DNA of 64,000 nucleotides, from positions 15,562,995 through 15,626,994 of the forward strand of contig OZ037765.1 in assembly GCA_964035545.1 (NCBI GenBank), given 5' to 3'. The DNA comes from Bugula neritina. Its lineage: Eukaryota; Animalia; Bryozoa. Under the pieces are notes generated by a model, which was not told where the DNA came from, searched no databases, and worked only from the letters and a program-made list of their open reading frames with translations. Below are positions 1-64,000 of the stretch, piece after piece. The position numbers were made by a program, and so were the translations under genes. The first letter of the stretch is position 1. Each line of letters begins with the position of its first letter.

Positions 1-1996
1 GATGCGTTTTGTTGAGAGCTTTGTCTTTCTGGGTTTTACTGTTAATCTGGTTTTATGGTGGGTTGCTTGTTTGAATCATTAGATGTCGTTAGGTTTCTGG
101 GGTATTTATGCATTTTGTGGAGAGAAGTTGGGTGCCTTTCTTTGCAGATATTGCAAACAGCAGGAGATTCACATTCCTTGGCAATGTGGTTACCATCTAA
201 ACAGGCATAGCAAAGGCGTTTGTCTCTTATGAACTCATGAACTTCTGAAAATGGCAGAAGGTTTAGCTTGCTGCAAACAGCAGTTTTGTGATTGTACATT
301 TTGCAAAATATACATGCATGAATGTGTGTTTCAGATTGCTGTGAAGCGACTTCAGTTTTCTGTGTAGCAAATGTCCTCTTTGTTATTATAAGTTTTTCTA
401 TGATGATATCTTGAGTTTTTTTTTCTTTGCTTGTGTGTTTGATTCATGGAGAGCTTTTGACAATGAATTCCGAGCTATATCACAGTGGTGTGATAAAAAT
501 GTTATAAACGTTTTTAGAGGAGGAAATCTCCCAGTCTCTCTTTCTAATCTGGTAGACTCATCAGCCCACCTTTCTCCGATTTGATGTGGAATTTTCACTA
601 TTAACTTTTTATTGGCTGCTTTCGTATTGAGATTGATGTCTGCATCGAGACCATCAATGGATTCCAGTAAATCAATAAAATCTTCTAAAGCTTCTGCATC
701 TCTTTCGTTTATTTTTGGCCAGTTTTGGAGTTTCTCTAAGTATGCCTCTGTTATTTTTTCTCCTTTCCCATATCTGTCATATAATTTAGCCCAGGCTGCC
801 TTGTATGAGTGTTCTGTCTTTTGTCTGTAAAGACCTTGGATGGCTTTGTAAGCTCTGCCGTCTACAAACTGTCTTAATTTTAACCATTTTTGTCCGGCTG
901 AGCTTTTTGAGAGGTTAAAAGCCTCATTGAAGGCCACCTTCCAATCTTGGTATTCCAATGGATTGCCCGAAAACATGGGGGGTTCTGAGGGATGTTGCCT
1001 AATTAGGTTGATAGCTTCAGCGTAATCGTCAGGTGTGAAGGCAGGTTGCTGTTGGTAGCTGGGGTTAGTAATAGGACTTTGATGAGCAAACTGGGGAACA
1101 TTGCTTGAGAGCTCATTGGACTGTAAAAAAGAGTTTGTGGATGTTAGAGGCATTGTGAACTGTAAGAAAGGGTTTGTAGATGCTACAGGTGGGATTGGAA
1201 GAATGCGAGGTTGCATGATATTTTTAGTCAGACGCTGAGGTGTGTGAATGATTGGTTAAGATGGAATAGCTGGTATGATGGATGGGAACTGATTTAGAAG
1301 GGGAGAAGAGCTGTCCTTCTCTTCCTCTTCTTCAATGGCTTGGGCTATGACTTGCTCTTCAGCCTCCGCTGCGTGTATTTCAGCCTGAAGCTCTTGCTGC
1401 TTGATAGCGTGTGTAAGTTGACTGGCTTGCTGTCGTAACTCATGAACTATATTGGCAGATTCTAATTTTATTCTTAGTGCGGCTGCCTTAGCTTTGGATT
1501 GCACCTGCATTAATCTGAGTTGTGACTGTGAGCTAGCACAAGATGAGTGACAGGATGAAGCCGATTTTGAACTAACAAAATGACTAGCAGATCCTAAGAT
1601 CTCGAAGCGCTGATTTTCTTGTGCTGGCTCGAAGCCAGCGGCTTTTGTTTTAGTTGAAAGTTTACTCATTCGACCTATGGCATCACCAATCAATGTTTCA
1701 CAATCGGAATGCAATCTATCCATTTGATTTCAAACCTGAAGATCTGGCTCATGGTCTCCTAGCATCTGGCGCCACTTATCGTAGGTTCCCTCTAAGTTGT
1801 GTTTAACTTGAGATAGTTGGTTTTTATAACCTTCCAATGAGTCGTACGAAATATCCTGTTTTGATGCAAAGTGTGAAACTATAGATTTGTGTAACTCGGC
1901 ACAGTTTTTGATTTCATTGTCTAGTTGTGCAGCTTTCTGATTCATTTTTGTTCTTGAAAATATATGGGGTTTTGAGGCGTTTGATTTAGACATCAC
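1..1996 (-). pseudogene. gag: BEL/Pao LTR retrotransposon gag region (element BEL-A), broken into several ORFs; continues off the left edge
   Basis: ORFs 1730-1996, 1256-1723, 398-1216 and 42-299; DUF1759-like 'PPMFSGNPLEYQDWKVAF...LYDRYG' and BEL zinc knuckles 'LCYACLDGNHIAKEC...CNICKERHPTSLH'. Confidence 0.88.
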
Positions 1997-2411
1997 TTAT
2001 TTAGGTATGAGAGCGTAGTAATCACAGAGAATTTTTGTAAAGTATTTGTTCACTAATTTGCTACAGTTTATCGCAGCAGAGACAGGACAAAAATGACAGG
2101 TGATGAGAGATGATTGAAGAAACCTATTATGTGATGAGCAGATTATAATGATTAATGTCAGCCAATATCAAAATATTTGATAATGTCCCAAATTAATCCA
2201 CTAGCTTTGTGATTTCACTATTACAAGTACTAATTTTACAGTATTTCAAAAAAATGAACACTAATTCAGTCTAGTTATAATTATTAAGCTTAACAAAATC
2301 AAGATTATAAAAAGAAGTGTTGATGTGCTATTACTTAGTTTAAGTGATTATGGTAGGTAAGAAACTCAAGTGTTTTAGATTTAAACCACAATGATACATT
2401 AGAACTTTTGC

Positions 2412-3278
2412 TAACTGTTACGTTGCCACAGGTCGATACTTTTGCAAACCTATTACCTACAAGCATTAGACAAGACTCAAACCCCTTGTTCAGTCTGTAA
2501 TAAAACAACTCATCATGTGTTATTGTGCATCAAATCAGCTGAAACTAATACAAATACCAATTGTAATACCAACATGAATAAAATAAAAGCTGATCAAATT
2601 AAGCACAAGAGTAGCGAGAATCCTGAAGCGTCCATGTGTCTCTTAATCATGGAGTGCACAATCATCCAGGAAACGCTACAGTATTTGCCATTCAGTAGGC
2701 CCAAGTAATTGGTACATCTGATACAGCTATTATATTCTTCGACGGAGGATATAATGCTTCATTTATATCGGAGAGAGTTGCTAGAGCGTGGGGTGCGCAA
2801 CAGATAGATAGGCTGAACTTGGAAATGAATACAATTGGTGAACATAAAATCAATGAAACTTCTACTATTTATGAAGTAAAAGTACAAACTACAAAAGGAA
2901 GGACTATTACAATTTTAGCTCACAGTCTTCAGAAACTCACAGGGGCTATCAACAGGCCACTCGATGCAAACATCCTCAAATCTCTGTTCTCAAAAAAAGA
3001 CCCTAACAAGCTATAAGGAAGAAGACGGCACCTATAAACCTGCAAATTGGTAACCATCTTCTTGAATTGCATCCAAAACACCAAATTGATCAAGCAGGAC
3101 CTAACCTCTATGTATATTCCGGACCTTTTGGACTGTGTGTGCAGGGAGCACACCCGGTCTTTAGCAACTTTTTTACACTTTCATTCTCATCTTTTCATGT
3201 GCAGGCTACCATGATGCATGAGAAGTTGGAGGAAGTTGAACTTTCTCAAAGCATTCATGACAAGCTCAACGGCTGTGA
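2412..3278 (+). pseudogene. Internally deleted, diverged fragment of the BEL-B family (gag end/zinc knuckle/protease)
   Basis: Direct similarity to 10200-10258 joined to about 10650-11470 (e.g. AACTGTTACG.TGCCACAGGTCGATAC; CCCCTTGTTCAGTCTG; HPKHQ.DQA.PNLYVYSGPFG). Confidence 0.88.
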
Positions 3279-3279
3279 T

Positions 3280-6200
3280 GTTTTATTATATTACATTGTA
3301 TTAAAGTAACTTTCAGTTTATTAAGAATTACAGTTTATCAAAGTTTTTTTAAGCATACTTTTGTTTATTATAATGTTTTACATTATATTTTAGTCTATTA
3401 CAAAGTATTACAATTTTTGAAAGTGTAATGCAGTATCTTACAGTGTATCACAGGTTTTGACATTGTATTACAGTGTATTACAGCGTGTAACATTGTAATA
3501 CAGTCTCTTACAGGGTTTTTCAGCTTTTTACGGTGTGCTACAGTATGTTTCAGTATATTACTTTGTATTATAGTACATTTCAGTCTATTACAATGTATTA
3601 CAGTTTATTAAAGTGAATTGCCGTATATTAATGTATATCCTAAATTTTGTCAATGTATTACATTGTATTACAGTATATTACACTATATGACATTGTACCA
3701 CCATATATTACAGTGTATTTAGGTACTTTACAGTGTGTTATTGCATTTTACATTATATTTCAGTATATTGAAATGCATTACAGTTTCGGAAAATGCAATG
3801 CAGTATATTACAGTGTATCACAGGTTTTTTACATTGTATTACAATGTATTACAATGTATTACAGCACATTACAGCGTATAGTATTGTAATAATACAGTCC
3901 ATTACAGTGTTTTTCAGTAAATTACGATTTTTTACAGTATATTTCAGTCTAGTACAATGTATTACAGTTTATGAAAATGTATAGATGTATATTTCTGTAT
4001 ATCACAGATATTGCCAATGGATTAGATTGTATCACAGTATAATACACTGTATAACATTGTACTACAGTATATAACGGTGTATTTAGCTACATTACAGTGT
4101 GTTATTGTATTTTACAGTGTGTTTCAGTGTATCACAATGTATTACAGTATATTTCAGTGTATTACAAAGTATTGCAGTGTATTATGGTTTATTGCAGCAT
4201 GTTTCAGTATATCACACTGTATTATAGTGAAACTCAGTCTATTACAATGTACTACAGTGCAATATATGTACTACAGTATGTTTCAGTCTATTAGAATCTA
4301 TTACAGTGTATTACAACAGGTTACAGTGTGTTTCAGTGTATTACACTGTATTAAAGTGTATTTTTTCTATTACAATGTATTACAGTGCGATGTATGTGTT
4401 ACAGTATAATTCACTCTATTACTATGTATTACAGTGTATTGCAGTATATTCCAGTGTATAACAATGCAATATGGTGTATTAAAACTTATAAAAGTATGTT
4501 TCAGTATAAAACAAAATATTACAGTATATTTTAGTGTGTAATAATGTGTCACAGTGTATTACGGTTTATCGCAGTATGTTTCAGTATATTACATTGCGTT
4601 ACAGTATATTTTAGTCTATTACAATGTATTACACTTTATTGGAAATTTTCAAAGCATATTTGTATTTATTACAATGTTTCACATTATATTTTGGTATATT
4701 ACAATGTATTACAGTTTTCGAAAGTGTAATGCAGTATATTGAAGTGTATCACAGGTGTTGACATTGTATTACAGCATGTTACAAGGTATAACATTGTACT
4801 ACAGTTTCTTACAGTGTTTTTCAGCATTTTACGGTGCGTTACAGTATATTACAGTATGTTTCAGTAGATTACATTGTATTACAGTGTATTACGGTTTATT
4901 ACCATATGTCTTAATCTTTTACAATGTATCACAGTTTTCGAAAGTCTAATGCCGTATCTTACAGTGTATCTTAGTTTTTGACAATGTATTTCAGTTTAAT
5001 ACGGCATAATGCAGCTTATAGCATTCTACTACAGTCTATAATAGTGGGTTTATGTACTTTACAAAGTGTTATAGTAAGTTACAGTATGTTTCAGTATATT
5101 ACAATATATTACAGTATATTTCAGTCTATTACAATGTATTAAAATTTATGAATGTTTATTGCGGTATATTACTGTATATCACAAATTCTGTCAGTGTACT
5201 ACATTGTACTACAGCATATTACAGTGTAATTGGGTACTTGACAGTATGCTATTGCATTTTATATTATATTTCAGTATATTAAAATGCGTTACAGTTTTTG
5301 AAAGTGCAATGCAGTATATTACAGTGTATCACAGGGTATGACATTGCATAACAGTGTATTACAGCATATTATAGGATATAACATTGTAATACAGTTCATT
5401 ACAGTGTTGTTCAGTAATTCATAATTTGTTGGAGTACATTACAGTATATTTCAGTATATTTCAATATATTGCAGTATAATTCAGTGTATTACAATGTATC
5501 AAGTGTATTAAAACTCATTACAGTATGTTTAAGTATAAAACAATGTATTACAATATATTTCAGTGTATAATAATGTATTACAACAAATTACGGTTTATCG
5601 CAGTATGTTTCATTATATTACAATGTATTAAAGTAACTTTCAGTCTATTACAATGTATTACAGTTTTTGAAAGTGCAATGCAGTATCTTACAGTGTATCA
5701 CAGGTTTTGAAATTGTATATCACAAATTTTGTCAATGTATTACATTGTATTACAATATATTACACTGTAAAACATTGTACTACAGTCTAATATAGCGTGC
5801 TTATGTACTTTACAGTGTGTTATATTAATTTACAGTATTTTTCAATATGTTACTATGTATAACAGTATATTTCAGGTTATTACAGCATGTTTCATTTTTT
5901 TTCAATGTGTTATATTGCATTATAATGTATGTATTACAATGTATTTTAGACTATTAAAATGTATCACAGTTTATGAAAGTGTATTGCAGTATATTGCTCT
6001 ATATGGCAGATTTTGACAATGTATTACACTGTAATACTGTAAATCACATTGTAAAACATTCTCTTACAGTCTGTTACAGTATATTTAAATACTTTACAGT
6101 GTGTTACCATGTTTTATTTTACGATTCAGTATATTGCGATGTATTACGATATATTTCAGTCTATTACAATGTATTACAGTGCACTAAAAGTTATTACACT

Positions 6201-8170
6201 ACATTTCATTAGGTTAAGATATATTATAGCATCTGTCTGTTTATTACAATATATTAAAATTTTTGAAATCCATGGCAATATATTGCAGTGTATCACAGTT
6301 TTTTTTCTCAATGTATTACGGCGTATTACAGCACATTACAGCATATAACGTTGTATTACAGTCTATTATAGTGTGTTCATGTGCTTTACAGTGTATTGTA
6401 GTGATTTATAATATGTTTCAGTGTATGACAATGTGTTACAGTATCTTTTAGTCTATTACAATGCATTACAGTTTAGGAAATTTTTTTCTGTATATATTTC
6501 TGTATATCACAGATATTGTCAATGTATTAGATTGTATTACAGTATAATACACTGTATAACATTTGTACTACAGTCTTTTAAGGTGTACCTAGCTACTTTA
6601 CAGTGCGTTATTGCATTTTACCGTATGTTTCAGTATATTATAATGTATTACAGTATATATCTAAGTGTATTACAGAATATTACAGTGTATTGCGATTTAT
6701 TGCAGCATGTTTTAGTATTTTCATCTATTACAATGTATTACAGTGCAATATATATGTGTTACAGTATATTTCACTTTGTTACTATGTATTACAGTGTATT
6801 GCAACGTATTATAGTATGTTGCAGCACATTACAATGTATTGCAATATATTTCAGTGTATTATAATGCATTATGGTGTGTTGAAACTTAAACAGTATGTTT
6901 CAGTATAAAACAATATATTGCAGTATGTCTGAGTGTGTAACAACGTATTACAGTGTATTACGGTTTATCGCAGTATGTTTCAGCATATTAAAATGTATTA
7001 CAGTATCTTTCAGTCTACTACAATGCATTACACTTTATTAGAAGTTTGAGAAGCAAATTTTTGTTTAAAACAATGTTTTACATTATATTTCAGTCTATTA
7101 CAATGTATTACAGTTTTTGAAAGTGTAATGCAGTACCTTACAGTTTATCACAGGTGTTGACATTGTATTACAGTTTATTACAGCATATTACAGCCTAAAC
7201 ATTGTACTACAGTCACTTACAGTGTTTTTCAGCACTTTACAGTGTGTTACAGTATATTACAGTATGTTTAAGTATATTAAATTGTATTACAGTGTATTAC
7301 GGTTTATTACCATATTTTTCAATCTTTAACAGTTTTCAAAAGTCTAATGCTGTATCTTACACTGTATCACAGTTTTCGACGATGTATTACAGCTTACAAT
7401 GACATAATACAGTTTATAACATTGTACTACAGTCTATAACAGTGCGCTTATGCACTTTACAGTGCGTTATAGCAAATTACAGTATATTTCAGTATATTAC
7501 AATGTGTTATAGTATATTTCAGTCTATTACAATGCATTACAGTTTATGAAAGTGAATTGCGGTATATTACTGTATAACCCAAAATTTGTCAACGTATTAC
7601 ATTGTATTGTACTATATTGCACGAAATAACATTTTACTACCATATATTACAATGTGTTTATGTACTTTACATTGTGTTATTGAATTTTACAAATTGTTTC
7701 AGTATCTTACAATGTATTACAGTTTTTGAAAGTGCAATGTAGTATATTACAATGCATCACGGGTTATGACATTGTATTACAGTGTATTACAGCATATTAC
7801 AGCATATAACAACGTAATACAGTCCGTTACAGTGTTTTTCAGTAATTTATGGTTTGTTACAGTATATTACAGTATGTTTTAGTATAATGCAATACATTGT
7901 AATATTATTACAATGTATTGCATTATATTTCAGTGTACTACAATGTATCACGGTGTGTTAAAACTTATTACAGTATATTTCAGTGTATAATAATGTACTA
8001 CAGTGTAATACGGTTTATCACAGTGTGTTTCATTATATTACAATGTATTAAAGTAGCCTTCAGTCTATTACATTATATTAGATTATTACAGTTTATTAGA
8101 TTATTTTGAAACCTATTATTGTTTATTGCAATGTTTTACATTATGTTTCAGTTTATTACAATGTGTTGCA
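3280..8170. repeat. Degenerate satellite with ~10-bp period (TATTACAGTG/TATTACAATG) and higher-order repeats
   Basis: TATTACA recurs throughout; block CAGTTTTTGAAAGTGCAATGCAGTAT recurs at about 3412, 3781, 4711, 5292, 5660, 7110, 7720. Confidence 0.9.
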
Positions 8171-8324
8171 GCGTATACTGTGTCCTACTATACTGTGTTA
8201 CGATACTGTATAACTGTACTGTGTATCCATATGCTGGGTATTACTATACTGCGTATTACTATATTGCGTAATAATATTATACTGATGTGTGATATTATAC
8301 TGTGTATACTATACTGTGTGTTAC
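8171..8324. repeat. 15-bp minisatellite (TATTACTATACTGTG), part left of the BEL-B insertion
   Basis: Same unit as 14507-15860. Confidence 0.8.
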
Positions 8325-8776
8325 TGTATTGGTATGCCACCCAGATGTATTGGCAGGCAGCTAATCATTAAAGCTTTCAAGCTTCAAAGCTTTCACCAAA
8401 GCTACTATTAGCTGGCAGAGCTAGTGCATTCACTGTACTGCATGAGTCAGTGTATCATGATCAAACCGCCATATTTACACTCTTTGTAAGAATAAACTAT
8501 CGGTTTCGGTATTGTGATGGCTAAGAATTTTACCTACGCATCAATATTGTAAGTTTATTAGAATTATAATAGTTCATGTCAATTTTTTTGGTTCTGTAAT
8601 GTTCATGGTGTTCCTCTGAATTTTGATTTATATTGTGACTACTTACTTATACAATTTCTAATGTTTCCCATTTTTCTAGGGTATGATTTGACAGCTAATA
8701 AACTCGAAAACCTGTTGCCAAGTTGGCTAGTAGTTAAAGCATATCTTGCAACCAGACACAAACACAAACCGATACA
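8325..8776 (+). repeat. 5' LTR of BEL-B
   Basis: TGTATTGG...CCGATACA, direct repeat of 14055-14506. Confidence 0.95.
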
Positions 8777-8799
8777 GTACCAATATTGCTGAGGCTGAC

Positions 8800-11700
8800 A
8801 TGGATCGACAGGACATAGTTAATCTCAAAAAGCAACGTACTACTCTGAGGTCTAAGGTAACAATGCTAACTAATCTCATAGAATCAGCAATCTCTAGTAG
8901 CAACTCTACACAAGTGGAATGCCTGCGATCTCAGCTTGAATCTACATATCAAGAGTTTCTAACTATCCATTATGACTTTTTGGAGTACGTTTCATCAGAT
9001 GAGTCTATGGAAGACATTGCTTATGTTAATAAGATGAGCCCAGTAGAGTACTATCAAACTGTAAAGGCTAGTTATGACAAAGCTATTTCTGACTGTAATA
9101 CTTGGCATAGTAAATTCTATAAAATCTAGCACAGCCTTATTTTAGCAATTAAGAAAGCCAATGGATTAGCTGCTGATTGTACTGACAATACTCTTATCAC
9201 TGAACCTCATAGGAAATGTGTAGCTCTTTCAAAAAGTTTGGCAAATACCATAGGTTTTTCTGATTTATTATTAGAACTAGACGAAGTTATTTTATCTTTA
9301 GATTATTGTATGTCTAAGTTTACTCTTATGTCAAGGGCTCAGTCACAGAGCATGAATTTCGAACACTGTGAATCTGATCCGTCCATGGTCCAGTCCGGTC
9401 TCGCGGAGAGCGGTGTGGGTGGGGGGTCACCTTCAGACGGCGCGAGTCATGCACCGACTATGGTCGCGTCGAGTCGGTTGTTTCCTCCTAGATCACAGCC
9501 TAGCACACATGAGGCTACTCTTGCACCAAATCCAGGTATCACAGCAAGCGGTAGTGATAGGCAGGTACTATGGGAAGATCACACATCCGGTGAAGCTTTG
9601 GCATCAAATCCAGGTGTCATAGCAAGTACCAATGTCAGAGATGTTCGTTCTTCTACGTTCTCAGTACGTGATCTACAAGGTAGTACTGATCGTGCAGCTC
9701 ATTCTGAATTTTTGATTCACGGCGCAACTTCCTCGGTTGTCAATGCATATGATAGCTACCTTAATGGAACTAGTCAAATAAGTTATGACTCTAGACATAC
9801 AGGTGGAAATAATTTCAATTCATCTATACATAAAACTCATTCACAACCCAAGCCATTTAACGGCACCAGATATCATTGGCCGGAATTTAGGTCAGTATGG
9901 CTAAGATATGCCACTATGTTTTACGATGATGTTGATAGGGCTTGTGAATTAAAAGAATTTCTCACAGGCGAAGCTCTGGAGATGGTTCAGCCAATTTTCG
10001 CAACTCAGCCTCAAGCTTACGAGAGAATGATGTGTAGATTAGAAGAGGTCTACAATGATCCTAGCATGAGTGTGCAAGCAGTCTTCAACAGTCTACAAGA
10101 ACTAAAGCCAGTAAAAGAAGGAGATGCACGAGAACTCGTCGAAATGGCCAATGCAGTGGAAAGTTCGTACAGCCAACTCGGTGAAGTGGGACTTTTGCAA
10201 ACTGTTACGCTGCCACAGGTCGATACTCTTGCAAACCTATTACCTACAAGCATTAGACGGGACTGGGATAAACACTTTCACTCACTTACTCACGAGGAGA
10301 GAATCAAGCCATTCCCACACCTCATGAGGTTTCTAGACCAGGAACGGCAAATAGTCCTCAGACGCATAGAAACTGTAAACCCGCAGTCCTCCAGTATGCA
10401 TAAACAGAAGGTGAAAGCGTTCCACGCTTAAAGTAGTGGCCCAAAGTCTAGTAGTAACAGGTCTATTAATAATAGCAAAATCATTGATAGTAAGAATTAC
10501 TGTTTTATTCATCGCAGTGAGCGTCATTGTCTTGTTGAGTGCAGAAATTTCTTGGCGTTGTCTGTAGATGAAAGATACAAGTTAATAAAAACTAATTCTC
10601 TATGTGTTAGGTGCTTGGGTACCCATGAGCCTAAGTGCTGTCCAAATTTCCGAACCCCTTGTTCAGTCTGTGATAAAACAACTCACCATGTATTATTGTG
10701 CATCAAATCAGCTGAAACTAATACACATACCAATTGTAATACCAACAAGAATAAACTAAAAGCTGATCAAATTCAGCACAAGAGTAACAAGAATTCTGAA
10801 ACGTCTGCTGTTAGCACCACGGTCCATGTGGCTCCTAATCATGGAGCGCACAATCATCCAGGAAATGCTACAGTATTTGCCATTCAGCAGGCCCAAGTAG
10901 TGGGTACATCTCATACAGCTATTATATTCTTTGACGGCGGATCCAATGCTTCATTCATATCGGAGAGAACTGCTAAAGCGTGGGGTGCACGACGGATAGA
11001 TAAGGTGAATTTGGAAATGAACACACTTGGAGAACATGAAGTTAGCGAAACTTCTACTATTTATGAAGTAAAGTTACAAACTCCAAAGGGAAAGACCTTT
11101 GCGATTTTAGCTTACAGCCTTTGGAAACTCACAGGGGCTATCAACAGGCCACTTGATGCAAACATCCTCGAATCTCTCTTCCCGAAAGTAGATACTCACA
11201 AGCTATTGAAGAAGACGAGACCTATCGACCTGCTAATTGGTAACGATCTCCTTGGATTGCATCCAAAACACCAAGTTGATCAAGCAGAACCTAACCTCTA
11301 TGTATATTCCGGACCCTTTGGACTGTGTGTGCAGGGATCACACCCGGCCCTTAGCAACTTTTCTACACTTCCATCCACATTCTTTCATGTACAGGCTACC
11401 ATGACGCATGAGAAGTTAGAGGAAGTTGAATTTTCTCAAAGCATTCACAACGACATGCTCAACAGTTGTGATTTGGACTTGTCTACAGTTTCTTCACCGG
11501 CCTACAGTGTCAATAGTCCCGACGCATCTCCCAGTCAGTTTGCAAAGTCATTTTCAAAACCTCAGACTATTATAGATTGTGGTGAATCACATACTATAGC
11601 CACTGAATGTTGTACGATTGAGTTCGCCGATGACTCAGACCCGTTACAGAGCCCGGGAGACCCAGTCACTGAGTCTGCAGAACAAATCGATTCTGGACAG

Positions 11701-11901
11701 GTGAACAGATCTTTAGAAGTCAATGAATCTACACCCATGTCTATAGAGATTAAAAGAAAGTATGAATTTACTAGCAGTACCTCTATCACACAATCCACAC
11801 CTGTTTTGACCAATGAGAGGGCAGAATCTAGAGTGACTGCTAAAGGGGTAAACAAAGCTGCAGCTAAATGTCGTATAGCACCCATAAAACAACAACTCTA
11901 G
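8800..11901 (+). pseudogene. gag: BEL-B gag (DUF1759, zinc knuckles) and aspartic protease, interrupted by stops
   Basis: 'PFNGTRYHWPEFRSVW', 'LCVRCLGTHEPKCC...CSVCDKTTHHVLLC', protease 'IFFDGGSNASFI'. Confidence 0.88.
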
Positions 11902-13825
11902 ATTCCTCAACTAGAACTCAATGCGGCCATATTGTCAAAGAGAGGCAAACGAGTTATCAAGACTGAAATGCGCTATGAGTTTGAGAAAGTTTATTGGCCT
12001 ATAGATTCTGAAACGGTTCTCAAGATGCTCCAAAAGAAGTCAACAAGGTTTCATGTTTACGAGGGTGTACGCATCGGAGAAATTCAGGGAGCAACCAGTG
12101 GGGATATGAGCTGCTGGCACTGGGTAAGTGGCAAGGAAAACACAGCAGATTGGCTTACAAGAGGGAAGCCTGTCAATGACATTGGACCTGCGAGTGAATG
12201 GTAGAGAGGCCCAAATTTTCTCTATCTGCCAGAGGATCAATGGGATATAAAATCGCCATCTGACTCGAATGAGCTTGTCTTTGGAGAGAAGAAAATAGTT
12301 TACACCGTCACTGCATCAACAGAAGTCCAATTATTTATTAAATATGAAAATTTCAGCAGTTTCAAGAGTCTAACCTGGACAATGGCTCGAGTTTGCAACA
12401 TCTTCAAGTACAAAAGTTTTAAGGAAATCCAATCTGATCTCATCACCGTGGAAGATCTACGGCAAACCAAACTCTACTTACTGAAGCAGGTACAACACAC
12501 TATAGATTCCGAGTTGAACAAGATTAAAGGGAAATATACAAGACTTCACCCCATTAAGACAGAGAGTGGAGTATGGATAGTAGGCAGTAGACTCCTAAGG
12601 CATAACCCCATGACAGCGATTAAAACGCACACGCAATCAATCCTTCCCCACCACTCACTACTTTACCTACTTGGCAATGCGGCAGGCACATACAGACAGC
12701 TATCACCGTAGCCGAGATGCAACACTCGCAAGATTCCGAGAAGAGTTTTGGACTATGCAGGGATCCAAGGTTGCTAGAGGCATAGTAACATCATGCCAAA
12801 TGTGTCGACTCAAACAACCTCACTTTACTGATCAACTGATGGGAAGTCTACCTACAGATCGAATAACGACTGGACCGCCGTTCAACAATGTAATGATAGA
12901 TCTTTTTGGTCCGTATAATGAGAGAGGAGAAAAACAGACTAGAACTTCGAGCAAAGCTTATGGAGTAATATTCACAGACATTAGTTCACGAGCAGCACAC
13001 ATCGACGCAGTTTTCGGATATGACAGTGATTCTTTCCTGTTGGCATTAACTCGATTTGTCAACATTCGTGGCTGGGCATCCAAGATTTATTCTGATCCTG
13101 GAACACAGTTAGCTGGAGCAGAAAAAGAACTCAAAGATATGTGGAGACGCATGGACAAAGGTTCTATCAAGAAAACCAGTGCAGAAAATGGGTTGCAATG
13201 GGAATTTGGACCCGGTGACAGCCCCTGGTATCAGGGCGCTGCTGAATCACTCATAAAGGCTGTCAAGAGATGTTTCACATTTTCAATGAGCAACCGCCGG
13301 CTTTCACCTACAGAATTTCTCACAATCTGCACTGAAGCTGCAAACACACTAAACGAAAGGCCATTGGGATTACTGCCAGATTCAGACTCCAAGATCAACA
13401 TATTAACACCTAACTGTCAACTTATTGGACGACCCTTCATCAAGAATCCTGGCAACTGGAATACAGACTACTCCTTAAGGGGGCAACTGGCTCTGGTAAA
13501 TACAGTCTCAGATGACTTCTGGCGGAAGTGGACCAAATTGTATGCACCCACACTGATTCATCACCAAAAGTGGCATACCCCAAGACGAAACTTTCAGGTG
13601 GGAGATGTTGTAGTTGTTATGGATCCAAATCAGCTGCGTAATCAGTATAAACTAGCTCGAGTACATCAAGTATATCCGAGCAAGGATGGCGTAGTAAGGA
13701 AAGTAGCCCTTTCCTACAAAAACTATAAGGTAGCAGGGAAACTGAGGGACTATGTAGACTGTAATGACACTATCATAACCCGCAGCGTGCATAGGTTGGC
13801 TTTATTAACTGAAGTGAACCCATAA
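11860..13825 (+). pseudogene. pol: BEL-B RNase H C-terminus (Pao peptidase A17-type) and integrase with DUF5641-like tail
   Basis: 'AKCRIAP...IPQLEL', 'W.DSETVL', 'WHWVSGKENTADWLTRG', 'H...H...CQMC', 'IDLFGP', 'YSDPGTQL', 'GAAESL', 'FWRKW...Y', 'GDVVVV'. Confidence 0.92.
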
Positions 13826-14054
13826 ATGACTGATCTACCTTCTTGGCCGCGTGTACGCTCGTGTCGCTGGAGGGGTTTGCATTCAACCGTTTTTCGGGGG
13901 ACAGGCTGGTGCGCGGAGGGGTCAGCGGATTGGTGCAAGAATTTCATGGTCTGTGACTGATACTATTTTGTTTTGTTTGTTTTGTTTGTTTTGATTTACA
14001 TAATTTATCAATATTTGTCAGAATAGTATCTGCCAAACAATTCGACTCCACCGA

Positions 14055-14506
14055 TGTATTGGTATGCCACCCAGATGTATTGGCAGGCAGCCAATCATTA
14101 AAGCTTTCAAGCTTCAAAGCTTTCACCAAAGCTACTATTAGCTGGCAGAGCTAGTGCATTCACTGTACTGCATGAGTCAGTGTATCATGATCAAACCGCC
14201 ATATTTACACTTTTTGTAAGAATAAACTATCGGTTTCGGTATTGTGATGGCTAAGAATTTTACCTACGCATCAATATTGTAAGTTTATTAGAATTATAAT
14301 AGTTCATGTCAATTTTTTTGGTTCTGTAATGTTCATGGTGTTCCTCTGAATTTTGATTTATATTGTGACTACTTACTTATACAATTTCTAATGTTTCCCA
14401 TTTTTCTAGGGTACGATTTGACAGCTAATAAACTCGAAAACCTGTTGCCAAGTTGGCTAGTAGTTAAAGCATATCTTGCAACCAGACACAAACACAAACC
14501 GATACA
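14055..14506 (+). repeat. 3' LTR of BEL-B
   Basis: Direct repeat of 8325-8776 followed by TSD GTTAC. Confidence 0.95.
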
Positions 14507-15860
14507 GTTACTATACTTGGTGTTAATATACTGTGCATTACTATACTGTACATTACTATCCTGTGTAATACTACACTGTCTATTACTGTACTGTGTATTC
14601 GTTTATTGTGTATTACTATACTGTGTATTACTTTACTTTGTATCGCTATATGTTTTTTTCTACACTGTGTACTACTATACTGTCTTTTCCTATACCGTGT
14701 ATCATTGTACCGTGCATTACTTATATACCGTGTACTACTAGACTGTTAATTATTACACTCTGTGTTACTATACTGTGTAGTACTGTATTGTGTATTACTA
14801 TACTGTGTGTTACTAAATTGTGTACTAATATACTGTGCATTACTATACTGTAGATTAATATACTGTTTATTACTGTGCTGTGTATTCATATACTATGAAT
14901 TACTATACTGTGTAATATTATAATATGCGTTTCTATACTGTGTATTACTGTACTGCATGTTACTATACTGCATGTTACTATACCGTGTATTTTTATACTG
15001 TGTATTAACATCCTGTGTATTACTATACTTTGGATACTATACTGTGTATTACTATACTGTGTATTACTCTACTGTGTATTCATATAGTGTGTACTAATAT
15101 ACTGTGTATTACTATACTTTCTATTACTATACCGTGTATTACTGCACCGTGTGTTATTATACCATGTATTACTGGACTGTGTACTCATATACTTTGCATT
15201 ACAATCCTGTATTACTATACTGTGTATTACTAGACTGTGTATTGATATACTGTGTATTACTATACTGCATAATACTATGCTGCGTAGTACCATACTGTGT
15301 ATTACTATACTTTGTAAACTATACTGTGTATTACTATACTGCGTATTTTATATACTGTCTATGTTTCACTGTGTTTTACTGTACTGTGTATTCATATAGT
15401 GTGTATTAATATCTGGTGTATTACTATACTGTGTATTACTATACTGCGTATTCTACACTGTGTATTACTATAAGGTGTATTACTATATTGTATATCACTA
15501 GACTGTAGGTTAGTATACTGTGCATTACTATAATATGCAATATTATACTGTGTATTACTACACTGTCTATTTCTATACTGTCTATTACTATACTGTGTAT
15601 TACTAAACTGTGTCTTACTATACTGTAATACGATACTGTATAACTGTACTGTGTATCCATATGCTGGGTATTACTATACTGTGTATTAATATACTGTGTA
15701 TCGCTATACTGCGTAATAAAATACTTGGTAGTAATATACTGTGTAATACTATACTGCCTATTACGATACTGTCTATTACTATGCTGTGTATTACTATACT
15801 GTGTATTACTATGATGTGTTTTACTATACTGTATTGCTATGCTGCGTATTACTATAATGC
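14507..15860. repeat. 15-bp minisatellite (TATTACTATACTGTG)n, degenerate
   Basis: Tandem TACTATACTGTGTAT units. Confidence 0.92.
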
Positions 15861-15871
15861 CTATTAATTTA

Positions 15872-15957
15872 TGCCTTGCAAAGTAATTCACAGGTTTACA
15901 TATTCTAGTACCCACCAATATTCACAGACAGAGTAGGGGCTACCTCTTCAAGGTGTC
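15872..15957 (+). repeat. ~86-bp unit following the minisatellite, repeated at 16518-16604
   Basis: TGCCTTG...AGTACCCACCAATATTCA.AGACAGAGTA...CTCTTCAAGGTGTC occurs twice. Confidence 0.85.
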
Positions 15958-16275
15958 CTGAGTCCGAGTTCGGCAAGTGGATGCCGAAAGACTGAATGTC
16001 GGTTACCGACATAATCAGTGTCAGTTACCGACATGATGAATGTCGCCATACCCTACTGAAATTTGGCCCGCTGTCGGTCGGAGGTTCTAGAAGTCCTTTG
16101 TCTGGCTAGTATAAAAGGAAGCTCATTTTAGAGCTTCAGTCACTTGAGGACTGGAGCTCGGACTGGAAGGATCTAGACTACAATAAAGTTACACGCACAC
16201 TACTTCAGCACTCTCTCTTGTCTCTTCTACAACAAGGAGTTATGTTCTCTGCCTGATTTCATCCAATAACCCACA
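15954..16275 (+). mobile_element. Probable solo LTR
   Basis: TG...CA ends, TATAAAAG at about 16110, AATAAA at about 16182; no matching TSD found. Confidence 0.55.
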
Positions 16276-16520
16276 AGTTACTACAATGCTATACTGTGTA
16301 TTACTAGAATGTGTGTTAGTATTCTGTGCATTACTAGAATGTGTGTTAGTATTCTGTGCATTACTATACTGTGCAATACTATACTGTGTAATACTATACT
16401 GTCTATTATGATACTGTCTATTACTATTCTGTGTATTACTATACTGTGTATTACTAGGATGTTTATTACTATACTGTATTACTAAGCTGCGTATTATTAT
16501 AATGCGTATTAATATACTGC
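16276..16520. repeat. 15-bp minisatellite, third block
   Basis: TATTACTATACTGTG units. Confidence 0.85.
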
Positions 16521-16600
16521 CTTGGCGAGTCATTCACAAGTTTAGATATTCCAGTACCCACCAATATTCAGAGACAGAGTATTGGGCTAGCTCTTCAAGG

Positions 16601-17170
16601 TGTCAAGACATTTTGGGGTTAACAAAAATAGGATTGGGTAAAACTCTTGCCTTGCTTGTGCCGGTAAGTGGACACAACTTGATGACTTGATTATCTCTCT
16701 GCTTGCTAAGTGAACTCTCAGACTACTTGATGACTTAAATATCAGATCACTTAAACAATTAAATACTTAGTTAACTTTGCTGGCTTTCTGATGATTTGCT
16801 ATTTATATTTTTGACTTGTAGTCATATGTAAACTATATAAATAGTCGCTTTTAGATGGTCAAGGCGCAATCTCTAGCTAAAGTTATAGTCATGGGGTTTG
16901 TTATTTTGTTACGAAGACATGCTTTGACCACATTTTGTTCTATTTAAAACTTGACTTTCAGTTACTCTGTACATGCAGTAATAAACTTGCCATACTTGAA
17001 CTTCAATACTTGGCTTTATATGTAACTCAGCACCATCTCTGAGCAGATTCACATGAATTACGTCCTGAGCAGCGAGCCAGGCAGCCAGATAGAAGAGAAG
17101 ACTCAGCCGACCCACCCACAAATGCCCTGTCACCGGCAGAGTATGGCACCTCCTTACCGAGAATGCGACA
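16601..17170 (-). mobile_element. Possible solo LTR-like insertion
   Basis: TGTC...GACA ends, reverse TATAAA near 17014; no TSD. Confidence 0.3.
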
Positions 17171-18528
17171 TGCCCCATGTACTTAACCTCCGGCTGCAAC
17201 AGAGCGCACTTGGAAGGTTTTAGTTTCAAACCGGCACCTCTGAGTCTTTCGAAAACCTCCCTCAGACGACTGACGTGAGTCGCGACGTCTGGAGAGATCA
17301 CGATGACGTCATCAACGTAGATCAGCAGTGTCTTTCAGTGCAGTTCGCTAAGGACTTGTTCCATCAGCCTCTGAAAAATGGCCGGGGCAGAGGTCAACCC
17401 AAACCGCAACACCTTCCACTTCCACAGGCCATCCCGCGTGATGAATGCCGCCTTCTCCTAAGCATCGAGACTCAGAGGGACCTGCCAGTACACGCTCAGC
17501 AAGTCTAGCGCACTGAAGTACTTGCTGCTGGCTGGGGCGTCCAAGGATTTATCAATACGGAGCAGGGGGTAAGCGTCCTGTATGGTCACACTATTGAGTT
17601 TACGGTAATCCACACAGAACAGCCAACTTCCGTCTTTCTTCCGGACCAACACGATCGGCGAGTTTTATACACTATGGGCTGGCTCTATGAGGCCGCGGTC
17701 CAGAAGATCCCGGATTTGTCAGTTTACCTTCTTCTCCTTTTCTGGCCCCAACCTGCGCGTGGGTTGCCGGATAGGAACTGTCCCCGCAGCCAGCAGAATC
17801 TCATGACGAACGGCCCGTGTCAGGCCCACGTCATTGTCCCCACTACTGAACACGTCATTGTACTCGCGCAGCAACTTTGCCATAGCCTGGCGTTCCTCCT
17901 TGCTCTCACAGTCATAACAGGCCGTCTTGTACAATTCTTGGACGTGTGGTGGGACAGGTCCTCGCCCTTTTGGCGGGCGTTGCTAGAAATCTTCCGTCTT
18001 ATCTCTCAACGACGGTCCCACGTTTCTTTCCTGGACAGAGTGGAAACGGCCCACCAGGGACCCGGCCGGTAGTTTCACTGATTCTGTGAAGAGGTTGACA
18101 CACTGCACTAAGATCTCTCCTCGCGCAGTAAACTGGTTTAAACTACTGGCGAGCTAGATTCTATCGTGCGCGCCTTCCACCACCCCTAGCCCTGATATCT
18201 GCTTGTTATTCACCTTGCAGTGAATAGTGGCCTGAGAGCGGCCTGGTATAGTACAGATTCGTACTACCTGCACGCCTCCAACTAGGGGGCGGTTGCATTT
18301 ATGAACACAGGCGAGTTCTCACCCGGCCATCAACTTTACAGACTTACTGAAGTCAATTAGACACCTGTGTCGTTTCAGAAACGACATTCCGAAGATAGCA
18401 TCCTCTTCGGGTTGTCTGACGATAAACGTCTCCTGGATGGCTTGGTCACGAACACGTCCGGTCAACTCTATGATGCCGTAGAAGGGAATGCACAACCCGT
18501 CCGCTAGGGTGCCATGCTCTCCAGTATA
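17163..18528 (-). pseudogene. pol: Ty3/Gypsy pol fragment (protease C-terminus to RT), same lineage as Gypsy C-G
   Basis: 'LVRKKDGSWLFCVDYRKLN', 'LKLKPSKCALLQPEVKYMGH'; homologous to 54600-55950; many frameshifts. Confidence 0.92.
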
Positions 18529-18821
18529 TGTTTATTTTATATATTTAATTACACACACAAACCTATATAACAACAAAGCCACTGCTATGTTTGTGTTGCG
18601 TTCTACGTTATGTTTAGCATGTTGATTTTCTTAATGTAAAAATTTAAATCCACCAATATTGTGCCTGAGGAATGCTGAAGAGGCATGAAACTATTAGTAG
18701 CGCAATAAAACATCTGATTAAATTGTGCTCTTTTCTTCAATAATATAATTGCTCATTATTATACACGTATAATAATTTGAGCACTTTTTCATCTGCTGTT
18801 TTTTGAAAAACTCACACTACG

Positions 18822-18825
<4 letters not shown>
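18529..18825 (+). mobile_element. Penelope-like element 3' end/pseudo-LTR fragment inserted next to (TA)n
   Basis: 18579-18645 is similar to 24148-24215 in the PLE 3' UTR; contains a hammerhead core followed by AATAAA. Confidence 0.8.
18658..18706 (+). ncRNA. Minimal type I hammerhead ribozyme
   Basis: Stem I ATTGTGC/GCGCAAT; core CTGAGGA; stem II ATGC/GCAT; GAAA; short stem III CTATTAG; GTA cleavage triplet. Confidence 0.85.
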
Positions 18826-18900
<75 letters not shown>

Positions 18901-18932
18901 GAAGTAAAATGAGATTTGATTAATATAATGGC

Positions 18933-18985
18933 ATTTATTACTAGTAGTTTCGTACACAAGAACGATGTGCACTCGTCAGATAAAT
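18933..18985 (-). ncRNA. Minimal type I hammerhead ribozyme (left arm of palindrome 1)
   Basis: Exact reverse complement of 19010-19062. Confidence 0.8.
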
Positions 18986-19009
18986 TAGCCACTATAATCA
19001 TAGTGGCTA

Positions 19010-19062
19010 ATTTATCTGACGAGTGCACATCGTTCTTGTGTACGAAACTACTAGTAATAAAT
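19010..19062 (+). ncRNA. Minimal type I hammerhead ribozyme (right arm of palindrome 1)
   Basis: ATTTAT-CTGACGA-GTGCACA(tcgttct)TGTGTAC-GAAA-CTACTAG-TA-ATAAAT. Confidence 0.87.
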
Positions 19063-19187
19063 GCCATTATATTAATCAAATCTCATTTTACTTCTTCTAA
19101 TGTTTATGCTCTAGATTTATTTCTATAGAGCACTCTAGTAACGTTTTATAAACACTCATTTTACTATATATATATATATATATATAG

Positions 19188-19255
<68 letters not shown>

Positions 19256-19379
19256 GCATAAACATTAGAAGAAGTAAAATGAGATTTGATTAATATAATG
19301 GCATTTATTACTAGTAGTTTCGTACACAAGAACGATGTGCACTTGTCAGATAAATTAGCCACTATAATCATAGTGGCTA

Positions 19380-19432
19380 ATTTATCTGACGAGTGCACAT
19401 CGTTCTTGTGTACGAAACTACTAGTAATAAAT
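19380..19432 (+). ncRNA. Minimal type I hammerhead ribozyme (right arm of palindrome 2); the left-arm copy at 19303-19355 has a core mutation
   Basis: Same sequence as 19010-19062; the minus-strand copy reads CTGACAA instead of CTGACGA. Confidence 0.87.
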
Positions 19433-19531
19433 GCCATTATATTAATCAAATCTCATTTTACTTCTTCTAATGTTTATGCTCTAGATTTATTTCTATAGAG
19501 CACTCTAGTAACGTTTTATAAACACTCATTT

Positions 19532-19678
<147 letters not shown>

Positions 19679-21546
19679 GCCAAATATTCACTACAAGTTT
19701 CAAAAATAGCATAAATCAAGTAGTATTACCATGCCTGTTTTTATCCAATTTACATGTCTTACATTTATAGCAACTGCAATGTATTTTGTTTAAAATGGTT
19801 ATTGCAAGCATTATTCAATAGACCATGTAAAACTCAGCCAATCAGCAAAGTGTACCACCATTATAACTTATATAAAATTCTGCAAGTTTGTTTGCAAAAT
19901 GCATATGCTTCTAGAAACCAGTTGTGTAACTTCTTTTAAGCGCATTATTTTATTTCATATCCTAAATTTATGACACTCTGATGTATTTTTCAAAACTTCT
20001 AAATTAAGTATTTATGAAATGCAATTAAAAGTTGTATGTCTACAAAAATGACCTGGTACAGTTTTGCAGCTTTAGGCCAGTTGTTTTATAACTCTTAGCT
20101 TTATTTGTTTTCTATTATACAAGTATGAATGACTATTGTTCCCCAATATGCCAGCTGGTAATGAGCCACCAGATTTTGGTACAGAACTGTGATTGGCTGA
20201 ATAGTGTACACTCTGTCCTTGTTTACATAGTGCAAGCTACAGGGTAGTATTATACCAACTTTCTGTTTACCAATATTTTGTTCACAATGGTATAAATAAG
20301 CTATTCAGCAAGGATTTTATGACATGTGAACCATGGGAACTCTCTCCCTCTCTGCTGTATATATTTTAGCTTGTAATAGCAAGTACACATCATAGTGTTA
20401 TTACTAATACACTCATATAAACATATTCAATTTTCTTCAGATAATAAACTCATTCCTTCAATTATAGAAAATAACTAGCAATCATTCAATGATCTAGCTT
20501 TAGTAAACTATCATGTACAGTTTTTTTAAATGCATTTCTTTTAGACGACCCTATTCTTCAGCTTAGCAATACTATAACTTAAATAACTTGTATTGCACCT
20601 TATGCTAAGCCTGGGTTGGCTGTTTCTAAATCTAAAATACTGTTTTCTTTTCTTAAATTTAAACAATAGGTTGAATTAGTCACATTATATTTATTAGCAG
20701 GTTTTAAAATGCATAGTTTAGCAATAACATAAAAAATTTTCAATGAATTATAAACACATAAATTATTGGTGTGGAAAAATTGCAATTTATGCTGCCTATT
20801 ATAACATAATGTTTTTACATGATCTAATCTCATAGCTTCAAAATATCATAAGAAAAATTTTATGAAAGTACTAGACTCCATCAGTTATGAAGGGTGGCTG
20901 CAGATTGCGGAGATCCCAGCAGACCATAGGAATTTCAAGAAATGCTAGCTGAAGGCTTTACAATTCAAACAGAATGTAATGGGTGTCAACATGCATTGCA
21001 TATTGTTGTAACTATGCATAGTAAGCTGGCTGTATGAGACAAAGCTTTGAATAAATTCATGAATTTAAACAAATACTTCTGACAAACAACTATTGCTTTA
21101 CTTATTAGCTGGTTTAAACCCATGTAGCTATAACAACATTAATTTTATTAAATTTTGTGTTTGAGTGAAGTTAGCAACGAGTATAAAATCATTCCAACTT
21201 TAAACACTGAAGTATTATCAGGCAATCACCGGCTTTCCATAGATCGATCTCCGATCGATCTCGACGAGATTGATCCATGGAAAGATGTCAAAGATCGATC
21301 TCAGTCATTCTGAGCTGGTCGGTCTGTAGAGCTCAAACTCAGATCGATCTCAAGGCAATAAGACCATGGAAAGACGAAAGATCCATCCGAGAAGTAGAAA
21401 AATGACTGCTCGCTAAAATATTGTCTGGTAATAAAAATGATAATATATTGTTAATTACTGAGCAAAGTACTTAATAATTTTGATAGCTACCTTTTCAGGT
21501 GGCAAAACTTTGACTTTCATCAAAATGATTAGAAAAACTCAATTAT

Positions 21547-21876
21547 TGTGATCATTCTGTCAATTATTACTTAGAGTAGATTCCGCATGTGCAATGGTGT
21601 TTTATTCGAGTAACAATTTAAATCAACTACTCAGCTGCTAGTGTAATAAAAGAACTATATTTGTTGCATATATACAAAATATAAGAGAGAGAGACACATC
21701 CAGTATCTAAGTTACATTCACCGTCTAGTTAAAACCTACTACATTCGTCAACATACTACTCCTAACTGATTATATGGTCTTCGGGAAACATTCTGTTCCG
21801 CAGTGGGTAGTTATGTGCTTCAACATTATTGGCTATTATACACGTGCACAATCTGTACGCTTCACTAGCCACTACA
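21547..21876 (-). repeat. 3' LTR of Gypsy C
   Basis: TGTGAT...CCACTACA, repeat of 30765-31096. Confidence 0.93.
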
Positions 21877-21955
21877 CCGCCCTCTCCAGCAGGGAGCCCA
21901 CTTCCTGCTAAACTCATAGTGGAGAAAAAGCGTACTGCACACAAAAGAACATTTG

Positions 21956-22044
<89 letters not shown>

Positions 22045-22050
22045 TATATA

Positions 22051-24022
22051 CCTAAATCCAAAGGCTAATTCAAACCAACAGGACAACTATGGATTCAACA
22101 CCACAAAAGCACCTCCTACCATCAAAGAGCTTGCCAGGTTCGAAATAAAAATTAGATCCATGATTAAAAACATCAAATTTAGAAGAGTACACTGCCAATT
22201 CCAGAAAACAATAAAACAAGACCTAGCCCAAAAAATTGGCACCAATAGTCTTATTATACCTGCTGACAAAACAAATAATTTTTACAACATGGAAATTACC
22301 AACTACAGAGAACTATTGCACAACAACATCACTAAGGATTACAAAAAAATTGATCAAAACACGCCCCAAGAAATAAACCTAGAAGCTAAACATATTGCCA
22401 AATCTCTACAAATCGAAGACAGAATCACGACCACCAACACAACTGAGGCATACATAACACTAAAGGACCACAAGCCTAATTTTATGAATAACCCTAAGTG
22501 CAGACTAATAAACCCAAGCAAAACTGAAATAGGCATCATCAGCAAAAGAATACTAGACAGGATAAATAAGGCCATAACTCCAAAACTAGCTTTGAATATT
22601 TGGACAAATACTTCCGAGGTAATTAAATGGTTCACAAATTTAGATAACAACCAATGCTTATCTTTTATTGTATTTGACATTGTCGACTTTTATCCATCAA
22701 TAACTAATAAGTTACTCCACACTGCAATTGATTTCGCAGCAGAGCATACCACCATAACAGACACAGACCGCACCGTGATTCTCCATGCCAGAAAAATGTT
22801 GTTATACCATTCCGGCCAACCCTGGAGTAAAAAATGTGGCTCATTATTTGACATTACAATGGGCAGCTATGACGGTGCAGAATGTTGCACTCTGGTCGGC
22901 ATATTTTTACTATATAAAATCAACCAGAAGTTTGGAAATACCTTCGGTCTATACCGTGATGACGGCCTAGGAGTAATCAACGACACTGCAAAAAATATAG
23001 ATAGAATTAAAAAATCAATCTGCAAAATTTTCCAAAAACATAATCTAAATATCACCATTGAAGTAAACAAAAAAGTCGTCAACTATCTAGATATAAATTT
23101 TGACATTAGCAAAAGAACACACAAACCCCATGTAAAACCTAACAGCGAAATCCTATATGTAAACTCCAAATCCAACCATCCACCCCATATCACAAGAAAC
23201 ATTCCACATGCCATAAACAACAGGCTCTCCAATCTCTCATCTAACGAAGAAGTCTTCAGTCAAACAACAAAAATACACCAAGAAGCTCTAAGTAAAAGTG
23301 GATACACACATAACCTAACATTCCAGCCAACACACACCACTAGCAGACCAAAAAGAGAAAGACGACGAAACATCACATGGTATAACCCCCCATTCTCCAA
23401 AAGTGTAACAAGCAACCTGGGAATACAATTTTTTAAAATCCTAGAGGAAGAAATACCCAAAGATCACAAACTCTACAAAATTTTCAACAAAAACAACATA
23501 AAACTCAGTTACAGCTGCTGCAGAAATTTAAACAACATAATCAACAGCCACAATAAAAGATTACTCAACCCAGCAAACCAACCTCCTCGAGAATGTAACT
23601 GCAGAAACAGCACAGTGTGCCCACTAGATGGAAAATGCCTCACAAAGTGCATCATATACCAAGCTACAGTTACAACCAAAGATGGCAGCCAACCCCAGAC
23701 TTACGTGGGAACATCAGAAACAGAATTCAAAACCAGATTGTATAACCACAAATCAACTTTTAACAACAAAACAAAAAAGAACCATACTGAATTGAGCAAA
23801 TATATCTGGAAACTAAAAGACAAGAACACCCATTTTGACATAACATGGAAAATTATGAAAAAGACCAACTCATACAACAAAGTCACTAAAAGGTGCAACC
23901 TCTGCCTATGGGAAAAATATTTCATAATATACCAGCCCAGCAAATCTTCCCTTAATAACAGAAATGAGATTCTATCCACATGCAGACATGCACGTAAGCA
24001 CTACCTGGGCAACATCACATAA
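22051..24022 (+). CDS. Penelope-like reverse transcriptase + GIY-YIG endonuclease (open frame, start codon missing)
   Basis: 'PADKT', 'FDIVDFYPSI', 'TMGSYDGAE', 'GLYRDDGL', 'YLDI'; 'CNC...CPLDGKC..IIYQATV...YVGTSETEFKTRLYNH', 'CNLCLWEK...CRH'; the N-terminal IYIY of the ORF track is just the TA repeat. Confidence 0.93.
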
Positions 24023-24254
24023 CAATACTAACAACTCCCAACCATAGTACTACCTATTATAAATTACCCTTTCCATCAAACATCTAGCTTTTAGAGTCTA
24101 ATCCTTTAGAAAAAGAGCAATTTAATTAATTAATAGATAACACCAAATCCACTACTATGTTTGCATTTCGTTTTACGTTGTGTTTAGCATGATAGTTTTC
24201 TTTATGTAAAAATTTGAATAATCGGTATGCTTCATAGATTTTATTTATTTTTAG

Positions 24255-24307
24255 TCTAACACCTGACGAGTGCAGTTTACTGTACGAAACTATATAGTCG
24301 TGTGAGA
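24255..24307 (+). ncRNA. Minimal type I hammerhead ribozyme in the PLE pseudo-LTR
   Basis: TCTAACAC-CTGACGA-GTGCAG(ttta)CTGTAC-GAAA-CTATATAG(palindromic)-TC-GTGTGAGA; GTC cleavage site. Confidence 0.9.
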
Positions 24308-24358
24308 TTTTTTAAATAAAAAAATATATATGTATCATTAACAATCTGAACACACTAC

Positions 24359-24436
<78 letters not shown>

Positions 24437-24479
24437 GTATTCCTGATCTTAAAAATCGTACAAAAAAAAAACATCCCAT

Positions 24480-24586
<107 letters not shown>

Positions 24587-24799
24587 AAACATGCAGGCAC
24601 TTGTCCATATTTACACCATGTATACAACAGTTATGCTCCTGTACAGCTTACTAGTCATCAGATTGTCTTTGGAGGACGAGATAGATCATAGAGAAGGGGG
24701 GGACTACTGACGGGGAACGTCAAACAGACATCAAAGCAAGATAGAAAACGGGAAATCACACAGATCAGGAATGTAGCTTAGAACGAAGTAAAAGACATA

Positions 24800-26300
24800 G
24801 TCTTATTCCTTAGCAGCCCGTTTGAGATGAGCAATAGATTCCTTCAGATACTACAACTCGCTCGCTGCAGCCAAGATTCTTGGGGCAAGCCGATGTACCT
24901 TGCACTCTAATTCACTAGTCCGGAGCTCCACTTCACACAAGTTACGGGCCAAAGAGGAACGACGGGGAGGAGAAAAGAAGTTCCACCGTCGCTTACGGTT
25001 TGAAGAAGGAGGAAGAGAGGACGAGCGTTTGTGGGGCTTCGTCTCGATGCGATGCAGTAGGAATCAAGGATATAGGGGGTATAGGTTTGTCTGGATATCT
25101 CCTCTCACTTGGCTTTTGGTATTCAAAGGGGTTTGGTGATAGGGCCAAGGGTGATGGGTCTGGAAATGGGAAATCCCTGGGAGAGACGCTTGAGTCGAGT
25201 TGAATCAGAGACGAAAGGCTGCATCAGACTGAAGAACTTAGGATAAGATGCCTCATCCACATCATATAAGTTTTCCTGAAAACAATTCATTGCCCTCTGA
25301 TGACGGAGTATGTAGTCCCTGTGGTACCTGAACTCCCTACAGAGACAAAAGGTGGTAACAAAGTGTTGTGGAAGATGTACCCGCAGTCTGCGGTGCACAG
25401 GATCGTTAAGGGCATCTTCACTGAGAATATCATAAATTTCTCTCAAAATGCAGTTCAGGTTCTTGAATAATATTGCTCTGCGAGTGGCATGCGTGTTGCC
25501 TACTTGTAATTGTTTAGCCTAAGATTAAACTACAACCAATAAGCAGCAACCTTCATTAGGGCTGCGTTATCTATCAACTTTCCATTATGGGTGCTACATA
25601 AACAAAGTACAAAGCGAGCTATTCATTATAGCTTGCCAGCTAGCAAGCCTGTAATTAGCATGTACGTGCCAATATTTTCTCATCCCTACATGCTCATTGA
25701 AGCGTGAAATGCTGCCCGCCGCTATAGTTTCCTACGAAAAAATAAAGCATTTTCAGTGTATAAATCACCAATTTATGAGCAATCTAGCAGAGTTATTGGA
25801 AAAAAAATTGCACTGGAGAAATATCTCAGGATTCCAGCAGTGCAATTTTCATTCAGATATCATGTTTTGCTGCTGAGATATTTTACTGGTACTGAAAATT
25901 CAGCTTTTCAGGCAAAATTGGCCAAAATTGGGCAGTTTTTTGTCTATAACTTTGCAAAAAAAAGGAAAATTAAAATTTCCAAAAATTTGCACTGGGGTAA
26001 AAAAAGATCTACAACATAGTTTTTAAATTTTGACTCTAGCACAATTAGGTGAGACTTTATTTTACTGGTACTGAATTCTTATATGATTACAATGCAAACC
26101 TCAGCAAGGCAGTTGCAGCTAAAAGGTTGCCCGTAACTATCCTGTGTGGGTTGTAAATTGCTGCTGACATAGCCGACACGTGGTGTTGTCTTCATTACCC
26201 CGGTGTTGAAGGATTTCTCTCTCCGTTGCTGGCGTCATCCAGCACGTCTTGAATTCCAGTGCGTGTGGCAGTGTACGACTGGAGTGAGTAGGTAGATTGG
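24800..26300 (-). pseudogene. Gypsy C accessory ORF3 (zinc-finger-like), split by a MITE
   Basis: Removing 25396-26146 rejoins 'NEDNTTCRLCQQQFTTH' to 'RRLRVHLPQHFVTTFCLCREFRYHRDYILRHQR'; homologous to 59161-59940; outer limits approximate. Confidence 0.8.
25396..26146. mobile_element. 751-bp CACTA/EnSpm-like MITE
   Basis: TIRs CACAGGATCGTTAAGGGCATCTT / AAGGTTGCCCGTAACTATCCTGTG; 2-bp TG TSD; excision restores the ORF3 frame. Confidence 0.85.
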
Positions 26301-26304
26301 GCTC

Positions 26305-29300
26305 GTGAAGTGAGCTGTCCTGCTCAGGAACATGGAAGGTAAGGTGTTCAGGAACCCGAGTCTCTTGACCGAGCATCAGGAGGTTGGGAGTTTCACCAGT
26401 GCTGGTGTGTGGTGTCCTGCGGTAAAGGCGCATGACCTGCGACAGTACCGTATCCCATTCCTCCTGACTATCCCTGAGGAGCAGTCTCCGGAGCGCATCA
26501 CCTAGCATCTGGTTGTTGCGCTCCACCACCCCGTTACCTTTGGGGTGGTAGGGGGTGGTCCTACTCTGGTTCACTCCCCAGAGGCGGCAGAGGTCACTCA
26601 TCAGCTAAGACTGGAACTGAGAACTTTGGTCAGAATGTATCTGTTCTGAAAAATCGAAGTAACCGAATACATGCTGATCCAGCACCCTGGCCACTGTCGG
26701 AGCCGGCGCATCTGGGATAGCCAGGGCGTTGGCCCACCTAGTAAAGTGGTCGGTTAATACTAGGATCCAGCTGTTGCCTCTGGGGGTTGGGGGCATGGGT
26801 TCGATCAGGTCGACAGCTACCACTTGCCATGGCCGTCCAGCATATAACCTCCATCATTCCGCTTCACCAGGGAGACGACCGTGCTTGCTGGCCTGGCAGA
26901 TCTCACACTGTCTGACTCTGAGTCGTACATCACGCCCCATTTTGGGCCAGTACCACCGGAGTTGTAGTTTGAAGATCACCATCTGGACTCCTGTGTGAGC
27001 CTGTTTGTGAGTGTCCCAAATTAACTCACGGCGTATGGCAGCAGAGCAGACCACCCTCCTCTTCTCGGGTGTTTGCCGTTGGCGGCTAGAGTAATGGTCA
27101 GCAGACCATCTTGCTTGATCCGCAGCGAGTCCCAACGCTGGCAGAATAGCCGAAACTCGGCGCATCCCTGCCTCAGTTGTTCCTCGCTGGGTCGCCGCCC
27201 TTCTTTTTTGGCCTGATACATGTCTGCCACCACTCCTGGGAGGTTTTCTTGGAGCTTCCTCAGCTCTTGAACGTTATCGGCTAAAACAGGGTTGGCGCGT
27301 AGGTTTTGCACCACCTCCGAACACTTGTCAACCATCGGCTTGAGTTGACCCTGAACCCATTCATACTCTGCTCCCTGGTGAGCCAGTGTCTCTAACTTGG
27401 ATCGTGGGGTACTTCCATCCCTCTTCTCGATATTAAGACACTGTTTAAAACCTCTGTCTGATGGCCGGCTCAGCCCATCCGCGTTGCCGTGCCTCTTACC
27501 CGGCCGATGTTTGATCCGGTAAAAAAACTTGGCTAGGACCAACCAAATCAAGGAGGCGTGGTCTGTATGCAACCGGAACTTCCTGCCGTACAGATAAGGA
27601 CGGAAGTATTTCACCAACTTGATTACTGCCAGCAACTCCTTTCGGGTAGTGCAGTAATTTCGTTCAGTGGGTGAGAGAGACTTGCTGTAGTAAGCTACTA
27701 CTACCTCTCGGCCTCCCTGCATTTATGACAGCACAGCGCCAACATTCTGGTCACTGGCGTCCGTGTCCAGGATATACCCTAGAGCCGGGTCTGGGTAGGC
27801 CAAGATGGGCGCCGCTAGCAGACAACCTTTGAGGCGGTCAAACGCCTGCTGTCCTACCGGAGACCACTGCCACGCTACCCCCTTTGCGGTGAGCCGGTTT
27901 AACGGCTGTGCTATCCCCGCAAAGTCTGGTATGTATTGCCGGTAATACCCTACCAGATCCAGGAATGCCCGGAGTCCTGTCAAGTCCTGGGGGGTAACCC
28001 AGTCTTCTATAGCCCGCACTTTTTCAGGATCCGTCGCGACGCCGTTCCGGCTGAGAACGTGCCCCAGGTACTTAACTTCTAGCTGCAACAGAGCCCACTT
28101 GGAAGGTTTCAGCTTTAGACCGGCACCTCTGAGTTTTTCGAAAACCTCCCTCAGACGACACACACCTGTCTTGAAGTCTGGGGAGATCACAATGACGTCA
28201 TCGAGGTAGTCCAGTGAAGTCCGCTAAGGACTTGTTCCATCAGCCTCTGGAAAGTGGCCGGGGCGGAGGTTAGCCCAAACGGCAGTACCTTCCACTTCCA
28301 CTTCGCCTTCTCCTGGGCATCGAGACTCAGAGGAACCTGCCAGTACCGCCCAACAAGTCTAACGTACTGAAGTACTTGCTACCGGCTAAGGCATTCAAGG
28401 ATTCACCAATATGGGGTAAAGGGTTGGCGTCCTTTATGGTCACCTTATTGAGTTTGCGGGAATCCACACAGAACTGCCAACTTTCGTTTTGCTTCTAGAC
28501 CAAGACGAGCGGCGAGCTTCATGCGCTATAGGCTGGCTCTATGAGGCCGCGGTCCAGAAGATCTCGAACTTGTCAGCTGACCTCTTTTTCCTTTTTCGGT
28601 CCCAACCTACGCATGGGTTGTCGAATACGAACTGTCCCCGCAGCTATCTCATGACGGACAGCCCGTGTCAGTCCCACGTCATGGTCTCCGCTGCCGAACA
28701 CGTCGTTGTACTCGTGTAGCAACTTCGCCATAGCCTGGCGTTTCTCGTTGCTCATGCAGCCGTCACAGGCTGTTTAGTACAACTCCTTGACGTTTGGCGG
28801 GACGTTCCCCGCCCTTTAGAGGAGCACGATCGGGGACCCTCTGTCGTATCTCCCAACGACGGTCCCACGTCCTCTTCCTGGACGGAATGGAAACGGCCCA
28901 GCATGGACCCTGCCAGTAGCTTTACTGACTCTGTGAAGGGGTTGACGCACTGCACTAAGATCTCTCCTTGCGCAGTCAGCTGATTGAGACTGCTGGCGAG
29001 CTGAATTCTATTGTGCGCACCTTCCATCTTTCCCAGCCCGGAGATTTGGCTATTGTTCACTCTACAGTGAATAGTAGCCCGAGGAGCGGCCCGGTATTGT
29101 ACAGTTTCGTACTACCTGCACGCCTCCCACTAGAGGACGACCGAACTTGTCGACACAGGTGAGCTCTCGCTTGGCTATTAGCATTGCAGATTTACTGAAG
29201 TCAATGTGACACCCGTGTCGTTTCAAGAACGGCATCCCGAGGATAGCATTCTCTTCGAGCTGGCTGATGACAAACGTCTCCCGTATAGCTTGGTCACGGA

Positions 29301-30720
29301 CACGCCCAGTTAGTTCTACAATACCATAGAAGGGGATGCATGACCCATCCGCCAGGGTGCCATGCTCCCCCGTGTACGGTTGTACCCTACCCTTATCCTT
29401 GGGAAGAAGGGCATCGAAGACACGACGGCTGAGGAGGTTCGTGGTACACCGGGAGTCTAGCAGGAAAATGACAGCTTCGCCGGCCACCTTGCCCGGTAGG
29501 AAATAACTATCTTCATGTGGTTGTACCCTCACTCCCCCTGCAAACTCGGCTTTGGTAGGGTAGGGCTTTTTCGAGCCGGCCCGTGGTCTACGAAGCTTCT
29601 TGCGGCGAGGGATTTGCCTTCGAGAGGCAGGATTTCCCTCCTCGGCTTTCAGGTAGAGTCTGCTAGTCGGTTCGTGCTCTGGTAGCTGATCAAAGCGGTT
29701 TGCGAGTGGCAATGTAAAAGTCCCCAGTCGATTTTCAGGTCGACTGGTCCTACGTGGTACCTGCCACTCGTGAAGGTTGTACCGTCGCGTCCTTACAGAC
29801 AGTTGGCAGTTTCCTGTGTTGGAGTCCTTTACTTTTGGCCTGCAGGAGGCGGAGACGTTCGCGGGCCGTGGAAGTTTAATCCATGTCTGTTCTGGGGGCA
29901 TTCCGTCCTTGACTGCCACACCCCCAACATAGGGCTGGCGGCCGCGGGGTCTCATCTGCAACCGCACGGGTCTTTGGACGAGCCCTGTTGTGTCAAAACG
30001 GGCGAGGACCCCCACTAACTTCTTTAGCATTCTGCCATGCGGTTGACCTCTGTGTCCAAAAGGAAGTTGGTGGAGGTAGTTGCTACTTGTGTTGATGGTA
30101 GTGGCCTGCCATGTCCCTCCCTGGAGTTCACAGTGTAGCTGTTTTGCTAATAGGTGGGCCTCGCCTCTGTGCAAAGCTTTCTCTACTATGGTCACCCCTT
30201 TTGCTTAAAGCTGATGGTGGAGACCCAGATCATTGAGTGACTGCACGAAGGCGTCATAGGTATACCGCTCTTGGTGTCTCGCTGGTAAGTAGCTGTATGC
30301 AATCTGTGCCAGTCTCTTCACCGTAGCTGCATGCTCCTGTAGGGGCGTACGTGGTTTGCGACACAGCCCTTGTAGACAGGCCCTGGCGTTTACAGCAGAG
30401 ATGCCGAAACGGGCCCGCAGTGCAGCCAAGATCCCATCTACGCTGGTTCCCAGCCTGTACGGTTTGGCCTGTTCCGTTTGTGCCATCCGTAGCTGGATCA
30501 GGGCTACCCTAGGTGGCCACTGAATGATGTCTATCACCTCACTGAATTCTTGGATAAACTGCTCTACATCTTCCAAGCCAGTGAAGGTAGGGGTTTTCAG
30601 GCGATACCTGTCGGCCTCCTCCCCTTGTAACACGGGGCCCTCTGGGGCTACAGCAATATCAGACTCACCTTCCCTATGTCGAGCTGGTTCTCCCGCCATC
30701 CTGGTCCGTATCGATGTCAA
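26305..30720 (-). pseudogene. pol: Gypsy C gag-pol (gag, PR, RT, RH, IN), frameshifted; integrase C-terminus deleted
   Basis: 'FLLDSRCT', 'YLDD', 'LDTDASD', 'TDHASL', 'HSDQ', 'YHPKGNGVVER'. Confidence 0.93.
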
Positions 30721-30743
30721 TCAGATCTGCATTGCACAGAGTA

Positions 30744-30763
30744 GAATCCCACCGCTGCCACCA
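30744..30763 (-). promoter_or_regulatory. Primer-binding site complementary to the tRNA-Leu 3' end
   Basis: Minus strand TGGTGGCAGCGGTGGGATTC next to the LTR. Confidence 0.88.
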
Positions 30764-30764
30764 C

Positions 30765-31096
30765 TGTGATAATTCTGTCAATTATTACTGAGAGTGGATT
30801 CTGTATGTGCAATGGTGTCTTATTTGATTAACAATTTAAATCAACTACCCAGCTGCTAGCGTAATAAAAAAACTATATTTGTTGCCTATATACAAATTAT
30901 AAGAGAGAGAGAGACACATCCAGTATCTAAGTTACATATCCCGTCTAGTTAAAACCTACTACATTCGTCAACATACTACTTCTAACTGATTATATGGTCT
31001 TCCGGACACATTCTGCTCCGCAGGGGGTAGTCACCTACTTAAACATTATTGGCTATTAGACACGTGCACGATTTGTACGCTTTACTAGCCACTACA
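30765..31096 (-). repeat. 5' LTR of Gypsy C
   Basis: Repeat of 21547-21876; TTAT TSD follows. Confidence 0.93.
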
Positions 31097-31362
31097 TTAT
31101 GTAAAATTATAGACAATAGAAGATAGAAAAAGTGGGAGCATTTAAATTGAATTTAAATTACTAGTAAAACTTACTTTCATTAGTTGTTTGCTACGTAATT
31201 TAAGCCTAATAGTCCTGTAAGTTTATGAATAATCTGCACAACACCTATTAATTTTATATAAGCTGTTGTTATAGTGGTAATTTACTATTTAGATTTAGTG
31301 GCTAACTTGGCTGGCATACAATATTGGCTGTCTGCATAATATACAATATTATTATTACTATC

Positions 31363-31955
31363 TGTATGGACTTCAGACTGCCATTGTCCTACCAGCAGAC
31401 AGCCCATATCAATAAGCTGAATAGATGAATAGACACATTTACATTTAGTATTGCAGCAGCTTGACTTTACTCTTTATAATTTGGATTACGTAATCATTAA
31501 TGATTAAGATTATAAATACTTTCAATTCATATCTCTGCTGTCTAGAAAGCAGAGTTTGACGACCTGCAGTAATATAGTTATATTGGTGAGTGTGGAATAT
31601 GTGTGGCTTAAATGAATATGAAAAGTATAAAAGGGAGTGCGTATGAGAGAGAGAAAGAGGAGAGATAGAGTGAATGAAGAGATTGAAGATTGTGCAGAAT
31701 GCATTAAATTATATGAGTGAGTGCTAGCCCAAGTAGTCGACGGCGGAGCACACACAGACAAATACCCCAACCCGGAGACTCGACAATACCCTTGCAGACT
31801 AATACCCCTGCAGACTGACGGGAGCTGGAGTCATCTTGCAGCCAAGCCAAGCGACCCGTGCCTGTATGCTAAACTCGAGCTCACTTAAAGGCTACAAAAC
31901 AATTATATTATTCGGTGAGTTGCAATAGCTAAAAACTCCATATCCCGATACAACA
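31363..31955 (+). mobile_element. Probable solo LTR
   Basis: TG...CA ends; TATAAAAG at about 31626; flanks CTATC/CTGTC (5-bp TSD with one mismatch). Confidence 0.55.
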
Positions 31956-32775
31956 CTGTCAAGCTAAAATATTAAGATTAATTATCTTAAATTGGCCAAA
32001 TTACTTTATACTAAAAGCTTTACTGGGCAGAGTTTATAGCTGGCGTTTAATTTTAGAGTATGGAAATTTTGTTTTTCAACAGCAGTAGCTTTTATCACTC
32101 AGGTGGGTAAAAAAGTATACTATTAAAGTACTCTTCACTTAAAAGGAGGCAACTCCGCGAAATTGATCTGACACTCTCATGGAAAAATGATCGATCTGAG
32201 CACATGTCTCAGATTGATCTCAGCGAGATCGATCTGAGATCGATCCATGGAAAGCCCGTGATTGTTGATGATGGCGTCTGACAATTGACTTAGACCTCAG
32301 GCTATCAGCTAAATACTTAATACTAATACTCCGTAGCGATTCAACCTATAACTGTTATAACCCAACACGCTGATATGTTTGGCCTCCTCATCATCATTCT
32401 ATTGTTACAATGTTATTATATTAATTTGTATTATGTGTATACTCTGTAGCATACTATATAGTAATTACGTGTACTCGGTTATATAATCTTTTTGTGTCTA
32501 AGCATTACTTATACTAATATTACTTTATTGTGTGTTTGTAGTACATTCTCTGGCTTATGGTTTGAGACAGATTAAAGATTACCTACCACTCGAAACTAAT
32601 CCAAACTTTCTTATCTCAATATCTGTTTATCCACAAACAACTACAATAACAATTACAAAACATTGGAATAATCACTGACATAAACATGGTGCCCCGAGTA
32701 AGGAAGTTATTACACTGAATGCTACCTATACTACAGCTAGTTCCTGATACAAGATACAAAATAGTTATTGTAAAC

Positions 32776-34941
32776 ATGGCAACTGCACAAGATTTTCTTA
32801 TGCCCAAACTCCTGCAAGATGGTGCAGAGTTGTCCACCCAATGGTCCCGCTTCAAGGAAGAGTTTGACTATTACCTAATAGCTGCAGAAAAATCTGACCA
32901 AGAGGATGAAATAAAAATAGCCATTCTACTGCAGACCATTGGACCAAGAGGTGTAGACATATTCAAAAGTTTCAAGTTTGGAGAAGGAAAATCTAAAGAT
33001 GTTTACAAGGATGTCCTAAAAAAATTTGACAAGTTTTGTAAAAAGACCTCCAACAAAACAATCAAAAGACATCAACTGCTATCGACAAAACAGGAATGCC
33101 TATCAATAGATGAGTATGTCACCAACTTACATAGGATCGCCAGAGAATGTGACCTTGGTGACATGTACGATGACTTTTTTATGCAGGCCTTATTTCTTGG
33201 CATCAACGACGAACAACTGCGGAGAAAATTGTTCGAGGAGTCAGAAAACATAGACCTCGAAAAAGCTATTAAAAAGTGGAAATTGGCTGAGAGCTCTCAG
33301 CGTGATATGAAGGCTATTAAAGCGGAAGGAGAATCAATTCACACATTTGGTCACAAGCCCACTAAAGCAAACAAAAGTGTCAAACAGTACTTACACACAA
33401 CTGACAAGGAAGCGAATAATCCTGCTAAATCTAACTGTGGAAACTGTGGCAATTCTCATCCTCCTCGCAAATGCCCAGCATATGGCAAACAGTGCAGTAA
33501 CTGCAAGAAATTTAACCACTTCAGAGCGGTCTGCAGATCTAAGAGATACGGCAGAATAAATGCAGTCGCTGAACACATAGCTTCTAACGAGAGCAGTGAT
33601 TCAGAATCTCTTATGTACATACAAGCAGTAAAGAAAGAAAAGAGACTCACCGCCAACATCGATACTAGATCTAGGAATAAGCGTGCTAAAATAGAATATC
33701 AGCTAGACACAGGAGCCTCGTGCAACATATTAAATCAAAAAGATTATCTGGCTTGTGGAGCACCGGCACTGAGTCAAAAGAAACTACCCAACCTTCAACT
33801 CTATGATGGCACTCATACCAGAACTACAGGGCTCTGCGAACTGAGATTAACAGGCAAAACATTTCGATTCTATGTGGTCAAGACTGGAAACATGAGTCTA
33901 CTCTCTTTGGACACGTGCTTAGAACTTGGGCTGCTATCCATCAAAAACGAATGGGTAAACTTCATATCACCACCTGAACACACAGATGTAGATCAGCTCA
34001 TCCAGGAATATGGGTTGATTTTTGAGGGCGTTGGTTGTCTTCCGGGAGAATATCGCATTGAAGTAGACCTTAATGTATCCCCCACCCAGTCAATCAACAG
34101 AAAAGTGGCCTTATCGATGAGACAGGACCTAAAAGATAAACTGGAATTGTTGGTCAACAACAAGATTATAGCCAAAGTAGACTATCCAACCCCCTGGATC
34201 AGCAACACACTGGCCCGAAGAAAGCCCAATGGAAAGCTCCGAGTATGTATCAACCCTGCCAACTTGAACAAGGCCATAAAGAGGAACCACTATCCAATGC
34301 CCACATTGGAAGATGTACTGCCAGAATTAGATGGAGCCAAATTTTTTTTGCTATGTGATGCAAAGGATGGTTTCCTTCAAGTCAAGCTGGACAGTGAATC
34401 AAGTGATCTCACTACGTTCTGGACGCCGTACGAGAAGTACAAGTGGTTACGGATGCCGTTTGGCTTATCTTCAAGCCCAGAGGAATTTTAGCGCCGGCTA
34501 TCAGAGGCTCTTGCAGGTTTAGACGGGACCATGAAAGTGGCTGACGACACCCTTGTATATGGTAAAGAGGCCACTATGGAAGAAGCCCGACTAGATCACA
34601 ACAACAACCTGGGGAACCTTTTTGAGAGGGCCCGGGAGACAAACCTGAAACTGAATAAAGACAAATGCAGATTTCTCTTGAGTGAACTACAATACATTGG
34701 CCACATCATTTCAAACGAGGATGTGAAGAAAGACCCTAAGAAAACCAGCGCGATCCAGGACATGAACACACCAACTGACGGAGAAGGAGTTCGCAGGTTT
34801 CTAGGTCACATTAACTACTTGTCAAAGCTCATTCCCAACTGTTCGACCGAAACCGAACCTCTACGAAGACTCATTGGGACGACAAAAGTCGATTTCAGCT
34901 GGGGAGAAGACCAAGAGAGAGCATTTAAAAAGCTCAAACAA
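32776..34941 (+). pseudogene. pol: Mag-like gag-protease-RT (stop at 34489)
   Basis: 'CGNCGNSHPPRKCPAYGKQCSNCKKFNHFRAVC', 'QLDTGASCN', 'RMPFGLSSSPEEF', 'VADDTLVYG'. Confidence 0.92.
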
Positions 34942-34942
34942 T

Positions 34943-37808
34943 AGAGGGGTTTCAGACATCCCTTTAGGGGAATTTGTATTTTAAAGTTGTCTCCCCCTAC
35001 AGGGATTGGGGGCAGTCTCGATGATATATAGAAGGCCCATAAAATAAGTAGAAATGTAAGGTTTGAGTGAAGACTACTACTAGTATAAGTTTTATTTTTT
35101 CTGAGATTAATATTTTGGCATAATAAGTACACATATGAGCAGTTTTAGAAATTTTTTAAAAAGTTTTGTTAATGATGAATGGCACAAAAACAAAACTTCA
35201 AAGCATATTTGTGGTTTTGGTTATTGAGCAAATCTGAAGCTGGCAGCTGTCATTAATATTTGCTTTGCTGACTGTAACCAGTCTGTTTAGAGCTGCTAAC
35301 CTTTCAACTCTTAGAACAATAATAACGTGCCCGTACACTATATAGCTGCACTAGTGGGCTCTGTCTTACTGAACTCCAAATGCTCCAAATTATGGGTTAG
35401 AACACATGCCTGTACGTTTATGAAGGCACTGGCTCATTTGTATTAACATGTTCACGTACTTACACACCTATACTATGAAAATAACTAAGCCACCCTACTA
35501 TCTAATATTTCTATATATCAAAAAAATTATTATAATTATAAAGATATGTATTAAAATAGATACATTAAATTTGTAATTTTAAGCAACATCTTATCTAAAA
35601 ATGCCAAACACTGTATAGCTATATATATGTTTTAAAAGCATTTGTTTACATGGCATGCCTGCAAGTCAATGAAAATATTTAGAGAACAGTAAAAAGAAGC
35701 ATATAAATTTCAAAATAGTTTCTTCTTTTCTGAGATGAATATTTTGGAAATGTCCCACAATTCAACATTTAAATTAAGTCTGTAAAAAACATTTCACAGT
35801 GTATTTTCAATAAATAATTATTCTTGCAAGCTGTTTGTATACCAAAATTTCTAATACAGAAATGTTTTTGGAGCATTGTAAATTATATACTGCTGCATTG
35901 CAGAAAAAAATCATCAAAAAAGCACTTTTCAGTCAAATCAACTTGGCTTGTTTCCAAAAAAGAGTTGAAATGTACATTTAGTACCAGCTGTAAAGTATAG
36001 AAAGAACGAACTATGTCATAATGACTGCATTCTTATGACACTAATGAAATTAAGATTGGCTTTACTCCATACCGATCTTGCTCAATGGTGGAGTTTTAAA
36101 TAATGCTACTAAGTTTCACTAAATTCCAAGATAACACTTGTTATATCAAATTATTTGGCTTTGCTGATTTAGCAATATTATGTACATTTTGTACTTATTT
36201 ATCTCTAGGTCAGTTTTCAGCCATGTATTTGACCACATTGCTATACTTCCTTTGTGCCAGCATTCTCTCCTTTATATCTTTTCTGTGGTTTCTAATAATT
36301 TTCAGTGGTATGTCACTGTATGTAAACTATGTGAACCATCAGGCTATCTCTTATACAATGCATGCTGCTCTAAGAATAACAGCAGCTGTTTTGTATTCAA
36401 TCAACCTCATTGCGAGAATTTTGTTTGCTTGAAGCTCCCTGTTGAGTAGCTGTCTCTCTATATTACATAACTGCTTGTTCAAGAAAGTGCAAGATGAGAA
36501 CTGTCCAACTTTAGCTGTCTAACTTAAATTACATTATATAGGATTACATCACTACATAATAAGCTGATTAAACAACACATATAAATCGGCCAAAAACACC
36601 ACACACTTGACTAGCTCTAGTTTGACTCATTTATATTTCGAGTTTTTCACATTACTTGAACATGCTTTAGCCAATTTGTTGCATTAATTTTCATCCATAC
36701 ATGTAATACAAGAATTTAGTATATTATTTTTTTAGGTTTGGATTGTCTACTAGGCAGGTATCACAGATATTTAATCAGACTGTGAAGTTGCTTAGAGGAG
36801 CTCTAAATCCAGTGATGGTATTTTATCAACACACGAGGTTAATAAAACAATTCCACCTTAATGAACTTTGACCTAGTTAACTAGACCACTGTAAAATGGC
36901 ATGCCAGAACAAACGCAAACCAGCTTGCAAGAATAATTATTCATTAGAATACACTGTGAAAAATTATTTTACAGACTTAATTTAAAAGTTGAATTGTGGG
37001 ACATTTCCAAAATATTCATCTCAGAAAAGAAGAAACTATTCTGAAATTTATATGCTTCTTTTTACTGTTCTCTAAATATTTTCATTGACTTGCAGGCATG
37101 CCATGTAAACAAATGTTTTTAAAACATATATATAGTTATACAGTGTTTGGCATCTTTAGATAAGATGTTGCTTGAAATTACAAATTTAATCTATCTATTT
37201 TAATACATATCTTTATATTTATAATAATTTTGTTAATATATAGAAATATTAGATAGTACGGTGGCTTAGTTATTTTCATAGTATAGGTCTGTAAGTACGT
37301 GAACATGTTAATACAAATGAGCCAGTGCCTTCATAAACGTACAGGCATGTGTTCTAACCCATAATTTGGAGCATTTGGAGTTCAGTAAGACAGAGCCCAC
37401 TAGTGCAGCTATATAGTGTACGAGCACGTTATTATTGTTCTAAGAGTTGAAAGGTTAGCAGCTCTAAACAGACTGGTTACAGTCAGCAAAGCAAATAATA
37501 ATGACAGCTGCCAGCTTCAGATTTGCTCAATAACCAAAATCACAAATATGCTTTAAAGTTTTGTTTTTGTGCCATTCATCATTAACAAATTTTTTTTAAA
37601 AATTTCTGAAACTGCTCATATGTGTACTTATGCCAAAATATTAATCTCAGAAAAAATAAAACTTATACTAGTAGTAGTCTTCGCTCAAACCTTACATTTC
37701 TACTTGTTTTATGGGCCGTCTATATATCATCGAGACTGCGCCCAATCCCTGTAGGGGGAAACAACTTTAAAATACAAATTCCCCTAGAGGGATGTCTTAA
37801 ACCCCTCT
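34943..37808. mobile_element. 2.87-kb foldback-type non-autonomous DNA transposon with ~890-bp TIRs
   Basis: 34943-~35835 is the reverse complement of ~36920-37808; AT flanks; excision restores 'KLKQ-LAVND' in the pol frame. Confidence 0.92.
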
Positions 37809-37809
37809 A

Positions 37810-39638
37810 TTGGCGGTGAACGATGTTACCCTACAATACTTCAAGGTTAACAAGCCGGTAATTGTACAAGCGGATGCCTCTACTAAAGGATTAGGGGCAG
37901 CCCTAATACAAGGTGGCAGACCAGTGGCTTACGCATCAAGAAGTCTCTCAGAAAGTGAAAAAAATTATGCTCTTATTGAGCTTGAACTACTAGCCATTGT
38001 ATTTGCAATGACAAGATTTGACCAGTATGTGTTCGGCAATCCTAATATAACTATACACACCGACCATGAACCACTGATACCAATTTTCAGAAAGTCTCTG
38101 CTCCGGGCTCCCAAGCGATTGCAAGCAATGATGCTAGCCCTTCAGCGATACCCAGCCAAGGTTGAACATAGACCGGGAGCACAACAGGTCACTGCAGACA
38201 TGCTGTCAAGGTCGCCCACCGATATGGCCGAGTAAGGAGATACTCCCGTAGATCAGATATTTCAAATAGCGTCCTTCCTTTCTGATCTAGACATCACAAA
38301 TTCACAGGAAGACTTACCAGTGTCTAAACCTACCTATCAAGATATCAAAAATGCTACTCTTGGAGACCACGTGCTCCAAGCAATCCAACAGTTAATTGTC
38401 AAAGGATGGCCCGTAAAGCCAACTGAGCTACCAGAAATCTTGCGGGCATTCTACCATGTTAAAGATGAACTAGCAACTTTAGATGAAGTCATCTATCGAG
38501 GACCTCAATTAGTAATTTCAAAATCCTACAGACCAGTCATACTGAAAAAAATTACATCTCAGCCATCAAGGAACAGCAGCTACCCTTCGAAGAGCACGGT
38601 CTTGTGTATACTGGCCACAAATGTCAAATGATATCACCTGTCACGTTAATCAGTGTGTAGCTCGCGCATATGATGCTCCTAGTCAACAGAAAGAAACCAT
38701 TCAACACCATGATATACCAGCAATCCCATGGTGCAAAGTCGGAATGAATTTGTTCTCCTTCAAACAGCAAGACTACTTGATAATTGTGGACTACTTTAGT
38801 GATTTCTTTGAATGCGAAAGATTAAAGGAAGCAACTTCAAAAGCTGTCATCAAAGCCAGCAAAAGAGCTTTTGCCAGATTTGGAATCCCAGAAGTGGTTC
38901 ATTCAGACAATGGCCCACAATTCACCTCTTTAGAATTTACAGTTTCGTAAAGAATGGGGTTTTCGCCATACGACTAGTTCCCCAAGACACCCACAATCCA
39001 ATGGGAAGGTGGAAGCAGCAGTCAAAGTTACAAAGAGACTATTTATGAGATCCGAAGACCCTTTTTGGCCTTACTGGAACTTAGAAACACTCCAACAGCT
39101 GGCATGTCCTTGAGTCCAATAGAACGGATCCTCGGAAAACCTACACGCTCACTGTTGCTTACTGGTCACAGCATCTCCAAGCAAACACACAAAAAACGCT
39201 CTCAGAGAAAAGGCTGCAAAGAAACTTATCACGCAGAAGAGCTACAACAAATCTGCTAAAGACCTCATGTGGCTAACAACGGGTTTACCTGTGCTTATCA
39301 GAGACACAGCCAACATGAAGAACAAGTGGAACCGAGGCAAAGTTCTGGAAATGCTCTCAGACAGATCTTACTCAGTGCTTAATGAAGAAACTGAAAACAT
39401 TATCAGACGAACTCGAAGAGACCTACAACAGCTACCCAGAGAACAACTTACTAAAACCGCCGATGTCCAGCCAGTAATTACACCAACCAATTCTACTGAG
39501 GAACAACCACCTAGTCCACCAGAAGACACTCTAATCAGATCTGACCCTGATCAAAATTTAGAGCGATTAAACATACACACCCGCCCATTAAGAGAAAGAA
39601 AAATGCTTCCAAAATACCAAGACTATGTGTTGAAGTAG
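37810..39638 (+). pseudogene. pol: Mag-like RNase H and integrase, frameshifted
   Basis: 'QADASTKGLGAAL', 'HTDHEPL', 'IVDYFSDF', 'HSDNGPQF', 'LLELRNTP'. Confidence 0.92.
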
Positions 39639-41221
39639 CCCATGATCTGGACTAACTAAGCTTTTACCGTATCAACCCTTTGGCTACTAAAACTATATTG
39701 ACCTAATCAATTATAATCTATTCATTTCACTCTCAAACTTATACCACCTTTTGTAAAAGAAAAGGAGATGTTGATGATGGCGTCTGACAATTGACTTAGA
39801 CCTCAGGCTATCAGCTAAATACTTAATACTAATACTCCGTAGCGATTCAACCTATAACTGTTATAACCCAACACGCTGATATGTTTGGCCTCCCCATCAT
39901 CATTCTGTTGTTACAATGTTATTATATTAATTTGTATTATGTGTATACTCTGTAGCATACGATATAGTAATTACGTGTACTCGGTTATATAATCATTTTG
40001 TGTCTAAGCATTACTTATACTAATATTACTTTATTGTGTGTTTATAGTACATTCTCGGGCTTACGGTTTGAGACAGATTGAAGATAACCTACCACTCGAA
40101 ACTAATCCAAACTTTCTTATCTCAATATCTGTTTATCCACAAACAACTACAATAACAATTACAAAACATTGGAATAATCACTGACATAAACGGTGATTAA
40201 CTAGTGATGAGGTGGTCACTTTTGATAGGTTTTAAAATGACTAAGAAAAGTATAAGCAAAACTAATTTAGCCCTCCTAAAAAAAATTGCAACCAAAAAAG
40301 TTTATTCTTCACTGAGCATAGGATTGTTGCTTGTTAAATTATAACCTTAACTAAATAAGTCAAGACAGCAAGTGAACCACTTTAGGTGATAGATGAATAC
40401 TCTATATAAAACATCTTTGTCTAGACATCTAAACTGCTAACCCCTACAGACAAATATACAGATGGTTCAACTACTAATGTTTAATGAAATAGTTGTAAAG
40501 TTTAGAGGTAAGAACCATAATGGGATAGGTGCATAAGCAATATTAGCAGCAGTGATGGTTGATTTAACCTCTTTAGTAGTTCCCATGGCTTACATGCTAT
40601 AAAATCCTTGCTGAATAGCCTATTTATTATTGTGAACAAAATATTGGTAAATAGAAAGTTGGTATAATACTACCCTGTAGCTTGCACCATGTAAATGTAG
40701 ACAGAGTGTACACTGTTCAGGCAATCAGATGTATGTTTTAGAAGACCATTCAAAAACACAGCCAATCACAGTTCTGTACCAAAGTCTGGTGGCTCATTAC
40801 CAGCTGGCATATTGGGGAACAATAGTAATTCATACTTGTATAATAGAGAACAAATAAAGCTAAGAGTTATGTAACAACTGGCCTTGAGCTGCAAAACTGT
40901 ACCAGTGTTATAATTTTATGCTCAGGGGTTGGTGTGCAATCAAGTGACTCTTATTCAATATGCTAAATCAACTTCGCCAGTGTGATTCGAGTTAATACTA
41001 ATATATTTACACACAATGATACATCACAAAAACTACAGTCATCAAAATACAATCAGCTAATCGATACGGTCTATACAGTTCACCAGACTAATTTTAGCTA
41101 ACTACAACGCGGGAAGCTATAACTACTAAAAAACTGTCAGTCATTCTGATTGGTTGTCTGCTGTCCCGGGTCATCCCAATGACCCCGTGCTGCAATCGTA
41201 AGGGGAATTAGCATTTCCCCA

Positions 41222-42132
41222 TTATTGCGATGGTAGCCCCTCTTCTACGGTAGCTAGGCGAGTACGATCTGGAGATGGGGTCGGGATCTTACGAAGGGGA
41301 GGCACTGCTTCTTCTTCCATATCGGCATAGGTGGGTTCTTCGGGAGTATATGCAATCCCGGGTCTGTCAGATACCATCGACGATTGTTGGCGAGCATACT
41401 TCAGCACATGCTGGAACCCTGAGGTCAAGACGGCCAGCACCATCGCTTTCTTGACTAAGGGCCGTATTAGTGTTAAAAAATCTGGGTATGAGTCAGCATC
41501 CACGACGTAGTTTTCCCCCGGGAAGCATCCAGATGCTCGATGTCTAATGATTGGGTAGAGATAGACATCGTGGTGTCCGCATGGACAGAATGTCAATAGA
41601 AAAAGTGCATCCACATGCAATCTTAGAGAGCGGTGAGACGGGCTATCCTCGTAACATATTTGGCATTATGTACTTTCTTTAGGCCCCCATGCAGCCTCTA
41701 TTTTCCTCTCCGTCTCTGGTGACACCCACCGCCAACGGCAGCGCATTGGCCCGGGTAGTCCACCATTGGCGTTCTCCTCTTGGTGTGGAGCGGGAAGTGC
41801 TCGGTTCCGTACCCTGGCTGTGGCGGGTCGAGTGTAACCTAAAAGAGTGCAACAGCGTTAGTGGACTACACTGCAGTGTTGTCGGTTTTAGACAGCCTGA
41901 CAACTTCTCGTGGTTAGACACTCGCAGAGATTTATGTTAGTGAATAGTTGGAAGAGAACACATACTGCAGTGAGATTGTGAAATCTCTGAGTCAATCTAT
42001 GTTCTTACCACTGTTGTTCACTAGCCTATCTCCAGCTCAATTGACTCAGACGAGTCGGAGCTGAGTGATGCAATTAAGTTTCCATACCAAGAACATAGTT
42101 AACTCACCCCACGATCCGGTATTGTATGACAT
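41222..42132 (-). pseudogene. Gypsy D accessory ORF3 with short first exon
   Basis: ATG at 42132 gives MSYNTGSW-G|GTGAGT; downstream 'CQIC...RLHVDALFLLTFCPCGHHDV...RH...C...YVVDADSYPDF'. Confidence 0.72.
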
Positions 42133-42382
42133 ACTGAATGTTTGAGAATGGTTTGTATTAGTGACTATTGGCACGTCTGCTCTTGACTGCATCAGCGTAA
42201 GAAAAGATCGAGCAACGTAGTGGGGGTGCGTGATTATGACTTTGCACACCCGGCAGATAAATTTTATTTCTAGTTCTGCCGATGTAAAAGTTGATATTTT
42301 CGTGGTGCTGACAACTTTCACAATTGCTCGATAATTTTCCCTTACGGTTCCCCTCTAGACTTTTATACGCGCCGCTCTGTAC

Positions 42383-45300
42383 TCAGTCACATACGAAGTC
42401 CTTTAAATAGGCTGGGGGTTGTCTCAGACGCTGCCCTCGCTCTAGGGAAGGTGGCATACTCGCCGGTGGACTATTTAGTGCCACTGGCGGTGCTTCTGTT
42501 TCCTCAGTGGTGATTATTTCTTCCTGTTCTCCGGATGGAGCCCCTCCCTCCGTGGGGGTTTGCACTTCCGGAACCGGCTCGGTTTCTGGAAGTGGTGGTA
42601 TCAGACTTGGCGTTGGAGTCGGCGGGCGTACTTCTGTGAATGGAAGTGGTCGCTCGTCTCGTACCAAGTCTTCCTTCCGCAGAATGACCACTTCATACTC
42701 GGGTCCATGCCGCCGTCGCCCACGCATTGTCGTCTACCTCCTGGGCTCCAACAACGGGGAGGCTTCTCCCACTGCGTCTGGGCTAGCCCAATACGGCTTC
42801 AAGCAAGCTTCATTTTGGATGGACACTTGTCCTGAGCGCTCGATCTTGTAGGTATGGTTGGGCATAGCCTCAACTACCACGTAGGGTCCCACGAACTTAG
42901 GTTGTAATTTAGCCGCCTGTCCGCGATGCCTACGATAATTAACCATCCACACCCAATCTCCTGCTTGATAGAGGGGTGGCTTTTCAGAGTCCTCGCGCCG
43001 CACCTGCCACTGCTTCTCTCGCAGCATTTCGTGTGCGACCCTCATCCGCTCTACTAGTTCACTGGCATACTTGTGAACAGAGCTGTCTTGCTCTGGAACG
43101 TGGTAGGTAAGATGGTCAGGAACCCGAGTCTCTCCCGAGCATCAGGAGGTTTGGGGTTTCACCAGTACTAGTGTGTGGTGTGCTACGGTATGCACGCATG
43201 ACTTGCGGCAATGCCGTATCCCATTCCTCCTGACTGCGCCCGAGGAGTAGACTCTGGAGCGCATCACCTAGCATCCGGTTATTGCGCTCCACCACCCCGT
43301 TACCTTAGGGATGGTAAGGAGTGGTCCTGCTCTAATTTACTCCCCAGAGGCGGCAAAGGTCGCTCATTAGTTGAGACTGGAATTGAGCGCCTTGGTCAGA
43401 GTGTATCTGTTCAGGGAGGCCGAAGTAACAGAATGCATGTTGGTCTAGCATCCTGGCCACTGTCGGAGCCGACGCATCTGGGATCGTCAGAGCGTCTGCC
43501 CACCTGGTGAAGTGGTCGGTTAATACTAGGATCCAACTGTTGCCTCTGGGGGTTAGGGGCATGGGTCTGACCAAGTCGACAGCTACTACCTGCCACGGCC
43601 GTCCAGCATATAACCTTCGCCGTCCTGCTTCACCAGGGAGACGGCCATGCTTGCTGGCCTGGCAGATTTCACACTGCTTCACTCTGAGTCGGACATCACG
43701 TCCCATCTTGGGCCAATACCACCGGAGTTGCAATTTGGAGATCACTCTCTGGACTCCTGTGTGAGCCTGTTTGTGAGTGTCCCAAATTAACTCACAGCTT
43801 TTTCTCTCTGGGTGTCTGCCGTTGGCGGCTAAAGACATGGTCAGTAGACCATCCTGCCCGATCGTCAGCGAGTCCCAACGTTGGCAGAACAGCCTTAGTT
43901 GTTCCTTGCTGAGTCGTCGCCCTTCATTGTTGGCTTGATATATGTCTGCCACTACTCCAGGCAGCTCCTTCTGAAGCTTCCTCAGCTCCCGGACATTACC
44001 AGCTAAAACAGGGTTGGCACGGAGGTTTTGTACAACCTCCGAGGACTCGTCAACTTTCTGTTTGAGTTGACCTTGGTCCCAGTCAAACTGTGCTCCGTGG
44101 CAAGCCAGTGTCTCTAACTCACACCGTGGGAGACCTCCATTCCTCTTCTCGATGTTGAGACACTGTTTGCAACCTCTATCAGGTCGTCGGCTCAACCCGT
44201 CCGCATTGCTGTGCCTCTTACCCGGCCGGTGTTCGATCCGGTAAGAGAACTCAGCTAAGATTTCGAGCCACCGGGCAACCTGACTGGACGGTTTCGCTCT
44301 GTTGCACAACCAAATCAAGGAGGCAGTATCCGTACGCAGCCAAAACTTCCTGCCATACAGATAGGGGTCTGAAGTGCTTCACTGACTTGATTACTGCCAG
44401 CAACTCCTTGCGGGTAGTGCAATAATTTTGTTCAGTGGGTGAGAAAGACTTGCTGTAGTAAGCTACTACTACTTCTCGGCCTTCCTGCACTTGGGACAGC
44501 ACAGCGCCAACATTCTGGTCACTGGCGTCTGTGTCGAGGATGTACTCCAGAGTGGGGTCTGGGTAGGCCAAGATAGGTGCCGTCAGTAGGCAACCTTTGA
44601 GGCGGTCAAACGCCTGTTGTTCGACTGGGGTCCACTGCCACATCACTCCCTTTGCGGTGAGCCGGTTTAGCGGCTGTGCTATCCCCGCAAAGTCTGGTAT
44701 GTATTGTCTGTAATACCCTACCAGACCCAAGAAAGCCCGGAGTCCGGTCAAATCTTGGGGGGTGACCTAGTCCTCTATTGCCCGTACCATCTCGGGATCC
44801 ATTGCCACGCCGTTTCGACCGACAACGTGCCCCAGGTACTTGACCTCCGGCTGCAATAGAGCGCACTTGGAAGGTTTCAGAGTCTTCCGAAAACCTTTCG
44901 TAGACGACTGACATGTGTCTCAAAGTCTGGGGAGATCACGATGACGTCATCGAGGTAAATAAACAGTGCTCCATCAGCCTCTTGAAGGTGGCCGAGGCGG
45001 AGGTTAGCCCAAACGGCAGTACCTTCCACTTCCATAGTCCGTCGGGATTCAGAGGAACCTGCCAGTACCCGCCTAACAAGTCTAACATACTGAAGTACTT
45101 GCTACTGGCTAAGGCATTCAAGGATTCATCAATATGGGGTAAAGGGTTGGCGTCCTGTATGGTCACCCTATTGAGTTTGCGGGAATCCACACATAAACGC
45201 CAACTTCCATCTTTCTTCTAGACCAAGACGACCGGCGAGCTCCATGGAGATAAGATTCTCCTTTTGTCAGAGAGCCTTCGACTGTGGTAACTCCCCGAGC

Positions 45301-45825
45301 TAGAAATTGAAGGTGGAGTCCCAAGTCGTTGACGGATTGCACAAAGGCGTCAAAGGTATACCGCTCACGGTTAGCTTGAGGCAGATCGCTATACACAATC
45401 TGCGCCAGCTTCATCACCGTGGTGGCATGTTCTTGTAGCGGGGTGTGGGGATCACGCCGCAGCCTCTGTAGTCGGGCCCGGGCGTCTATCGCAGAGATGC
45501 CGAAACGGGCCCGTAGAGAAGCAAAGATACTATCGATGTCTGGCCCTAACCCATAGGGCTTGGCCTCATCCATCAATGACATTCTGAGCTTCAGCAGGGC
45601 CACCCTGGGTGGCCACTGAGCGACATCTATCACGTCGCTAAACTCTTGTATGAATTGTTCCACCTCCTCTTCACCCGTGAAGGTGGGTGCCTTTAACCGG
45701 TAGCGGTCTTTCTTCAGCTCTCTCGGAACTCTTCGCCCCTCTACTGCATGATTTATAGGAATAACATCATCTTTACGTTCACCTTCTACCGGCTGTGGTT
45801 GTGTTCCAGTATCTTTAGTCTCCAT
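42383..45825 (-). pseudogene. pol: Gypsy D gag and pol remnants (RT, RH, IN)
   Basis: ORFs 45163-45825, 44251-44751, 43332-44318, 42734-43045. Confidence 0.92.
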
Positions 45826-46531
45826 TATTGATGTGCACAGTATCCCACCGCTGCCACCAATGTTATAATTTTATGCTCAGGGGTTGGTGTGCAATCAAGT
45901 GACTCTTATTCAATATGCTAGATCAACTTTGCCAGTGTGATTCAAGTTAATATTAATATATTTACACACAATGATACATCACAAAAACTACAGTCATCAA
46001 AATACAATCAGCTAATCGATACGGTCTATACAGTTCACCAGACTAATTCTAACTAACTACAACGCGGGAAGCTATAACTACTAAAAAACTGTCAGCCATT
46101 CCGATTGGTTGTCTGCTGTCCCAGGTCATCCTAATGACCCCGTGCTGCACTCAGAAAGGGAATTAGCATTTCCCAATTATTGCTATGGTAGCTCTACGAG
46201 CCACCACACCAGGTCATTTTTGTGAACAGTATACAATTTTTAATTGCATTTTATAAACACTTAATTTAGATGTTTTGAAAAATACACCAGAGGATCATAA
46301 AGTTAAAATATGAAATGAATTGATGCGCTTGAAAAAAAATGCACCACTGCTTTCTAGAAGCATGCATTTTGCAAACGAACTTTCAGAACTTTACATAAGT
46401 TATAATGGTGGGATATGGACCTGTGTAATGGATATCTGTAGTGCAATTAGTATCTAGTTTGTATATCGAAAGGGTCGACTCTATGTTGTCTTATTGTGGA
46501 GGTTGACTACATCGACTCCCAGCCGACGTAC

Positions 46532-49500
46532 AGCCGAGCGACCCAGAGGGTCGTCGACAGCTGTCGACGACGGGTGGCGCCCCGTATGCTGAGGCTGTGG
46601 CAGTGGTGGGCACTTCATGCGAAGTTGCCCCCATGGTAGAGGGAGGTAGTTAAACGGCACTGGCCCACGGTAACTTCCGCCAACCGTGGGCCCCGGTTTA
46701 ACCCTCCAAGGCAGAGGCCAAGGCCCAAACCCCACCGGGTGAGGAGGCTGCCTTCGCCAGGGTGGCAAGCCCCAAGGAGAGTTAGTAGGCCGCAAGGCCC
46801 GCCAAAACCTCCGGCTTGGGCACTCAAAAACCGCTTTGAAGGTTTACCTGATGAGGGATTTCTCTCGGTTGCCCACACGAGCACCAATTTGAGAATTCAC
46901 TCGGCCGCCCGTGTGTGAGCAAGACCGAGATGTAACCTGCTTTCCCACGCGACGTCAACGACCCCCTCGCAACCGAAAAGGAGCGAAACAGGGATTTCCC
47001 TCAGTTGCCCACACGAGCATCAGTTCGAGAATTCACTCGGCCGCCCGTGTGTGAGCGAGACCGAGATGTAACCTGCTTGTCCACGCAACGTCAACGACCC
47101 CCTCGCAACCGAAAAGCACAGGTGCATCCCCAACTCCATGCACATGAGGTGTCGCCTCAAGAGACGAACCGCTCAGTGAGCGCTCAGCCATATGGAAGCA
47201 GCTATTTCCTCCCCGGCAAGCTTGCCAGAAAAGCTGTCACATTCCTGTTGGATACTGGGTGTACCACAAATATACTGAGCCGGCGTCTATTCAACACTCT
47301 CAGTGCTAAGGACAAGGCTAGCCTAGAAACATACGAAAGGGAGCACGGCACGTTGGTGGACGGGTCGTGTATTCCTTTCTATGGGGTAATCCAGTTGACT
47401 GGTAGAGCCCGTGATCAGACGATCAGCGAGACCTTCATCGTCAGTCAACTTAATGAGGACGCCATCTTGGGCATGCCATTTCTGAAGCGACACAGGTGCT
47501 ACATTGACTTTAACAAGTCGGTGGTAGTGATGGCTGGATGTGAGCTGGCCTGTGTCGACCGATTTTGCCGACCCTTGGTGGGGGGAGTGCAGGTGGTACA
47601 GCGCTGTACTGTACCTGGGCGCTCCCGTGCTACAGTTCGCTGCAGAGCGAACTGTAGGGAAATCTCCGAGCTCGGAGTGGTGGAAGGTGCACTGGGGGCG
47701 TCCAGTTCGCTGACAGTCTGAATAGACTAGATGAGCGGGGGTAGTTCCTGGTCCAGTGCGTGAATCCTTTCACGGAGCCGGTAGAATTGCTGGCTGGGTC
47801 TCTAGTGGGAAAGTTCCACTCCGTACAGGAGGTGGATGTCGGGCCCGCGCTGGAGACAGCGGACGAAGCCCGTGGGATACCCACTAGAGACGGCAGTGGG
47901 CCGGTGCCTGAACACGTGGCGGAGTTGTACGAGGATGCCTGTGATAGCTGTGAGAGCAAGCGGGAACGCCTGGTGATGGTGCGGCTACTCTCTGAGTACA
48001 AGGACGTGTTTAGTTGCGGCGACCATGACATGGGTCTGACTAAGGCTAGCTGTCATGAGATACCCCTGGCGACAGGGACGGCGCCCATCCAGTACGGGCT
48101 GTGAGGGACTGAGCTGTCCCTGTCGACCTCCCTGACCTGCGGGCATTCCTGGGACTGGTAGGGTACTATCGTCAGTACATACCAGACTTCACAGGAATTG
48201 CACAGCCGTTAAATCGGCTGACAGCAAAAGGGGTGCGATGGCAGTGGACACAGGCCGAGCAGAAGGCATTTGACCACCTGAAGGATCGCCTGGTGGAAAC
48301 ACCCATCTTGGCGTATCCTGACTCAGCGAAGGAGTACATTTTGGATACTGATGCCAGTAACCATAATGTGGGGGCTGTGTTGTCGCAAGTCCAAGATGGT
48401 CGCGAGGTGGTGGTGGCTTACTATAGTAAAGCCCTGTCGGCGCCTGAGAAGAACTACTGTACAACCAGGAGGGAACTCTTGGCAGTAGTCAAGGCGGTCA
48501 AACACTTTAGACCATATCTATATGGGCGTACGTTCTGACTACGAACGGATCATGCGTCTTTGATATGGCTGTGTCGACGGGCGGAACCATCAAGCCAAGT
48601 AGCGCGCTGGCTGGAAATCCTGGCAGAGTTTTCTTATCGGATCGAACACCGACCCGGTAAGAAACACGGTAATGCCGACGGACTCAGCCGCCGCCAGGCA
48701 GATGGGTGTAAGCAATGCCAGAATATCGAGCGCAGGGATGGTGGACCCCTTCGCTCGGATGTTGAAGAACAGTTGGGGAAAGCGGGTGTATACAGCTGGG
48801 AGGAAGGACAACTTTGGTCCGAATCCCCTAATGAGGCTGTCAACAACCTTCATGCAAACCCCGCGCTGCTCAGGAACGTCAGGGAGCTGTGTCGGCTCTA
48901 AGCCACGCTACCAGGGGTGGTGGCTGACCTAGTCCAGGCCAAGAAGGAGGGACGGCGGCCGAGTGAGGCCGAACAGCGGATGAAAAGTGCAGAGTTTAAA
49001 TACTTCTGCGACCGCTGGGACTTCTTCCGGTTTAACGGCGATGGGCTGCTAACGATAACATTGGCAGCCGGCACCAATCGCCGTGAATGAGAGAGGGTGG
49101 TTTGTCCGTCCGCTCTGAGGCGGGAGTTGATCTGGGACACCCATAAGCAAGCTCATGCAGGAGCTAGTCGGGTGACTAGGTGTCCTCAACTCTAGAGGTT
49201 TTGGCTGGGTATGACCCGGGATGTCCGACTCTGGGTGCGGAAGTGCGAGGTATGCCAAGCTAGTAAGCATGGCCGCCCCACTGAGACCGCAGGGAGGCGT
49301 CGCTTCCGTGCCGGTCGTCCGTGGCAGGTAGTTGCTGTAGATCTGGTAGGCCCCATGCCCACAACAGTGAGAGGTAATAACTGGACACCGGTATTAACTG
49401 ACCATTTCACGCAGTGGGCTGATGCACTGGCTATTCCAGATGCGTCGGCCCCCTCGGTGGCCAGAGCCTTGAATCAGCAGGTATTCTGTTATTTCGGCTT

Positions 49501-50593
49501 GCCGGAGCAGATACACTCTGATCAAAGCGCCCAGTTTCAGTCGCAACTTATGAGCGATCTCTGTAAAATGTGGGGGGTAAACCAGTCGGACGACCCCGTA
49601 TCACCCGCAAGAGAACGCGGTTGTGGAGTGGAACAACCGAATGCTAGGGGACTCACTGAGAAGCCTGCTTATGGGTAGGAGCCAGAAAGAGTGGAACTTG
49701 GTGCTGCCGCAAATCATGCGAGCTTACCGTAGTACCCCTCACTCCAGTACACTGGAGACCCCTAATTCTCTCATGCTGGGGAGAGGAACCAGGGTTCCTG
49801 AGCACGTAACCTATCATGTTCCGGCTCCCGAGAGCAACGTCCACAACTACGTGGATGAGCTCGTAAAACGCATGGGGATGGCTCACGAGGTGCTATGTGA
49901 GCAGCAATGGCAGGTCAGGAGTGGTGACTCTGATGACCCCCCCTCCCCTTGCAGAAGGTGGGAGACTGGGTCTGGATGACCAGTCATCGCCGGCGACGCG
50001 GACAGGTGGCTAAGTTGCAGTCGAAGTTCGTGGGTCCCTATTGCGTAATTGAGGTGATGCCTAATCACACCTATAAAGTGGAACGGTCTGGACAAGTGTC
50101 GGTCCAGAACGAAGCACGGCTGAAACCTTACCCTAATGCAGCAGGTCAAGCACCTCCTCTCTTAGAGCCCGCTAGACGCCCTCCTATGAGGGGGTCGAGG
50201 CATGGCGTATAAAGAGATAGAGGAGATACTGCAAGATCAGGAAGGAGCGGCCGACGCGCCGCCCGACCCGCCCCAGCCGCCTCCACCACAGGAGAAGGAG
50301 GCCACACACCGGAAGACCAGTTGGAGCCGGCCCCACCACCAGTGGAGCTGGCCGACAGGCTTATCGCCCCGGATGAGATGGAATTTCCTCAAATTCATGA
50401 GGAAGAGGCAGCTGAGAGGGGACCACCCGTACTGGTGAACCCCCCCGTACTGGCGACACCACCTATGGTGGAAGAATCACCAGCAGCAGCAAACTCTCCG
50501 GTACCGTTGGAACGTAGCCAACGTAACAGGGCGCCACCATCTTATTTGAAAGACTTGTTGTGCGACTTGGTCAACATGCACAGTATTTTGTAA
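46532..50593 (+). pseudogene. pol: Gypsy E gag end and pol remnants
   Basis: 'FLLDTGCTTN', 'LDTDASN', 'VAVDLVGP', 'HSDQ'; collinear with 53900-58500. Confidence 0.92.
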
Positions 50594-50832
50594 CACGTCG
50601 ACATGTACAAAGAAGTCTGGGGGCGAGGTTATTGATAGCATGCTGCCCAGTGGCGGATAAAATAGGTCAGCCGGGGGTCAGCAGAGCGAAGCCAACTCAA
50701 TAGCGTATAGAGTGTTACATAACCACTCTAGCTGTGAGCGCTCTTTTCAATTACAACCAGCAAACAGGCAGCACGTCTTTTGCAGTGAACAATTTGGCTA
50801 CTACGAGCCCTAAGAAAACAGATAGCAAACAT

Positions 50833-51839
50833 TATGTCTAATGCAGCAACTGTTTTGGAGGGTAAGTCTACTAAAAATTCTATATTAATCAATTAGAATT
50901 TATTCTGGTAGCGACGTCAGTCTCACTTTATCATAATGATAAAGTTGAAACTCCTAACATCAGACGATACGTCGATGATTAGAGTGGGACAGTCAGCTCA
51001 ACTGATTATGTGATCAGTGAGTGGCAGACTGTGTGACTCAGTTATCAGTATTATTTTAAAACGGGAGTCCCGCGCATAGAGTGTGATTCAGACAGTAGAT
51101 TAATTTAAATACTCTATTGCAGGTGAGGCTGAGTCTGTATTTGATGAGATACAGGCACTGCTTGTGATACACCAACTACTAACTGGGATAGCATGTCAGA
51201 GACAATCAACGGTGCGCTGAATGCAGACGGACTTTCTCAACCATGAAGCGACTAAAAATGCACATACCAAAACACTTCACTGTAACTTTCTGTCCCTGTG
51301 GAGTCCACCACTTTTACAGGGATGCTATACTGCGCCACCAAAGGACTCCGAACTGCTATGTCGGACACCTATACGAAGTCGAAGCTGACTCATATACTGA
51401 ATTTCGAGACTTGATCCTACCACATGTGACTGACCCGGACCGAAGACAGACGCTACTAGACCAGTTCCCCGCCACTCGACCGACAGTAGAGAGCGACTCA
51501 GACGCAGACCCTCAGCCCCCAGAGACCACGACAATGACACATACTTCAGACGTGACTACACAACCTCTCCGTGTTATTGTGACCCGCACTGGACGCACGG
51601 TAGCAAACGACTCACAACCCCCAACTACGACGAACTCTTACGTACCCAGTCGCACACAGAGAAAGAGGAAGAGTGCTGGTAGTACGACCAAGGAGAACAT
51701 TAGCCCTGACCAGTTCCTACTGACAGACATCAAAAAACTACAGCGACGTATGGCTCGTCTCTGTAAAGAGCCGAAAAGAGCAACTACCGAGTTGGCTAAA
51801 TTGCAGACACGACTTGAGAGACGACTGGCCAAAGAGTGA
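50833..51839 (+). pseudogene. Gypsy E accessory ORF3 (spliced, partly deleted)
   Basis: ATGTCTAATGCAGCAACTGTTTTGGAGG|GTAAGT ... CTCTATTGCAG| then 'CAECRR...HIPKHFTVTFCPCGVHHF...RHQR' and coiled-coil tail. Confidence 0.75.
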
Positions 51840-52006
51840 ACAGAAGAGCGTTCCCCCTTTCCTCCCCCCTCTTTTCCACTAGGACTGTGTGTCACCATGT
51901 AAATAGATTGTGCGTAATAGAAACTTGCTTATCTTATGTGTATACTGTGATAGATTCTCATCCTCTACTGTTCTCAAGTAACTGCGTGTGTCAGTATTAT
52001 AATTAC

Positions 52007-52520
52007 TGTGGCGTATATTTTGAATGCTGTAATTATAGCTAAGTTGGGCTAGCTTTCTAATGCCCTATTATTGTGATTGTTGTTAAAGCTTTCAGTATAA
52101 TGTAATTTTCATGAAATACGCATTTCCAGAGTTATTTTCCCTTTCTGCTATTTTATCGTTTTGCATTAATACTGATACTGGAAATTTGTGTAGTTTTTAT
52201 GAATGCCTTCAATAGGTTGTTATTATAGCTAAATTCTTGGCCTATTGAATGATTCATTCTCCTTTGTCTATTTTTCTTTTGTTACTGTCAAGCTTAACTT
52301 TCTTTTGTCTGTTGGAACATTCTAGATGTGAATTCTTGTGTATAAAAGCAGGCGAGTTTCCAGTGTAGATTCAGACTACTACTGGAGCTCGCTGGTAGTA
52401 GGACCACATAAGCTGTATCTGATGCAAATAAAGGTATCTTTCATTCGTACTCAAATACTTGGCTTATTCTCTTTAGAGCATGTAGGCACTAGTTGCATTC
52501 AAAACCCACAGTTTACTACA
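52007..52520 (+). mobile_element. Probable solo LTR in the 3' UTR of Gypsy E
   Basis: TG...CA; TATAAAAG at about 52341, AATAAA at about 52427; flanks TTAC/ATAC; absent from the equivalent region of element F. Confidence 0.55.
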
Positions 52521-53120
52521 ATACTATTCTGTCATGTATATTCTTTTTCCATTTTTTATATCTAGTTTTTGTAAATTTCTCATGCCTACTGTAATCATAG
52601 AGTGCACCTTTCGATAGGTGTGGCGAGTGTAATGGATTTCTGTAGTGCAATCAGTATCTAGTTTGTATATCGAAAGGGTCGACTCTATGTTGTCTTATTG
52701 TGGAGGTCGACTGTGATAGATTTTAGTAATGCAATTCTTATTATATTAATCGAAAAGGTTTACTCTATATTGTTTATTATCTTGTGAGTTCGACACTGTC
52801 GGAGTGTAACTATGGACAGCAGTGGCACCACTAGTAACCACCAATCACGACAGTCACACTAATTGATAGCAGGTGGAGCTAGCTACTCGTAGTTGCAGTG
52901 TGCTGAGTAGCTAGCCGGCAGAGCAGCTTGGGACTTCATTTAGAGTAGTCGTGTATTAAAGCTCACTAATTATGTAATCGTTTTCTATTCATGTTAGCAG
53001 TAAATAACCTTCTTGTATTTGTGTAAATAATAAAGTATCTTATCGTAAACAACCTGGTGCAGTGGCTTTGATTAAGTAGACCCACACATAATAATAGTGA
53101 ACTGGCAAAATTCACTACAC

Positions 53121-53140
53121 TGGTGGCAGCGGTGGGATTC
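53121..53140 (+). promoter_or_regulatory. Primer-binding site (tRNA-Leu)
   Basis: TGGTGGCAGCGGTGGGATTC one base after the LTR. Confidence 0.9.
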
Positions 53141-53174
53141 CACTTAATACAAATGCCCCTAGCCAGGGAGTAAG

Positions 53175-54044
53175 ATGGCCGACGAAGTCGTCGACGCGCC
53201 CCGACAGGAGCCAGCAGCAATAGAGGAGGATCACATAGGCGGCCCAGCGCTGCCTATGGACAGGTACCACTTGCGGGCTCCCATCTTCTCAGGAGAAGAA
53301 GATGTGGAGCAATTCATCACTGAGTTTAGTGATGTGGCGGACATCTGCGGATGGCCGAACAGGGTTACTCTGATCCAGCTGCGGTTGTGTCTGACAGGGC
53401 CGGCTAAACCCTATGGGATAAGCCAGAATGTCGGTGACATATTTGAAGCACTACGAGCTAGGTTTGGATTAACCGCTCGAGATGCTCGCGTGCAACTGCA
53501 GAGTCTTAGGAGAAATCCTAAGACCAATCTGCGAGAGCACGCTACCGTAGTCGAACGACTGGCACAAGTTGCTTACAGCGACTTGCCTGCCGACAGTCGA
53601 CAGAGCCTAGCACTGGATGCATTCCTCCAGTCTATTAACAACCTCGGTCTGAAACAGCATCTGCTGGTGGCCGAAGTTGAGACTATGGAGAGAGCTCTAA
53701 GGCTTGGGAATGCCTATTTCCAAGCCAACAGTGCAAGTCGACCTGGTGCGACAGTACAGCAGGTCGGGGCAGACGACGTGTCGACGTCGCCAGCGAAGAC
53801 AGCTGTACAGGTCGCAGCGGCAGCAGCAGACGAATCTAGCTTAACCACGAGCTTGATTCGAGAGCTGCTAGCCGAGATCAGGCAACTGCACCAGCAGGCG
53901 ACAGCCGAGAGACCCAAGAAGTCGTCGGTAGCTGTCGACGACAGGCGCGGCCCCATATGCTGGGGCTGTGGTAGTGGTGGGCACTTCCTACGAAGTTGCC
54001 CCCGCGGCAGTGGGAGGCGGTTAAACAGCGACGGCCCACGGTAA
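53175..54044 (+). CDS. gag: Gag with C-terminal CCHC knuckle
   Basis: 'APIFSGEEDVEQFI', 'LRARFG', 'CWGCGSGGHFLRSC'. Confidence 0.93.
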   Translation: MADEVVDAPRQEPAAIEEDHIGGPALPMDRYHLRAPIFSGEEDVEQFITEFSDVADICGWPNRVTLIQLRLCLTGPAKPYGISQNVGDIFEALRARFGLTARDARVQLQSLRRNPKTNLREHATVVERLAQVAYSDLPADSRQSLALDAFLQSINNLGLKQHLLVAEVETMERALRLGNAYFQANSASRPGATVQQVGADDVSTSPAKTAVQVAAAAADESSLTTSLIRELLAEIRQLHQQATAERPKKSSVAVDDRRGPICWGCGSGGHFLRSCPRGSGRRLNSDGPR

Positions 54045-54063
54045 CTTCCGCCTACCGTGGGCC
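54020..54063 (+). promoter_or_regulatory. Predicted -1 ribosomal frameshift signal (G_TTA_AAC, 6-nt spacer, 11-bp hairpin)
   Basis: pol is in the -1 frame; stem GGCCCACGGTA/TACCGTGGGCC; same layout at 46649-46692 and 62123-62166. Confidence 0.82.
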
Positions 54064-57000
54064 CCAGTTTAACCCCCCAAGGCAGAGGCTACGGCCCCCA
54101 CCCCACCGGGTGAGGAGGCCGCCTTCGCCAGAGTGGCAAGCCCCAAGGAGAGTGAGTCGGCCGCAAGGCCCACCAATACCTCCGGCTTGGGCACTCAAAA
54201 ACCGCTTTGAAGGTTTGCTTGATGAGGGAGTGAACGATGAATGGGAGCACAACAGGGATTTTCCTCGGTTGCCCACACGAGCATCAGTCCGAGAATTCAC
54301 TCGGCCGCCCGTGTGTGAGCGAGACCGAGACGTACCCTGCCCGCCCATGCAACGTCGACGACCCCCTCGCAACCGAAAAGCACAGGTGCATCCCCAACTC
54401 CATGCACATGAGGTGTCGCCTCAAGAGACAAACCGCTCAGTGAGCGCTCAGCCATATGGAAGCAGCTATTTCCTTCCCGGCAAAATTGCTGGTAAAGCTG
54501 CCACATTTCTGTTGGATACTGGGTGCACCACAAATCTACTGAGTCGACGTCTCTTCGACACTCTCAGTGCCAGGGACAGGGCTAGTCTAGAACCATATGA
54601 AGGGGAGCACGGCACGTTGGCGGATGGGTCGTGTATTCCTTTCTATGGGGTAATCCAGTTGACTGGTAGAGTCCGTGATCAGATGATCAGTGAGACCTTC
54701 ATCGTCAGTCAACTCAAGGAGGATGCCATCTTGGGCATGCCATTTCTGAAACGACACAGGTGCTACATAGACTTTAGCAAGTCGGCAGTAGTGATGGCGG
54801 GGCGTGAGCTGGCCTGTGTGGACCGATTTGGCCAACCCTTGGTGGGGGGAGTGCAGGTGGTACGGCGCTGTACTGTACCTGGGCGCTCCCGGGCTACAGT
54901 TTGCTGCAGAGTGAACTGTAGGGAAATCTCCGAGCTCGGAGTGGTGGAAGGTGCACTGGGGGGCGTCCAGCTCGCTAACAGTCTGAATAGACTGGATGAG
55001 CGGGGGGAGTTCCTGGTCCAGTGCGTAAACCCTTTCACGGAGCCGGTAGAATTACCGGCTGGGTCTCTAGTAGGGAAGTTCCACTCCGTGCAGGAGGAGG
55101 ATGTAGGGCCCGCGCTGGAAACAGCGGACGACGCCCGGGGAGTACCCACTAGAGACGGCAGTGGGCCGGTGCCTGAACACGTAGCAGAGTTGTACGAGGA
55201 TGCCTGTGATGGCTGTGAGAGCAAGCGAGAACGCCTGGAGATGGCGCGGCTACTCTCTGAGTACAAGGACGTGTTTAGTTGCGGCGACCATGACATGGGT
55301 CTGACTGAGACTGTCTGTCATGAGATACCCCTGGCGGCGGGGACGGTGCCGATTCGGCAGCCGACCCGCCGGTTAGGTCCTGAGAAGGAGAGAGAAGTGA
55401 GCCGTCAGGTGCAAGACCTTCTGAACCGGGACCTGATTGAGCCAGGCCATGGGGCCTGGAGTTCTCCAATCGTCCTGGTTCAGAAAAAGGATGGTAGCTG
55501 GAGGTTTTGCGGTGACTATCGCAGGCTGAACAGCGTGACCATCCAGGACGCTTACCCTCTCCCGAGGATCGATGAGTCGCTCGATGCCTTAGCTGGTAGC
55601 AAGTTCTTCAGCACGTTGGACTTGCTAAGCGGGTATTGGCAGGTGCCCCTGAGTCCTGAAGCACAGGACAAGGCCGCGTTTATAACGCGGGATGGGCTCT
55701 GGAAATGGAAGGTGTTGCCATTCGGACTTACGTCCGCACCAGCCACCTTCCAGCGACTCATGGAGCAGGTCCTGAGAGGACTGCACTGGAAGACCTTGCT
55801 CATCTATCTCGATGATGTCATCATCATCTCCCCCGACTTCGACACACATGTCAGTCGACTCAGGGAGGTGTTCGACAGACTCCGAGCTGCTAGCCTGAAG
55901 CTAAAGCCCTCGCAGTGTGCATTACTGCAACGCGAGGTCAAGTACCTGGGCCATGTAGTTGGTCGAGACGGGGTCGCCACCGACCCCGAGAAGGTACGGG
56001 CTGTGAGGGACTGGGCCGTTCCTGTCGACCACTCTGAATTGCGGGCGTTCCTGGGGCTGGTAGGGTACTATCGTCAGTACATACCAGACTTCGCCGGAAT
56101 TGCACAGCCGTTAAATCGGCTGACCGCAAAGGGGGTGCGATGGCAGTGGACGCAGGCTGAGCAGAAGGCATTTGACCACCTGAAGGATCGCCTGGTGGAA
56201 GCACCCATCTTGGCGTATCCTGACCCTGCGAAGGAGTACATTTTGGATACTGATGCCAGTAACCATAATGTGGGGGCTGTGTTGTCGCAAGTCCAAGATG
56301 GTCGCGAGGTGGCGGTGGCTTACTATAGTAAAGCCCTGTCGGCGCCTGAGAAGAACTACTGTACAACCAGGAGGGAACTCTTGGCAGTAGTCAAGGCGGT
56401 CAAACACTTTAGACCATATCTATATGGGCGTACGTTCTGACTACGAACGGATCATGCGTCTTTGATATGGCTGTGTCGACGGGCGGAACCATCAAGCCAA
56501 GTAGCGCGCTGGCTGGAAATCCTGGCAAAGTTTTCTTATCGGATCGAACACCGACCCGGTAAGAAACACGGTAATGCCGACGGACTCAGCCGCCGCCAGG
56601 CAGATGGGTGTAAGCAATGCCAGAATATCGAGCGCAGGGATGGTGGACCCCCTCGCTCGGACGTCGAAGCGCAGTTGGGGAAAGCGGGTGTGTACAGCTG
56701 GGAAGAAGGGCAACTCCTGTCCGAATCGCCCAACAAAGCTGTTAACAACCTTCACGCAAACCCCACGTTGCTTCGGAACGTCAGGGAGCTATGTCGGCTC
56801 CAGTCTACGCTACCAGGAGTGGTAGCTGACCTAGTCCGGGCCAAGAAGGAGGGACGGCGGCTGAGTGAGGCCAAACAGCGAGTGAAGAGTACTGAGTTTA
56901 AGTACTTCTGTGACCGCTGGGACTCCCTCAGGTTCAACAGCGATGGGCTGCTAACGATCACGTTGGCAGCCGGCACCAATCGCAGTGAACGAGAGAGGGT

Positions 57001-58500
57001 AGTCTGCCCGTCAGCTCTGAGGCGGGAGTTGATCTGGGACACCCATAAGCAAGCTCACGCAGGAGCTAGCCAGGTGATCAGGTGTCTTCAACTCCAGTGG
57101 TTTTGGCCCGGTATGACCCGGGATGTCCGACTCCGGGTGCGGAAGTGCGAGGTGTGCCAAGCTAGCAAGCATGGCCGCCCCACTGAGACCGCAGGGAGGC
57201 GTCGCCTCCATGCCGGTCGTCCGTGGCAGGTGGTTGCTGTCGATCTGGTAGGCCCCATGCCCACAACAGCGAGAGGTAATAACTGGATACTGGTATTAAC
57301 TGACCATTTCACGCGGTGGGCTGATGCACTGGCTATTCCAGATGCGTCGGCCCCCTCGGTGGCCAGAGCCTTGGATCAGCAGGTGTTCTGCTATTTCGGC
57401 TTGCCGGAGCAGATACACTCTGACCAAGGCGCCCAGTTTCAGTCGCAACTTATGAGCGATCTCTGTAAAGTGTGGGGGGTAAACCAGAGTCGGACGACCC
57501 CGTATCACCCGCAAGGGAACGGGGTTGTGGAGCGGAACAACCGAATGCTAGGGGACTCTCTGAGAAGCCTGCTTATCGGTAGGAGCCAGGAAGAGTGGGA
57601 CTTGGTGTTGCCGCAGATCATGCGAGCGTACCGTAGTACCCCTTACTCCAGTACACTGGAGACCCCTAACTTTCTCATGCTGGGGAGAGAAACAAGGTTC
57701 CTGAGCACGTAACCTATCATGTTCCGACTCCCGAGAGCAATGTCCACGACTACGTGGACAAGCCCGTAAAATGCATGGGGACGGCTCACGAGGTGCTACG
57801 TGAGCAGCAGTGGCAGGTCAGGAGTGGTGACTCTGACGACCCACCTTTATACAAGGTGGGGGTCTGGGTCTGGATGACCAGTCATCGCCGCAGGCGCGGA
57901 CAGGCAGCCAAGTTGCAGCCGAAGTTCGTAGGTCCCTACTGCATAATTGAGGTAATGCCAAACCATACATACAAAGTGGAACGGTCTGGACAGGTGTCGG
58001 TCCAGAACGAAGCACGGCTAAAACCTCACTGGGCAAGTCCTGATGCGGCAGGTCAAGCACCTCCTCTCTTAGAGCCAGCTAGGCGCCCTCCTATGAGGGG
58101 GCGACCCATGGCGTATCGAGAGATTGAGGAGACACTGCCAGACCAGGACGGGGCGGCTGATGCGTCGGCCGACCAGCCCCAGCCTCCTCCACCCCAGGAA
58201 GAAGAGGTCGACACACCTGAAGACCTGTCAGAGCCGGCCCCACCACCAGTGGAGCCGGTCGACAGGCCCATCGTTCCGGATGAGATGGAAATTCCTCAAA
58301 ATCATGAGGGAGAGGCAGCTGGGGGAGGGCCACCCGTACTGGTGGACCCCCCCGTACTGGCGACACCACCCGTGGTGGAAGAGTCACCAGTCGCAGCAAA
58401 CTCCCCGGTACCGTTGGACCGTAGCCAACGTACCAGGGCGCCACCATCTTATTTAAAAGACTTCTTGTGTGACTTGGTCGACATGCACAGTATTCTGTAG
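54020..58500 (+). CDS. pol: Pol (PR-RT-RH-IN); in-frame TGA at 56438-56440 and a frameshift near 57690
   Basis: 'LLDTGCT', 'IYLDDVII', 'LDTDASN', 'TDHASL', 'H...H...CEVC', 'VAVDLVGP', 'HSDQG', 'YHPQGNGVVER', 'KFVGPY'. Confidence 0.93.
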
Positions 58501-58741
58501 CATGGCGACATTCACAAAGAAGTCTGGGGGAGCGAGGTAATTGATAACAGGCGACCCAGTGGCGGATTGAATAGGTCAGCCGGGGGTCAGCAGAGCGTAG
58601 CCAAATCAACAGCGTATAGGGTGTTACATAAGCACTCTAGCTGTGAGCGCTCTTTTCAATTACAGCTAGCAAACAGGCAGCACGTCTTTTGCAATAAACA
58701 ATTTGGCTATCTACGAGCCCTAAGAAAGCAGCAGCATCATT

Positions 58742-59940
58742 ATGTCTAATGCAGCAACTGTTTTGGGGGGTAAGTCTACTAGAAATTCTATAATAATTAA
58801 TTAGAATTCATTCTGGTAGCGACAGCAGTCTCACTTTTTGTCATAATGATAAAGTTGAAACTCCTGACAGCAAATGATATTGATAGTTAGAGTGGGACGG
58901 TCGACTCAGCTGATTACACGATCAGTGAGTGACAGACTGTGAGACTCGATTATTAATATCGTTTGGAACGGGAGTCCCACGCATAGAGTGTAATTCAAAT
59001 TTAAATACTCTATTGCAGGTGAGACTGAGCCTGTATCCGACGAGATACAGGCATTACTTGACACACCTACGACTAACTGGGACAGCATGTCAGAAGCAAG
59101 GGTAGACATGCTGTCCGACATACACTTATCAACATTTACGGACTCCCCGACAAACTCGCGATGCAAATAGATACAAATGACTTGACTGTTGACTTGACTG
59201 TAGCCAAGGACAATACTCTAGCACTACCACGGGCCTTACTGGGACGGACTAACTGGACGACTCGACGGACTCGAACACTGATAGAAGCACTAGTAGGGTC
59301 AGACGACAATAGACAATGTACTGAATGTAGAAGAATACTATCTACTACTAGGAGACTGAGAATACATGTCCCCCAACATTTTACTGTGACTTTCTGTCCC
59401 TGCGGAGTCCACCACTTCTGCAGGGACACTATACTACGACATCAACGGACTAGAGACTGCTACATTGGACACTTATATGAAGTCGACGCAGACTCCTACA
59501 CTGAGTTCAGGGACCTGATACTACCTCACGTGACCGGCCCAGACCGACGACAGACTCTCCTAGACCACTTCCCCGCTACCCGACCTACAGTAGAGAGTGA
59601 CTCTGATGCAGACCCCCAACCCTCCGAGACAACGACTACCTACTCTCCAGACGTAACCACCCAACCTCTACGCGTCGTAGCAACCCGTGCTGGACGCGCT
59701 GTAACGAAGGACTCACAACCCCCAACGACGACGATCTCCTATGTGCCCCGACACACCCATAAGAAGAAGAGGGGTGCTAGCAGCACACCCCGAGATGACA
59801 GCGACCCTGACCAGTCCCTACTAACCGACATTAGGAAAGTGCAACGGCGTATGGCCCGCCTCAGTAAGGAACAGAAGCGAGCGACCACCGAGCTGGCTAA
59901 GTTGCAGACCCGACTAGAGAAACGGCTGGCGAAGAAGTGA
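58742..59940 (+). CDS. Accessory ORF3: C2H2-like zinc-binding domain, basic patch and C-terminal coiled coil; predicted intron 58770-59018
   Basis: ORF 59161-59940 'CTECRRILSTTRRLRIHVPQHF...CPCGVHHFCRDTILRHQRTRDC', 'HKKKRG', 'IRKVQRRMARLSKEQKRATTELAKLQTRLEKRLAKK'; homologues in C, D and E; exon-2 frame needs a 1-nt correction near 59145. Confidence 0.75.
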
Positions 59941-61307
59941 TAGAAGTGCGGCCACCTACACATGTACCCCCCCTCCTGGCTAGTCAAGCATTGTAAATAG
60001 GTGTTATGGACTACGGCGTGAAGACTTGTTTATTATACTGATGTTATCTACTCTGTATATATATTTTCTCTTGTTCAAGTGTACCCTTAGTTTTGTAAAA
60101 CCCTATGTTACCTTCATCATTATTCGTGTGTTACTGTCATGTAAATATTAAGTCTAGAGAGTACTTTTCGATAGGCGAGGAGAGTGTGATAGATTTTAGT
60201 AATGCAATTCTTATTATATTAATCGAAAAGGTTTACTCTATATTGTTTATTATCTTGTGAGTTCGACACTGTCGGAGTGTAACTATGGACAGCAGTGGCA
60301 CCACTAGTAACCACCAATCACGACAGTCACACTAATTGATAGCAGGTGGAGCTAGCTACTCGTAGTTGCAGTGCGCTGAGTAGCTAGCCGGCAGAGCAGC
60401 TTGGGACTTCATTTAGAGTAGTCGTGTATTAAAGCTCACTAATTATGTAATCGTTTTCTATTCATGTTAGCAGTAAATAACCTTCTTGTATTTGTGTAAA
60501 TAATAAAGTATCTTATCGTAAACAACCTGGTGCAGTGGCTTTGATTAAGTAGACCCACACTTAATAATAGTGAACTGGCAAAATTCACTACACGACTACA
60601 TCGACTCCCAGCCGACGTACATCTTATGGTCGACAGTGGCAACACTAATACTAGCCAATCAGGAAGGACTGTTAATTGATAGCAGGTGGAGCTAGCTACG
60701 CGTAGTGGAAGCACGCTAAGTAGCTAGCCGGGCAGAGCAGCTTGGGACTTGGCATAGAGTAGTTGTGTACAAAGTGCTCAGTATTATGTAATTGTGCAAT
60801 TAATTTAAGAGTAGTTCATTTATTGTATCTTTGTAAATAATAAACTCTATATAACGTGATCAACCTGGTGCAGTAGCTTTGTATAAGTAGACCCACATAA
60901 TATAGTGAATTGGGAAATTCACTACACCTGGTACACTTTGCTGATTAGATGAGTTTTACATGGTCTAGTGTGGTGGCTCGTGGAGCTACCAGCAACACAA
61001 TACGCAAGGTTGCGTATTGACCCGGAACAATGTATTAGCCAATTAGCTAGGCTGTTTTATAAGTAATAGTAGCCGCTTCACGCTACTAGCTCAGTTGAGG
61101 ATAGTGCTGTAAATTAAATAGACGTGCGTATCATTACTGTTGTACATTAGATTTTATTATGTATTCTTGTATTAAAATATAACGATATCTACTCGACTTA
61201 ACCCGGTGAGGTTTCTCTAGTGATAAACAGACTCTCTTGGTGACACATCAACCCTAAATCTGAAAACTATAACAGTGGTGGCAGCAGTGGGATTGTGTAT
61301 ATCAAAG

Positions 61308-62174
61308 ATGGAGACTGAAAATACTAGAATGCAACCACCCCCAGTAGAAGGTGAGCGTAGAAATGCTGTTAATCCTGTGAATCGTGAGGGAGAAGAAGCT
61401 TATAGACATTGCTTGAAAGCTCCCACCTTTACTGGGTCGGAAGATGTCGAACAATTTATACAAGAATTTAGAGAGGTAATTGAGGTTGCTCAATGGCCGC
61501 ATAGAGTGGCCCTTATTCAATTGCGGAGAGCGGTGACGGAGCAAGCCAAGCCGTACGGAGTGGGAACGGACGTAGACGAAATACTGGCTGCGCTGCGGGC
61601 CCGTTTTGGCATCTCCGTAATAGACGCTAGGACCAAGTTAGAGAGACTGTGCCGCACCCCGCGGACCTCGCTGCAAGAACATGCCGCGACGGTGAAGAAG
61701 CTGGCGCAGATTGCATATAGCGATCTGCCAGCACAACACCAAGAGCGTTACACCTATGACGCCTTTGTCCAGTCACTAAACGACCTGGGCCTGGACCATC
61801 ACCTACGAGCTAAAGGGATAACCAGAATAGAGGATGCCCTGAAGGCTGGAGAAGCTTACCTGTTGGCTACCCAAATGCATCGAGCACAAAGGAACCCACC
61901 AGTAGTTGGAGTCAGCGCTGCCAGGGCTACGACAGGTCCCGAAGCCCTCCCGCTGGAAGCCGAAGTGGACCGTATGGTAGAGATGCTGGGACAACTGGTA
62001 ACCATTCTGGCTGGTGCTGGCCCCGGTCAGGCCCTGCGGGTGCCCCCAACGCCTGTGGGGCAGGGCTGGAGTAGCGCTGATCAGGACCAGGGACAGAAAA
62101 GACGACCCCAATACCAGGGGGCGTTAAACTGTCACGGCCCGCGGACACTCTCCCTCCCCGCGGGCCGCAACTGA
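61308..62174 (+). CDS. gag: Gag of Gypsy G (no CCHC knuckle seen)
   Basis: 'KAPTFTGSEDVEQFIQEF', 'LRARFG'. Confidence 0.9.
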   Translation: METENTRMQPPPVEGERRNAVNPVNREGEEAYRHCLKAPTFTGSEDVEQFIQEFREVIEVAQWPHRVALIQLRRAVTEQAKPYGVGTDVDEILAALRARFGISVIDARTKLERLCRTPRTSLQEHAATVKKLAQIAYSDLPAQHQERYTYDAFVQSLNDLGLDHHLRAKGITRIEDALKAGEAYLLATQMHRAQRNPPVVGVSAARATTGPEALPLEAEVDRMVEMLGQLVTILAGAGPGQALRVPPTPVGQGWSSADQDQGQKRRPQYQGALNCHGPRTLSLPAGRN

Positions 62175-64000
62175 AGGAGTATGGTGGAACACGCCGTCGT
62201 CTGTCCGTACGGACACAACGGAACACTCCACCCAAGTGGCAGGTACCACGCAGGACTAGTAGGCCCGCACAACGGCCAAGTACCTTCTCCCTGCCACTCG
62301 CTAACCGGTTTCACCGGTTACCTCGGGAAGAGGAGCCCGCCACTGAAATGGAGCCGGAAGGCCCAGTGGAGAGGCCCGAACCCCGCCGGCACCAACCTCG
62401 CCGCCGGAAGCCCCGTAAACCACGGGTGAAACCCCCGCCGTCCTGCCAAACCAGGACAGCACATGCGGGGGGGGGGTGAAAGTACAACCACATGGAGAGA
62501 GCTATTTCCTACCCGGAAAGGTGGCCGGCAACGCCGTCACTTTCCTGCTCGACTCCGGTTGTACTACCAACCTTCTCAGTCGTAGAGTCTTTGAGGCACT
62601 GCCCCGCCGGGACAGGGATAGAGTACGACCATATACGGGGGAACATGGCACCCTGGCAGACGGGTCATGTATTCCCTTTTATGGTATTATCGAGCTCCCT
62701 GGGCGTGTCCGAGATCAGGCTGTACAGGAGACCTTTATCATAGGTCAACTGGAGGAAGATGCTATCCTCGGAATGCCCTTCTTGAAGCAACACCAGTGCC
62801 GAATAGACTTTAGTAAGTCGGTGGTGCTGATGGGCGGGCGAGAACTCGCCTGTGTGGATAAGTTTGGGCGTCCTCTGGTGGGCGGTGTTCAGGTAGTTCG
62901 AAACTGCACCGTACCCGGACGCTCCAGAGCTACTATCCACTGCCGAGTGAACAGCAACCGGATAGCCAGGCTCGGGGTCGTTGAAGGCGCGCACGAAAGG
63001 ATCCAACTCGCCAGTAGTTTAAACCGACTAACTGAGCGAGGGGAGGTCTTAGTGCAGTGTGTCAACCCCTTTACCGAGCCCATTGAGCTCCCAGCTGGGT
63101 CAATGCTGGGCCGGTTCCACTCCGTCCAGGAGGAGGACGTGGGCCCGTCGCTGGGTGACGCGACGGAGGCACCCCCTCGACACCCTATTCAGGGACGAGG
63201 GGCAGTCCCAACACATCTCCGGGAGTTATACGAAACAGCCAGTGGCGGCTGCGCGAGTAACCGAGAACGCCAAGCTATGGCTAAGTTACTACGCGACTAC
63301 GGTGATGTGTTCAGCAGCGGAGAGCATGACGTGAGACTGACTGGAATTGTCAGACACGAAATACCGCTGACTGCAGGGACAGTCCCTGTCCGGCAGCCCA
63401 CGCGCAGGCTGGGGCCGGAGAAAGAGAAGGAGGTTAGCCGACAAGTACGGGATCTTCTGGACCGGGGACTGATAGAGCCCGCCCATAGTGCGTGGAGCTC
63501 GCCAGTCGTACTGGTCCGGAAGAAAGACGGCAGTTGGCGGTTCTGTGTGGACTACCGCAAACTCAATAGCGTAACCATACAGGACGCCTACCCTCTACCT
63601 CGTATTGACGAGTCATTGGACGCCCTAGCCGGCAGCAAGTACTTCAGTACGTTAGACTTGCTAAGCGGCTATTGGCAGGTTCCTCTGAGTCCCGACGCCC
63701 AAGAGAAAGCGGCGTTTATCACACGGGACGGTTTGTGGAAGTGGAAGGTGCTGCCCTTCGGGTTAACCTCCGCCCCAGCCACCTTCCAGAGGCTGATGGA
63801 ACAAGTCCTTAGCGGACTCCATTGGAAGACACTGCTGGTCTACCTCGATGATGTCATCGTAATCTCTCCAGACTTCGAGACACATGTCAGTCGTCTGCAG
63901 GAGGTTTTCGAGAGACTCCGAGGTGCCGGTCTTAAGCTCAAACCTTCCAAGTGCGCTCTGTTGCAGCCGGAGGTCAAGTACCTGGGGCACGTTGTCGGTC
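62123..64000 (+). CDS. pol: Pol of Gypsy G (PR, RT), partial; frame change at the G10 run 62467-62476
   Basis: 'FLLDSGCTTN', 'LVRKKDGSWRFCVDYRKLN', 'YLDD' at 63841. Confidence 0.9.

What the first reader, a model, noticed from the sequence alone, without database searches (positions are those of the whole stretch)
58742..59940. Gypsy lineage carries a conserved non-env third gene encoding a zinc-finger/coiled-coil protein
Seen: four diverged Gypsy copies (C 24800-26300, D 41222-42132, E 50833-51839, F 58742-59940) have a sense-strand ORF between pol and the 3' LTR. They share CxxC-x12-H(xxxH), then F-C-x-C, then RH, then C...Y(E/D/V)VD(A/E)xSYx(E/K/D)F, even though their LTRs are dissimilar. 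E and F end in a basic patch and a heptad-like helix. No signal peptide, furin site or transmembrane segment is visible. Known: the usual ORF3 in this position (errantiviruses) is a membrane env. Inference: this is a nuclear nucleic-acid-binding accessory protein (transactivator, RNA export factor or anti-silencing factor), as in complex retroviruses. I do not recognise it from described families.
Basis: partly seen in the sequence, partly recalled or inferred. Interest (0 to 1): 0.85.

Follow-up and report, generated by a model that had tools for sequence, protein, structure and literature searches.

The report
Gypsy retrotransposon's own zinc-finger regulator gene
A family of jumping genes in a marine invertebrate carries an extra, strongly conserved gene for a two-zinc-finger protein where viruses keep their envelope gene, and this protein likely acts as the element's own transcription switch, something known from complex retroviruses but not found in my searches for this kind of transposon.

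Summary
The third gene is real. Four Gypsy copies (C, D, E, F) carry it between integrase and 3' LTR, but all four are broken here; intact relatives exist (P0001, 96% to F). dN/dS between E and F is about 0.07. A profile finds 194 clusters at E<=1e-10; the three named ones of 30 looked up are bryozoan. In another host the domain is fused in frame to Pol (5 of 5 testable loci, 2 families). The protein has an acidic N-terminus, a compact domain with a classical C2H2 finger plus a CxC-type C2HC/H finger (model pLDDT 94; the finger pair overlays DNA-bound tandem fingers, Z only 3.5-3.8), a basic patch and a coil predicted to self-pair antiparallel. It is not env. The gene has a short ATG exon and a phase-1 intron in D, E and F; one database protein shows the joined form, but no RNA junction was seen. 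Best reading: a dimeric DNA-binding activator of the element (45%). Rivals: Rev/CERV-like RNA export, integration targeting, anti-silencing. No LTR target motif was found, and the D clade lacks the acidic region. A new variant of non-env ORF3.

The parts
52712..53119 (+). Element F 5' LTR (408 bp, TG..CA), flanked by a 4-bp target duplication at 52708-52711 and 60593-60596
   Evidence: 2 mismatches to the 3' LTR in 408 positions
53121..53138 (+). Primer-binding site, tRNA-Leu type; the same PBS in C, D, G and in L001, L003, L004
   Evidence: the same 12-mer is typed as Leu in the supplement of PMC13524379
53163..58500 (+). F gag and pol (PR-RT-RH-IN-SH3, Gypsy order), broken by a stop at 56440 and a frame change near 57700
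58742..58769 (+). F ORF3 mini-exon: ATG, 9 codons plus 1 nt, then a GTAAGT donor (predicted)
   Evidence: P0019 begins with this peptide and continues in register with exon 2
58770..59018 (+). Predicted phase-1 intron, 249 nt
   Evidence: ends conserved and interior diverged in contigs of related genomes
59019..59940 (+). F ORF3 exon 2; acidic/hydrophobic N-terminal part to about 59160, frameshifted there in this copy
59218..59586 (+). Compact zinc-finger domain: W-T-T helix, finger 1 C2H2 (59317-59379), 5-residue linker, finger 2 CxC-x12-H-x5-C (59395-59460), YxVD strand and two helices
59749..59772 (+). Basic patch, NLS-like (inferred)
59806..59934 (+). C-terminal 43-residue helix, predicted antiparallel homodimeric coiled coil
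60185..60592 (+). Element F 3' LTR, preceded by a purine tract
50834..51839 (+). E ORF3: mini-exon 50834-50861, predicted intron 50862-51122, exon 2 with a deletion at about 51200
52628..60926 (+). E 3' LTR, split by element F (52628-52711 and about 60597-60926)
41222..42132 (-). D ORF3: mini-exon 42132-42108, predicted intron 42107-41839 (269 nt, phase 1, in frame to the Cys domain), internal stop, 3' end lost
24780..26331 (-). C ORF3 remains: start of the domain 26331-26146, insertion about 26146-25396, rest of the domain 25395-25126, basic patch and helix further on in another frame

Best explanation
This Gypsy lineage carries a conserved third gene for a two-zinc-finger protein, which likely is made from a spliced subgenomic mRNA and likely works as a dimeric DNA-binding activator of the element's own transcription. 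Shown: the gene, its position, purifying selection, the finger motifs, its link to one integrase lineage. Predicted: the compact fold and self-pairing of the C-terminal helix. Inferred: host factors give low basal LTR transcription; the spliced mRNA makes ORF3 protein; the basic patch takes it to the nucleus; the finger pair binds DNA in or near the LTR; the antiparallel coil and a flexible linker of about 70 residues let two finger domains reach two spaced sites; the acidic, Leu/Trp-rich N-terminus recruits co-activators and gives positive feedback, as Tas does for foamy viruses (recalled). D-clade proteins lack the acidic region and would be repressors, competitors or differently acting versions.
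For: Finger 1 is a classical C-x2-C-x12-H-x3-H: the family profile matches SALL3 at E 6e-5 among PDB sequences, and 35 of 111 members match zf-C2H2_4 at E<=0.05. In the core model (pLDDT 93.7, pTM 0.84) residues about 30-81 overlay two consecutive fingers of DNA-bound proteins: ZBTB20 rmsd 2.2 A over 50 residues, Z 3.6; SALL4 2.5 A over 51, Z 3.6; Kaiso 3.0 A over 58, Z 3.8. Finger-1 helix is K/R at +2 (47 of 53 representatives), R at +3 (37) and R/K at +5 (37). An acidic-plus-W/F/Y/L window test (recalled heuristic, my thresholds) is positive upstream of the fingers in 13 of 29 representatives, against 4.9 in shuffles and 3 of 32 downstream; 3 of 6 F-clade, 6 of 6 C-clade and L004 pass. Basic clusters downstream in 16 of 32 against 8.4 shuffled; heptad score above shuffles in 28 of 32. 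Coil homodimer: score 0.44, best of 3 controls 0.00, runs agree in 100% of contacts, pLDDT 81; the mark was reached by 21 of 30 solved microbial pairs and 0 of 23 single chains, by 7 of 16 animal pairs, and a pass may be from memory of like coils. Splicing: donor and acceptor at phase 1 in D, E, F; P0019 has the joined form in register. E keeps a diverged ORF3 together with a diverged LTR while its pol is close to F (dS 1.7 against 0.11-0.21): one event, compatible with protein and target travelling together.
Against: No binding or activation was measured. No shared LTR motif: the best 5-mer over four LTR families was reached by 194 of 300 shuffles, the best 4-mer (ATTA) by 9 of 300; inverted repeats occur in F, E and G LTRs but not in C or D. 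The helix residues are conserved across families whose LTRs are unrelated, which fits a common or non-specific target better than a family-specific site. The finger linker is 5 residues in 137 of 137, shorter than the canonical TGEKP spacing (recalled), and position +6 of finger 1 is mostly hydrophobic. Structural Z-scores are below 4, and Foldseek gave nothing at E<=0.001. D-clade proteins fail the acidic test 0 of 5, L001 fails, and 1 of 4 F gag/pol pieces passes it, so it is not specific. In P0269, L001, L002, L004 the domain is in frame with integrase. The only tested Gypsy precedent, CERV, is an export factor and is not needed for transcription (PMC10309623).
Confidence: 0.45

Rival explanations
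1. Rev/CERV-like export factor: it binds the unspliced genomic RNA through its Arg-rich fingers, oligomerises through the coil and takes intron-containing RNA out of the nucleus.
For: The element has an intron that genomic RNA must keep. CERV of C. elegans Cer1 is a spliced, post-pol, nuclear protein with a Cys loop, zipper, NLS and NES and does this job. Conserved arginines across families with unrelated LTRs suit RNA binding. NES-like spacing can be read by eye in F- and C-clade N-termini.
Against: NES-pattern matches are not enriched: 13 of 29 upstream against 15.7 shuffled, 17 of 32 downstream against 14.6. CERV is described as H-M-G domains with a C4 loop, a different build. The finger pair overlays DNA-bound fingers.
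Confidence: 0.2
2. Integration-targeting or chromatin-tethering module of integrase, like the chromodomain of chromoviruses (recalled), later split off as a separate gene in some families.
For: In frame with integrase in P0269 and in L001, L002, L004. F lies inside E's LTR and the window is a nest of related elements. Conserved basic helix fits a common chromatin target.
Against: C-clade, D, E and F place a stop and hundreds of non-coding bases between pol and the gene and give it its own ATG and splice sites. Fused families also show phase-1 acceptor-like sites just before the acidic region (best-ranked in L004/L007, third-ranked in L001/L002; crude score), so they may make the free protein too.
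Confidence: 0.15
3. Anti-silencing factor: it binds element DNA and displaces or blocks host repression (as VANC proteins do for VANDAL transposons, recalled) rather than recruiting co-activators directly.
For: Same DNA-binding and dimerising anatomy; faster sequence change than integrase (domain 24-48% against IN 53-74% among the same elements); top structural row is the methyl-CpG reader Kaiso (tied with others).
Against: Strong purifying selection and conserved helix residues show no arms-race signal; no enzyme or known silencing-factor domain.
Confidence: 0.15
4. A captured host gene fragment carried along without use to the element.
For: Annotated bryozoan genes hold the domain (XP_067944745.1, KAF6040922.1, XP_067940964.1).
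Against: dN/dS 0.07; six ligands invariant across 58 sequences at about 21-54% identity; kept in every testable element.
Confidence: 0.03

Closest known systems
CERV of C. elegans Cer1 (PMC10309623; passages and section 9 read)
   Same: Gypsy element; non-env product of the region between pol and 3' LTR; spliced mRNA; Cys-rich finger, zipper, NLS candidate; nuclear regulator.
   Different: CERV is 517 aa, shares exons with gag, has H/M/G domains and a C4 loop, is confined to nematodes and exports RNA. This protein has a C2H2 plus C2HC/H pair, its own ATG exon after pol, an acidic N-terminus and a C-terminal coil.
Non-env ORF3s of bdelloid rotifer LTR elements (PMC5408684; passages read)
   Same: Third ORF after pol that is not env; said there to be typically made from spliced messages.
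   Different: Those are GDSL esterases, DEDDy exonucleases, coiled-coil or TM proteins; the word 'finger' does not occur in that text.
Errantivirus env ORF3 (PMC13524379; passages and two supplement hits seen)
   Same: Position after pol; spliced expression (recalled).
   Different: No signal peptide, TM or glycoprotein fold. Bryozoan env elements in that paper are gB-type in GAG-ENV-POL order.
Tandem C2H2 transcription factors (SALL3/4, ZBTB20, Kaiso)
   Same: Finger 1 sequence and two-finger geometry.
   Different: CxC knuckle and mostly Cys as last ligand in finger 2, 5-residue linker, and flanking helices and strand that fold with the fingers into one domain with no match found.
Foamy virus Tas/Bel1, HTLV Tax and HBZ (recalled, not tested)
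   Same: Element-encoded nuclear regulators from spliced 3' genes; Tax also takes its ATG from a small upstream exon; HBZ has acidic N-terminus, basic region and zipper.
   Different: Retroviridae, no sequence or fold match found in BFVD; none is a tandem C2H2 protein as I recall.

Membership tests
Ty3/Gypsy (Metaviridae) LTR retrotransposon | LTRs, PBS, PPT, target duplication, PR-RT-RH-IN order | tested here: met
Ty3/Gypsy named clade (MolGy, PolGy, C-clade and others) | Placement in an RT tree with reference elements | not testable with these tools
   No reference set on hand; PMC6238403 and PMC8556966 (term counts and passages) have no occurrence of 'zinc', 'ORF' or 'PBS'
Errantivirus env | Signal peptide, cleavage site, TM anchor, F- or gB-type ectodomain | tested here: not met
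   131 of 137 family proteins have no hydrophobic window above 1.6; model is a zinc-finger domain plus coil
Classical C2H2 zinc finger | C-x2-C-x12-H-x3-H with hydrophobic core positions (finger 1) | tested here: met
   below Pfam curated cut-offs for F and E
Classical C2H2 zinc finger | Canonical TGEKP-type linker and C-x2-4-C in the second finger | tested here: not met
   linker 5 residues in 137 of 137; CxC; next ligand Cys in 106, His in 27
Classical C2H2 zinc finger | Two fingers arranged as on DNA | tested here: inconclusive
   rmsd 2.2-3.0 A over 50-58 residues but Z 3.5-3.8
Classical C2H2 zinc finger | Sequence-specific DNA binding | not testable with these tools
   no LTR motif found
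CERV | H, M (C4 loop) and G-protein-like domains; exons shared with gag | tested here: not met
   architecture; CERV sequence itself was not compared
Rev-like export factors | Leucine-rich export signal | tested here: inconclusive
   pattern matches no more frequent than in shuffles
Transcription activators | Acidic/hydrophobic activation region | tested here: inconclusive
   enriched upstream overall, absent in D clade, heuristic not specific
bZIP-type factors | Parallel zipper next to the DNA-binding region | tested here: inconclusive
   model gives an antiparallel pair, separated from the fingers by a low-confidence linker
Chromovirus integrase | Chromodomain at the integrase C-terminus | tested here: not met
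   Pfam on fused Pol proteins shows no chromodomain

The most novel reading that the evidence does not exclude
A bryozoan-centred lineage of 'complex' Gypsy retrotransposons encodes its own sequence-specific, dimeric zinc-finger transactivator from a spliced 3' gene, the Metaviridae counterpart of foamy virus Tas, and bryozoan hosts have domesticated the domain more than once as transcription-factor genes.
Probability: 0.4. Interest if true: 0.82.

Novelty: new variant of a known kind. Interest (0 to 1): 0.66.

Why it matters
LTR retrotransposons are usually taken to rely on host transcription factors; the one review my search returned on LTR-activating factors lists only host factors for gypsy in the passages seen. 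An element-encoded zinc-finger regulator would give a Gypsy lineage the feedback control of complex retroviruses. It also adds an undescribed zinc-finger domain (194 clusters at 50% identity), found free, fused to integrase and in annotated host genes, so it offers a direct case for studying exchange of zinc-finger modules between transposons and hosts. The functional question is testable with ordinary reporter and binding assays.

Tried and rejected
No whole genome is held, so copy counts in the host were not possible. Locus scans with ORF3 alignments found no confirmed relative in metagenome contigs (59 pattern hits) or viral contigs (11); integrase scans found none in viral contigs (10) or genome contigs (57). 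No RNA holder listed; contigs of four runs guessed to be RNA and one untyped run showed no joint at the predicted intron; they cover intron sequence and may be DNA, so this counts neither way. Foldseek against PDB and BFVD: nothing at E<=0.001. The VIA search with the full model was filled by generic helices, Z<=5.6; the scaffold around the fingers found no match, which does not show a new fold. ESM Atlas: unnamed clusters at 0.90-0.92, then generic C2H2 under 0.9; leads only. Shared LTR motif search negative; a GTAG motif seen by eye was rejected, as the unrelated LTR has it as often. NES enrichment negative. L012's zinc-finger tail is not this domain (hhalign probability 6%). The domain tree (69 rows, quick method, 7 of 66 branches starred; L001 dropped by my length filter) cannot give the direction of host-element transfer; a longer tree run did not finish. 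The D row of the integrase table was out of frame and is ignored; D's integrase is 69% to F. Earlier scan findings: none by sequence or words. Ten literature searches showed no description of a C2H2 ORF3 in Gypsy; Repbase, Dfam and most subscription journals were not searchable, so a database annotation may exist. Supplements of PMC5408684, PMC6238403 and PMC8556966 were not opened.

Full report
Setting. The window is an animal repeat nest: satellites, BEL/Pao pieces and several Gypsy elements. Element F spans 52712-60592 with LTRs differing at 2 of 408 positions, a tRNA-Leu-type PBS, gag, pol in PR-RT-RH-IN order and a 4-bp target duplication; it is inserted in the 3' LTR of element E. C, D, E, F and the cut-off G share the PBS, and their integrases are 69-87% identical to F's over the best segments.

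The observation. The F reading frame 59077-59940 finds sense-strand homologues after integrase in E (75%), C (47.5%) and D (40%). All four are damaged: F by a frameshift near 59150-59160, E by a deletion near 51200, D by a stop and loss of its 3' end, C by deletion and an insertion of about 750 bp in finger 1. Intact relatives are in public metagenomes: 36 of 1363 candidates for F alone, P0001 at 96%, and 124 of 7995 with a profile. The unrelated Gypsy at 32267-40191 has no such motif on its sense strand.

Selection. Over 211 codons of E and F, dN 0.12, dS 1.74, ratio 0.07 (bootstrap 0.035-0.11, 462 of 500 usable); core 0.03, linker 0.14, coil 0.06; differences by codon position 36/22/101; shifted frames give 1.7 and 2.5, two antisense frames 1.2 and 2.4, and the antisense frame sharing third positions 0.19. 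dS is near saturation, so the value is rough but far below 1. Pol of the same pair has dS 0.11-0.21 and ratio 0.19-0.33; identity falls from about 90% to about 77% at E's deletion, so E is a mosaic with ORF3 and LTR from a more distant subfamily.

Family and range. A profile of 35 sequences found 373, 194 and 48 clusters at E<=1e-3, 1e-10 and 1e-30 among 1.84 billion representatives; 150 were listed, and weak rows include generic multi-finger proteins such as P0218. Of 30 clusters looked up, three carry a species name, all bryozoan: Watersipora subatra twice and Bugula neritina once. The host of the window is therefore likely a bryozoan or similar invertebrate (inference). The link to this Gypsy lineage holds outside the window: P0269 is RNase H-integrase-SH3 followed in frame by the domain and a C-terminal helix. 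An integrase scan gave 12 loci; 10 belong to the lineage (46-73%), 5 of these have at least 1.8 kb downstream, and 5 of 5 carry the domain (two families; in frame with Pol in L001, L002, L004; broken by a stop or frameshifts in L007, L008); the other 5 have under 450 nt. The two distant loci (31% and 36%) lack it.

Gene structure. In F, E and D an ATG is followed after 28, 28 and 25 nt by a GTRAGT donor; introns of 249, 261 and 269 nt end in YAG; all are phase 1, and in D the exons are in frame to the first Cys although D and F domains are only about 40% alike. P0019 starts with the mini-exon peptide and continues in register with exon 2 after one junction residue, the only one of 270 proteins to do so. 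Contigs from related genomes match around donor and acceptor and diverge between them. No RNA junction was seen, and those runs may be DNA. Splicing is thus well supported by sequence but not shown in RNA.

Protein. The full model has pLDDT above 94 for residues 21-140 and 221-259, and about 50-60 for the N-terminus and linker. The core alone folds as one domain (pLDDT 93.7, pTM 0.84). Six ligands are invariant in 58 diverse sequences. Of 270 proteins, 137 match the two-finger pattern, all with a 5-residue linker. The finger pair overlays DNA-bound tandem fingers at 2.2-3.0 A over 50-58 residues with Z under 4; the flanking helices found no match. The C-terminal helix is predicted to self-pair antiparallel (score 0.44, best control 0.00, contacts agree 100%, pLDDT 81; supports but does not show binding; mark reached by 21 of 30 microbial and 7 of 16 animal pairs, 0 of 23 and 0 of 30 single chains).

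Function. Acidic hydrophobic N-terminus, tandem fingers, basic patch and dimerising coil are the build of a transcription factor (established knowledge). The acidic test is enriched upstream (13 of 29, shuffles 4.9, downstream 3 of 32) while an export-signal pattern is not. Against a family-specific LTR activator: no shared LTR motif, conserved helix residues across unrelated LTRs, no acidic region in the D clade (0 of 5), and fusion to integrase in some families. I give activator 0.45, export 0.20, integration targeting 0.15, anti-silencing 0.15.

Known systems. Non-env third ORFs are known in Gypsy elements: CERV in Cer1 (PMC10309623; passages and section 9) and enzymes or coils in rotifers (PMC5408684; passages). 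PMC6338049 (first of four parts read) names chromodomain, exonuclease and helicase as accessory domains. None of what I saw describes a C2H2 ORF3, and ten searches found none; Repbase and Dfam could not be checked. The kind is known; this family and its likely role are not.

Host genes. XP_067944745.1 (Watersipora) and KAF6040922.1 (Bugula) share the domain and a further N-terminal segment found in no other protein held (27% over 291 aa, E 7e-20), which suggests a conserved host gene; XP_067940964.1 has two copies of the domain and groups weakly (80) with the window's clade. Their genomic context was not seen, and the tree cannot say who took the domain from whom.

Verdict. Real, selected and apparently undescribed; mechanism inferred. 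New variant of a known kind, interest 0.66.

Noticed in passing
L012:1468-2241: A distantly related Gypsy (integrase 31% to the query) has a different in-frame tail with a C2HC then a C2H2 finger, not alignable to this domain. Zinc-finger tails may have been gained more than once in Gypsy elements.
   Followed up: partly
P0187 and P0278 (database proteins): Annotated Watersipora and Bugula proteins share an unnamed N-terminal segment of about 60 aa plus this finger domain; likely orthologous host genes, domesticated or donor. P0122 and P0143 carry the domain twice.
   Followed up: partly
window 48092-52711 against 55994-60592: Element E is a mosaic: pol and intergenic region about 90% identical to F, ORF3 and LTR about 77%, with the switch at a deletion near 51200.
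   Followed up: partly
window 21920-24022 (+): A 700-aa frame flanked by (TA)n runs inside element C looks like a Penelope-like reverse transcriptase by recalled motifs; Pfam gave no relevant hit.
   Followed up: no
window 25396-26146: An insertion of about 750 bp with terminal inverted repeats starting CACAG and an apparent 2-bp duplication, CACTA/EnSpm-like by recall, interrupts C's third gene.
   Followed up: partly
window 52878-52915 and the matching part of E's LTR; 60998-61019: Inverted repeats in LTRs: 11-bp arms in F (1 of 150 shuffles), 9-bp arms at the same span in E, an unrelated 10-bp one in G; none in C or D. All five LTRs have a CCAAT word.
   Followed up: partly
window 58665: A strong acceptor-like site 77 nt before the mini-exon ATG; the mRNA may be doubly spliced from a 5' leader.
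   Followed up: no
P0224 and P0262 (database proteins): Protease of this lineage fused to the finger domain with no RT or integrase match: possibly a deleted, non-autonomous element that keeps the third gene.
   Followed up: no
window 398-1729, 9130-13825, 3300-8300, 14500-16550: BEL/Pao-type pieces (DUF1759, DUF1758, DUF5641) and 10-bp and 15-bp satellite arrays.
   Followed up: no
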